A DNA stretch of 32,000 bases from Geotalea uraniireducens Rf4 (GTDB taxonomy: Bacteria; Desulfobacterota; Desulfuromonadia; Geobacterales; Geobacteraceae): NCBI RefSeq assembly GCF_000016745.1, contig NC_009483.1, forward strand, positions 2,430,001 to 2,462,000. Reading direction: 5' to 3'. Positions within the stretch are counted from its first letter, which is position 1. Each line of letters starts with the position of its first letter. This document shows, piece by piece, positions 1 through 32,000 of the stretch. A program made the translations under genes and the position numbers. The notes under the pieces are model-generated. The model saw only the letters and a program-made list of their open reading frames with translations. It was not told the DNA's origin and did no database searches.

Positions 1-1065
1 CTCCTCCCGGGCCAGTTCGGCCAGGGCGAACACCGCCGCCTTTTTCATCTCCTCGTTGATGGTGGTGGCCCGTACGTCGAGGGCGCCGCGGAAGATGAAA
101 GGGAAGCCGAGGACGTTGTTCACCTGGTTGGGGTAGTCGGAGCGGCCGGTGGCTACGAGAACGTCACCCCTAACCGCCCGAGCCTCTTCCGGGGTTATTT
201 CCGGGTCCGGGTTGGCCATGGCGAAGATGATCGGGTTGGCTGCCATCTTGCGCACCATCTCCGGGGTGAACGCCCCCTTGGAGGAGAGGCCGAACAGAAC
301 GTCCGCCCCATCTGCGGCTTCTTCCAGGGTGCGGAGCTTTGTTTCGACGGCAAAGCGCTCCTTGTACTTGTTCATCCCCTCGGCGCGCCCCTTGTAGATG
401 ACCCCCTTGGTGTCGCACATTATCAGTTTTTCCGGTTTTACGCCCAGGGAGATGGCCAGGTTGGCGCAGGCGATGGCTGCCGCTCCGGCGCCGTTGATCA
501 CCAGCCTGATTTCGCCGATCTTCTTGCCGATCAGTTCCAGGGCATTGATGAGGGCAGCGGAGGAGATGATGGCAGTACCATGCTGGTCGTCATGGAAAAC
601 CGGAATGTTCATGGTTTTCTTAAGTTCTTCCTCGATATAGAAGCATTCCGGAGCCTTTATATCCTCAAGGTTGATGCCACCGAATGTGGGCTCAAGCAAC
701 TGGCAGACTTTAATGACTTCATCCGGGTTTTCAGAATTAACTTCGAGGTCGAAGACATCAATATCGGCAAAACGCTTGAAAAGAACCCCTTTACCTTCCA
801 TAACCGGTTTGCCGGCAAGCGCTCCGATGTTGCCCAGACCCAAGACGGCAGTTCCGTTTGAGATTACGGCAACCAGATTCCCTTTTGCGGTATATTTGAA
901 GGCGTCTTCCGGGTTTTTTTCAATTTCCAGGCAAGGTTCGGCGACACCCGGAGAATATGCCAGGGAAAGATCTCTGGAGGTAAGACATGGTTTTGAAGAA
1001 ATTACTTCTATCTTTCCTTTACGACCGCTTGAATGGTATTCCAGTGCATCCATTTTTTTTGTCAT
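1..1065 (-). CDS. NAD(P)-dependent malic enzyme, N-terminal 355 codons (3' end runs off the window)
   Basis: Own minus-strand translation gives [21 protein letters not shown]...[25 protein letters not shown]...[13 protein letters not shown]...[12 protein letters not shown]...[29 protein letters not shown], which are hallmark malic-enzyme blocks. GGAGGA lies about 8 nt upstream of the ATG at 1065. The ORF is not in the track because it has no stop in the window. Confidence 0.9.
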
Positions 1066-1323
1066 TAAAAGTTTCCTCCTGGCAAATTGACCTGTTTTTA
1101 CTGTGGGTAAAATTTAGTTTGACGTCTAATTGTAACATGGTTTCTGAAAACCTAGTAATACCGAATGGTGATACATTACTCACTTTGATTATTGGTTGTC
1201 AAGAATTTATTCCCGGTAAAATAGAAAAACATTTTATTTTTAAGTTAATCATACTCTAAAAAGTTGTAAAGTTAGTGTATTTAAGATAATAATCCTGATA
1301 TTTACAAGTGCAAGAAGGGAAGC

Positions 1324-1827
1324 GTGCATATGGAAAGAATTTGGGCTCCATGGCGGATGGAATACATCGAAAATTGCAAGCCGGCCACCTGCATTTTTTG
1401 TGTCAGCAATGACGATGGCCGGGACAGGGAGCGGTTAATTCTTCATCGCAGCACCCTGTCGCTGGTAATGCTGAACCGTTACCCTTACACGAACGGACAT
1501 CTCATGATCGCACCATTTCGTCATACCGCCGATATGAGTACTCTTTCAGAAGAAGAAATGCTGGATCTCTTCAAGACTTTGAATCTTTGCCGCACCATCC
1601 TGCAGGAAACCGCCTCGCCGGAGGGATTCAATATCGGCATAAATCTTGGAAAATCAGCAGGAGCCGGCATTGACGACCATCTGCATTTGCATATTGTGCC
1701 GCGATGGAACGGTGACACGAATTTCATGTCCGTTATCGCTGATCTGCGGGTTATGCCGGAGAATCTGTTGACAACCTATGACCGGCTCCGTCCCGCTTTC
1801 CTTGCTGCACGAAAGGTGACGGCATGA
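1324..1827 (+). CDS. HIT (histidine triad) family nucleotide hydrolase/transferase
   Basis: Histidine-triad motif DDHLHLHIVPRW and N-terminal WAPWRMEYI, typical of the Ap4A-phosphorylase/GalT-like HIT branch. The true start may be the ATG at 1330. The stop overlaps the next gene's start (ATGA). Confidence 0.8.
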   Translation: MHMERIWAPWRMEYIENCKPATCIFCVSNDDGRDRERLILHRSTLSLVMLNRYPYTNGHLMIAPFRHTADMSTLSEEEMLDLFKTLNLCRTILQETASPEGFNIGINLGKSAGAGIDDHLHLHIVPRWNGDTNFMSVIADLRVMPENLLTTYDRLRPAFLAARKVTA

Positions 1828-2810
1828 TGTCGGGTTCTGCCGAGAAAATCTGCATCGGCATCGATGTCGGGGGGACAAATCTCAGATTTGCCCTGGTAGA
1901 CGAACTGGGTAAGGTTTTATTCAGGGAACGTCGATCGACAGAAATTCACCAAGGAAAAGAACAGTTTCTCAAACGGTTTTTCTCGGTTATCGCGTCATTA
2001 AGAACCTGGGCTGACTCTTCCGGCAAAGAGATCGTTGCCATAGGTGCAGGTGTGCCGGGACTCATCTCCAATGATGGGATCATTTATTCATCGGTGAATC
2101 TTCTGCCGCTGGAGGGACTTAATCTTCGCGAATTAATAACTGCCGCCGCCGGTTTGCCGGCCATTGTAGTCAATGACGCCAATGCTTCGGCATGGGGCGA
2201 AAAGTGTTATGGCGCAGGCAGGTCGATGAACTCTTTTCTCATGCTCACCTTGGGCACGGGTGTCGGTAGCGGCCTTGTACTTAATGACAAACTTTGGACC
2301 GGTTGCGATGGGGTGGCAGGAGAGTTTGGTCACGTTACAGTTGAACCCGATGGTAAACCTTGCCCATGCGGCAACCACGGCTGCCTTGAACAATACGCCT
2401 CTGCAACGGCCCTTGTTGCAGAGGCTGGCGAGGCCATCCAGGCTGGGGGAGGGGGAGCGCTTGCCAATGTTCCAGCTTCTATGCTCAATGCCGAAGTTCT
2501 TGCCGATGCTGCCCATGGTGGTGATGCGCTCGCCAAGGCCATCTTCGAGAATGCCGGACGCTATTTGGGAATTGCCTCTGCTGCTGCGGTAAACCTCCTG
2601 AATCTGGAGGGCATAATTTTGGGAGGCGGAGTGGCTGCAAGTTACGACCTCATCGTCGAACCTATGCGGCGTGAAATTCTTGCCCGTGCATTTGCCATTC
2701 CGGCCCGGAGAGTCCGTCTCGTCAGGGCGGAATTGGAAGACGATGCGGGCATTCTCGGTGCTGCCGCAATGGCGCTGGCCAGCGTTAAGTCTGACTTATC
2801 AAATGAATGA
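1824..2810 (+). CDS. glk: ROK-family glucokinase
   Basis: N-terminal ATP-binding GIDVGGTNLRFALVD and ROK zinc motif CPCGNHGCLEQYAS. Located next to pfk. Confidence 0.8.
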   Translation: MMSGSAEKICIGIDVGGTNLRFALVDELGKVLFRERRSTEIHQGKEQFLKRFFSVIASLRTWADSSGKEIVAIGAGVPGLISNDGIIYSSVNLLPLEGLNLRELITAAAGLPAIVVNDANASAWGEKCYGAGRSMNSFLMLTLGTGVGSGLVLNDKLWTGCDGVAGEFGHVTVEPDGKPCPCGNHGCLEQYASATALVAEAGEAIQAGGGGALANVPASMLNAEVLADAAHGGDALAKAIFENAGRYLGIASAAAVNLLNLEGIILGGGVAASYDLIVEPMRREILARAFAIPARRVRLVRAELEDDAGILGAAAMALASVKSDLSNE

Positions 2811-2834
2811 ATTACTTCCTTCAAAGGAGCGTCT

Positions 2835-3923
2835 ATGAAAAAACGTATCGGCATACTTACCGGTGGTGGCGATTGCCCTGGACTCAACGCGGTTATCAGG
2901 GGCGTGGTAACGGCTGCCATCATAAAATATGATTGGGAGGTTGTTGGGGTTGAAGACGGATTCGATGGCCTTTTGAACAGTGAAAAGTGTCGTCAACTTT
3001 CACTGGAAGATGTGCGCGGCATTCTTCCCCGCGGAGGGACCATACTCGGTACAACAAACCGGGGAAATCCCTTCTCATATCCTGTCGAAAAAAATGGTAA
3101 AATCGAATATATTGATATTTCCGAGAGCGTTATTGACCGTATCAAGGCTATGGGTATCGATGCCCTTGTGGTTGTAGGTGGTGACGGCTCATTGAAGATC
3201 GCCATGGAACTGATGAGCAAGGGGGTTCCCATTGTCGGCGTACCGAAAACTATCGATAACGATCTTATGGAAACCGATGTGACCTTCGGCTATAACACAG
3301 CCCTGGAAACTGCCACCGATGCCCTCGACAAGCTGCATTCAACCGCGGAAAGTCATCATCGTGTCATGATAATGGAGGTGATGGGGAGATATGCCGGTTG
3401 GATAGCCCTGGAATCGGGAATTGCCGGTGGTGCCGATGTCATTCTTATCCCGGAAATCCCATTCGACATTAAAAAAATCTGTCATGCCATTGATGAGAGA
3501 CGCAAAAAGGGGAGCCGGTTCAGCATTATAGTTGCAGCTGAAGGTGCTTTCCCTGATGGAGGTAAACGGGTCGTAAAGCAGAATGCCGACTCTGCCCATT
3601 CCATTGAGCGCCTGGGAGGAGTCGGTGAGTATATCGCCGGGGAACTTTCAGGCTGTCTCGACATGGACGTCAGGGTGACGGTACTGGGTCACCTGCAGCG
3701 CGGCGGTTCGCCATCGACTTTCGATCGCTGCCTCGGTAGCCGCTTTGGGGTCAAGGCCCTTGAACTCATTGCTAAAAACGAATTCGGCAGGATGGTCTGC
3801 CTGAATGGACGAAGCATCAAATCGGTTTCCATAGAAAAGGCTGTAAGGAAACTCAAACTGGTCGATCCGGACGGTGAGATGGTAAAATGCGCCGAAGAGT
3901 TGGGGATAATGCTCGGCAGATAA
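2835..3923 (+). CDS. pfkA: 6-phosphofructokinase
   Basis: GILTGGGDCPGLNAVIRG, VVGGDGS, PKTIDNDL and MGRYAGW are canonical PFK motifs. GGAG lies upstream of the ATG. Confidence 0.9.
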   Translation: MKKRIGILTGGGDCPGLNAVIRGVVTAAIIKYDWEVVGVEDGFDGLLNSEKCRQLSLEDVRGILPRGGTILGTTNRGNPFSYPVEKNGKIEYIDISESVIDRIKAMGIDALVVVGGDGSLKIAMELMSKGVPIVGVPKTIDNDLMETDVTFGYNTALETATDALDKLHSTAESHHRVMIMEVMGRYAGWIALESGIAGGADVILIPEIPFDIKKICHAIDERRKKGSRFSIIVAAEGAFPDGGKRVVKQNADSAHSIERLGGVGEYIAGELSGCLDMDVRVTVLGHLQRGGSPSTFDRCLGSRFGVKALELIAKNEFGRMVCLNGRSIKSVSIEKAVRKLKLVDPDGEMVKCAEELGIMLGR

Positions 3924-4027
3924 GGTTTAAGAATTGACTTTACCTAATGCCTGCCTTAGACTGGGTGCGGTTATTATATGAAACGACCGGCCTGTACGGT
4001 CAATTCGGTACCGGAGGTTGATAGTAC

Positions 4028-6019
4028 ATGGGTAAACAACTAGGCTCTATAAAAAGAAGTCAGCTCTATGCTGTTTTGGGCTTGATCCTAGGGATCGGCG
4101 CACCGGTAGGCTGGACAGTTGTGCGTCTTATTTTTTTTCGTGATAATGCGCTCCCTGCCTGGTCACAGGTGTTGCCAGATGTGATAAAAACCCCGTATAA
4201 CATCTCACTCTATACCTATATGGGGATTGGGACGGGGTTGATGCTTACCTTTCTGGGCCATTTTATAGGAAAGGCCAGTGACGAACTGCACAAGAGGGCT
4301 GTTGAACTGGATATCCTGCACCGGGAGGTTGCATCACAAAAGGAAATATTCGAAAACCGTTATAAAGTTCTCGACAACAACATCAAAAACTTTCATCAGA
4401 TCAGCAGCCGGATTCAAAAATCCATTAATATTCAGGAAGTACTTTCCCTCTGTGCCGAGGGACTTCATGACATCCTTGGCTATGAGAGGGTAAACCTCCT
4501 GATGGCGGATGACGAGAGGAAGGAATTGTGTTTTGTTGCAGCGACAGGATCCGACAACTTTGACAGATCCAACATTGCCCTACCTCTTGATAGCCGGAGC
4601 GGCATCATATATAAATGTTTTACTGAAAAAAAATTATATCTTATTGATAACATCAACAAATACCCATCGGAATTTCATCTGAAACCTCCCTATGATACGA
4701 TCCATCCCCTTCGCTCCCGCAGTTTTGTTCTTTGCCCGATAGTGGTCAAGGGTGAATCGGTGGGGGTTTTCGGCATAGACAACAAACTGAGCCAGAGGGC
4801 GTTAAACGACACCGACTCCGATACCATAAAGCTTTTTGCCGATCAGGCCGCTTCTGCAATAACAAGGATCAATCTCCTGCAGGCAATCGATACCTTGACC
4901 TTGGAACTGGGAAAAACCTTTTCCGAGCTCCTGCAGAACAGGGAGATATATTCCCGTAATGTATTCAATCTTAAATCATCTGTAGGCTCACTGGCCGATA
5001 GCACTGCACATATCGCCTCAGCCTCCGAAAGCGTCATGGCCTCCGTGGATGATACGAGCGCGTCTGTCAGCGAAATCTCGGTTGCAACCGAACAGGTTAC
5101 CAGGAATCTTGACTTTCTTTCGGAAACAGTGGACAAGTCGGTATCCGCCATGGAAGAGATTACCAGGTCTTTAAAGCATGTGGAAAACAACACCGTCGTT
5201 TCACATAACGTATCCAGCCAGGTTAAATCGCACTGCGATAAGATCAGGACAGTGGTAACGGAGACGATTGCCTCTCTGGCGGAAATCCAGAAGGCGGTAG
5301 AACTTTCCTATGAGGGAATCAAGCGTCTAAGCGAAAACAGCACCCGTATCGACAGCATCGTCAATGTCATCAACGACATTACCAAGCGCACCAATCTGCT
5401 GGCCTTGAACGCCTCTATCATTGCCGCACAGGCCGGTGAATTCGGAAAGAGTTTCGGCGTAGTCGCTGATGAAATTCGCAACCTTTCCCTTCAGACCGGT
5501 CTATCCACCGGAGAGATTACATCGATTATCGAAGAGATAATGAACGAATCGAGGCTTGCTGCAGACAATATAGCCATCACGAAAGAACTGGTGCAGAAAG
5601 GCGTCAAGCTTGGTCATGAGACGGGCGCGGCATTAGGCATGATTGTCGAGAGTTCGCAGCATGCCATGGAAATGACCGAACAGATCAAGAATGCCACTGA
5701 AGAGCAAACTACAAGCGTCCAGTTGGTGACCCAGTCCATCGAAGATGTGAGCACGATGACCTCACAGATATTCAACGCCTCGAAGGAGCAGTCGAACGCC
5801 ACCAGAAATATCGCCTATGCCATCGATTCGATAAAGACGATGACTCAGGAGATGGTCAATTCCACAGGGAGACAGGTGGAAGATGGCACTGAAATAAGAA
5901 AGTCCGTGGAAGCGGTCAGTTGTATGGTGGTCGGTATTTTCGACGATTTGGAAAAGCGCCAGGAGGATAGCGGTGCGGTTGTTCAGGAACTGGAGGTCAT
6001 GAAGGCAAACGCCGGCTAA
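4028..6019 (+). CDS. Methyl-accepting chemotaxis protein with N-terminal TM segments and a GAF-like domain
   Basis: Highly conserved MCP signalling hairpin [33 protein letters not shown]. Two hydrophobic N-terminal segments. The central region ([19 protein letters not shown]...VFGIDN) is GAF-like. Confidence 0.85.
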
Positions 6020-6202
6020 ATAGTGTCCATCCGGAAACCTCGGACGAGAAACTAGTGGACATTTACACATTTCGTGTGCTACAAATCGAACATTGTTCCA
6101 AAAACGCGGACCGTAACATGTGCGGATCCAATGCGTTTCACGAGTAAACACAATTAAATACCGCCAGGATTCCATGTGAACCGGGACGGGAGGCAATAGC
6201 TA

Positions 6203-6265
6203 AAAAGAGATATGACTCTCTTTTGACGTTTATAAGCGCCCTCCGTTTCGAGGGCGCTTTTTTTG
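6203..6265 (+). promoter_or_regulatory. Two tandem stem-loops, the second an intrinsic terminator, immediately upstream of panB (candidate pan-operon leader/attenuator)
   Basis: AAGAGA-TATGAC-TCTCTT, then AAGCGCCCTC-CGTTTC-GAGGGCGCTT followed by TTTTTTT, ending about 14 nt before the panB start. Confidence 0.5.
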
Positions 6266-6278
6266 TCGGAGAAAGACG

Positions 6279-7082
6279 TTGAAGAAAACAAAAACCATTC
6301 TTGATATTCTGAAAATGAAGTCTGACGGAGAGAAGATAACAGTACTTACCTGTTATGATTATGCGACTGCCGGGATCATGGACGGCTGCGGCATCGACAT
6401 GATACTGGTCGGTGATTCAGCGGGCGTTGTCTGCGCCGGTTATGACAACACCCTCCCTGTAACCATGGAAGAAATGATCTATCATACCAAAGCGGTTATG
6501 AGGGCGAATCCCAAGGCGTTGGTTGTATCGGACATGCCGTTTCTTTCCTATCAGATCGATCTCGCAACGGCCAGACTTAACGCCGGCCGCCTTATAAAAG
6601 AGGCTGGCGCCGCGGCCGTCAAATTGGAAGGTGGCCTCAATGTCGTTGCGACCATAGAGGCAATCGTCGCTATGGACGTCCCAGTCATGGGGCACATTGG
6701 CCTCACACCCCAATCTCTTCACCGTATGGGCGGCTATCGGGTGCAGGGGCGAAAGGATGAGCAGGCTGAGAAACTGCTTGCCGATGCCCGTGCCGTTGAG
6801 GCTGCCGGTGCCTTTGCCGTAGTTCTCGAAGGGATTCCGATGCGGCTGGCCGAGCGTATCACGCGGGAATTGACCATTCCAACCATCGGCATCGGCGCCG
6901 GTCCATCCTGCGACGGCCAGGTACTGGTAATACACGATATCCTCGGGTTGTGCGAAAAATATTCACCGAAATTCGTCAAGCAGTACGTTGATCTCAAGCC
7001 GATCATGGCGGAGGCGATAAACTCATACATCGCAGAGGTAAAAGGCGGCGCATTCCCTACGGAAGGACATTCTTTTCACTGA
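6279..7082 (+). CDS. panB: 3-methyl-2-oxobutanoate hydroxymethyltransferase
   Basis: [25 protein letters not shown] and VKLEGG blocks. TTG start as given by the ORF track. First gene of the panBCD cluster. Confidence 0.92.
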
Positions 7083-7930
7083 TGAAGCTTATTGAATCCA
7101 TAGAAGAAATGCAGTCCACGGCTATCAATGCCAGGCAGGCCGGTAAAACCGTTGCCCTGGTCCCGACCATGGGGTATCTCCATGCAGGCCACGCTTCGCT
7201 CATGGATGAAGGGCGAAAGCGTGCGGACATTCTGGTTGCGAGCATCTTTGTCAATCCCACCCAGTTCGGAGCTGGAGAGGATTTCAACACGTACCCGCGA
7301 GACCTGGAAAAGGACAAGCTGATAGCAAAGGCTGCCGGGGTGGATTATATCTTCGCGCCCAAGGCTTCGGATATGTATCCGACCGGATATCAAACGTACG
7401 TGAATGTGGAAAAGTTGACTCGCCCTCTCTGCGGTGCGAGCCGTCCCGGCCATTTCCGCGGCGTGACGACGGTGGTGGCCAAGCTGTTCAATATCGTCAT
7501 GCCTCATCTGGCCCTGTTCGGCAAGAAGGATTTCCAGCAGTTGACGGTAATCCGGCGCATGGCGGCAGACCTGAACATGACCGTGCAGATCGTCGGCATG
7601 CCGATTGTCCGCGAGTCAGACGGGCTGGCCATGAGCTCCCGCAATGCATACCTGTCCCAAGCCGAACGTCAGAGCGCGCTCTGTCTCTCCCTTGCACTGC
7701 AGTCGGTCAGGGGCGCATTTCGCTCAGGAGAAAGATCGGTCGAAGCTCTCAGGAAACTGGCTCTTGATATAATCAACGCGGAAGCATTTGCTGTGATCGA
7801 TTATGTGGAATTTTATCACGAGGCAACGCTCACCGAGGTCGAACAGGCGGATGACCGGACATTGGTAGCATTGGCTGTAAAAATCGGAAAAACCAGGCTT
7901 ATCGATAACTGTGTATTAGGGGAGGATTAA
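7082..7930 (+). CDS. panC: Pantoate--beta-alanine ligase
   Basis: [15 protein letters not shown] (HIGH-like), FVNPTQF and FGKKDFQQ. The start overlaps the panB stop. Confidence 0.92.
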
Positions 7931-7934
7931 TCAG

Positions 7935-8333
7935 ATGGACAGAAAAATGCTCAAAAGCAAGATCCACAGGGCGACGGTAACGGGCGCCGACCTTCATTAC
8001 GAAGGGAGCATCACCATTGACAAGGACCTAATGGAAGCCGCCGACATCATCCCTTACGAAGCGGTTTGCATCTGGGATGTGGATAATGGCAGCCGTTTCG
8101 AGACCTATGCCATTGAGGGGGAGCGCGGTTCCGGCGTTATCTGTATCAACGGGGCCGCGGCACGTATGGTTGCGCCGAAGGATCTGGTAATCATAGCAAG
8201 TTTTGTTAATATGAATAATGAAGAAGCCCTCAAGCACGAACCAAAACTGGTCTTTGTCGATGATCAGAACCGGATGCTCCCTGCACGCAAGGAAGTAGCA
8301 GGGCAGGGGACTTTGAAGAAGGTTGCCTGGTAG
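7935..8333 (+). CDS. panD: Aspartate 1-decarboxylase proenzyme
   Basis: [25 protein letters not shown], including the Gly-Ser self-cleavage site. The true start may be the Met 4 codons in. Confidence 0.92.
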
Positions 8334-8387
8334 CAAAAAGCAGGCGAGTGGCACGAGGCTGAAGGTGAAAGCTTAACCGGGGTATTC

Positions 8388-9635
8388 ATGCAGATATTTG
8401 CCGCTTCATACGTGCTTCCCATATCGTCACCACCTATTGCGGGTGGAGCTGTTGCTGTGCATGACGGTCGGATCATGGATGTCGGGACGCTTGATAATCT
8501 GCGTGCCGCCTGGAATGCGCCGGTCCTGGATTACCCCGACAGCATCATGATTCCCGGCCTGGTTAATGCCCACGCACACCTGGAATTAACCCATTTCCCC
8601 GCCTGGAAGATGCGTAAAGACCTCGATTATGCACCCAGAACCTACGTCGACTGGGTGATTCAGGTCATCAAGATCAAGCGCGGGCTTGAAATTCAGGAGC
8701 TGGAGGCGTCCTTGCTGGAGGGGATTCGCATATCCCTTGAAGCAGGAACAACTGCCATCGGTGATGTCATCAGCGACCGGAGACTACTCCCAGCCTATAA
8801 CGGCTCAACCTTCACCGGCAGGCTATTTTTCGAAGCGTTGGGCCAGGAACCCGCTTCGTGCAAAGCCCTTGCAGGCAAGCTCGAAGAAACGCTCCGCACC
8901 TTCAGTGCACGCGATATCCTGCCGGGTCTGTCACCCCATGCCCCCCATACCCTTTCTCCGGCTTTTTTTCAGGATCTGAAACGACTCGCGGAGTCTCTGT
9001 CGGTTCCCCTGATGACACACCTGTCGGAATCTCCTGAAGAAGCCGCTTTCATGCACGATTCTACGGGAAGAATTGCCGAGTTGCTCTATCCCTTCGTCCA
9101 CTGGGAGGATTATCTGCCAGCGCCGATGCGCACGACTTCCGCAGCCTATCTTGATAGCCTTGGCGTCCTGGATTCATCCACCATAGCCGTCCATTGCGTG
9201 CACATCACCCCTGCCGATGCGGAAATTCTCAAAAAGCGCGGCGTTCGTGCCGTCATCTGCCCCCGAAGCAACGACAAGCTCGCTGTTGGCAGAGCGCCTG
9301 CTCACTTATTGAAAACGGCAGGAATTCCACTGGCGCTTGGTACTGATTCCCTGGCCAGTAACGATTCCCTTTCCCTGTGGGATGAAATGCGCTTTGTTTT
9401 AGCCGATACCCCGGACGCATTCACCCCTGAAGAGCTTTTGCGCATGGCTTCTTTGGGCGGGGCCGAGGTGCTGGGACTGGATAAGGAAACCGGGTCGCTG
9501 GAGAAGGGGAAAAGAGCCGACTTTCTGGTGATCGGCAATCCTAAAGGTGCGTCTGGTAAGGATATGCATCGTGCACTGATAGAAGAGGGGCGATTGGCTG
9601 AAGTATTTGTCGCCGGTGTGCCGATTACGGTATAA
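8388..9635 (+). CDS. Metal-dependent amidohydrolase (chlorohydrolase/aminodeoxyfutalosine-deaminase-like family)
   Basis: PGLVNAHAHLELT HxH metal motif, later HLSES and GTDSLASN blocks typical of the amidohydrolase_1 superfamily. Substrate cannot be determined from sequence alone. Confidence 0.75.
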   Translation: MQIFAASYVLPISSPPIAGGAVAVHDGRIMDVGTLDNLRAAWNAPVLDYPDSIMIPGLVNAHAHLELTHFPAWKMRKDLDYAPRTYVDWVIQVIKIKRGLEIQELEASLLEGIRISLEAGTTAIGDVISDRRLLPAYNGSTFTGRLFFEALGQEPASCKALAGKLEETLRTFSARDILPGLSPHAPHTLSPAFFQDLKRLAESLSVPLMTHLSESPEEAAFMHDSTGRIAELLYPFVHWEDYLPAPMRTTSAAYLDSLGVLDSSTIAVHCVHITPADAEILKKRGVRAVICPRSNDKLAVGRAPAHLLKTAGIPLALGTDSLASNDSLSLWDEMRFVLADTPDAFTPEELLRMASLGGAEVLGLDKETGSLEKGKRADFLVIGNPKGASGKDMHRALIEEGRLAEVFVAGVPITV

Positions 9636-9659
9636 TCCGGATCAAAAGGAATTTTAATT

Positions 9660-10169
9660 ATGCGACATGCCCGTATCTTGAGACTTGTCCTGATCTGGCT
9701 GATAATTTTTTCTACAACCGGCGCCGCATGGGCGAAGGTCATGCGCCAGTACCAGGGGAAGCTCAACATCAACAGCGCTTCAGCCGCCGATTTTAGCCGC
9801 CTTCCGGGGGTCGGCGAGGTGATCGGGTTCCGCATCGTCAAGGAACGGGAGCACCGGGGAAAATTCTCCGACATAAAAGATTTGCAAGGGGTGAAAGGGA
9901 TTTCACCGCGTATTTATAACGGCATTAAAGGCTATGTTGCAATGCAGGGGGAAAGCAAGCTTCAGGTCCATATCGACCTGAACACCATCACTAAATCCCT
10001 TCTGCTCGGCCTCCCCGGAATGACCGTCGGTGAGGCGCGATCCATCATCGGTTATCGCAAGGCCAAGGCGTTCACATCCGTCGAAGAGCTGAAGCAGGTA
10101 CCGGGCATCGACGAAAAGCGCATGCACGAGCTTTCGGAGTGGCTAACCGTTGTCAAGCAAAGAAGATAA
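9660..10169 (+). CDS. comEA: ComEA-like secreted helix-hairpin-helix DNA-binding protein (two HhH modules)
   Basis: Signal peptide, then two copies of the pattern (L/I)N(I/T)..A....L..LPG(V/M)G......I..(R/Y)R...G.F.S...L..V.GI. Confidence 0.75.
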   Translation: MRHARILRLVLIWLIIFSTTGAAWAKVMRQYQGKLNINSASAADFSRLPGVGEVIGFRIVKEREHRGKFSDIKDLQGVKGISPRIYNGIKGYVAMQGESKLQVHIDLNTITKSLLLGLPGMTVGEARSIIGYRKAKAFTSVEELKQVPGIDEKRMHELSEWLTVVKQRR

Positions 10170-10222
10170 ATTATGTCCTTATTCCCTTGCACTATTCATG
10201 CTGAATTTGCTAACATGTAGAT

Positions 10223-10678
10223 ATGTCGGAAAAGTTGATCTGCAACAATAAAAAAGCCTATCACGATTACTTCATCGAGGAGAAGTTCGAAGCGGGCATG
10301 GTGCTCAAGGGCACCGAGGTAAAGTCGCTGCGAATAGGCAAGGCAAACCTGAATGATTCGTTTGCCCTGGTGAAAAACGGCGAGGCTTTTCTGCATAATC
10401 TCCACATTTCCCCCTACGATTTCGGCAACCGTGAAAACCACGATCCTGATCGGATGCGAAAACTCCTCCTCCACAAGAAGGAGATCGGCAAGCTCTTCAG
10501 CATGATCCGGGAACAGGGATACACCGTTGTGCCGCTCCGGCTCTATTTCAAGGACGGCTTGGTCAAGGTCGAAGTGGGGCTGGCCAAAGGTAAAAAACTT
10601 TACGACAAGCGCGAAGACATGAAAAAGAAGGATATGCGCAGGGATGTTGCGGTAGCTTTGAAGGAAAGAAACAGATAG
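10223..10678 (+). CDS. smpB: SsrA-binding protein SmpB
   Basis: [29 protein letters not shown] and the C-terminal basic tail. Directly upstream of tmRNA. Confidence 0.95.
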
Positions 10679-10774
10679 AGGCGGTCGATAGTCGTCGGTT
10701 AATGGTAAATTCATTCACAACAATTGATTCACAACGATTTTTCTATCGACCATAAACCATAAACTGATTTAAAC

Positions 10775-11128
10775 GGGGGTGTAAAGGTTTCGACGGGGGT
10801 AATAAGCAAAGGTTGCATGCCGAGGTCCGGGTGGCTCGTTAAACAATCCGGGACGTTTTTAAACGCCGATAATTATAATTACGCTTTAGCAGCTTAATAA
10901 CCTGCTAACGATCTACCGCGCCTCTCCCATGGGTTAGGATAGATCGTCATTTTAGTGGGATAGCCGAGGGGAGGGCCTGTGGTCCCGAGGCGAAACTTTA
11001 GCAGGATCGAAATCCAGATATCCCGGCCAGTGGAGCTTTGGATGGCTAAAATAAAAACTGGTATAAGCATGTAGACGCCTTTCGTGTACGATCTTCGGAC
11101 GCGGGTTCGATTCCCGCCACCTCCACCA
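10775..11128 (+). ncRNA. ssrA: tmRNA (SsrA), tag reading frame encoding ADNYNYALAA
   Basis: 5' GGGGGTGTAAAGGTTTCGACGGGGG and 3' GGACGCGGGTTCGATTCCCGCCACCTCCACCA form the tRNA-Ala-like acceptor/T-arm. Internal frame GCC GAT AAT TAT AAT TAC GCT TTA GCA GCT TAA TAA. Confidence 0.95.
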
Positions 11129-11172
11129 TTTGAATGAATTCGAACCATCGTCAGGTTCGGTTTCAGATTCGG

Positions 11173-11211
11173 AAAAATGCCCCTTAGGATTTATCCTAAG
11201 GGGCATTTTTT
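11173..11211 (+). terminator. Intrinsic terminator after ssrA
   Basis: AAAAATGCCCCTTAGGAT-TT-ATCCTAAGGGGCATTTTTT, a long perfect stem plus a T-run. Confidence 0.85.
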
Positions 11212-11596
11212 ATCGAAAATTATTAGCGGCTGACCTTGCAGGAGGCGGTAAGGTATTCTTTCCCAGCTTTGGTATTGTGGTATACGTTCTGAAGTAAGGC
11301 GTTTTAGTGAGGCAGATTTGCTGATGGCAGGATAGCGGATATGATAAATGGGATGGCTTTTTCTCATTGCAATTTTAAAAGTATACGCCGATAAAAATAT
11401 ATTTAATAGCCTGTTTTTTTAATTTTTAAGTGCTAAATTTAAATCAGCTGGAAGGAAGCAAATACTGCACAAGGAGGGTAATACTATAGACGATACTCCA
11501 CCAGGCAGGTTAAATAAGTGAAAGCTGTAACGACCCGGCGGCAACATTAACCGGAACAGACCTTGAAAAGGTATCCAGGAAGTTAAGAATAAAAGA

Positions 11597-11629
11597 AGCC
11601 CACCTAACATATGGTGGGCTTTTCATTTT
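11597..11629 (+). terminator. Orphan intrinsic-terminator-like hairpin in ORF-free DNA
   Basis: AGCCCACC-TAACATAT-GGTGGGCT followed by TTTCATTTT. No credible ORF lies upstream. Confidence 0.5.
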
Positions 11630-11733
11630 CAAGAGCAGTAGAACAGTTACCTTGCGGCATTATTCAATACATGATTACCTGCCAGATCATGCCTACCTTG
11701 CCACAAAATGATTTCTTGATAAAATAATAGTGT

Positions 11734-11970
11734 AGATAATTGCAGCGTTGTCCGGTTTGGTTTTTGCTTACGTCCCGTAGGGACAGAATACTGGTAGCCG
11801 GGGAATTCATTCCCCGGTCATCCAGGCGAAATATCATCACGTCACGTACGTGACGTGGGGAAATATAGCATCTCATCCGGGGGATGAATCCCCCGGCTAC
11901 ATTCGAACGCCCCTAATGGGGCTTAACAACCTTGATGCACAAACCAAACCGGACAACGCTGAGATAATTG
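11734..11970. mobile_element. MITE-like non-autonomous element: 219 bp, 21-bp perfect terminal inverted repeats, 9-bp target-site duplication
   Basis: TIR-L CAGCGTTGTCCGGTTTGGTTT (11743-11763) is the exact reverse complement of 11941-11961. AGATAATTG flanks both ends (11734-11742 and 11962-11970). The interior has no ORF but has nested hairpins and a 20-bp perfect palindrome, CACGTCACGTACGTGACGTG (11838-11857). Confidence 0.8.
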
Positions 11971-11987
11971 AAATAAAGGTGATTCCA

Positions 11988-12182
11988 ATGCTGATCCGTG
12001 TCCAGTATGATGACGAATCCTTTGGCATGGTCGATGATACGATTCTTGAGACCATGATATCGAGAGATATAATAGTGGGTTTTCAGCGTTCAAGCGGGTG
12101 GGTAAGAATTGGACGTGATGAGGTAAGGGCTCCAAGAGTAGAAAGAAGGCGCAGTGGTGCTCTGATAAATATTTATGTTTAG
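11988..12182 (+). CDS. Small hypothetical protein (64 aa)
   Basis: ATG preceded by AAGGTG. The sequence MLIRVQYDDESFGMVDDTILETMISRDIIVGFQRSSGWVRIGRD resembles a short conserved delta-proteobacterial family I recall only vaguely. The track ORF (11850) starts inside the MITE, so I prefer the internal start. Confidence 0.45.
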   Translation: MLIRVQYDDESFGMVDDTILETMISRDIIVGFQRSSGWVRIGRDEVRAPRVERRRSGALINIYV

Positions 12183-12344
12183 ATAAGCTGCCTGACCATC
12201 CCATACGCACCCATCATCTATAACCCCGAGTAATATAAGTTTTCCAATAATCAGCAACATAAATCCAAATATTTTACGGTAGTTGCCGCATTGTAATGCA
12301 TGGGGCATCTACAGCAACGGGTATTGATTATCATGGAAACCATA

Positions 12345-12388
12345 TCATCCACAATTATTGTGGATAACTCACCTGTAGCTGTGGATAA
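12345..12388. promoter_or_regulatory. Cluster of three DnaA-box sequences
   Basis: TCATCCACA (12345-12353, 8/9 match), TGTGGATAA (12359-12367, 9/9 reverse complement of TTATCCACA) and TGTGGATAA (12380-12388, 9/9). The first two form a 19-bp palindrome. Confidence 0.55.
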
Positions 12389-12761
12389 GGATAAAAAAAT
12401 AACGTATCGTCAAGCACTTTTGCGTTATGCATAACAGATAGGCAGGATATGTAACTACCTGTAATTACTTGTCAATATAAATGTGCATGTGTATACAGTA
12501 TATTTTGAACCATGTAATCCCTGGCGATACAAAAAACAAATGTAAAAAGTGCATAACTACAAGTAACTACTACAAAAAGTAATGAGTTCTAATTATCGGA
12601 AAGGGGTGTTCGTGAACCGATCATGGCGCCGTTGTGTCGTGGCGCTAACCGCCTTTCTCGTTGACTTTAGCCGGTAAAGGGTGTAATAAACTTGCGTAAT
12701 TTTGCGGTGTTATGGGCGAAAGGTGATGGAGTGCGAACGCCGGGGGATAATGAAGTAACGA

Positions 12762-12800
12762 AAGCCGCCATTGTCAGCATGGTGCTGAATGCGGCTTTTG
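12762..12800 (+). terminator. Terminator-like long imperfect hairpin in ORF-free DNA upstream of the HEPN/MNT operon
   Basis: AAGCCGCCATTGTCAGCA-TGG-TGCTGAATGCGGCTT followed by TTTG. The T-run is short. Confidence 0.4.
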
Positions 12801-12890
12801 AGTTTGTGCTGACTGTTTCCCAAACCGTAGATTGATTTATAATGATTTAACCGGAATATACCGGGTTAGGCTTAACCTGGTGGAGGTACT

Positions 12891-13334
12891 ATGATCCTTA
12901 ACACCGATCACCTTAGGCGTTGCATCCGGACAATGCAATCGTCGCTGACCCTGTATGAACAGGCTGAGTCGGAGAGCATCGACCAGGAAGTCTTTCGCAA
13001 CGCCATCGTGAAGGGATACGAGTTGACGCAGGAAACCGCCTTCAAACTGCTGAAAAAGGCCCTCAGGGACTTCGGGCACGGGGCAAAGAAGCTCGATGCT
13101 ACGCCGATTAAGGAGATCTTGCGTCTTGCCGCCACCCATGGCCTAATGACGCTGGAAGAGGTGGAGCGCTGGTTTGCCTACCGCGACAACCGCAACAGCA
13201 CGGCGCACGATTACGGCGAAGGCTTCGCCAAAGAGACTTTGGTCCTGCTTCCCGGGTTCATTGCTGACGTCACCCGGCTGGAAGCCATGCTCCGCGAACG
13301 GTTCGGCGAGAAAGACGACAATGCCCAGGCTTGA
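12891..13334 (+). CDS. HEPN-domain protein, HI0074-type nucleotidyltransferase substrate-binding family (putative HepT-like toxin)
   Basis: Rx4H motif in YRDNRNSTAHDY. All-helical sequence typical of the HI0074 family. Overlaps the downstream MNT gene by 14 nt. Confidence 0.8.
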   Translation: MILNTDHLRRCIRTMQSSLTLYEQAESESIDQEVFRNAIVKGYELTQETAFKLLKKALRDFGHGAKKLDATPIKEILRLAATHGLMTLEEVERWFAYRDNRNSTAHDYGEGFAKETLVLLPGFIADVTRLEAMLRERFGEKDDNAQA

Positions 13335-13656
13335 TGCAGCTGCCCTCCATCTTCTCCCTCGCTACCTGGAGTTGGTGCGTACCGTGCTAAGCCGCCACCT
13401 TCCCCAAGCGGAGGTGTGGGCCTATGGCAGCCGCGTGAACGGCGATTGCCATGAGGCCAGCGACCTCGATCTGGTTGTGCGCAATCCTGCCGCGTTCGAT
13501 GAAGTTCTGCCCGACCTCCCTGACCTCAAGGAAGCCCTCGTGGAGAGCAACCTCCCCATTCGAGTAGATGTGGTAGATTGGGCGCGAATACCTGAATCGT
13601 TCCGCCGGGAGATTGAACGGGCGTATGTGGTGGTGCGTAGGGGCGGGGAAGAGTAA
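13321..13656 (+). CDS. Minimal nucleotidyltransferase (MNT-domain, putative MntA-like antitoxin)
   Basis: YGSRVNGDCHEASDLDLVV (GS-x-n-DxD pol-beta NTase motif). I place the start at ATG 13321 (MPRLDAAALH...) rather than the track's 13174, which overlaps the HEPN gene. Confidence 0.8.
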   Translation: MPRLDAAALHLLPRYLELVRTVLSRHLPQAEVWAYGSRVNGDCHEASDLDLVVRNPAAFDEVLPDLPDLKEALVESNLPIRVDVVDWARIPESFRREIERAYVVVRRGGEE

Positions 13657-13719
13657 ATGGTGGAAAGTGCCGGTGAGAGCCTCATTGACGAAAATCTGAA
13701 AACGGAGCTTTTGCGGTAA

Positions 13720-13983
13720 ATGATGGAAGAGATCATCAGGATAGATACAGCCGACGAACAGGGGAAGCCACCGGAAGAGGAAGGGATAGAAATCCCCCTG
13801 GACAGGATAAACCCGGATACGCTGCGCAACATGCTGTCGGAGTTTGTCACCAGGGAATGGGCGGATGAAGAATGCACCCTGGAAGCGAGGATCGAACAGG
13901 TCCTGGGCCAGTTGCGCGAGCATAAAGCCAAAGTAATGTACGACTTCAGAACGGAAACCTGGAATATTGTCCAGTGCCGATGA
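13720..13983 (+). CDS. YheU/UPF0270-family small protein
   Basis: IPLDRINPDTLRNMLSEFVTREW...LEARIEQVLGQLREHKAKVMYDFRTETWNIV follows the YheU pattern (IPWQ.L...TL.NLI..FVLREGTDYG...L...V..V..QL..G.A.L). Recognised from memory. Confidence 0.65.
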   Translation: MMEEIIRIDTADEQGKPPEEEGIEIPLDRINPDTLRNMLSEFVTREWADEECTLEARIEQVLGQLREHKAKVMYDFRTETWNIVQCR

Positions 13984-14060
13984 CATACCTCGCCGATTTG
14001 ACCCTCCACTTCGTTGATCATCACTGTCCAGCCACTAATTACAAGTAGCGAAAGGTTGAC
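13879..14060 (+). repeat. Island repeat, copy A (yheU 3' end plus ~75 bp downstream core)
   Basis: Aligns by eye with 16627-16809 at roughly 90 percent identity. Its last ~70 bp (CTCGCCGATT...CCACTTCGTTGATCATCACTGTCCAGCCAC.AATTACAAGTAGCGAAAGGTTGAC) also align with 18548-18612. Confidence 0.85.
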
Positions 14061-14085
14061 ACCAGGCGTTTCCAGGGTGTAAATA
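14056..14085 (+). promoter_or_regulatory. Sigma70-type promoter of module copy 1
   Basis: TTGACA-N18-TAAATA, conserved exactly in copy 2. Confidence 0.55.
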
Positions 14086-14161
14086 GAAGGCTGTTTTTAT
14101 GCGATATGGGAGTTTTGGGGATGGGTGAAAAAAAAGCGGAAAAGCGGTCGTGCTGAGGGAT

Positions 14162-14204
14162 AAAAACCGCCTTGGTCAATGATTTCTGACCGGCGGCTTT
14201 TTTT
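14162..14204 (+). terminator. Intrinsic terminator closing a ~115-nt leader/sRNA (module copy 1)
   Basis: CCGCC-TT-GGTCA-ATGATTTC-TGACC-GGCGG followed by CTTTTTTT, about 45 nt upstream of the 60-aa ORF. Confidence 0.7.
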
Positions 14205-14248
14205 CGTATAACAGCGGACATATTGGATAAATTGAAGGAGAAATATAG

Positions 14249-14431
14249 ATGGCAATGACAGTTGAAATCAAAGGCAATAAGCTTTGCATCGAAATTGACC
14301 TGGAAAAGCCGACACCCTCTGCATCCGGGAAAACCCTCGTGGTTGCCAGCACCCGGGGGAATGCCGTTACCACGGCTGAGGTTGACGGTAAGCCGGTGAC
14401 GATAGGGTTGAATGCGTATATCAAGCCGTGA
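14249..14431 (+). CDS. Small conserved hypothetical protein (60 aa), copy 1
   Basis: GAAGGAGA RBS. The protein is identical to the 18979-19161 copy despite 7 nucleotide differences, all synonymous. Confidence 0.8.
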   Translation: MAMTVEIKGNKLCIEIDLEKPTPSASGKTLVVASTRGNAVTTAEVDGKPVTIGLNAYIKP

Positions 14432-14603
14432 GGGGAGCGGTATTGGGGACTGAGAGAATTGTAAAAGTGATTTTTTATGATTCTCATGCTTTTGTGACCC
14501 CCATGTTCTTGGGAGAATTACATTGTCTCTTGAATGTTGATCAAATAGAATGTCAATCGGCTTCATGACTTATTCTGTCACACAAGTGTGATAAGGAGAT
14601 AGA

Positions 14604-15776
14604 ATGGAGATTCCTGCACATTACAGAGGCCGCGAACAGGCACTCATAAAGCATCAACTTCTGGAGACCTATCTCTACAAGCTGTTCATGATTGTTGGAC
14701 AGCACCAGCCAACGATCTCCTATGTCGATTGCTTTGCTGGCCCATGGCAGGTGGCATCGGACGATATGAGCGACACGTCAATAGGTCGCTCACTTTCTAC
14801 CATGAAAAACTGTCTTGAGAGCCTTCGGGATATGGGCCACAATGTCCGTTTCCGTGCCCTGTTCATAGAGAAGGATGTGACTGCATACCACCGGCTCAGA
14901 GGATATCTTGACTCCCTCGACACTCCTGTCGAGACCGAATCATTCCATGGTGAGTTCTACAATGTTCGCCACAAAATCCTCGATTGGTGTGGCCCAGCAG
15001 GATTTACCTTTTTCTTTGTCGATCCACTCGGCTGGAAGGGCATCGTCGAGGTTCCCACGCTGGAACCGTTTCTTCAGCGGCCTAACTCCGAATTCCTCAT
15101 AAACTTCATGTTTGAATTTATTCTCCGAGCGCATGACATACGCAAGCATGAGAAGGACATGATCGCAATTTTCGGCCAGGTTCCCCAGACAGATGATATG
15201 ACACCCGACCAGAAGGAATCCTACTTGGTTAATCTCTACCGGGCGAATCTGAAAAGAGTCCAACCGTTGCGGGGTGGTAAACCACGCTCCGTTACAGTAC
15301 CGATCCAGCGTCCTGGCAAGAATCGAACTCTCTACCATCTCGTCTACCTGACCCGTCATCCTCTCGGTATTGTCAAGTTCATGGAAGCATCGGAGCCCCT
15401 GGACTTCGTTCAGAAAGCTGTCCGCATACAGGCGAAGCATGATAAAAAGATTGAGACGACAGGACAATGTGAACTTTTTGGTGCCCTCGAAAATGTCAAG
15501 ATAGAGCAAGGAAACGTCCCTATCTCCGTGGTCAAGGAATACTGGCTCAGACAGCTTACTTCTCAACCACAATTATTCGGCATAGACAAACTCGCCGACA
15601 TGCTCGAAGAAACAGGCTGGTTCGAAAGCAATTTTCAAGAAGCCTTCCATGAACTTCAGAGGGAAGGTAAAGCAAAGAACCTCGATGATGCAGAAAAATC
15701 CAAGCGTCGGAAGAAGTTCGTTCATTTCGACGCGAACCGCAATTGTGGCGAGCGACTGGCAAAGGTGATACGATGA
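14604..15776 (+). CDS. tcmP: Three-Cys-motif partner protein TcmP-like (390 aa), function unknown
   Basis: The N-terminal pattern REQALIKHQLLETYL...YVDCFAGPW...FFFVDPLGW matches my recollection of the TIGR04474 family, which always neighbours DUF5131. AAGGAGA RBS. A 14-bp palindrome, TCACACAAGTGTGA, lies just upstream. Confidence 0.7.
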   Translation: MEIPAHYRGREQALIKHQLLETYLYKLFMIVGQHQPTISYVDCFAGPWQVASDDMSDTSIGRSLSTMKNCLESLRDMGHNVRFRALFIEKDVTAYHRLRGYLDSLDTPVETESFHGEFYNVRHKILDWCGPAGFTFFFVDPLGWKGIVEVPTLEPFLQRPNSEFLINFMFEFILRAHDIRKHEKDMIAIFGQVPQTDDMTPDQKESYLVNLYRANLKRVQPLRGGKPRSVTVPIQRPGKNRTLYHLVYLTRHPLGIVKFMEASEPLDFVQKAVRIQAKHDKKIETTGQCELFGALENVKIEQGNVPISVVKEYWLRQLTSQPQLFGIDKLADMLEETGWFESNFQEAFHELQREGKAKNLDDAEKSKRRKKFVHFDANRNCGERLAKVIR

Positions 15777-16549
15777 GCACACAAACATCAATAGAATGGA
15801 CCGAGCAGACCTGGAACCCCGCTGTGGGATGCAGCAAGGTGTCTCCCGGCTGTGCCAACTGCTATGCTGAGGCGATGGCCAAGCGCCTGCAGGCTATGAG
15901 GGTGAAGGGCTACGAAAACGGCTTTGCCCTGACCCTGTTACCCAATCGGCTGGAAGAGCCGCTGAAGCGGACCAAATCAACCATCTACTTCGTCAACTCC
16001 ATGAGCGATCTTTTTCATGAAGAGATCCCAGACGACTACATACGACAAGTGTTTGACGTGATCCGCCGAGCGCCGCAGCATACCTTTCAGGTGCTGACCA
16101 AGCGAGCTGAGCGGATGGCTGAATTTTTCCGGAGTTATGAACCACCAAGAAATGCTTGGCTGGGGGTGACGGTGGAGGATCGGAAATTCGGAGTTCCCCG
16201 TCTGGACTGGCTTCGCCAAGTGCCGGCACACATTCGATTTGTCTCCGTGGAACCGCTGCTGGAGGATTTGGGGAAGCTTGATTTGACCGGGATTCACTGG
16301 GTCATCGTCGGCGGAGAATCGGGGCCGAAGGCACGCCCGATGCAGCAGGAGTGGGTGCTGAACATCAAACGCCAATGCGACGAGCAATGTTCCGCCTTCT
16401 TCTTCAAACAGTGGGGAGGATGGGGCGTTGATGGTAAGAAGCGGGCGAAGAAGGAAAATGGGCGGTTGTTGCAGGGTAGGACGTGGGACGCGGTGCCGTT
16501 AGCATCGACACCCCCCAATGTTCAACAGTTTGAAATTGCAGGCTCGTGA
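15773..16549 (+). CDS. DUF5131 (phage Gp37/Gp68 family) protein with N-terminal three-Cys motif
   Basis: IEWTEQTWNPAVGCSKVSPGCANCYA (C-x6-C-x2-C), FVSVEPLLEDL, WVIVGGESGP and FFFKQWGG. I start it at ATG 15773 (MSTQTS...), which overlaps the tcmP stop as ATGA. Confidence 0.85.
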   Translation: MSTQTSIEWTEQTWNPAVGCSKVSPGCANCYAEAMAKRLQAMRVKGYENGFALTLLPNRLEEPLKRTKSTIYFVNSMSDLFHEEIPDDYIRQVFDVIRRAPQHTFQVLTKRAERMAEFFRSYEPPRNAWLGVTVEDRKFGVPRLDWLRQVPAHIRFVSVEPLLEDLGKLDLTGIHWVIVGGESGPKARPMQQEWVLNIKRQCDEQCSAFFFKQWGGWGVDGKKRAKKENGRLLQGRTWDAVPLASTPPNVQQFEIAGS

Positions 16550-16626
16550 AGTGGGTGGTAGATGCCTATTTGAGATTTTGTAAAATGTGTAGCTCCGGTA
16601 CTTATGTTTTCCGCTTATGTTTTCCG

Positions 16627-16731
16627 CTGGAAACGAGGATCGAACAGGTTCTGCACCAGCTGCGCGAACGTAAAGCAAAAGTAATGTATGACTTCAGAAC
16701 GGAAACCTGGAATATTGTCCAATGCCGATGA
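16627..16731 (+). pseudogene. Orphan 3' fragment of a second yheU-like gene (last 34 codons)
   Basis: Encodes LETRIEQVLHQLRERKAKVMYDFRTETWNIVQCR, versus LEARIEQVLGQLREHKAKVMYDFRTETWNIVQCR in the intact gene. No matching N-terminal part is present; the track ORF 16546-16731 begins in unrelated sequence. Confidence 0.8.
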
Positions 16732-16809
16732 CCATACCTCACCGATTTGACCATCCACTTCGTTGATCATCACTATCCAGCCACCAATTACAAATAGCGA
16801 AAGGTTGAC
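16627..16809 (+). repeat. Island repeat, copy B (diverged yheU 3' fragment plus core)
   Basis: See copy A. It diverges from copies A and C right after AAAGGTTGAC, so it lacks the -10 element and the leader. Confidence 0.85.
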
Positions 16810-16851
16810 CGATCACGTCAACTCCATCTGGACCATTCGATGGTTGTTAAC

Positions 16852-16889
16852 AATTACAGCTTGATTTTACTGTAATTGAGCCATATAAT
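16852..16889 (+). promoter_or_regulatory. hipBA promoter with overlapping inverted-repeat operator
   Basis: TTGATT-N17-TATAAT (16861-16889). The 8-bp perfect inverted repeat AATTACAG-N10-CTGTAATT (16852-16877) spans the -35 region. Confidence 0.6.
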
Positions 16890-16917
16890 ACCCGTAAAAC
16901 ATTGCAAGGGGTATTTT

Positions 16918-17265
16918 ATGACCCGAAACAGTTTGAGTAAAGAAGGGTTGCCGACCCCAGCGCAGCAGGCGGTCGAGGTGTTGGGAAGAAACATCCGGAT
17001 CGCCCGCAAACGCCGGGGCTGGAGCCTGGACGAGATGGCCGGGAGCATGCTGGTAACTCGCAAGACCCTCTCCCGACTGGAGAACGGCGATCCGGCAGTG
17101 GGGTTGTCCGTGTTGGCCGCGGCCCTGCATGTGCTGAACATGACGGACGATCTGAAGAAGGTTGCAACCCCGGAGAGCGATTCGGTGGGGATGTTTTACG
17201 AAAAACAGCGCCTGCCCCGGCGGGTCGGGAAAAAGAAGACTTCTGCTGACGATCTTGATTTCTAA
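16918..17265 (+). CDS. hipB: XRE-family HTH antitoxin (HipB-like)
   Basis: GRNIRIARKRRGWSLDEMAGSMLVTRKTLSRLENGD is a Cro/C1 HTH. Immediately upstream of hipA. I use ATG 16918 (MTRNSL...). Confidence 0.8.
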   Translation: MTRNSLSKEGLPTPAQQAVEVLGRNIRIARKRRGWSLDEMAGSMLVTRKTLSRLENGDPAVGLSVLAAALHVLNMTDDLKKVATPESDSVGMFYEKQRLPRRVGKKKTSADDLDF

Positions 17266-17267
17266 GG

Positions 17268-18506
17268 ATGCCTGTCTTGGCCCGAGAACACAAAGTATAT
17301 GTCTTCATTTACCTTCCCGGCGAGACCACGGCGGTTCCGGCTGGGCTGTTCACCCATTACCCCGATGACGGCATCGGCCGTTTTGCCTATGGCCGCCGTT
17401 ACCTGGAGCGCCCTAACGCCCTGCCGGTGGACCCTGTGGCGCTGCCTTTGGGTGGCATGCCCAGGGATGTCACCACCAATGGCGGTCTGTACGGCGCCTT
17501 CCGTGACTCGTCTCCCGATTACTGGGGGCGGCTGGTTGTTGCCGCTGAAGCACGCATGCCGCCCGAAGCCCTGGATGAAACGGATTATCTCCTGCGCGCC
17601 AATGCATCGAGGATCGGTTGCCTCGATTTCCGGGCTTCGCTGGAGCAGGGTGAACCCGTGGTCGGACCGCCCGGTTTTCAATCGCTGGCAGAACTTCTGG
17701 ATGCCGCTTCGGATCTGGCAGCCGGAAAACAGGTCAGACAGGATCTGCTGCGGCTTCTGGAGCAGGGTTCGAGCGTCGGCGGCGCCCGGCCCAAGTGTAC
17801 CGTAGAGTTGGATGATGCCCTCTGGATAGCCAAATTCCCGGCCAAGGACGATACGATCAACTTCCCCAAGGTCGAGTACGCCACCATGACCCTGGCGGGG
17901 AGGTGCGGGATCAACGTGCCGACAATGCGTGTCGTGGCTATCGGCGGCAGGGATGTGCTGCTGGTGAAACGCTTCGACCGGCACAAGTCTGGCGGCGGGT
18001 ATCAACGGTTCGGTTTCCTGAGCGCCCTGTCACTCATGGAATGGGACGAACGGGACCGCACAGAGTGGAGCTATCCGGCCCTGGCGGACAGGATGCGCGC
18101 AACCATTCTGGCCCAGCGGGCACAAACCGGGGAACTCTTTCGCCGGATGCTGTTTAACGTGCTGTGCCGGAATACGGACGACCATCCCCGCAACCACGGC
18201 TTCCTGTGGGGCGAACGGGCAACGGCCCTTTCCCCGGCCTATGATATTGTGCCGTCATTGGCCCGGCCCGGCGTAACCACTGAATTTTCCCTTTCCATGT
18301 CCCTGGGCGAAAGGGGCAGGGAAGCGACCCTGGCCAATGCCGTGAGTATGCATGCCCGCTTCGGGCTGACACGGAGTGAAGCGGAACAGGTCATCGACGA
18401 CATGCGGGCCTGTGTGGCGAAGTGGGAGCAACTCTTCATCACCTGCGGGGTTTCCGAGGCGGACAGGGATGCTGTCCGGGCTTCGTTTGCCGTGGCGACG
18501 TCGTAG
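17268..18506 (+). CDS. hipA: HipA-family serine/threonine kinase toxin
   Basis: GSSVGGARPKCTV, WIAKFP, LLVKRFDR and CRNTDDHPRNHGFLW are canonical HipA N- and C-domain motifs. Confidence 0.9.
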   Translation: MPVLAREHKVYVFIYLPGETTAVPAGLFTHYPDDGIGRFAYGRRYLERPNALPVDPVALPLGGMPRDVTTNGGLYGAFRDSSPDYWGRLVVAAEARMPPEALDETDYLLRANASRIGCLDFRASLEQGEPVVGPPGFQSLAELLDAASDLAAGKQVRQDLLRLLEQGSSVGGARPKCTVELDDALWIAKFPAKDDTINFPKVEYATMTLAGRCGINVPTMRVVAIGGRDVLLVKRFDRHKSGGGYQRFGFLSALSLMEWDERDRTEWSYPALADRMRATILAQRAQTGELFRRMLFNVLCRNTDDHPRNHGFLWGERATALSPAYDIVPSLARPGVTTEFSLSMSLGERGREATLANAVSMHARFGLTRSEAEQVIDDMRACVAKWEQLFITCGVSEADRDAVRASFAVATS

Positions 18507-18607
18507 TGGCGACCGGTCGTTCGCTCCGACATCATTCGATGGCATAACTCGCCGATTCCACTTCGTTGATCATCACTGTCCAGCCACCGATTACAAGTAG
18601 CGAAAGG

Positions 18608-18637
18608 TTGACACCAGGCGTTTCCAGGGTGTAAATA
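18608..18637 (+). promoter_or_regulatory. Sigma70-type promoter of module copy 2
   Basis: Identical TTGACA-N18-TAAATA to copy 1. Confidence 0.55.
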
Positions 18638-18713
18638 GAAGGCTGTTTTTATGTGATATGGGAGTTTTGGGGATGGGTGAAAAAAAAGCGGAAAAGCGGT
18701 CGTGCTGAGGGAT

Positions 18714-18756
18714 AAAAGCCGCCTTGGTCAATGATTTCTGACCGGCGGCTTTTTTT
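18714..18756 (+). terminator. Intrinsic terminator closing the leader (module copy 2)
   Basis: AGCCGCC-TT-GGTCA-ATGATTTC-TGACC-GGCGGCT plus TTTTTT. The single A-to-G difference from copy 1 extends the stem. Confidence 0.7.
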
Positions 18757-18776
18757 ACTGTAACAGCGGACATATC

Positions 18777-18971
18777 GGATAAATTGAAGGAGAGCTCACT
18801 CTCAAGCTGACCAACTTCAATTATACCTATTTATACTTGAAACTAGATATAAATGTGTATAAATTGCTCGCCATTTCGTGTGTCCGGCGTGCGGGGCTGC
18901 CGTGCCTATTGAGGTTTGGCGGGGCGGTGAGCTCTGTGGTAACTGTTTTTTTCAGGATAAATTGAAGGAGA
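18777..18971 (+). repeat. 17-bp direct duplication (GGATAAATTGAAGGAGA) flanking a 161-bp insert between leader and 60-aa ORF
   Basis: Direct repeats at 18777-18793 and 18955-18971. The insert starts GCTCAC and ends near GTGAGCTC (short inverted repeat) and contains AT-rich promoter-like sequence (TTGAAA...TATAAA). The insert is absent from module copy 1. Confidence 0.75.
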
Positions 18972-18978
18972 ACTCCCC

Positions 18979-19161
18979 ATGGCAATGACAGTTGAAATCA
19001 AAGGCAATAAGCTTTGCATCGAAATTGACCTGGAAAAGCCGACACCCTCTGCATCCGGGAAAACCCTCGTGGTTGCCAGCACCAGGGGGAATGCCGTTAC
19101 TACGGCCGAGGTTGATGGCAAACCGGTGACGATAGGGTTGAATGCGTATATTAAGCCGTGA
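18979..19161 (+). CDS. Small conserved hypothetical protein (60 aa), copy 2
   Basis: Same protein as 14249-14431. GAAGGAGA RBS. Confidence 0.8.
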   Translation: MAMTVEIKGNKLCIEIDLEKPTPSASGKTLVVASTRGNAVTTAEVDGKPVTIGLNAYIKP

Positions 19162-19290
19162 AGGGAGAGGTGTTGAGGGCTGAAGGAATTTAAAATTGAT
19201 TTTTCAAGAACTGGCCTTCCTTGCCCCTGCTTATTCTTCTCAGATTTTTGTAAAATTTAGGATGACTATATTGTTCAGGAGAGCATCTGC

Positions 19291-20811
19291 GTGTTGACTG
19301 GTGAAAACAAGGCAAAGATTGACAAGATATGGGATGCGTTCTGGACGGGTGGGATTTCCGATTCCCTGCGGGTGATCGAGCAGATGTCGTACCTGCTGTT
19401 TATCAAGCGGCTGGATGACCTCCACACGGCAAAGGAGAAGAAGGCCAACCGGCTGGGCAAGCCGATCGAGGAGCCGATCTTCGGGCCGAAGCAGGATCAT
19501 CTGCGCTGGTCGCGCTTCCGGGAGTTCGAGGCGGGGGAGATGTTCCGCGTGGTGAGCCAGGAGGTCTTCCCCTTCATCAAGAATCTGCACGGCAACGAGG
19601 AGAGCGCCTACGCCCGGCACATGAAGGACGCTATCTTCATGATCCCCACCCCGAGCCTCCTGGAGCGGGTGGTGGAGCAGATCAGCCAGGTGCCGATGGA
19701 AGACCGGGACACCAAGGGGGACCTGTACGAGTACATGCTCTCCAAGCTGACTACTGCCGGCAGAAACGGCCAGTTCCGCACCCCTCGCCATATCATCAAG
19801 ATGATGGTGGAGCTGATGCAGCCCCGGCCCGACGATATCATCTGCGACCCGGCCTGCGGCACGGCGGGCTTCCTGGTGGCGGCCGGAGAATACCTGCGCG
19901 AGCATCACGGCGATTTGTTCCATAATGAAAAGCTGAAGAAGCACTTCAACGAAAAGCTCTTCAACGGCTTCGACTTCGACTCCACCATGCTCCGCATCGC
20001 CAGCATGAACATGATGCTGCACGGTGTGGAGAACCCGGCCATCGAGGCGCGGGATTCGCTTTCCAGTGCTGCCGACATAGCAGATGCATATACCCTGATT
20101 TTAGCCAATCCTCCCTTCAAGGGGTCGCTGGATGAGGATACCGTCGCCAAGGACCTGCTGCGTACGGTCAAGACCAAGAAGACCGAGCTGCTGTTCATCG
20201 CTCTGATGCTGCGGCTGTTGAAGCCGGGCGGGCGCTGTGCGGTGATTGTTCCGGACGGGGTGCTGTTCGGCTCCAGTAAGGCGCACCTGGACCTGCGCAA
20301 GATACTGGTGGACGGCCACAAGCTGGAGGCGATGATCTCCATGCCCTCCGGTGTGTTCCGCCCCTATGCGGGGGTCTCCACCGGAATACTGATCTTCACC
20401 AAGACCAACTCCGGCGGCACGGATCATGTCTGGTTTTACGACATGCAGGCCGATGGCTTCTCGCTGGATGACAAGCGCAATCCGGTGGAGCAGAACGATA
20501 TTCCCGATGTAGTAGAGTCGTGGCTTCGGCTCCGCTCAGCCACCGGGCTTCTCTCAACTGCCGGGCAGGTCGAAGGTGGTACGCTGAGCGGAGTCGAAGC
20601 GGGACGTACCGCCAAATCCTTCCTCGTCTCGGTGCAGGAGATTCGCGACAACAAGTACGACCTCTCCATCAACCGTTACAAGAAAGTGGAGCATGAGGAG
20701 GTGGCCTACGAGCCGCCGCAGGTTATCATTGCCCGGTTGGAGGCGCTGGAGCGGGAGATTGCCGGGGAGTTGGCGGAGTTGGCCCTTCGACTCCGCTCAG
20801 GGAACGATTAA
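19291..20811 (+). CDS. hsdM: Type I restriction-modification system methyltransferase subunit HsdM (N6-adenine), carrying an in-frame repeat insertion
   Basis: N-terminal KIWDAFWTGGI...IEQMSYLLFIKRLDD, FRTPRHII, DPACGTAGFL (motif I) and ANPPFKG (motif IV). GTG start with a GGAGAG RBS. Confidence 0.92.
   Translation: MLTGENKAKIDKIWDAFWTGGISDSLRVIEQMSYLLFIKRLDDLHTAKEKKANRLGKPIEEPIFGPKQDHLRWSRFREFEAGEMFRVVSQEVFPFIKNLHGNEESAYARHMKDAIFMIPTPSLLERVVEQISQVPMEDRDTKGDLYEYMLSKLTTAGRNGQFRTPRHIIKMMVELMQPRPDDIICDPACGTAGFLVAAGEYLREHHGDLFHNEKLKKHFNEKLFNGFDFDSTMLRIASMNMMLHGVENPAIEARDSLSSAADIADAYTLILANPPFKGSLDEDTVAKDLLRTVKTKKTELLFIALMLRLLKPGGRCAVIVPDGVLFGSSKAHLDLRKILVDGHKLEAMISMPSGVFRPYAGVSTGILIFTKTNSGGTDHVWFYDMQADGFSLDDKRNPVEQNDIPDVVESWLRLRSATGLLSTAGQVEGGTLSGVEAGRTAKSFLVSVQEIRDNKYDLSINRYKKVEHEEVAYEPPQVIIARLEALEREIAGELAELALRLRSGND
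20523..20600. repeat. Palindromic repeat element U1 (78 bp) inside the hsdM coding sequence, in frame
   Basis: GCTTCGGCTCCGCTCAGCCACCG ... GGTGGTACGCTGAGCGGAGTCGAAGC. It translates as LRLRSATGLLSTAGQVEGGTLSGVEA (26 codons). Confidence 0.8.
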
Positions 20812-21290
20812 GGTCTGGCTTCGGCTCCGCTCAGCCACCGGGCGTCTCCGTTTGCCGGTGCGGTGGTTTTCGGTGGCTGAGCGGAGTCGAAGCCAGGTTT
20901 AGGGGAATATCCAGCATGCCCTACATGTACATCCTCGAATGCGCGGACGGCAGCTACTACACGGGAAGCACCAAGGATCTGGATCGCCGTCTTTGGGAGC
21001 ATCAGAACGGACTGGGCGCGAATCATACAGCCAGGAGGCTTCCCGTAAAACTTGTTTACTGTGAGGAATGCGACCGCATCGATGACGCGTTCTATCGTGA
21101 AAAACAGGTTCAGGGATGGAGCCGAAAAAAGAAAGAGGCTTTGATGGCAAGTGATACAAATCAGCTTCATCGGTTGGCGGTTTGTCGGAATGAAAGCCAT
21201 TGTGCTGGCTTCGGCTCCGCTCAGCCAGCGGACACCGACACCGCTCAATTAAAAGATAACCTTGCCTGTTCCCTGAGCGGAGTCGAAGGG
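20783..21290. mobile_element. GIY-YIG gene cassette bounded by 20-bp perfect inverted repeats, at the hsdM/hsdS junction
   Basis: CCCTTCGACTCCGCTCAGGG (20783-20802) is the exact reverse complement of CCCTGAGCGGAGTCGAAGGG (21271-21290). Inside are palindromic unit U2 (20817-20894), the GIY-YIG ORF and a forward half-site (21207-21230). Confidence 0.7.
20817..20894. repeat. Palindromic repeat element U2 (78 bp), intergenic
   Basis: GGCTTCGGCTCCGCTCAGCCACCG-spacer-CGGTGGCTGAGCGGAGTCGAAGCC, the same family as U1. Confidence 0.85.
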
Positions 21291-21314
21291 AACAAAAAGG
21301 GGATGGTGGAATGA
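20916..21314 (+). CDS. Small GIY-YIG nuclease family protein (core ~85 aa; the tail reads through repeat sequence)
   Basis: YMYILECADGSYYTGSTKDLDRRLWEHQ...ANHTARRLP.KLVY...REKQVQGWSRKKK are the GIY, YIG, R, H and E catalytic-core elements. The C-terminal GFGSAQPA and SLSGVEGN are translations of the repeat family. The stop overlaps the hsdS ATG (ATGA). Confidence 0.8.
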   Translation: MPYMYILECADGSYYTGSTKDLDRRLWEHQNGLGANHTARRLPVKLVYCEECDRIDDAFYREKQVQGWSRKKKEALMASDTNQLHRLAVCRNESHCAGFGSAQPADTDTAQLKDNLACSLSGVEGNKKGMVE

Positions 21315-22492
21315 AGTACTCTTATGTTCCACTAGGTGGACTTGTAACAATATCCGGTGGTGGTACGCCGAGTCGGAATAATGATGCTTACTGGGGTGGC
21401 AGCATTCCATGGGCTACGGTAAAAGACCTTAAAGACACCATGCTTTCCGGCACGCAAGAAACAATTACTCCCGAAGGACTTAGAGATAGTGCATCGAACC
21501 TGATTCCTGCGGGCAGTGTGATCGTTGCAACACGCATGGGTCTTGGTAAGGTTGCAATCAACACGATGGATGTAACCATCAATCAGGATTTGAAAGCGTT
21601 TTCATGTGGCGCTGATCTTGAACCTCGTTATTTGCTGTATTTCCTTCTCGCGAATGCTTCACATCTCGATTCAATGGGAAAAGGAGCTACCGTCAAGGGC
21701 ATTACGCTTGATGTTCTTAAAGATCTTTCCGTCCCTCTCCCCCCACTCCCCGAACAAAAGCGCATCGCTGCCATCCTCGACAAGGCTGATTCTATCCGGC
21801 GAAAGCGGCAGGAGGCGGTACGGTTGACTGAGGAACTGCTGCGCTCGGTGTTTCTGGATATGTTTGGTGATCCGGAAAGTAATAACTGGCCGATGATGAC
21901 CATAGCCGGAGTTGCGCTGCCAGGAGTTAGCGCAATTCGGACCGGGCCATTTGGCAGTCAACTCCTACACAGCGAGTTCGTCGATGAAGGCGTTGCAGTT
22001 CTGGGGATTGATAATGCTGTAGCTAATGAATTCCGTTGGAACGAACGCCGCTATATATCTGAGGCAAAATATCGCGAATTATCACGATATACCGTAAGAC
22101 CAGGCGACGTCATTATCACTATTATGGGAACATGCGGTCGGTGTGCAGTTGTACCGGACGATATACCAGTTGCAATCAATACAAAACATCTTTGTTGCAT
22201 CACGCTTGACCAAACAAAATGCCTGCCGGTTTTTGTTCATGCATATTTTCTACAACATTGCATTGCCCGACGTTACCTGGAGAAAACAGCTAAAGGTGCA
22301 ATAATGGACGGCCTGAACATGGGTATTATCAAGGATATGCCAATTCCTATACCCCCTCTAAAGCTCCAGGAAAAATTCGCATGTTCTATTGCAGCTATTG
22401 AAAAATTAAGACACACGACTCGGTCAACCTTGGCAGAACAAGACACCCTCTTTCACTCTCTCCTGCAACGCGCCTTCAATGGGGCGTTGTAA
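21311..22492 (+). CDS. hsdS: Type I R-M specificity subunit HsdS (two target-recognition domains)
   Basis: Two conserved spacer helices, PLPPLPEQKRIAAILDKADSIRRKRQEA...LLRSVFLDMFG and IPIPPLKLQEKFACSIAAIEKL...LFHSLLQRAFNG, separated by variable TRDs. Confidence 0.9.
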   Translation: MKYSYVPLGGLVTISGGGTPSRNNDAYWGGSIPWATVKDLKDTMLSGTQETITPEGLRDSASNLIPAGSVIVATRMGLGKVAINTMDVTINQDLKAFSCGADLEPRYLLYFLLANASHLDSMGKGATVKGITLDVLKDLSVPLPPLPEQKRIAAILDKADSIRRKRQEAVRLTEELLRSVFLDMFGDPESNNWPMMTIAGVALPGVSAIRTGPFGSQLLHSEFVDEGVAVLGIDNAVANEFRWNERRYISEAKYRELSRYTVRPGDVIITIMGTCGRCAVVPDDIPVAINTKHLCCITLDQTKCLPVFVHAYFLQHCIARRYLEKTAKGAIMDGLNMGIIKDMPIPIPPLKLQEKFACSIAAIEKLRHTTRSTLAEQDTLFHSLLQRAFNGAL

Positions 22493-22497
22493 ACCGA

Positions 22498-22633
22498 GCT
22501 TCGACTCCGCTCAGCCACCGCGCTTCGACTCCGCTCAGCCACCGCGCTTCGACAACACTCAACACAATTCCGCTCTCTTCACTCTGTGGCTCAGCTTCCA
22601 AATGTTGCCCGGTCCCTGAGCGGAGTCGAAGGG
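22498..22633. repeat. Repeat cluster U4: 24-bp unit GCTTCGACTCCGCTCAGCCACCGC in 2 tandem copies plus an 8-nt partial third, then the inverted half-site
   Basis: Units at 22498-22521 and 22522-22545, partial at 22546-22553. Inverted CCCTGAGCGGAGTCGAAGGG at 22614-22633. Confidence 0.85.
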
Positions 22634-22725
22634 CCGCTCAGCCGATGTTAAATTTTGGACAGACAGAAACAATTTGACCTTTTCATGTCCATAACGTACA
22701 ATTTGTACAAATGGAGGTTGTCATC

Positions 22726-22977
22726 ATGACCAAAATATCAACAGCAGAAGCCCGCAATGATTTCGCCGATGTCATCAACCGGGCATCGTTCGGCAAGGAA
22801 CGCTTTGTCCTGACGCGGCGAGGTAAAAAACTGGTCGCGATTGTACCGGTTGAAGACCTGGAGCTTCTCGAAGAGATGGAAGACCGAATGGACGTTGAAG
22901 CGGCCAAGGCGGCCCTGGCAGAATCCGATGAGCGGGTTTCGTATGAGGATTTGCGTCGTGAGCTGGGGCTTAAATGA
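22726..22977 (+). CDS. Phd/YefM-family antitoxin
   Basis: ISTAEARNDFADVINRASFGKERFVLTRRGKKLVAIVPVEDLE. GGAGG RBS. Palindrome GTACA-ATT-TGTAC upstream. The stop overlaps the toxin start (ATGA). Confidence 0.85.
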   Translation: MTKISTAEARNDFADVINRASFGKERFVLTRRGKKLVAIVPVEDLELLEEMEDRMDVEAAKAALAESDERVSYEDLRRELGLK

Positions 22978-23231
22978 CCTATCGGATTGAGTTGACCAAG
23001 ACGGCGGAACGGGATTTATTGGCTGTTCCCAAACCAGTTTTGAAACGGCTGGATGCTTGCATCCTCGGACTGGCAGACGATCCGCTGCCGCCGGGAGTAA
23101 AGAAGCTCAAGAACAGTGACGGCCTGTACCGTGTGAGAGTGAGCGATTATCGCATTATCTACCGCATTGAGCAGGAAATTTTGACTGTCCTGGTTGTCAA
23201 GATAGGCCACCGGCGGGAAGTTTATCGTTAG
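22974..23231 (+). CDS. RelE/ParE-family toxin
   Basis: Has the fold pattern typical of the 85-aa RelE/ParE family: IELTKTAERDL...L..DP.PPG.KKL....GLYRVRVSDYRIIYRIE.E.L.V.VVKIGHRREVY. Confidence 0.85.
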   Translation: MTYRIELTKTAERDLLAVPKPVLKRLDACILGLADDPLPPGVKKLKNSDGLYRVRVSDYRIIYRIEQEILTVLVVKIGHRREVYR

Positions 23232-23268
23232 CATCAATTGCCTTTTTCAATGATATCCCGGAGGGGTA

Positions 23269-25822
23269 GTGTCCAATTTCACCTTCCTCAACACCGACTG
23301 GCCCGAGCTGTGTGAGATAGCCCGCGAAGCCGAGCAGAACGTCAACAGCGCCCCTCGGACCAGTTGTTTCTATGCCCGGCGCTCGCTGGAGAGGGCGGTG
23401 AAGTGGCTCTATACCAATGACTCCTACCTCAGGCAACCCTACGCCGACAACCTGGCCGCACTGATCCACGAACCGACCTTCCGGGAGAACCTGGAACCCT
23501 GCCTCTTCCCCAAGATCCTCACCATCCAGAAAATCGGCAACCTGGCCGTCCACAGCGACAAACCGATCAGCAACAGTGATTCCCTCCACACTCTCAAAGA
23601 ACTCTTCCACGTCCTCTACTGGCTGGCCCGCAGCTATTCCCCAAATGCGGCGGCCATTGGCAAACCGCTCTTCGACATCTCCAAAATCCCGCAGAAGGAC
23701 AGTGCCGTTGCCGACCGCAACGCCGAGCAGCTGGCCAGGATGCAGGCCGACCTGTCGGAAAGAGACGCCAGACTGGCCGCTAAGGATGCGGAGCTGGCCA
23801 GGACGATAGATGAAATAGAGGCCCTCAAAGCCAGGATTCAGCCCCGGCCATTTCGACCTGATCGTCATCGACGAGGCCCACCGCTCTGTCTACCAGAAGT
23901 TCTGCGCCATCTTAGAGTATTTCGACTCCCTGCTGCTGGGGCTTACCGCCACGCCGCGGGCCGAGGCGGACCGGGATACCTACCGGCTGTTCGAGCTGGA
24001 GAAGGGGGTTCCCACCTACTACTACGAGCTGGGGCAGGCGGTGACGGACGGCTTCCTGGTGCCGCCAAAGGCCCACTCGGTGCCGCTCAAGTTCCAGCGG
24101 GAGGGGATCAGCTACAACGAGCTCTCCGAAGAGGAACAGTTGGAGTACGAGGAGAAATTCTGGGACGAGGAAGCCGGCGGCATGCCGGAGAAGATCGACC
24201 CGCCGGCCTTGAACAACTGGCTGTTTAACATCGACACCGTGGATAAAGTGCTGGAGCACCTGATGCGGCACGGTCTCAAGGTGGCTGGTGGCGACCGATT
24301 GGGGAAAACGATCATCTTTGCCAAGAACCACAACCACGCCCTCTTTATCCAGGAGCGCTTCGACGCCAACTACCCCCACCTGAAAGGAAAGTTCTGCCGA
24401 ATCATCGACAACTATGAATCCTATGCCCAGAGCCTGATCGACGACTTCTCGGTAAAGGAGAACGACCCGACCATCGCCATTTCGGTGGACATGCTGGACA
24501 CCGGCATCGACGTGCCGGAAATCGTCAACTTGGTCTTCTTTAAGCTTGTCCGCTCCAAAACCAAGTTCCACCAGATGATGGGGCGCGGCACCAGGCTCTG
24601 CAAGGAGCTGTTCGGGCCGGGAGAGGACAAGAAGGAGTTTTACGTCTTCGACTACTGCCAGAATTTCGAGTTCTTTGCCGAAAAACCGGAAGGGGTGGAG
24701 AGCGGCAGCCAGGAGTCGCTGGGCAAGAAGATCTTCAAGCAGCGTCTGAACCTGCTTGTCCGCCTGCAACAGCCGGACTACCCGGCCAGCGACGAAGAGC
24801 GGCGCCTGCGGGGGAGTCTGGAGGATACCCTGCATGGCGAGGTATCCGTGATGAACCCGGACAACTTCATCGTCCGTCCCCATCGCCGACATCTGGAGAA
24901 ATACAGTGCCAGGGACAAGTGGAACAGTTTGAGCGCGGAAGACGAACTGGAAGTGAGGCTCCATCTGGCGGGACTGCCGGCGGAGCTCCCGCAGGAAGAC
25001 GAGACCGCCAAACGCTTCGACCTGCTGTTGCTGAACCTGCAACTGGCACTGTTGGAGAAATCCGGCTCCTTTGCCCGTTACCGGGACAAGGTGATGGAGA
25101 TCGCCGCCCGGCTGGAAGGGAAAGGGACGATCCCCATGGTGGCACAACAGATGGAGCTGATCCTGGAGCTGCAAACGGAAGGGTACTGGGCCGGTATTAC
25201 TCTGCCCATGCTTGAAGAGGTGCGCGTCCGCTTGCGGCAGCTGATCAAGTTCCTGGACAAAGGCGAGGCGCGGATCGTCTATACCGACTTCGAGGATAGT
25301 ATCGGCGACCATACTCCCATATTTGTGCCGGGTTATTCCAGTGCGGAGGATATGCGCCAGTATCGGCTGAAGGTGGAACGCTTCATCCGCGACCATGCCG
25401 GGCACATCACCATCAACAAGCTGCGGATGAACCGGCATATTACCCGGCAGGACCTGGAAGAGCTGGAGCGGCTATTGTTTACAGCGGAAGAGGTGGGGAG
25501 CCGGGAGCGTTTCGAGAAGGTCTTCGGCCACCAGCAGAGCCTAGGGGCGTTTATCCGCAGCCTGGTCGGCCTGGACCGGGAAGCGGCCACCGAGGCCTTC
25601 GGCGAATTCCTGCACGGCACGACCTACTCGGCTACCCAGATCAGGTTCATCGATCAGATCATAGCTTATCTGACCCAGAACGGCACCATGGACCCCGGAC
25701 TGCTCTACGAGCCACCATTTACCGATATTCACGACGAAGGGTTGGACGGGGTGTTTGGCGATGAGGGGGCGACGAAGATTATACATTTGCTGGAAGAGAT
25801 CACCCTGAAGGCGGCTGTGTAA
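23269..25822 (+). pseudogene. hsdR: Type I restriction enzyme R subunit (HsdR) with internal deletion and frameshift
   Basis: Frame 1 encodes an N-terminal DUF4145-like domain plus coiled coil up to ...EIEALKARIQ (about 23840). Frame 2 then continues as GHFDLIVIDEAHRSVYQKF...LTATP...helicase C-domain...MMGRGTRL to 25822. No PD-(D/E)xK nuclease domain or Walker A (motif I) lies between them, and there is no in-frame start before 24041. Confidence 0.8.
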
Positions 25823-25924
25823 TCAAATCCCTACGCGATGGACAAATGAAAAATTCCGCTCAGTTCATGCTGGATAGCACACAGGAACAGTTGAAACTGA
25901 TTGCGGATGATGTGGGGGAAAGCG

Positions 25925-26164
25925 ATGAATCGGCATGACCAGCCGTACGACTGGCAGCGGTTCTGGATACACTTCGTGTGCGGCGCCCTGATTGGCGGTG
26001 GAATCGGTTTTTTCTACTGGTTCCGTCACTGGCACGCCGGGCTGTCCGTGTGGGGTTGCACCGCCTTTCCGTCGCTGGCTCTCGCCTTGCTCGGTGGGGT
26101 ATTCGGGGACTGCTTCTGGGAGGGTTTCCTCAAATTCATCCGCCGCTGGTACTGGTGGGTGTGA
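25925..26164 (+). CDS. Small hypothetical membrane protein (79 aa, two hydrophobic segments)
   Basis: MNRHDQPYDWQRFWIHFVCGALIGGGIGFFYWF...AFPSLALALLGGVFG, with GGGGGA upstream. No family recognised. Confidence 0.4.
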   Translation: MNRHDQPYDWQRFWIHFVCGALIGGGIGFFYWFRHWHAGLSVWGCTAFPSLALALLGGVFGDCFWEGFLKFIRRWYWWV

Positions 26165-26245
26165 CGAGAGAGGTAATAGTCAAAGGACCGATCAAGCCGG
26201 ATCGGACAGATCGGTTTGTCGCACTACCGGGAAAGCAGGAGAGCC

Positions 26246-27028
26246 ATGAGCACTCATTCTTCAGCACTTCGCCCTCACGGCGGCTACCGCCGCCTGCGGT
26301 CATTTCAGGTGACCGAGATCATTTACGACGGCACGGTCTCCTTTTGCGACCGTTTCGTAAGCAAGCGGTCGCGGACGCATGACCAGATGGTGCAGGCCGC
26401 ACGCAGCGGGCGGCAGAACATCGCCGAAGGGAGCAGGGCATCGGCAACTTCGAGCCAGACGGAGTTGCGGCTGGTGAACGTCGCACGCGCCAGCCTGGAC
26501 GAACTGCTGCTGGATTACGAAGATTTTCTTCGCCAGCGGGGTCTGCGTCAATGGGAAAAGGACGACGCAGAGGCCCGAGCGGTGCGGGCAGCGGGGGTAA
26601 AGAGGAAAACTGATCCGACTGATCGGTCGGATCGGACTGATCGGTCGGATCGGACTGATCAGTCGGATAGTACGGCTTATGCCGCTTGGCTTGAAAACGC
26701 CGATCCGGCGGTGGTCGCCAACACGCTGATCTGCCTGATCCACCAGGCGAATTATCTGCTCGACCGGCAGATCGTCGGGCTGGAAAAGCAATTCATCCAG
26801 GAAGGCGGCTACAGCGAGCGGCTGCACGCTGCCCGGCTGGCGGAGCGGCATAAGCAGAATCAGACTGATCCGTCGGATCGGACCGATCGGTCCGAGAAAA
26901 AGCTTTGTCCAGCTTGTGGCAAGCCAATGGTATTGCGCACGGCCCGGAAGGGCTCCAACGCTGGCTCGCAGTTCTGGGGGTGTTCGGGGTATCCCGAATG
27001 CAAAACTACCCTGCCGGTGCAACCGTAA
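26246..27028 (+). CDS. Four-helix-bundle (23S rRNA IVS protein-like) domain protein with TDRSDR repeats and a C-terminal topoisomerase-type C4 zinc finger
   Basis: YRRLRSFQVTEIIYD...THDQMVQAARSGRQNIAEGS is four-helix-bundle family. CPACGKPMVLRTARKGSNAGSQFWGCSGYPECK is a zf-C4_Topoisom pattern. I use ATG 26246, preceded by AGGAGAG. Confidence 0.75.
   Translation: MSTHSSALRPHGGYRRLRSFQVTEIIYDGTVSFCDRFVSKRSRTHDQMVQAARSGRQNIAEGSRASATSSQTELRLVNVARASLDELLLDYEDFLRQRGLRQWEKDDAEARAVRAAGVKRKTDPTDRSDRTDRSDRTDQSDSTAYAAWLENADPAVVANTLICLIHQANYLLDRQIVGLEKQFIQEGGYSERLHAARLAERHKQNQTDPSDRTDRSEKKLCPACGKPMVLRTARKGSNAGSQFWGCSGYPECKTTLPVQP
26609..26668. repeat. Tandem GATCGG-rich 18-nt repeats (encoding TDPTDRSDRTDRSDRTDQSD)
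   Basis: CGGATCGGACTGATCGGT and CGGATCGGACTGATCAGT are adjacent. Related blocks occur at 26185-26214 (upstream, non-coding) and 26861-26895. Confidence 0.75.
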
Positions 27029-27168
27029 AGAACCAGAAGAAGACCGCGTCATGAAGCTCCATTTCCTTCTCCTGGCCGTCATAGCCGTAAGGGCAGGGGG
27101 CAATTCAATGGGGGAAATAGGGCCTGATACAGGCAGAAAAGAGCAGATTGGACAGGATTTCCGGAGGA

Positions 27169-27471
27169 ATGATGAAGAAACCCTTTTGTATCTGGGAAGG
27201 CGATACCCTGGTGCTTAATATTCTCGGTACGCCCAATGCCAAACGGGACGCCATCGGCAAGGTGAAGGGGCATCAGCTCTGTGTCAGTGTAACGGCGGTC
27301 CCCCGCGCCGGGCGGGCAACCGATCATATGGTGCGATTTCTGGCCGATGAATTTGGCGTATCGGTCAGCGATATCCAGGTTGTATTCGGGCGCATGAATG
27401 TCAATAAACAGCTGCGGATCAAGGCACCAAAGCGCCTGCCGTCGGTCATCGGGCAGCAGGAGTTGTGCTAG
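27169..27471 (+). CDS. DUF167 (YggU) family protein
   Basis: L.I...P.AKRD.I.......L.V.V.A.P..G.AN..... pattern: LVLNILGTPNAKRDAIGKVKGHQLCVSVTAVPRAGRATDHMVRFLADEFGV. The start is ambiguous (27148 TTG, 27169 or 27172 ATG). Confidence 0.7.
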   Translation: MMKKPFCIWEGDTLVLNILGTPNAKRDAIGKVKGHQLCVSVTAVPRAGRATDHMVRFLADEFGVSVSDIQVVFGRMNVNKQLRIKAPKRLPSVIGQQELC

Positions 27472-27505
27472 GCTGGACAGACATCAACAGCGTGAAGGAG
27501 AAGAT

Positions 27506-28036
27506 ATGAGCGACATGATCGAACTGCTGAGGAAACGCCGCAGCATCCGCAAATTTACCCCGGAAAAGGTTGCACCGGAAACCGTTGAGCTGCTCATCGA
27601 GGCGCTCCTCCGTGCACCGTCCTCCAGGAGCATCAACCCATGGGAATTCGTCGTGGTCGATGACAGTGAGCTTCTTTCAAAGCTCTCCCGATCTAAAGAG
27701 CATGGCTCCGAGTTCCTGAAAAACGCCCCCCTCGCTATCGTCGTATGCGCCGACAGCACCAAGTCGGACGTATGGGTCGAAGACTGCTCCATAGCCTCGA
27801 TAATCGTGCAGATGGCGGCGCTATCAATGGGGCTGGGGAGTTGCTGGGTGCAGATACGGAACCGCAGGCACGACGCCGGCAGATCCGCGGAGGAGTATAT
27901 CCGGGAACTCCTCGGCCTGCCGGAACATATCAAGGTGGAATCGATCATCGGCATCGGTCACCCAGGAGAGAAAAAAAGGGCCGTACCGGCCAAGGACCTG
28001 CAATACGAAAATGTGAAACGCAATCGCTACGCGTGA
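27506..28036 (+). CDS. Nitroreductase family protein
   Basis: LLRKRRSIRKFTPEKV...LIEALLRAPSS.N.PWEFVVV is the classic nitroreductase N-terminus. GAAGGAG RBS before ATG 27506; the track start 27398 overlaps the previous gene. Confidence 0.85.
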   Translation: MSDMIELLRKRRSIRKFTPEKVAPETVELLIEALLRAPSSRSINPWEFVVVDDSELLSKLSRSKEHGSEFLKNAPLAIVVCADSTKSDVWVEDCSIASIIVQMAALSMGLGSCWVQIRNRRHDAGRSAEEYIRELLGLPEHIKVESIIGIGHPGEKKRAVPAKDLQYENVKRNRYA

Positions 28037-28075
28037 AAGACGATGTCATAAGAAATGCTGCGGGAGAGTTGACCC

Positions 28076-28492
28076 ATGAAGACATACCGTAAGGAATTAT
28101 GGTTCGAAACCAGGAAACGTCGGAAGTTGATCAACATCACCCCCACTGTTGCGGAGTGCCTGCAAGAGAGCGGCATCCACGAGGGGCTTCTCCTCTGCAA
28201 TGCCATGCACATTACCGCCAGCGTATTCATCAACGACGACGAGGCCGGCCTGCACCAGGACTTCGAGGTGTGGCTGGAGGGGCTGGCCCCGGAGAAACCC
28301 TACTCACGCTACCGCCATAACGGCTACGAGGACAACGCCGACGCACACCTCAAGCGGACCATCATGGGACGGGAGGTTGTGGTGGCGGTGACCGACGGGA
28401 AACTGGATCTCGGGCCGTGGGAACAGGTTTTCTACGGCGAGTTCGACGGAATGCGGCGAAAGCGGGTGCTGGTCAAGATCATCGGCTCCTGA
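28076..28492 (+). CDS. YjbQ/UPF0047 family protein (secondary thiamine-phosphate synthase-like)
   Basis: INITP.V.......GI.EGL..C...[15 protein letters not shown]...WLE.L.P......[14 protein letters not shown]...G is a very conserved family signature. Confidence 0.85.
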
Positions 28493-28530
28493 CTCTGATC
28501 GCAACCCTTTCCTGGAGGTGGCGGAGTCGG

Positions 28531-29049
28531 TCAGTCCCGGGGAGCGGTCTGGGGTGCTGATTTGTAGTCTGGCGGCGGTGGTGGAGGCGCGGTTCGCCGC
28601 ACACGCCGTGTCCGCATTCCGGGTATCTGGTTTCCCTTGGCGTACATGCACTGCAGATATGCGTTGTCGTACCGCCGTTGTGCCTCATATCCATAATACT
28701 GACCGGCGCTGGCGCCGGAGGCCGTTCCGACGAGAAGGCCGCTGCCGGCGCCGATGGCTGCGCCGGTCCCCGCATCCCCTGCTGCGGCGCCGAGGGCCGC
28801 GCCGATACCCGCGCCGACGATCGTGCCGACGGCAGCCCCTGAGACGGTGCTCTCACTCATTGCCTCCTGGGGAGAGATCCCAATCTGCTGGCCAGCCCAC
28901 TGTCTGCAGATTATGTCATCGACCTGAAACACCTCGAAGGGTTTGTCGGGCGCCGGGAGCACCAGCACGCTTGGCCCCGTCGGGATCGTCGCGCATCCGG
29001 CCAGCGGCAGCAACACAAGAAAACACAGGATTCCTGGCATGCGTATCAT
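28531..29049 (-). CDS. Glycine-zipper lipoprotein
   Basis: Lipobox LLPLAGC. GAAVGTIVGAGIGAALGAAAGDAGTGAAIGAGSGLLVG glycine-zipper segment. Pro-rich tail. Confidence 0.75.
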   Translation of the reverse strand: MIRMPGILCFLVLLPLAGCATIPTGPSVLVLPAPDKPFEVFQVDDIICRQWAGQQIGISPQEAMSESTVSGAAVGTIVGAGIGAALGAAAGDAGTGAAIGAGSGLLVGTASGASAGQYYGYEAQRRYDNAYLQCMYAKGNQIPGMRTRRVRRTAPPPPPPDYKSAPQTAPRD

Positions 29050-29052
29050 GGT

Positions 29053-29622
29053 TCAATCCTCCTCGTCCCTGGGCGGCGGCGCAGGAATAACCTTCAGCCA
29101 CCCTTTCGGACACTGTTTTACATACGGATAGTAACCCTTCGGGTCCTGGCAGAAATACCAGTAACTCGGTTCCTCCGGTTGGATATATTCGTAAGACTGC
29201 GGCGGGGCGGCTGCAGGCGGTGCTCCGTAATACGGGTAATACGGGTAATACGGGTAATACGGGTAATACGGGTAATACGGGTAGGTGTAATACGGATAGT
29301 ATGGATAGTACGGGTAACCCCACCATCCTGGCCCGACCCAGACACCGACCCCGACGCGTCCGCCGTGCCCGCCTCCGTCATGCCAACCTCTGCCGTGCCA
29401 GCCTCCTCCGCCAGACCAGGTGCCGCCGCCACGAACTCCACCGCTACGAACTCCACCGCCACGAACTCCACCGCCACGAACACCACCACTACGCACTTCA
29501 CCGCCACTCACTCCGCCTCCACTCACTCCGCCGTCACGCACGGGAGGGGCAGTGTGCGTGGGGAGGGAATTTGCCAGGATCAGCGCTATGGTCGCAAGGG
29601 CAATACAAATGATTCTTTTCAT
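29053..29622 (-). CDS. Secreted low-complexity repeat protein (GGVR and YPYYP repeats) with a conserved Cys-containing C-terminal motif
   Basis: Signal peptide MKRIICIALATIALILA, (S/G)GGVR x ~7, (YPY)n, then YWYFCQDPKGYYPYVKQCPKGW. Apparently co-transcribed with 28531-29049. Confidence 0.65.
   Translation of the reverse strand: MKRIICIALATIALILANSLPTHTAPPVRDGGVSGGGVSGGEVRSGGVRGGGVRGGGVRSGGVRGGGTWSGGGGWHGRGWHDGGGHGGRVGVGVWVGPGWWGYPYYPYYPYYTYPYYPYYPYYPYYPYYPYYGAPPAAAPPQSYEYIQPEEPSYWYFCQDPKGYYPYVKQCPKGWLKVIPAPPPRDEED
29227..29280. repeat. Six perfect tandem copies of a 9-nt unit (GTAATACGG) within the repeat-protein gene
   Basis: Read directly, with degenerate copies continuing to about 29320. 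A second 15-nt tandem array (GCCACGAACTCCACC-like) lies at about 29428-29530. Confidence 0.9.
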
Positions 29623-29791
29623 ATCAGCCCCCTTTTGCGTGAAGTATTTTATGAAAAATTATACCATAAATCAGCATGTTCTGCTTGCACAACGGCGACA
29701 ACGGAGTGGCTCCTTTCTCCGTATGGGACCAGACCCCCCCCGCCGATTTCCCCGCTTGCGGGTACATCGGAAGCACAACCAATCCTTATGC

Positions 29792-29819
29792 AAAAAAGCC
29801 CGCGTGATGCGGGCTTTTT
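29792..29819 (-). terminator. Intrinsic (potentially bidirectional) terminator downstream of the cupredoxin gene
   Basis: AAAAAAGCCCGC-GTGAT-GCGGGCTTTTT, with A and T runs on both sides. Confidence 0.8.
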
Positions 29820-29926
29820 AATTTCTTTTGCAGCTTTTTACCGTGGCCAGACCGATTATCACGAGGGGATTGATACTGAATCAGTTGCGCAAGAAAGCCT
29901 GGCGGGTCAGGTTCAAGGGTAACGCC

Positions 29927-30388
29927 CTACTCAATACGTATTTCCCCTTTCATCCCCAGGTCGACATGCCCTTCGATTGTGCAGATGAGATGGTAGCTTC
30001 CCGTCGTCACGGGGATGAAATACAGATCAAGGGAACGTCCGGGGTACACTTCGATAGCAGTGAAATAGGGGGTCTTTACCTCGCCGTCGGTATTTGACTG
30101 GAGTTTTCGGGTGGCGACTGCCCGGAAGAATCCCTCCGCGGTAAAGTAGTGTTTCTGGGTGCCCTTATTCTCGATAACGAGCTTGTAGGGAACCCCCTGG
30201 CGGAAGACGATGGTCGCTGGATTGAAGGCAAAGTCGGTCATGGTGACGGTGGTGGTTTCCATCTTTGACCAGTCGGCGGCCTTGACCCGGTCTGCTGCGT
30301 CCCGCACATAAGTTGCATGATGGTGGCCACAACCTGAAATGACAATGGTCGCTGCCGTCAGAATAATGGTCAGTAATATTTTTTTCAT
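29927..30388 (-). CDS. Cupredoxin-like (plastocyanin/azurin-type) lipoprotein
   Basis: Lipobox VISGC. H...C-x4-H-x4-M copper-site pattern (KHYF ... YHLICTIEGHVDLGM). I start at ATG 30388 (MKKILLT...) rather than the track's 30547. Confidence 0.75.
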   Translation of the reverse strand: MKKILLTIILTAATIVISGCGHHHATYVRDAADRVKAADWSKMETTTVTMTDFAFNPATIVFRQGVPYKLVIENKGTQKHYFTAEGFFRAVATRKLQSNTDGEVKTPYFTAIEVYPGRSLDLYFIPVTTGSYHLICTIEGHVDLGMKGEIRIE

Positions 30389-30671
30389 AGCGTCCTCACT
30401 TTTCCGGAAGCAGAGGATAGTCGGTGCAACTCCTGCCTCGCCAAACGATGATGCTCCTGTGGACAGTTTATCATTATATATAACCTCCGCAAGAAACCCA
30501 AGGCGGTTGGCGGACTCATGCCGGGACGGTCCGGTGACGCTGACCAATGGGGAAATCAGGTTGACAGTGAAAGGCTCGGGGGCAGATACTATCTTGACAG
30601 GTAATTATAAGGATAATATCTTACCTTGATGCCGGGCAAATTTGTCGCAACGGGGGGAGAGCGAGCAATCC

Positions 30672-31376
30672 ATGGGTTCAGCCGGTAAGAAAAACCACTA
30701 CCACAGTGTCAAGGCGGCTGTCCTGGTCCTGCTTCTGGTCGTGCTCAGTGTCCTCGTCTGGCGTGAGGCTCCGCCGGAGTTATTTGATCCGAAATGGATT
30801 GAAGACTTTCTGGAAGGGGGGGGCAGGCTGGCGCCGCTCTTGTTTGTGCTGCTCAGGGTCGTCGCGATTGTGGTGACCGTCGTCCCCAACGCTCCCCTCG
30901 ATATCGCCGGAGGCGTGCTCTTCGGGCCTTTCTGGGGAACTATATACTCGCTGCTGGGGTCCGAGGCGGGGGCCATTGCCTGTTTTCTCCTCGCCCGTCA
31001 CCTCGGCAGGGAGGCGATCACCCGGCTTCTGCATCGGGATATCACCTTCAGCGACCGGATTGCCCGGCGCCATCTTGCATACATCGTCCTTTTTGCCCGT
31101 CTTGAGCCGGTATTCTCTTTCGCCCTCGTCAGCTACGGGGCCGGCCTGACAGGGATGTCGCTGCGCTCCTTTGCCCTGAGCACGCTGATCGGGATGACTC
31201 CAGGCACCATTATCCTCAACTACTACGGGAAGAGTTTTTTCTCCGGCAGCATTCTGCTGCAGGTCTCCCTGGGGCTCGTTCTCGTGGTATTGCTGTTCGT
31301 CGTCCCGGTCTGGATCAAGCGGAAAAACCCCTGGGGGTGGTATGATAAAATGACCGGGGGCGGCAAAATGAGGTAG
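30672..31376 (+). CDS. TVP38/TMEM64 (DedA-related) family membrane protein
   Basis: Multiple TM segments and the P.D...G.LFG...G...S..G...GA...F..AR..GR motif (APLDIAGGVLFGPFWGTIYSLLGSEAGAIACFLLARHLGR). The alternative TTG start at 30642 is possible. Confidence 0.8.
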   Translation: MGSAGKKNHYHSVKAAVLVLLLVVLSVLVWREAPPELFDPKWIEDFLEGGGRLAPLLFVLLRVVAIVVTVVPNAPLDIAGGVLFGPFWGTIYSLLGSEAGAIACFLLARHLGREAITRLLHRDITFSDRIARRHLAYIVLFARLEPVFSFALVSYGAGLTGMSLRSFALSTLIGMTPGTIILNYYGKSFFSGSILLQVSLGLVLVVLLFVVPVWIKRKNPWGWYDKMTGGGKMR

Positions 31377-31838
31377 GTTGCCCACGCTCGATGGAGCGAG
31401 CCGTCCGATAAACCGATCAGCCGTATCGATTCCCTCCACACCTGCATCAGGAAGATCCCAAGAAACATAACCACATGCATGTCTCACGCGATGGCGCAAC
31501 GAAAGGTTTATAAACTATTTTTGGATCATGGTTTTAAATCGTCGCACCGTCGCTTAAAGTCGCCTACTTTTGGTGCGTCGTTGCGTGCCCCCTTCTTTAA
31601 TATTTGGTTTTCGACTGATCGAGCCGTTATTGTTACAATAGTTGATCTTCAGAGGGTGAGATCAAGGGTTGTTACAAATATAACAATGTTATTTATTGCT
31701 GAAATCTGTTAAACTGCAACACTGTAAATCATCGGCATCTGAGGAAGGGTCGTCCATGGGTCGGGTGTTTAAATCGGTGTACAAGAAGTCATTCGCGAGA
31801 CATTGAACCATAAACGGCTGATAAAGCGGGAGCCGGAC

Positions 31839-32000
31839 ATGATAAATCAGAAGAATATGCCTGAAGTGGTCTCTGAACTGCGCCATCGTGCGGAAGAGCA
31901 ATTTATTGCTAAAAAGGGGGCGATAGTTCTTCCAGGTACAGAAAAAGATACGTTGGCACTCCTTCATGAATTTCAGATCCGCCAGATTGAGTTGGAGTTG
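31839..32000 (+). CDS. N-terminus of a PAS-type sensor protein (runs off the window)
   Basis: Own translation: MINQKNMPEVVSELRHRAEEQFIAKKG...EKDTLALLHEFQIRQIELEL. The L-H-E-L/F-Q-V/I-H/R-Q-I-E-L-E motif commonly precedes PAS domains in sensor kinases/GGDEF proteins. In frame to the window end. Confidence 0.55.
   Translation, partial: MINQKNMPEVVSELRHRAEEQFIAKKGAIVLPGTEKDTLALLHEFQIRQIELEL

Follow-up and report, generated by a model that had tools for sequence, protein, structure and literature searches.

Probable left-flank scars between defence and toxin–antitoxin modules at a variable yheU locus in Geotalea uraniireducens

How do self-contained defence and toxin–antitoxin (TA) modules come to lie side by side, separated by copies of the same short repeat, at a locus where no recombinase is seen? 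This question is raised by a 32-kb stretch (hereafter the window) of the finished 5.14-Mb isolate genome of Geotalea uraniireducens, in which three modules, all in one orientation, follow an intact yheU-like gene in the order yheU–R_A–leader–p60–(tcmP–DUF5131)–'yheU_B–R_B–(hipBA)–R_C–leader–p60–(type I R-M) (Table 1). A first-pass annotation had proposed that three repeat copies partition the island into cassettes, and had ascribed the array to serial site-specific integration or homologous exchange at the yheU 3' end. The repeats are confirmed, and the interpretation proved right in part.

Table 1. Features of the array and contents of the same interval in related genomes.
Feature	Position	Strand	Evidence
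yheU-like gene (UPF0270), intact; left anchor of the hotspot	13720–13983	+	Pfam PF06794, E 1.5e-18
Repeat copy A: last 105 nt of yheU and 77-nt core R_A (13984–14060)	13879–14060	+	repeat search, alignment
Leader unit 1: −35 TTGACA 14056–14061; weak −10 TAAATA 14080–14085; ~115-nt leader; intrinsic-terminator hairpin 14163–14205	14046–14248	+	sequence reading; terminator by scan
p60 copy 1: 60-aa protein, unannotated family; conserved 3' tail to ~14478	14249–14431	+	ORF, homologs
Module 1: TcmP-like 14604–15776, DUF5131 protein 15743–16549; candidate defence system PDC-M30	14604–16549	+	TIGR04474 E 2.6e-32; PF07505 E 5.6e-108; PADLOC PDC-M30A, PDC-M30B
Module 1/truncated yheU junction: 13-nt tandem duplication, CTTATGTTTTCCG twice	16601–16626	+	sequence reading; also in independent contig L013
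Repeat copy B: truncated yheU 3' end 16627–16731 (different allele) and core R_B 16733–16809	16627–16809	+	repeat search, alignment
Module 2: hipB 16918–17265, hipA 17268–18506; own promoter-like site 16861–16889	16834–18542	+	Pfam HTH_31, HipA_C; promoter scan 10/12
Repeat copy C: core R_C, starting ~6 nt before the yheU stop codon position, 7-nt deletion	~18537–18612	+	alignment
Leader unit 2: promoter-like site and terminator as in unit 1 (175/181 identical)	18598–18978	+	alignment
p60 copy 2: protein identical to copy 1; conserved tail to ~19208	18979–19161	+	ORF, alignment
Module 3: hsdM 19291–20811, GIY-YIG 20916–21314, hsdS 21311–22492, phd 22711–22977, parE 22974–23231, hsdR (two overlapping ORFs, 23269–24228 and 24041–25822)	19291–25822	+	Pfam
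Right flank, conserved: DUF167/YggU-like gene 27148–27471, nitroreductase 27398–28036, YjbQ/UPF0047 28076–28492	27148–28492	+	profile matches and synteny
Window content: three modules			
L032 content: neither p60 nor a defence module			
L030 content: HTH-Fic			
L008 content: leader-p60 and hsdS remnant			
L012-type content (at least five samples): single R, decayed R-M			

The array is real, because the source genome is finished and because independent contigs from other samples, 100% identical to it, span each of its unique junctions, including both junctions of module 2 (contig L053). Short independent contigs end inside the repeats, so that a 237-nt, 97%-identical segment is left unphased by them, and an alternative pairing closes exactly into a circle: the chromosome would read yheU–R–leader–p60–hsdM, next to a separate or excised 4552-bp molecule (14005–18556) carrying p60–tcmP–DUF5131–'yheU–R–hipBA. 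Such mis-phasing is nevertheless highly improbable, given that the isolate genome is finished, that the two leader copies differ at eight positions and hence can be phased by reads, and that the putative circle carries no replication gene.

The interval from yheU to DUF167–nitroreductase–YjbQ is a genuine variable hotspot for defence and TA modules, since five Geobacteraceae genomes, with flanks that are 87–96% identical, carry five different contents between them. The intact yheU is 96% identical to its counterpart in L012, over 300 close homologs are known from the Geobacteraceae, and synteny with L008, L012, L030 and L032 picks up again at 27162. The swapping of defence and TA modules that had been predicted for this site is thereby borne out, and so are the single-copy sites in relatives, which are present in L008, L012 and L032, although L012 could have lost modules instead of never having carried them. 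Type I R-M, PDC-M30 (TcmP/DUF5131), HipBA, Phd/ParE and, in L030, Fic make up the defence-type content of the locus, and, as in core defence hotspots, the same flanking genes enclose differing, defence-enriched content. The modules also have relatives elsewhere: homology of hipBA to L131 spans ~16843 to the hipA stop, and a decayed ortholog of module 3 is found in L012 and L045–L048.

The repeat common to the three module borders is a 77-nt core, R, in three direct copies, and its 30-mer CCACTTCGTTGATCATCACTGTCCAGCCAC occurs exactly three times at up to one mismatch (none expected from 100 shuffles). Copies A and B are identical at 95 of 105 positions in their yheU part and at 72 of 77 in the core; the cores of A and C match at 67 of 70 aligned positions, copy C having lost seven nucleotides. 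Overall, the three cores diverge by 4–9%, with differences scattered along their length. The copies are also unequal in extent. Copy B covers 182 nt, from yheU −105 to GGTTGAC, whereas A and C run together for over 400 nt beyond this, through a first shared block at 14005–14241 and 18557–18793 (97% identical) and a second at 14225–14465 and 18955–19195 (91%). Divergence between A and C is a mosaic, with 97% identity in the leader and only 90% in p60 with its tail. Furthermore, R aligns with the 69-nt yheU–VF530 spacer of more distant Geobacteraceae (L018, L034, L017, L036), and it is therefore old chromosomal sequence, the ancestral spacer downstream of yheU.

These properties bear directly on whether R serves as an attachment site. 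Tandem accretion by a trans-acting site-specific recombinase, with an att site in R or the yheU 3' end and the integrase encoded elsewhere (for example in an ssrA-linked island, or XerCD) as in a CIME-like element, would account for three direct repeats that include a gene 3' end and for the self-contained module behind each of them; yheU is preceded by tmRNA at a distance of 2.6 kb, and in L030 a P4-type integrase and AlpA are encoded ~9 kb upstream of it. However, the copies differ at both their left and right boundaries, alignment reveals no perfect-identity block common to all three that could act as a crossover core, and the relatives break within R at other points: L030 and L032 do so after position 34 and L012 after ~60, as opposed to 77 in copy B. 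The existence of single-copy sites with such varying break points shows that cargo does not start at one fixed nucleotide. Neither Pfam searches of the large ORFs of the 32-kb window nor the precomputed annotation of the syntenic, 95%-identical strain L045 contain a recombinase, in agreement with the first-pass annotation, and the tmRNA 3' end was not found to be repeated. R has no secondary-structure potential, folding worse than its shuffles on both strands (z +0.9 to +2.2). In addition, cumulative GC skew climbs from one end of the window to the other with no switch, which argues against a terminus or dif location; judged by eye, R is unlike the E. coli dif site. Taken with its ancestral origin, these features lead us to reject R as an att site, and accretion by a trans-acting integrase is accordingly an improbable account of the locus. 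An integron cassette array is rejected as well, as no integrase was found in the window and R forms no attC-like hairpin. Of the two mechanisms originally offered, att-site integration is thus not supported, and homologous exchange fits the data.

The origin of the copies can be approached from their alleles. The yheU fragment of copy B shows 9.5% divergence from the intact gene, with differences in nine codons, six synonymous and three non-synonymous (A>T, G>H, H>R). Six of its variant sites are in common with the L008 allele and four are private, a pattern which supports the earlier view that copy B derives from another yheU allele. This weighs against a local tandem duplication of yheU–R–leader–p60 within one lineage, followed by divergence and by separate insertion or replacement of cargo with no foreign alleles involved. 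The 97% identity of the A and C leaders would fit a fairly recent duplication or gene conversion, and the modules share one orientation, but of the two p60 copies it is copy 1 that is more distant from L008 and L012, and duplication alone does not account for three unrelated cargoes. We regard local duplication as unlikely.

Downstream of R in copies A and C lies a unit of about 420 nt that the first-pass annotation had described as a promoter, a leader and a 60-aa ORF preceding the cargo. The unit is indeed shared by the two copies and its −35 element is perfect, but the −10 is weak and the promoter-like site was not called by a promoter scan. The leader ends in a conserved intrinsic-terminator hairpin, and in copy C it is split by a 161-nt insert (18794–18954), flanked by the 17-nt direct repeat GGATAAATTGAAGGAGA. 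Leader unit 1 is conserved in L008 (93%) and L004 (80%); comparison across four sequences supported the terminator stem only, and an Rfam search of the leader gave no match. The two p60 genes differ at seven nucleotides, all synonymous, and copy 2 is the nearer to L008 and L012. Contigs with no more than 80–84% DNA identity also encode a 100% identical protein. Its family counts 2121 homologs and, at 50% identity, 1694 clusters, with members in phage contigs adjoining replication genes, and matches nothing in Pfam, NCBIfam, PHROGs, PADLOC or PDB. The systems that the identical protein immediately precedes, on the same strand, are type I R-M and PDC-M30 as well as Gabija, an Mrr-like enzyme and two ATPases, one NsnB/AriA-like and one Schlafen-like; the gap is in some cases just 14–22 nt. 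In L004 a 3' remnant of YjbQ follows p60. Because the identical p60 precedes different defence systems, including Gabija, an ATPase system and the Mrr-like enzyme, in other genomes and because of the YjbQ remnant, p60 and YjbQ would fit a role as reusable anchors. Rather than a leader proper to each cargo, leader-p60 has the look of a small gene, self-contained and extremely conserved, within the duplicated flank. It is a speculative and unlikely extension that leader-p60 may be a portable head for defence operons, combining a promoter and an attenuator-like leader with an invariant 60-aa protein, which would either regulate or license the downstream system or act as a cross-genus homology anchor, making the slot behind it an integrase-free exchange platform.

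The junctions provide a further view of how modules may have been joined. The left edge of copy B, at yheU −105, adjoins the 13-nt tandem duplication; at the junction of hipA and R_C the pentamer CGATG is common to the preceding sequence and to the start of copy C at yheU −6; and CATTCGATGG, found at only two places in the window by a 10-mer search (16834–16843 and 18533–18542), brackets hipBA. All three are candidate microhomologies as seen from the recipient side alone, and the 10-nt direct repeat could alternatively be a target-site duplication left by an unrecognised insertion mechanism.

We therefore consider it probable that the locus is an integrase-free hotspot, the repeats of which are left-flank scars that arose when incoming alleles of the same locus were added by one-sided homologous recombination, of the homology-facilitated illegitimate or the Campbell type. 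Truncated copies of the upstream anchor ('yheU_B with R_B, and R_C) lie between the modules and, by allele comparison, stem from different alleles, as in displacement arrays. From these scars we infer the following course of events. DNA of a related strain with another allele of the locus would enter the cell, and RecA would pair it with the conserved left flank, that is, with the yheU 3' end, the spacer R and the leader-p60 gene. With one end joined by homology and the other illegitimately, the incoming module would be added and the resident one not replaced; a circularised fragment integrating by a single crossover would have the same outcome. Each addition would leave a truncated left-flank copy between modules, and two such events would yield the observed three-module order. 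The direct repeats, 77 to ~460 nt long, could later permit the deletion of modules by homologous recombination.

Overall, this is a defence hotspot of an ordinary type whose scar pattern is instructive. It documents such a hotspot in the Geobacteraceae, in which phage defence has received little study, and its flank duplications would form a record of module addition without an integrase, which would extend the logic of sequential displacement from toxin–immunity loci to defence and TA operons. A core-gene flank that recurs in truncated form between modules also offers a simple signature for which other hotspots can be screened. In addition, p60 emerges as a very conserved and unannotated family (~1,700 clusters at 50% identity) with phage members that recurs at the edges of defence slots.

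Several known systems share part of this organization. Like chromosomal integron arrays, the locus has ordered, self-contained modules, TA pairs among them, with a recurring repeat between, but it lacks IntI and an attC-like hairpin, and its modules are several kb long with promoters of their own. Arrays of ICEs and CIMEs at tRNA or tmRNA genes likewise place direct repeats with a gene 3' end between modules and may occur without a recombinase, whereas the repeats here are unequal, have no common crossover core and originate from an ancestral spacer. Closer are the core defence hotspots of P. aeruginosa (cDHS; PMC10250203) and the defence-island hotspots of E. coli (PMC10121019), in which fixed core flanks enclose defence and TA content that varies between related strains, often without mobility genes. 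In contrast to these, the left flank is here duplicated between modules, so that the history of additions is readable, the host belongs to the Geobacteraceae, and a 60-aa gene, ultra-conserved but uncharacterised, serves as one flank. For T6SS effector–immunity arrays (V. cholerae orphan immunity genes) and Rhs loci, an upstream homology anchor, an illegitimate far end and displacement of older modules have been proposed (PMC5361080), and rhs C-terminal displacement and CDI orphans are further cases of sequential displacement cited within that paper. The present locus resembles them in its apparent entry through an upstream homology anchor, with older modules pushed downstream together with a fragment of the anchor gene and with no integrase. 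The anchor here, however, is an unrelated neighbour (yheU, the spacer and p60) and not the cargo's own gene, as vgrG, rhs and cdiA are, and defence and TA operons, in place of toxin tips and immunity genes, make up the cargo.

Three copies of one repeat divide the stretch between yheU and the DUF167-nitroreductase-YjbQ genes into a TcmP-like/DUF5131, a hipBA and a type I restriction-modification (R-M) module. They had been proposed in the first-pass annotation and proved real in a repeat search of the window, which recovered both their coordinates and their identities. Copy A (13879-14060) and copy B (16627-16809) contain the 3' end of yheU, with 95 of 105 positions identical, followed by a 77-nt core, here called R (R_A, R_B and R_C), with 72 of 77 positions identical; core copy C (~18537-18612) has a 7-nt deletion and equals A at 67 of 70 aligned positions. 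With up to one mismatch allowed, a 30-mer of the core has three matches in the window, and none in 100 shuffles. Nine codons distinguish the yheU fragment of copy B from the intact gene, three of them non-synonymously. Beyond the core, A and C stay alike, 14005-14241 corresponding to 18557-18793 (97%) and 14225-14465 to 18955-19195 (91%); the -35 hexamer, the leader with its terminator and a 60-aa ORF with its 3' tail all fall in this common part. The boundaries differ among all three copies: the left edge of B lies 105 nt inside yheU and adjoins a 13-nt tandem duplication (CTTATGTTTTCCG twice, 16601-16626), located exactly where the DUF5131 module meets the truncated yheU, and that of C lies ~6 nt before the yheU stop, whereas on the right B ends at GGTTGAC and A and C run further.

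Coordinates of the features in the window
Feature	Position (nt)	Strand	Remarks
SmpB	10223-10678	+	upstream of yheU
tmRNA	10775-11128		upstream of yheU
HEPN/MNT pair	12891-13656		
yheU (UPF0270)	13720-13983		
-35 hexamer TTGACA	14056-14061		perfect; weak -10
Leaders 1 and 2	14056-14248 and 18608-18793		between promoter-like site and p60
Intrinsic-terminator hairpin	14163-14205		ends ~115-nt leader
p60, two copies	14249-14431 and 18979-19161		60 aa; 7 nt differences, all synonymous
TcmP-like	14604-15776		PADLOC candidate system PDC-M30, jointly with DUF5131 gene
DUF5131	15743-16549		PADLOC candidate system PDC-M30, jointly with TcmP-like gene
yheU 3' fragment	16627-16731		
HipB and HipA	16918-18506		
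HsdM	19291-20811		
GIY-YIG	20916-21314		
HsdS	21311-22492		
Phd and ParE	22711-23231		
HsdR	23269-25822		two overlapping ORFs
Zinc-ribbon/four-helix protein	26216-27028		
DUF167	27148-27471		
Nitroreductase	27398-28036		
YjbQ	28076-28492		

The gene calls made at first pass agree with Pfam, NCBIfam and PADLOC. An ORF at 10196-10714(-) was rejected as smpB because it lies on the wrong strand, and a literature search on TcmP returned nothing relevant. The overlap of the two hsdR ORFs (23269-24228 and 24041-25822) suggests a frameshift, and contigs of two other samples (L049 and L051) have the same sequence, which makes a sequencing error improbable. REP-like palindromic repeats (GCTTCGGCTCCGCTCAGCCACCG and its complement) lie around the GIY-YIG gene and both hsdS ends (20515-20900, 21208-21290 and 22498-22633). 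In-frame tandem repeats are present in the zinc-ribbon/four-helix protein gene (26613-26916, 9-nt units) and at 29227-29542 (9-nt and 15-nt units).

The window derives from a finished isolate genome, and 100%-identical contigs from other sequencing runs cover 12742-14034, 14324-16719, 16692-18586 and 22524-27531, so that all unique junctions (yheU/R_A, DUF5131/'yheU, R_B/hipB and hipA/R_C) have been seen independently. These contigs are short and leave the nearly identical leader repeat unphased, which allows a small chance that the same pieces are paired differently, as a chromosome lacking the insert plus a 4552-bp circle.

In more distant Geobacteraceae (L014, L017, L018 and L034-L036), a short spacer separates yheU from a downstream gene of the VF530 family, which is missing from the window; the spacer measures 69 nt in L017, L018 and L034, and only 18 nt in L014. 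R aligns over nearly its full length with the 69-nt spacer of L017, L018, L034 and L036 (CATACCTCGC.GATTTGA...CATCACT.TCCAGCCAC...TACAA), which indicates that R is the ancestral sequence downstream of yheU rather than an import by a mobile element. Folding showed no hairpin potential on either strand of R, so that an attC-like or hairpin element was rejected, and relatives interrupt R at positions other than those of copies A, B and C. Given its spacer origin, unequal boundaries, scattered breaks and lack of a hairpin, R fails the defining features of att and attC sites, and the earlier suggestion of serial site-specific integration at the yheU 3' end is not supported. As had been remarked at first pass, no recombinase was found in the window. 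R was also rejected as a dispersed repeat, because the metagenome collection has a single match to a 21-mer from its center, and this lies at the orthologous locus. An ssrA island was likewise dismissed, since the tmRNA 3' end has no second copy in the window.

Close Geobacteraceae relatives have these flanks in common, and the content between them differs, which makes the locus a true variable hotspot, as first supposed; the single-copy sites sought among relatives also exist. In L008, a locus ~92% identical, R, the leader and p60 (a 60-aa ORF that follows each leader) are succeeded only by a putative hsdS C-terminal remnant, 261 bp replacing window positions 14441-27161. By eye, a 42-aa ORF after this p60 (L008 2677-2805) resembles the conserved C-terminal helix of HsdS; if it is the HsdS C-terminus, this "empty" site would be what remains of a type I R-M system after its deletion. 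A single R is present in L012 and in at least five more samples (~95%), along with a deletion from R into p60 codon 13, a decayed hsdM, phd/parE and hsdR'. These loci are devoid of tcmP, DUF5131, 'yheU and hipBA; one REP-like copy is found at the deletion junction of these strains. In L032, R is cut after CGTTGA, and the locus holds an HSDR_N-like gene and zinc-ribbon genes without p60; L030 is similar, with an additional HTH-Fic pair, and ~9 kb before its yheU it encodes a P4-type integrase with AlpA.

In the window, 2.6 kb separates smpB and tmRNA from yheU. The integrase-AlpA island of L030 (136-1822) is located between smpB/tmRNA and yheU, where the HEPN/MNT pair is missing. The stretch upstream of yheU is therefore a second variable region, given the island in this relative and the lack of both an integrase and a tmRNA 3' repeat in the window.

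Divergence along the array is mosaic. The leaders of A and C are identical at 175 of 181 positions, as compared to 214 of 238 for p60 and its tail; L008 and L012 resemble p60 copy 2 and the adjoining hsdM more closely than copy 1, and copy B has six variant sites in common with the L008 allele, plus four of its own. Pieces of the array therefore have different histories, which would be expected if DNA of other strains had entered by recombination and the copies had subsequently traded sequence among themselves. The homologous exchange offered in the initial interpretation is supported.

The edges of hipBA bear a repeat of their own, as CATTCGATGG has only two copies in the 32 kb window (16834-16843 and 18533-18542), which bracket this module. 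Homology to the hipBA locus of L131, the only usable relative, where the genes sit at a contig end, extends from ~16843 to the hipA stop. The bracketing repeat could be a microhomology scar, because CGATG is also the end of yheU, or it could be a target duplication left by some insertion process.

The conserved leader might act as an attenuator or be a small RNA. Its folding z-score is -0.43, and the terminator hairpin is the only conserved structure among four sequences, which are too few for covariation. Rfam returned only tmRNA and the pan motif for the whole window, and nothing for the leader at a permissive threshold; the pan motif (RF01749, 45.7 bits, 6108-6193) lies upstream of panB-panC-panD. 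Leader 2 is interrupted by 161 nt (18794-18954) that lie between copies of a 17-nt direct repeat (GGATAAATTGAAGGAGA). This insert has inverted ends, which are short (GAGCTCAC / GTGAGCTC), and a promoter-like site of its own (18837-18865); nothing similar turned up in the rest of the window or in the loci retrieved.

The p60 ORF is followed by a conserved 3' tail of ~45 nt, and the unit ends, by eye, in a putative weak A/T-rich hairpin with a T run, beyond which the differing cargoes start. In the assembly collection, 56 blocks (23 of them examined) list contigs encoding an identical p60 protein, with DNA just 80-84% identical, which argues for very strong selection on the protein. The family comprises 2121 close homologs (1694 clusters at 50% identity), all small, stand-alone and without annotation; p60 has no matches in Pfam, NCBIfam, PHROGs, PADLOC or PDB sequences, either as a single sequence or as a profile. 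Its AlphaFold model is beta-rich (mean pLDDT 70.5), and Foldseek found nothing similar in the PDB. In Geobacteraceae-type contigs, identical p60 lies immediately 5' of several systems and shares their orientation, namely Gabija (GajA E 1.8e-222, GajB E 2.3e-189), an NsnB/AriA-like ATPase, an Mrr-like enzyme, a Schlafen-like ATPase and SRAP. In L004, p60 is followed by a YjbQ 3' remnant, and HigBA lies ~300 nt downstream on the opposite strand. Chlorobium p60 is a stable gene in non-defense surroundings, and homologs are encoded in 76 viral contigs, some next to a sliding-clamp-like gene, a DnaB-like helicase, a RadC-like gene or a DNA methyltransferase. Read most simply, p60 would be a self-contained gene forming part of a reusable flank, though it might also regulate the downstream defense genes.

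As the most likely mechanism, we infer that incoming DNA with another version of the locus would pair with the conserved left flank, that is, the yheU 3' end, R and leader-p60. Homology at both ends would replace the content, whereas homology at one end with illegitimate joining at the other would add a module and leave a truncated flank copy behind; a circularized fragment would give the same outcome by one crossover. Two such additions would produce exactly the observed order, and the leftover direct repeats (77, 182 and ~460 nt) could permit later module loss by homologous recombination.

The locus is of a known kind, with a scar pattern that is unusually easy to read and, at its edge, an intriguing small gene of no annotation. 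In the T6SS orphan immunity arrays of V. cholerae and in Rhs loci, a conserved upstream stretch has been proposed to anchor the incoming module, older ones being displaced downstream (PMC5361080), and the same reasoning is proposed here for the yheU hotspot.

Follow-up and report, generated by a model that had tools for sequence, protein, structure and literature searches.

We propose, with moderate confidence, that positions 14044-14204 of the window (the whole 32,000-nt stretch of Geotalea uraniireducens Rf4 DNA analyzed here) make up a self-contained small non-coding RNA transcription unit belonging to an unannotated family. A sigma-70-type promoter, with a near-perfect conserved -35 element, an A/T-rich upstream region, and an atypical -10, would drive the unit. 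Its product would be a ~113-nt transcript whose 5′ two-thirds are C-poor, purine/U-rich, and essentially single-stranded, with a few conserved motifs and an A-rich tract, and whose 3′ end is a strong GC-rich hairpin with a U7-8 tail. This build would be that of a trans-acting sRNA, either Hfq-type or protein-sequestering. The RNA would contain neither a ligand-sensing fold nor a terminator/antiterminator switch, and the gene downstream would receive residual read-through only. From the sequence comparisons below, we infer both that the unit is transcribed and that it acts in trans.

An earlier note on this DNA had offered two options, a cis-acting riboswitch or attenuator that would gate a small ORF and the DNA-modification genes behind it, and an independent sRNA. 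It is the latter that gained ground, given conservation that runs sharply from promoter to terminator, the presence of the unit at several loci, and its persistence beside ykuD as the downstream gene changes.

Anatomy of the unit

The unit and its copies in the window, the type-2 relative, and both 60-aa genes lie on the + strand. The conserved promoter region of copy 1 (14044-14087) contains a -35 hexamer TTGACA (14056-14061), an 18-nt spacer, and a -10-like TAAATA (14080-14085). The -35 hexamer is TTGACA in eight of nine aligned sequences and TTGACT in the remaining one (L176). The -10 varies more widely (TAAATA, TAAAAA, TACAAA, TGCAAA, and TAAAAT), with the canonical final T missing in six of the seven lineages. 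A sigma-70 scan of the window did not call the promoter because its -10 ends in A. Read from the nine-sequence alignment, the -35 and -10 regions also form an imperfect inverted repeat, TTGACACC-N12-GGTGTAAA. Between the stop codon of a yheU-like gene and this promoter region lies an upstream segment, “B” (13984-14043), which occurs three times in the window and is present in the syntenic contig L089 but falls outside the family conserved across genomes.

The predicted non-coding transcript of copy 1 spans 14088-14204 (~113 nt). Its 5′ ~75 nt are C-poor, G/A/U-rich, and unstructured by prediction, and the motifs conserved in the predicted RNA are UGGGAG, CGGAAUA, and GUYGUGCKGAGRGAURAA. The transcript would end in an intrinsic terminator (14166-14204), called by a terminator scan in both copies, that consists of a bulged 10-bp GC-rich hairpin (arms CCGCC-UU-GGUCA and UGACC-GGCGG) followed by U7; its fold energy is -16.2 kcal/mol, vs. 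-22.4 kcal/mol for its copy-2 counterpart. A 44-nt spacer (14205-14248), in which no promoter-like site was called, carries an SD sequence, GGAG (14237-14240), ~33 nt past the U-tract and leads to the ATG of the 60-aa gene at 14249. The earlier outline of this region was mostly accurate: the promoter TTGACA-N18-TAAATA at 14056-14085 is there in sequence, the ORF-free stretch put at ~115 nt has no conserved ORF on either strand, the clean terminator ahead of the small ORF occurs in both copies, and the RBS placed ~35 nt beyond it is close to the position found.

A conserved family with changing neighbors

To find further copies, we used contigs encoding the identical 60-aa protein, a terminator pattern run against metagenomes, and contigs with ykuD orthologues; an nhmmer profile then located the unit in homologous loci with E-values of 1e-26 to 1e-49. 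Homologues were present in L089 (94% identity), L083 (80%), L092, L093/L094, L103, L175, and L176. The leader is conserved in seven lineages, conservation beyond the two window copies being a check that the earlier note had named. By these comparisons, the unit is a conserved family, not in Rfam, within a subset of Geobacteraceae/Desulfuromonadales-like bacteria.

The neighbors of the unit differ among these lineages. In five of them, it lies directly 3′ of ykuD (an L,D-transpeptidase gene), and the next gene is different each time: the 60-aa gene in L083; Fic, HEPN, and MNT genes in L093/L094; a DHH phosphoesterase gene in L103; a 70-aa ORF and a PilZ response regulator gene in L175; and HlyIII in L176, with gaps to the next gene of ~45 to 240 nt. 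Elsewhere, the unit sits between a yheU-like gene and the 60-aa gene (L089) or between a PilZ gene and a gene for a 121-aa coiled-coil protein (L092). The paralogous copies form two subgroups, one yheU/PilZ-linked and the other ykuD-linked, and in at least five lineages the unit precedes no 60-aa gene.

Across these contexts, conservation begins near -45/-60 and ends at the T-tract, with both flanks unrelated between contexts, so that it is confined to a span with its own promoter, albeit one with an atypical -10, and its own Rho-independent terminator. Pairwise identity was 59-98% in the promoter, 55-92% in the RNA body, and 70-98% in the terminator. The transcribed part stays within 114-119 nt, the hairpin and U-tract are retained in nine of nine aligned sequences, and a good U-tract is found on the + strand only in all homologues. 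Within the RNA body, conservation is highest next to the terminator. This is not what ordinary intergenic drift would leave, because the YkuD proteins of the unit-bearing lineages are 66-81% identical, and intergenic DNA would not align at that distance.

The unit was absent after ykuD in other lineages and paralogues (contexts L095-L102 and L104-L109) and from phage, plasmid, and IMG/VR collections, where 65 IMG/VR pattern matches were attributable to chance. Among metagenome contigs, a strict promoter pattern gave zero matches, and the terminator pattern gave three true matches and one chance match. A search of the literature on Geobacter sRNAs and of exact sequence strings returned nothing relevant.

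Copies within the window and the defense island

The window holds a second copy of the unit. Positions 14005-14241 and 18557-18793 are 97% identical over 237 nt, a duplication far beyond chance. The earlier note had placed this copy at 18608-18756 with about two leader substitutions, and the count is exact: between the predicted start and the terminator end there are two substitutions, 14103 C>T and 14166 A>G, of which the second gives the copy-2 terminator stem one more G-C pair. The repeat is longer than first noted and begins at 13984/14005. Copy 2 (18596-18756) has its -35 at 18608-18613, its -10 at 18632-18637, and its terminator at 18718-18756. Downstream, a 17-nt direct repeat, GGATAAATTGAAGGAGA (18777-18793 and 18955-18971, spanning 18777-18971 in all), flanks a unique 161-nt insert (18794-18954) that separates the copy-2 SD-like sequence from its ORF and carries a promoter-like site, TTGAAA-17-TAAATT (18837-18865).

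Two other segments of the window are related or may be. A truncated third copy (16627-16809) comprises 106 nt from the 3′ end of the yheU-like gene and a further 77 nt with segment B; it stops at GGTTGAC, within the -35 hexamer, and hipBA comes next. A possible distant relative, which we call “type 2” (12661-12808), has TTGACT-17-TAATAA, a predicted ~120-nt RNA, and a terminator-like hairpin. Its RNA folds well (z = -3.7), and it lies ~80 nt upstream of a HEPN/MNT pair.

These copies sit in a region 3′ of the tmRNA gene (10775-11128). The gene order is HEPN/MNT, the yheU-like gene, the unit, the 60-aa gene, TcmP/DUF5131, the truncated copy, and HipBA, followed by the second unit, the second 60-aa gene, hsdM, GIY-YIG, hsdS, a RelB/ParE-like pair, and hsdR. 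An integrase island targeted to ssrA was considered and rejected, as there was no duplicated tmRNA 3′ end and no integrase was seen.

Comparison with L089, which encodes an identical 60-aa protein and has a single copy of the unit, revealed how the two arrangements differ. L089 is collinear with the window at 92% identity from 11962 to 14440 and again from 27162 onward, and it lacks the intervening 12.7 kb (14441-27161). This block contains TcmP/DUF5131, the truncated third copy, hipBA, copy 2, a type I R-M system that includes GIY-YIG and the RelB/ParE-like pair, and a zinc-ribbon protein gene. In its place, L089 has 260 nt with an apparent C-terminal remnant of an hsdS gene. The one-copy state in L089 therefore makes the duplication part of the recombinational build-up of a defense/TA island. 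The block is plainly an insertion relative to L089; the origin of the duplication we infer, and segment B, the RNA unit, and the 60-aa gene would have been duplicated together as defense/TA cassettes recombined in downstream of the resident 60-aa gene.

On this comparison, two copies are not evidence for a regulator common to two cassettes, and the occurrence of the unit twice ahead of two cassettes appears to reflect recombination history rather than common regulation. The description of both cassettes as DNA-modification cassettes was half right: the second is a type I R-M system, and the first is TcmP plus DUF5131, a candidate defense pair (PDC-M30) and not a known DNA-modification system.

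Tests for sensing, switching, and coding

The earlier note recognized no known riboswitch class in the leader, and Rfam 15 gave the same answer, with no match at the gathering threshold or at E ≤ 10 in the window and no match at the gathering threshold in eight homologous loci. RNAalifold, run on six and then nine homologues, recovered no helix other than the terminator and a trivial 4-bp pairing rich in G-U, with a covariation term of ~0 in a test that has little power with only seven lineages. The conserved structured leader that had been envisaged, with covariation as its proposed check, therefore found no backing beyond the terminator in these nine sequences. Terminator pairing itself held in 95% of cells across the nine homologues vs. 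39-65% in slid controls, and the terminator varies too little among them to show compensation. Single-sequence folds of the leader were no better than those of shuffled sequences (z = -1.3 and -1.8 for the two copies), and folds of the nascent RNA before the terminator 3′ arm is made differ among homologues.

The antiterminator suggested earlier, in which AGCGGU would pair with ACCGC, fared no better. It amounts to only 4-5 bp, and the closing pair is lost in five of nine homologues with no compensation. Two of the four pairs that remain in the GCGGU/ACCGC helix are G-U.

We also considered whether the unit encodes or binds something recognizable. A leader peptide was rejected: the 9-codon ORF of copy 1 (ATG-CGA...) is ATG-TGA in copy 2, and no frame is common to the homologues. 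Base composition accounts for the long open frames on the antisense strand, which do not keep the same frame from one homologue to the next. By these criteria, the unit is non-coding. A CsrA sponge was set aside, as the GGA count (3-4) equals the base-composition expectation, and so was a G-quadruplex, as G-tracts are not conserved in the alignment of nine. RNAduplex comparisons of the RNA with nearby translation starts, including that of ykuD, gave values within shuffle range, and a tandem-repeat search of the RNA (TRF) found only AAAAGCGG twice.

With no Rfam match, covariation, antiterminator, or leader peptide, a riboswitch or attenuator gating the small ORF and the modification genes lost its footing, and neither ligand sensing by the leader nor C-protein-like gating of DNA-modification genes is supported. 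Control of the modification cassettes by the leader is further weakened by the absence of those cassettes from L089, and TcmP has promoter-like sites of its own (14523-14605), as does the copy-2 region (in its insert). A simpler cis role is possible, in which the adjacent 60-aa gene would be attenuated passively or with the help of a protein.

The neighboring 60-aa gene

The gene downstream of copy 1 (14249-14431) encodes a highly conserved small protein with no assigned function. Its counterpart downstream of copy 2 (18979-19161), with hsdM next, differs from it by seven synonymous and zero non-synonymous substitutions. The protein has more than 2100 homologues at ≥83% identity, across phyla, and the gene occurs at at least 578 loci in species-representative genomes (Desulfuromonadota, Chlorobiaceae, Holophaga, and others), in several copies per genome and ahead of many different defense systems.

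Conservation at these loci is limited to the ORF and its SD sequence, with codon periodicity. Beyond the SD sequence, the DNA upstream of the gene is unrelated among the 80 best loci, and the genes 3′ of the 60-aa gene belong to 86 different Pfam families in 56 loci; neither the leader nor an R-M context is therefore general to the gene. A BLAST search with the unit found the leader absent from all 80 of these other genomic loci. The sole match, in L033, covers 32 nt of the promoter, which there runs straight into the 5′ UTR of the 60-aa gene. Among contigs encoding the identical protein, the leader is missing in five of ten. The earlier tie between leader and gene thus does not generalize, and by this survey the 60-aa gene is an optional neighbor of the unit, not a constant one.

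The protein gave no Pfam, PADLOC, PDB, or significant NCBIfam match and has no HTH, and its AlphaFold model (pLDDT 53) was too low in confidence for a fold search. At ~16 of the 80 loci, it is coupled instead to an 87-aa ORF, which itself had no match in a PDB sequence search. The 60-aa gene is probably a more intriguing object than the unit beside it.

Position relative to the next gene and a cis-acting alternative

The chief rival to a stand-alone sRNA, which we consider possible but distinctly less probable, is that the unit is a portable cis-acting leader. The promoter, the ~110-nt RNA, and the strong terminator would together hold the adjacent downstream gene, typically the 60-aa gene or a toxin-like gene, at low expression. 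Read-through would either leak constitutively or increase through the action of an RNA-binding protein, and such a protein would recognize the purine-rich stretch abutting the terminator stem, GUYGUGCKGAGRGAURAAAGCCGCC, which falls in the best-conserved part of the RNA body.

Several positional features speak for such a leader. The unit is co-oriented with the next gene in every context. In four contexts, represented by window copy 1, L089, L083, L092, and L093, the unit ends only 38-62 nt short of the start codon, and no promoter-like site was called in the gap. Both features suit a 5′ leader and count against the sRNA reading. Toxin-like genes stand downstream in two contexts (Fic and HEPN/MNT), and the type-2 unit also precedes a HEPN/MNT pair. 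The promoter joined to the 60-aa 5′ UTR in L033 is what would be expected if the promoter serves the gene.

We scanned the 150 nt ahead of the 60-aa gene for terminators in 86 gene copies and obtained eight matches, of which five (L083, L089, L084, L087, and L031) place the T-tract 49-53 nt from the ATG. The terminated leaders of L083 and L089 are the main unit. Those of L084 and L087 have a G-rich RNA of another sequence, preceded by a TTGACC or TTGCCA-17-TACATT promoter, and L031 has a 27-nt -10/+1 block in common with the type-2 unit of the window (12661-12808; z = 11.9) and a terminator in common with the main unit (z = 8.9). All of the 60-aa gene copies behind these leaders belong to the nucleotide subclade of the gene that starts ATGGCAATGACA, so that three leader sequence types with the same architecture are found in one subclade: window ×2, L089, and L083; L084 and L087; and L031. 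L083, L084, and L087 also have the spacer after the terminator in common. By these counts, the linkage of leaders to one subclade exceeds random placement, and it can be read either as a portable attenuating leader or as cassettes recombining just 3′ of such terminators. Like the fused promoter in L033, it sits uneasily with an sRNA that is independent of its neighbor.

Several results run the other way. The downstream functions are unrelated (60-aa protein, Fic, DHH, HlyIII, the 70-aa ORF, and the 121-aa coiled-coil protein), and the gap to the next gene is 145-240 nt in L103, L175, and L176. Synteny is with the upstream ykuD and not with the downstream gene. The leader is missing at all 80 genomic 60-aa loci and in half of the identical-protein contigs. 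There is no conserved alternative pairing, covariation, or Rfam match, the nascent folds differ, and the antiterminator is broken in five of nine homologues. We retain the stand-alone sRNA as the leading explanation.

Other readings of the unit

It is improbable that the RNA is functionless, with the terminator (also ending the upstream transcript) lying beside a promoter/operator and the whole carried along as neutral recombination baggage. Promoter and terminator are better conserved than the body, divergence of the body between the window and L083 is no lower than four-fold-site divergence in the adjacent gene, and the inverted repeat spanning the -35 and -10 regions could be an operator. 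The promoter extends into the 3′ end of the preceding ORF in L092, and in several contexts the upstream gene has no other terminator. Yet the body is alignable and has invariant motifs where the flanks are unalignable and YkuD is only 66-67% identical, and the transcribed length is held nearly constant. A promoter followed by a terminator with nothing useful between them would also be an odd thing to keep at three or more loci.

A more speculative idea, to which we assign a similarly low probability, is that the unit and its type 2 and type 3 relatives are a landing pad for the mobile cassettes of Geobacter-like genomes and gate their expression. Cassettes headed by the 60-aa gene, or carrying toxin or defense genes, may be exchanged by recombination just 3′ of the terminator. 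A strong promoter throttled by a terminator would therefore expose new, potentially toxic genes at read-through level only. The unit would then be a functional analogue of the integron Pc-attI arrangement, but without an integrase. Three observations fit a landing pad. In five lineages, the ykuD locus starts to vary immediately past the T-tract; in L083, a ykuD-type unit is joined to the spacer and 60-aa gene that follow another leader in L084 and L087; and the window has three nested junctions at the unit.

An RNA-protein pair analogous to type III TA systems, in which the RNA would counteract the 60-aa protein as its antitoxin and the terminator between them would determine the ratio of RNA to protein, is very improbable: the order of promoter, RNA, terminator, and small gene matches the ToxIN layout, the locus lies within a TA/defense island, and the leader is linked to one 60-aa gene subclade, but the RNA has no tandem repeats beyond the doubled AAAAGCGG, the protein lacks a ToxN/AbiQ-like domain and matches nothing in Pfam, PADLOC, or PDB, protein occurs without RNA at more than 80 loci and RNA without protein in at least five lineages, and ~16 of 80 loci couple the protein to the 87-aa ORF instead.

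Comparison with known systems and significance

Rho-independent-terminated, trans-acting sRNAs occur in small multi-copy families, such as Qrr1-5, OmrA/OmrB, and RsmX/Y/Z. The unit resembles these families in having its own promoter, a predicted length of ~110-120 nt, and a GC hairpin with a U-tail, in a 5′ part that is largely unstructured and carries an A-rich tract and short conserved motifs, and in conservation that extends from promoter to terminator with paralogues at different loci. It differs from them in having no Rfam sequence or covariance-model match and in being, as an element known from sequence alone, always co-oriented with a next gene that is often close.

With attenuation leaders and riboswitches, the unit has in common a promoter, an untranslated leader, and a terminator shortly before an SD sequence and start codon, ahead of more than one gene. 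Unlike them, it lacks a conserved aptamer, covariation, a mutually exclusive helix, and a leader peptide; its downstream genes are functionally unrelated, and it stays with the upstream gene. Type III TA systems (ToxIN and AbiEi-independent RNA antitoxins) offer the same order of promoter, RNA, terminator, and gene in a defense/TA setting, but the unit has no repeat array, the 60-aa protein has no RNase domain, and the two components occur independently.

The likeness to C-protein control of R-M systems, which the earlier note had drawn, is one of position only, a small gene ahead of a type I R-M operon at copy 2. The 60-aa protein has no HTH or other domain match (Pfam, PADLOC, and NCBIfam), no C-box-like feature was defined, genes other than R-M genes also follow this unit and gene, and the R-M block is a lineage-specific insertion.

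To our knowledge, very few regulatory RNAs have been characterized in Geobacteraceae. If transcribed, the unit would add an unannotated sRNA or portable-leader family to this group. It lies at the edge of variable TA/defense regions, so it may also provide a handle on how these regions are insulated or expressed.

The 60-aa protein and its neighbors

The conservation of the 60-aa protein, encoded in the window at 14249-14431 and 18979-19161, is extraordinary, with at least 83% identity across more than 2,100 cluster representatives from Desulfuromonadota, Chlorobiaceae, Holophaga, and others. Several copies of the gene occur per genome, and conservation at the nucleotide level is limited to the ORF and its SD. 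Domain and PDB searches with the protein returned no match. Defense systems often lie 3' of the gene, which precedes type I R-M, TcmP/DUF5131, Shedu, and SRAP. It also stands ahead of a large methylase (locus L033), a Gabija-like OLD and UvrD pair (L082), and genes that we judged by eye to be BrxA/BrxB-like (L031).

In ~16 of 80 loci with the 60-aa gene, an 87-aa ORF follows directly (for example, L003 3183-3446; ~15 further loci), its ATG overlapping the 60-aa stop codon (ATGA). The two genes form a TA-like coupled pair. After both copies in the window, all that remains of this partner is ~35 nt resembling its start (14429-14465 and 19159-19195).

A second RNA unit and spacer repeats

We observed a second promoter-RNA-terminator unit at 12661-12808 of the window, with the promoter TTGACT-17-TAATAA. 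Its RNA of ~120 nt folds well (−43.9 kcal/mol, z = −3.7) and is accompanied by a terminator-like hairpin; a HEPN/MNT pair lies ~80 nt downstream, and a 27-nt block is shared with the L031 leader. Separately, runs of TTCATNN heptads (TTCATAA/TTCATCC) occur in the post-terminator spacers of three contigs with the 60-aa gene: L083 (3958-4000), L084 (3740-4000, with three blocks in 260 nt), and L087 (about 2630-2678). These heptads may be protein-binding repeats.

Type I R-M region and other repeats

In the window's type I R-M region, a REP-like motif (GCTTCGGCTCCGCTCAGCC..., 20523-22561) occurs five times, clustered around a GIY-YIG gene placed between hsdM and hsdS. A RelB/ParE-like pair (22711-23231) sits between hsdS and hsdR. 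The latter (23269-25822) is apparently divided between two frames that overlap, one at 23269-24228 and the other at 24041-25822, possibly reflecting a frameshift or a pseudogene. Elsewhere, the window holds a pan motif (RF01749, 6108-6193, 45.7 bits), a tandem array with a 9-nt unit (26613-26916), and seven 15-nt tandem repeats within an ORF (29423-29542).

Candidate insertions and remnants

A unique 161-nt insert (18777-18971 including repeats) separates the second copy of the leader from the 60-aa gene that follows it. The insert is bounded by the 17-nt direct repeat GGATAAATTGAAGGAGA and contains a promoter-like TTGAAA-17-TAAATT; it matched none of the loci retrieved for comparison. Just 3' of the tmRNA gene, a 220-nt nested palindrome (11743-11962) has perfect 21-nt outer arms, several inner hairpins, and a folding energy of −125 kcal/mol (z = −11.4). 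Contig L089 lacks this palindrome but is collinear in other respects, so the palindrome looks like a MITE-like insertion. L089 itself carries a 42-codon ORF (2677-2805) resembling an HsdS C-terminal helix at the exact site of the window's 12.7 kb insertion, a position which suggests that an earlier R-M system was lost there.

Follow-up and report, generated by a model that had tools for sequence, protein, structure and literature searches.

A TcmP-DUF5131 gene pair in a strain-variable slot of Geotalea uraniireducens as a candidate module for radical-SAM modification of DNA

What does a two-gene unit of tcmP and a DUF5131 gene do in a bacterial genome, and is DNA its target? The question is raised by a window of 32,000 nucleotides from Geotalea uraniireducens Rf4 (NC_009483.1, positions 2,430,001 to 2,462,000), in which the pair lies upstream of a type I restriction-modification (R-M) operon. 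A preliminary description of the window regarded the pair as an uncharacterised defence candidate made up of an Fe-S enzyme and a methyltransferase-like partner. The pair is indeed such a candidate, but the idea is not new, as it is already catalogued in PADLOC as PDC-M30. The description also held that neither protein has an assigned biochemical function, and a literature search found no experiment on any TcmP/DUF5131 family member.

The two open reading frames, of 390 aa and 258 aa, are coupled as first described: the start codon of ORF2 (ATG, 15773-15775) overlaps the stop codon of ORF1 (15774-15776) in a 4-bp ATGA at 15773-15776, and AAGGTGA sits 5 nt upstream of the ORF2 start. Among 80 related loci, most of those holding both genes keep the 4-bp overlap, and the pairing of tcmP with DUF5131 is therefore not due to chance. 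DUF5131 is adjacent to tcmP or within 3 kb of it in essentially every related tcmP locus on a long enough contig. Upstream of the pair, a strong ribosome-binding site (RBS) and a 14-bp palindrome had been reported. The RBS is present (AAGGAGA, 14593-14599), but the palindrome is not a perfect 14-mer, the sequence TCACAC-AA-GTGTGA at 14578-14591 having 6-nt arms around a non-palindromic AA centre. It was seen only in the window and in one related locus, L013, and was rejected as a conserved operator. An inverted repeat, TGAC-N7-GTCA, lies at 14566-14580, and about 12 loci of the Geobacter type have TGAC-N7-GTC(A/G) and a GGAGAT RBS ahead of tcmP. These include L013, whose TcmP is only 56% identical to that of the window and yet whose leader signals are kept. 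A sigma-70-like match just upstream of the conserved leader (Table 1) may perhaps be the pair's own promoter.

Table 1. Features of the locus, with positions counted from the first nucleotide of the window
Feature	Position	Strand	Remarks
Left flanking direct repeat	13879..14060	+	last 106 nt of UPF0270 gene + 77-nt element; repeat families D5, D7
orf60	14249..14431	+	60-aa ORF heading the slot; context only
Insertion relative to related contig L091	14441..27161		~12.7 kb; tcmP-DUF5131, hipBA, second leader/orf60 copy, type I R-M locus
Sigma-70-like promoter match TTGTCT-17-TAGAAT	14523..14551	+	consensus scan only, 9/12 matches
Conserved tcmP leader	14566..14603	+	candidate operator + Shine-Dalgarno
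tcmP (ORF1)	14604..15776	+	390 aa; three-Cys-motif partner protein
DUF5131 (Gp37/Gp68) gene (ORF2)	15773..16549	+	258 aa; radical-SAM-superfamily protein
Right flanking direct repeat	16627..16809	+	UPF0270 3' remnant + 77-nt element; right edge of tcmP-DUF5131 cargo

The proposed family assignments are upheld by HMM searches, with both matches above cut-off. TcmP matches TIGR04474 over residues 12-262 at 112.8 bits (curated cut-off 53), and NCBI gives the name TcmP to the identical protein. The ORF2 product matches PF07505 at 360.7 bits (gathering score 28.9) over profile positions 1-243 of 243, and also matches phrog_2045. Its match to TIGR04471 (radical SAM mobile pair protein A, equivalog) is below cut-off at 92.6 bits against 355, and by this score the DUF5131 protein is a distant relative of TIGR04471 that lies outside that family. 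With the PADLOC models, the DUF5131 protein matches PDC-M30B at 5.1e-111 and TcmP matches PDC-M30A at 4.8e-13 (46.9 bits), the two genes being adjacent on one strand. The likeness to PDC-M30 consists of the TcmP and DUF5131 composition and of the R-M/defence context, but the PDC-M30A match is weak, and the window TcmP accordingly belongs to a divergent subfamily. PDC-M30 is a phage-defence candidate that was derived through guilt-by-embedding, its genes having been found within BREX, DISARM and type I R-M loci, and is among 145 PDCs given as untested candidates (Payne et al., bioRxiv 10.1101/2024.01.29.577857). In a search of the literature, papers naming PDC-M30 merely list it. The window pair does not lie inside an R-M operon but forms a cargo of its own, 2.7 kb upstream of one. 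It is a typical example of the mobile TcmP/DUF5131 pair (TIGR04474 and PF07505, PDC-M30).

The motif blocks attributed to the two proteins are all found in place. ORF1 contains YVDCFAGPW and FFFVDPLGW, and ORF2 carries GCSKVSPGCANCYA, in which C20, C27 and C30 form C-x6-C-x2-C, as well as VSVEPLLEDL, WVIVGGESGP and FFFKQWGG. The three cysteines are invariant among 33 sequences, with the spacing CX6CX2C instead of the canonical radical-SAM CX3CX2C. Also invariant in the DUF5131 alignment are G180-G181-E182, a GGE motif of the SAM-binding type, and a fourth cysteine, Cys202. In the AF2 model of DUF5131 (pLDDT 81.7), beta and alpha elements alternate, and the six top PDB matches of the model are all spore photoproduct lyase (probability 0.99-1.0), with lipoyl synthase (LipA), AprD4 and viperin at lower ranks. 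These matches to radical-SAM enzymes are weak (E 1.6e-3 to 8e-2), and the structural matches of TcmP and DUF5131 are weak overall (E about 1e-3 to 1e-4, TM 0.3-0.5). DUF5131 is listed as a radical-SAM subgroup, and SFLD/RadicalSAM.org assigns it to Megacluster-5-2, the neighbouring group 5-3 being that of spore photoproduct lyase (PMC9477430). The invariant motifs, the predicted fold and this listing fit an Fe-S radical-type enzyme, in agreement with the preliminary description. DUF5131 resembles spore photoproduct lyase (PDB 4fhc and related) in its putative three-Cys [4Fe-4S] site and its GGE-type SAM motif, but identity is only 11-12%, the protein is about 80 residues shorter, and the lyase has a CX3CX2C cluster motif. 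Unlike the lyase, DUF5131 is distributed patchily on mobile DNA, is paired with TcmP and has no known photoproduct link.

TcmP residues ~1-265 are modelled as a class I methyltransferase-like Rossmann domain with the motifs D42-C-F-A-G46-P-W48, E89, G116-E-F118 and D140-P-L-G143-W144. The C-terminal part, residues 280-362, is a GMT-like winged helix (PF22560, E 7.5e-9, 36.4 bits versus a cut-off of 27), which a Pfam scan found in 16/16 diverse TcmP-family members. When the AF2 model (pLDDT 85.9) was searched with Foldseek, all 50 top PDB matches were class I SAM methyltransferases, as were most of the top viral matches, and the similarity is weak but uniform (E down to 5e-5, TM 0.45-0.53 on target). 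The best PDB match is TrmR, a tRNA methyltransferase, in complex with tRNA; small-molecule O-methyltransferases and CmoA come next. Residues like those of motifs I, II, III and IV are conserved across the columns of the TcmP family. The suggestion of a methyltransferase-like partner holds for the fold but not for sequence models: TcmP matches no Pfam methyltransferase model even at a permissive E<=5, and a scan of 16 diverse TcmP-family proteins for recurrent weak methyltransferase matches gave GMT-wHTH only. One family member gave a non-significant RsmD-family match (E 0.14). Sequence searches against the PDB with both proteins and a TcmP profile returned nothing usable, a BepC match at E 0.006 being set aside as a low-information stretch, and a literature search for the meaning of "GMT" in PF22560 and for a published function found no functional study. 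In these models the methyltransferase kinship of TcmP is visible at the level of the fold only.

SAM binding by TcmP is uncertain because motif I reads FAGPW rather than GxGxG, the last (second) glycine being replaced; in the paralogue TcmP2 and in phage gp42, motif I reads FAGGG and FAGRG. The amino-methyltransferases with (D/N/S)PP(Y/F/W) comprise gamma-class N6-adenine DNA methyltransferases (HsdM) and RsmD-type m2G RNA methyltransferases. TcmP is like these enzymes in its class I fold, in the placing of motif I before motif IV, in a D-x-F-A-G motif I, in an acidic beta-2 end, in G-[ED]-F after beta-3 and in D-P-x-G-[WY] after beta-4. It differs from them in the replaced second glycine of FAGPW, in having DPxGW and not DPPY, and in the missing sequence-model match. 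The two proteins of the pair also differ in conservation, as mean identity over 72 loci is 75.5% for DUF5131 versus 52.0% for TcmP, and it changes abruptly where the two genes meet. At the DNA level the hypervariable central part of tcmP cannot be aligned, between flanks of 80% identity. In this respect the fast-diverging TcmP resembles a specificity subunit.

As had been noted, the pair sits between TA modules, with HepT/MNT at 12891-13656 on one side and HipB/HipA at 16876-18506 on the other, and is bounded by cassette repeats. The two flanking direct repeats (Table 1) are 91-94% identical, a 30-mer of the repeat has three copies in the window against zero expected, and a remnant ORF at 16546-16731 shares its terminal MYDFRTETWNIVQCR with UPF0270. 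A leader of ~460 nt with the 60-aa ORF is common to the tcmP slot and the hsdM locus of the type I R-M system, also as described, but this module is no part of the system. By tblastn, orf60 was found in the window only; neither it nor its leader is present in any of the 80 related loci, and the identical orf60 protein elsewhere heads many unrelated cargos, among them SRAP, a Gabija-like ATPase together with UvrD, HigBA and nitroreductase/YjbQ. For these reasons orf60 was rejected as a third component. The slot is a general variable-cargo slot and not one for defence alone, and non-defence cargo enters it too. The related contig L091 is collinear with the window over 11495-14440 and resumes at 27162-29707, with 87-93% nucleotide identity. 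This close relative lacks the intervening sequence, a presence/absence polymorphism, and the pair is therefore cargo in a strain-variable slot near ssrA, which in Geotalea uraniireducens lies 3 kb downstream of that gene. Adjacency to tRNA or tmRNA was rejected as a general integration site, as a tRNA is within 10 kb in 8/60 related loci and a tmRNA in 0/60. As to an integron-type cassette (attC/IntI), the window ORFs that were scanned gave no integrase-like Pfam match.

By a pattern search, only 368 out of 185,579 species genomes have the pair, the hosts being mostly anaerobes, and a profile search gave about 2,600 TcmP clusters at 50% identity. The suspected association with R-M and defence genes is borne out. 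Type I/III R-M, DrmD or DUF1016 genes lie within 10 kb in at least 13 of the 38 loci with full flanks, a raw count that is a tblastn lower bound. In 11-12 loci the genes follow one order on the same strand: DrmD-like SNF2, TcmP, DUF5131, type III Mod, (DUF1016), Res. The 132 flanking ORFs were scanned as one "alignment", for which the PADLOC summary was swamped by redundant methyltransferase models and yielded no count for single proteins, and the Pfam counts were usable. Hsd genes of type I R-M adjoin the pair in some loci and in the window, and on a Rhizobium plasmid the pair adjoins N6-methylase, Eco57I-like and GIY-YIG genes; in S. meliloti, tcmP and the defence gene hna have been listed as forming a putative unit. 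Housekeeping neighbours are present at many related loci, and some loci carry the pair without any R-M neighbour. Type I/III R-M and DISARM share with the pair its genomic setting, and TcmP is, like HsdS, a variable partner beside a conserved enzyme. The pair nevertheless differs from these systems, for it lacks nuclease and helicase domains and is matched by no model of a canonical DNA methyltransferase. PADLOC and Pfam R-M models and nuclease domains gave no match in TcmP or DUF5131, and the window holds no nuclease dedicated to the pair. Judged by its sequences, the pair falls outside the definition of an R-M system as a recognised DNA methyltransferase plus a nuclease.

The best explanation, put forward tentatively and at somewhat below even probability, is that the pair is a module for the radical-SAM modification of DNA that serves in conflicts between self and non-self. 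The pair would act on DNA, with TcmP as the fast-diversifying specificity part and DUF5131 as the conserved catalytic part. Site recognition and the presentation of a flipped base would fall to TcmP, through its winged helix and its amino-methyltransferase-like pocket (D-P-x-G-W), and DUF5131 would use [4Fe-4S] and SAM to generate a 5'-deoxyadenosyl radical that chemically alters the presented base. The outcome would be a non-canonical DNA mark for self/non-self discrimination, either alongside neighbouring restriction modules or in a protective role. Action on DNA is known for just two radical-SAM enzymes, spore photoproduct lyase and gp53 of phage M6, which is lyase-like (PMC8989533), and gp53 is the sole precedent for radical-SAM DNA modification. 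This lyase-like isomerase takes part in thymidine hypermodification, on DNA bases, post-replication and in a conflict setting (PMC8989533). It differs from DUF5131 in its canonical CX3CX2C motif, and its pathway partners, a 5-hmdU kinase, an aGPT-Pplase and a PLP enzyme, are all missing from the vicinity of the TcmP-DUF5131 pair. In its boldest form, which is doubtful, the proposal would make the pair the first bacterial system to use radical-SAM chemistry directly on DNA for self/non-self discrimination, either by installing a novel base mark, carbon-linked or non-canonical in some other way, or by damaging unmarked DNA, with TcmP as a swappable target-recognition subunit whose centre diversifies like HsdS.

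The preliminary description offered a self-mark, an anti-restriction modification and restriction as possible roles; sequence cannot choose between them, and DNA repair is a further live option. Counter-defence or self-protection, an unlikely role, would have the pair, or the solo DUF5131 of phages, modify the element's own DNA against host restriction, the bacterial copies being plasmid, ICE or prophage passengers. DUF5131 occurs in 180 phage records, mostly of lytic or temperate actinophages, among early/DNA-metabolism genes (e.g. DNA methylase, WhiB, DprA-like and DnaQ-like). Of the 17 plasmids that carry TcmP, 13 are conjugative or mobilizable, and on an ICE-type plasmid of P. aeruginosa the genes for a helicase, for TcmP and for another member of the TcmP family adjoin conjugation genes. 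M6 gp53 likewise offers a precedent for phage DNA hypermodification by a lyase-like radical-SAM enzyme (PMC8989533). About 175 of the 180 phage records have DUF5131 without TcmP; the enzyme therefore has no need of TcmP and may play a different role in phages, which counts against the best explanation above. Host or prophage defence, however, better fits the chromosomal pairs inside same-strand R-M operons and the pairs in prophage immunity regions, where lysogen-expressed genes are placed (in Gordonia prophages, between integrase and immunity repressor). The likeness of fast-diverging TcmP to a specificity subunit also argues against counter-defence, and no recognisable plasmid or phage surrounds the window pair.

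If the pair instead served DNA repair, which is quite unlikely, DUF5131 would reverse a lesion by radical chemistry like that of spore photoproduct lyase, and TcmP would provide lesion recognition and base flipping, both being damage-induced. The lyase is the best structural match of DUF5131 and shares its RadicalSAM.org megacluster, solo phage DUF5131 genes lie among replication and repair genes, and radical-SAM chemistry is usable in the mostly anaerobic hosts. In 16 loci an S24/LexA-like gene lies immediately upstream or is divergently oriented (among the 38 loci with full flanks, 11 have S24 within 10 kb), and SOS-box-like CGAACGATCGTTCG palindromes (CGAAC-N4-GTTCG) were seen between the S24 gene and tcmP in 5 loci, an arrangement that fits a DNA-damage response as well as defence. 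S24 repressors, however, generally also control prophage and ICE genes; repair genes are rarely as patchy as a pair that is so sparse among species genomes and missing in a close relative, and they do not normally occur in R-M operons or with a hypervariable partner. A very unlikely alternative dispenses with DNA as the target: the pair would produce or alter a nucleotide or RNA, for instance an antiviral nucleotide analogue of the viperin kind, or a modification in tRNA or rRNA that is methylated by TcmP. Viperin and other small-molecule radical-SAM enzymes among the lower-ranked DUF5131 matches, the TrmR, O-methyltransferase and CmoA matches of TcmP and the marginal RsmD-family match all point in this direction, but the E-value for spore photoproduct lyase is more than ten-fold better than that for viperin. 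The winged helix is moreover universal in the TcmP family, the neighbours are DNA-acting (Mod/Res, Hsd, SNF2, GIY-YIG), and a chain terminator would be poisonous to the replication of the very phages that carry solo DUF5131.

The window instance adds little beyond the PDC-M30 catalogue entry, and its value lies in clues at the level of the family. The TcmP-DUF5131 unit is only 2 kb and easy to test. Radical-SAM action on DNA is rare, being represented by two enzymes, spore photoproduct lyase and phage M6 gp53 (PMC8989533). Here a widespread lyase-like enzyme is joined to a methyltransferase-shaped, winged-helix partner in R-M operons, plasmids, ICEs and prophage immunity regions, and this combination of chemistry and placement makes TcmP-DUF5131 well suited to a search for novel DNA chemistry among the conflict systems of bacteria.

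Both open reading frames of the preliminary description are present in the window with their ATGA overlap, every peptide motif quoted for them occurs in the translations, and a ribosome-binding site precedes the first; the claimed upstream palindrome reads TCACAC-AA-GTGTGA. Profile searches place ORF1 (390 aa) in the three-Cys-motif partner family TcmP (TIGR04474, 112.8 bits against a cut-off of 53) and match ORF2 (258 aa) end to end to PF07505/DUF5131 (360.7 bits), as had been proposed. ORF1 carries a PF22560 'GMT-like wHTH' domain at its C-terminus (residues 280-362), and ORF2 also matches phrog_2045. The PADLOC models PDC-M30A and PDC-M30B are matched, one by each protein, and ORF2 additionally matches PDC-M41B. 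The PDC series comprises 145 'phage defence candidates', all untested, drawn from genes that lie inside BREX, DISARM and type I R-M loci (bioRxiv 10.1101/2024.01.29.577857). Papers naming PDC-M30 merely list it, and literature searches for DUF5131/PF07505/COG4422 and TcmP found no functional study; the pair was therefore correctly called uncharacterised, whereas the idea of a defence role is not new, given PDC-M30. The earlier observation is confirmed and its interpretation partly supported. The window holds an ordinary representative of a mobile gene pair that is catalogued yet uncharacterised.

Features of the island and its surroundings (window positions)
Feature	Position	Remarks
smpB	10223-10678	
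tmRNA gene	10775-11128	tag peptide ADNYNYALAA
HepT/MNT	12891-13656	
UPF0270	13720-13983	
Repeat copies	13879-14060, 16627-16809	
orf60, first copy	14249-14431	
Promoter-like site of the pair	14523-14551	probable, from sequence
Claimed palindrome	14578-14591	
Ribosome-binding site	14593-14599	AAGGAGA
TcmP-DUF5131 pair	14604-16549	
ORF1 (tcmP)	14604-15776	
ORF2 (DUF5131)	15773-16549	
UPF0270 3' remnant	16546-16731	
HipBA	16876-18506	
Insertion in second orf60 leader	18794-18971	178 nt
orf60, second copy	18979-19161	
HsdM, GIY-YIG, HsdS, DUF4145, HsdR-like gene	19291-25822	
REP-like-looking element	20523-22561	five copies, ~24-40 nt, GCTTCGGCTCCGCTCAGCCACCG
GIY-YIG nuclease ORF	20916-21314	
DUF4145 ORF	23269-24228	
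Tandem array	26613-26916	9/18-nt units, ATCGGACTGATCGGTCGG
Nitroreductase/YjbQ genes	27398-28492	
Tandem array	29423-29542	seven copies of CCACCGCCACGAACT, 15-nt spacing

A variable island of mosaic GC content begins just downstream of smpB-tmRNA, a position like that of ssrA-linked genomic islands; no integrase was found among the window ORFs scanned. The pair lies between two TA modules, HepT/MNT and HipBA, as repeat-bounded cargo, in agreement with the preliminary description. A metagenomic contig from a close relative (L091) is collinear with window positions 11495-14440 and resumes at 27162, and the intervening 12.7 kb (14441-27161) is therefore a strain-specific insertion. This block, without counterpart in L091, contains the pair, HipBA and the type I R-M locus; hardly any sequence separates orf60 from the nitroreductase/YjbQ genes in L091. 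The conserved tcmP leader contains TGAC-N7-GTCA. Amid hsdM, hsdS and the HsdR-like gene, the R-M locus embeds the GIY-YIG and DUF4145 ORFs, the kind of genes mined by the PADLOC candidate approach. The five copies of GCTTCGGCTCCGCTCAGCCACCG are distributed over the ends of hsdM and hsdS and the interior of the GIY-YIG ORF, and the overlapping ORFs holding the CCACCGCCACGAACT array have no Pfam match.

The slot is headed by orf60, a 60-aa ORF, and is not a defence-only slot: the identical protein elsewhere heads nitroreductase/YjbQ, HigBA, SRAP, a Gabija-like OLD ATPase with UvrD, AAA ATPases and AlbA_2. Each time (loci L083-L092 and the window) a different cargo follows it, and no other TcmP locus has it. 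Between its two copies in the window there are seven synonymous and no non-synonymous changes, and the identical protein occurs in at least 56 collection blocks, encoded by DNA just 80-92% identical, in a look-up by exact protein identity that is biased towards zero amino-acid change. No match was found in Pfam, NCBIfam, PADLOC or PHROGs. It is a genuine gene, very strongly constrained, that may serve as a marker or regulator of a hotspot for variable cargo in Geobacteraceae. The insertion in the second leader, relative to the first, is flanked by duplicated GGATAAATTGAAGGAGA.

The TcmP sequence matched no solved structure. Every one of the 50 top PDB matches to its predicted model (pLDDT 85.9) is a class I SAM methyltransferase, with TrmR, COMT-type enzymes and CmoA as examples, and so are most top viral matches (E down to 5e-5, TM ~0.5 on target). 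Across TcmP, its paralogue TcmP2 and the TcmP-like gp42 of Gordonia phage, the aligned residues K16, H17, Y23, L24, D42, G46, L98, L102, D140, G143, E163, L246 and L351 are invariant. The motifs are D-x-F-A-G-(P/G/R)-(W/G) after beta-1, E89 at the end of beta-2, G-[ED]-F after beta-3 and D-[PQ]-x-G-[WY] after beta-4, a layout shared with amino-methyltransferases with a DPPY-type pocket; unlike these, the window subfamily reads FAGPW at motif I. A class I methyltransferase fold is supported by the model, so the label 'methyltransferase-like' holds for fold, whereas no Pfam methyltransferase model matched even at E<=5. Many loci have two TcmP-family genes with one DUF5131 (L056, L057, L063, L071, L074, L002, L031, L047 and plasmid L093); TcmP2 (~425-465 aa) combines a canonical FAGGG motif I with the GMT winged helix, and loci of two genes, the window's among them, retain the FAGPW type alone. 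A 479-aa metagenome homologue (P0068) has ~90 extra N-terminal residues resembling the start of a type III/BREX-type DNA methyltransferase (cf. Mod of L008), probably a gene call that ran on from a truncated mod gene next to it.

DUF5131 is a radical-SAM subgroup, Megacluster-5-2, in RadicalSAM.org/SFLD, neighbouring spore photoproduct lyase (5-3) and MJ0683-like proteins (5-1) (PMC9477430). C20, C27, C30, C202 and G180-G181-E182 are invariant among 33 proteins in two clades ~50% apart. The best six PDB matches to the AlphaFold model (pLDDT 81.7) are spore photoproduct lyase entries, with weak E values (1.6e-3 to 5.4e-3), probability 0.99-1.0 and TM 0.41-0.51 on query, followed by lipoyl synthase, AprD4 and viperin. 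These predicted-model scores agree with the independent sequence-network grouping. The earlier assignment to a radical-type Fe-S enzyme is thereby favoured. According to PMC8989533, no radical-SAM enzymes other than spore photoproduct lyase and gp53 of phage M6, itself lyase-like, had been linked to DNA, and DNA is therefore the leading candidate substrate.

The two genes diverge unequally, with mean identities to the window proteins of 75.5% for DUF5131 and 52.0% for TcmP (72 loci). At ten loci (L013, L014, L024, L026, L028, L029, L031, L038, L045, L048) DUF5131 is 85-92% and TcmP 50-56% identical, and the step coincides exactly with the gene junction. DNA of L013, L026 and L038 matches the window over the leader and about the first 48 tcmP codons; the match picks up once more near codon 325 and runs to the end of DUF5131, at ~75-80% identity, and the intervening tcmP centre is almost wholly unalignable. 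A hypervariable-centred TcmP beside a conserved DUF5131 would fit the pattern of a specificity subunit. Fragments of ~80-100 nt like the DUF5131 3' end (L013 9348-9446 and 14299-14375; L014 3121-3205) repeat both upstream and downstream of the pair, resembling the UPF0270 3'-end repeats flanking the window pair, and may reflect cassette turnover via recombination at gene 3' ends.

Relatives occur in 368 of 185,579 species genomes, by patterns specific to this subfamily, and 80 loci were surveyed. Most loci at >=50% identity have tcmP then DUF5131 with a 4-bp overlap; Burkholderiales-type loci read S24 peptidase, DUF5131, TcmP2, TcmP, and 11-12 loci read DrmD-like SNF2, TcmP, DUF5131, type III Mod, (DUF1016), Res. 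A type I/III R-M, DrmD or DUF1016 gene lies within 10 kb in at least 13 of 38 loci, a lower bound counted on loci with 5-kb flanks. The commonest Pfam families among 132 immediate neighbours are N6_N4_Mtase (9), ResIII (6), DUF1016_N (5) and SNF2 (4), many of the remainder being housekeeping. Perfect CGAAC-N4-GTTCG-type palindromes (CCGAACGATCGTTCGG) lie 50-60 nt upstream of tcmP at five loci, of which L060, L061 and L072 have them separating tcmP from a divergent S24/LexA-like gene, and L053 and L058 have no S24 gene called nearby; by sequence they look like SOS-type operators of a dedicated cleavable repressor.

On a Rhizobium plasmid the pair adjoins N6-methylase, Eco57I-like and GIY-YIG genes, a conjugative P. 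aeruginosa plasmid carries a DEAD helicase, TcmP and another member of the TcmP family beside ICE transfer genes, and in S. meliloti tcmP and the defence gene hna are listed together as a putative unit (PMC12445080). DUF5131 is present in 180 of 50,697 phage records, just five of which have a TcmP-like gene; all five are Gordonia phages, with the pair between integrase and immunity repressor. Among rival readings, counter-defence for mobile elements is unlikely, lyase-like DNA repair under LexA-like control is rather improbable, and a substrate other than DNA is very unlikely; some probability is also reserved for explanations outside those weighed. The best-supported reading, though a tentative one, is that the pair could be a DNA-directed radical-SAM modification module, in which DUF5131 would modify DNA, TcmP would act as its recognition and base-presenting partner, and the two would work in self/non-self conflicts.
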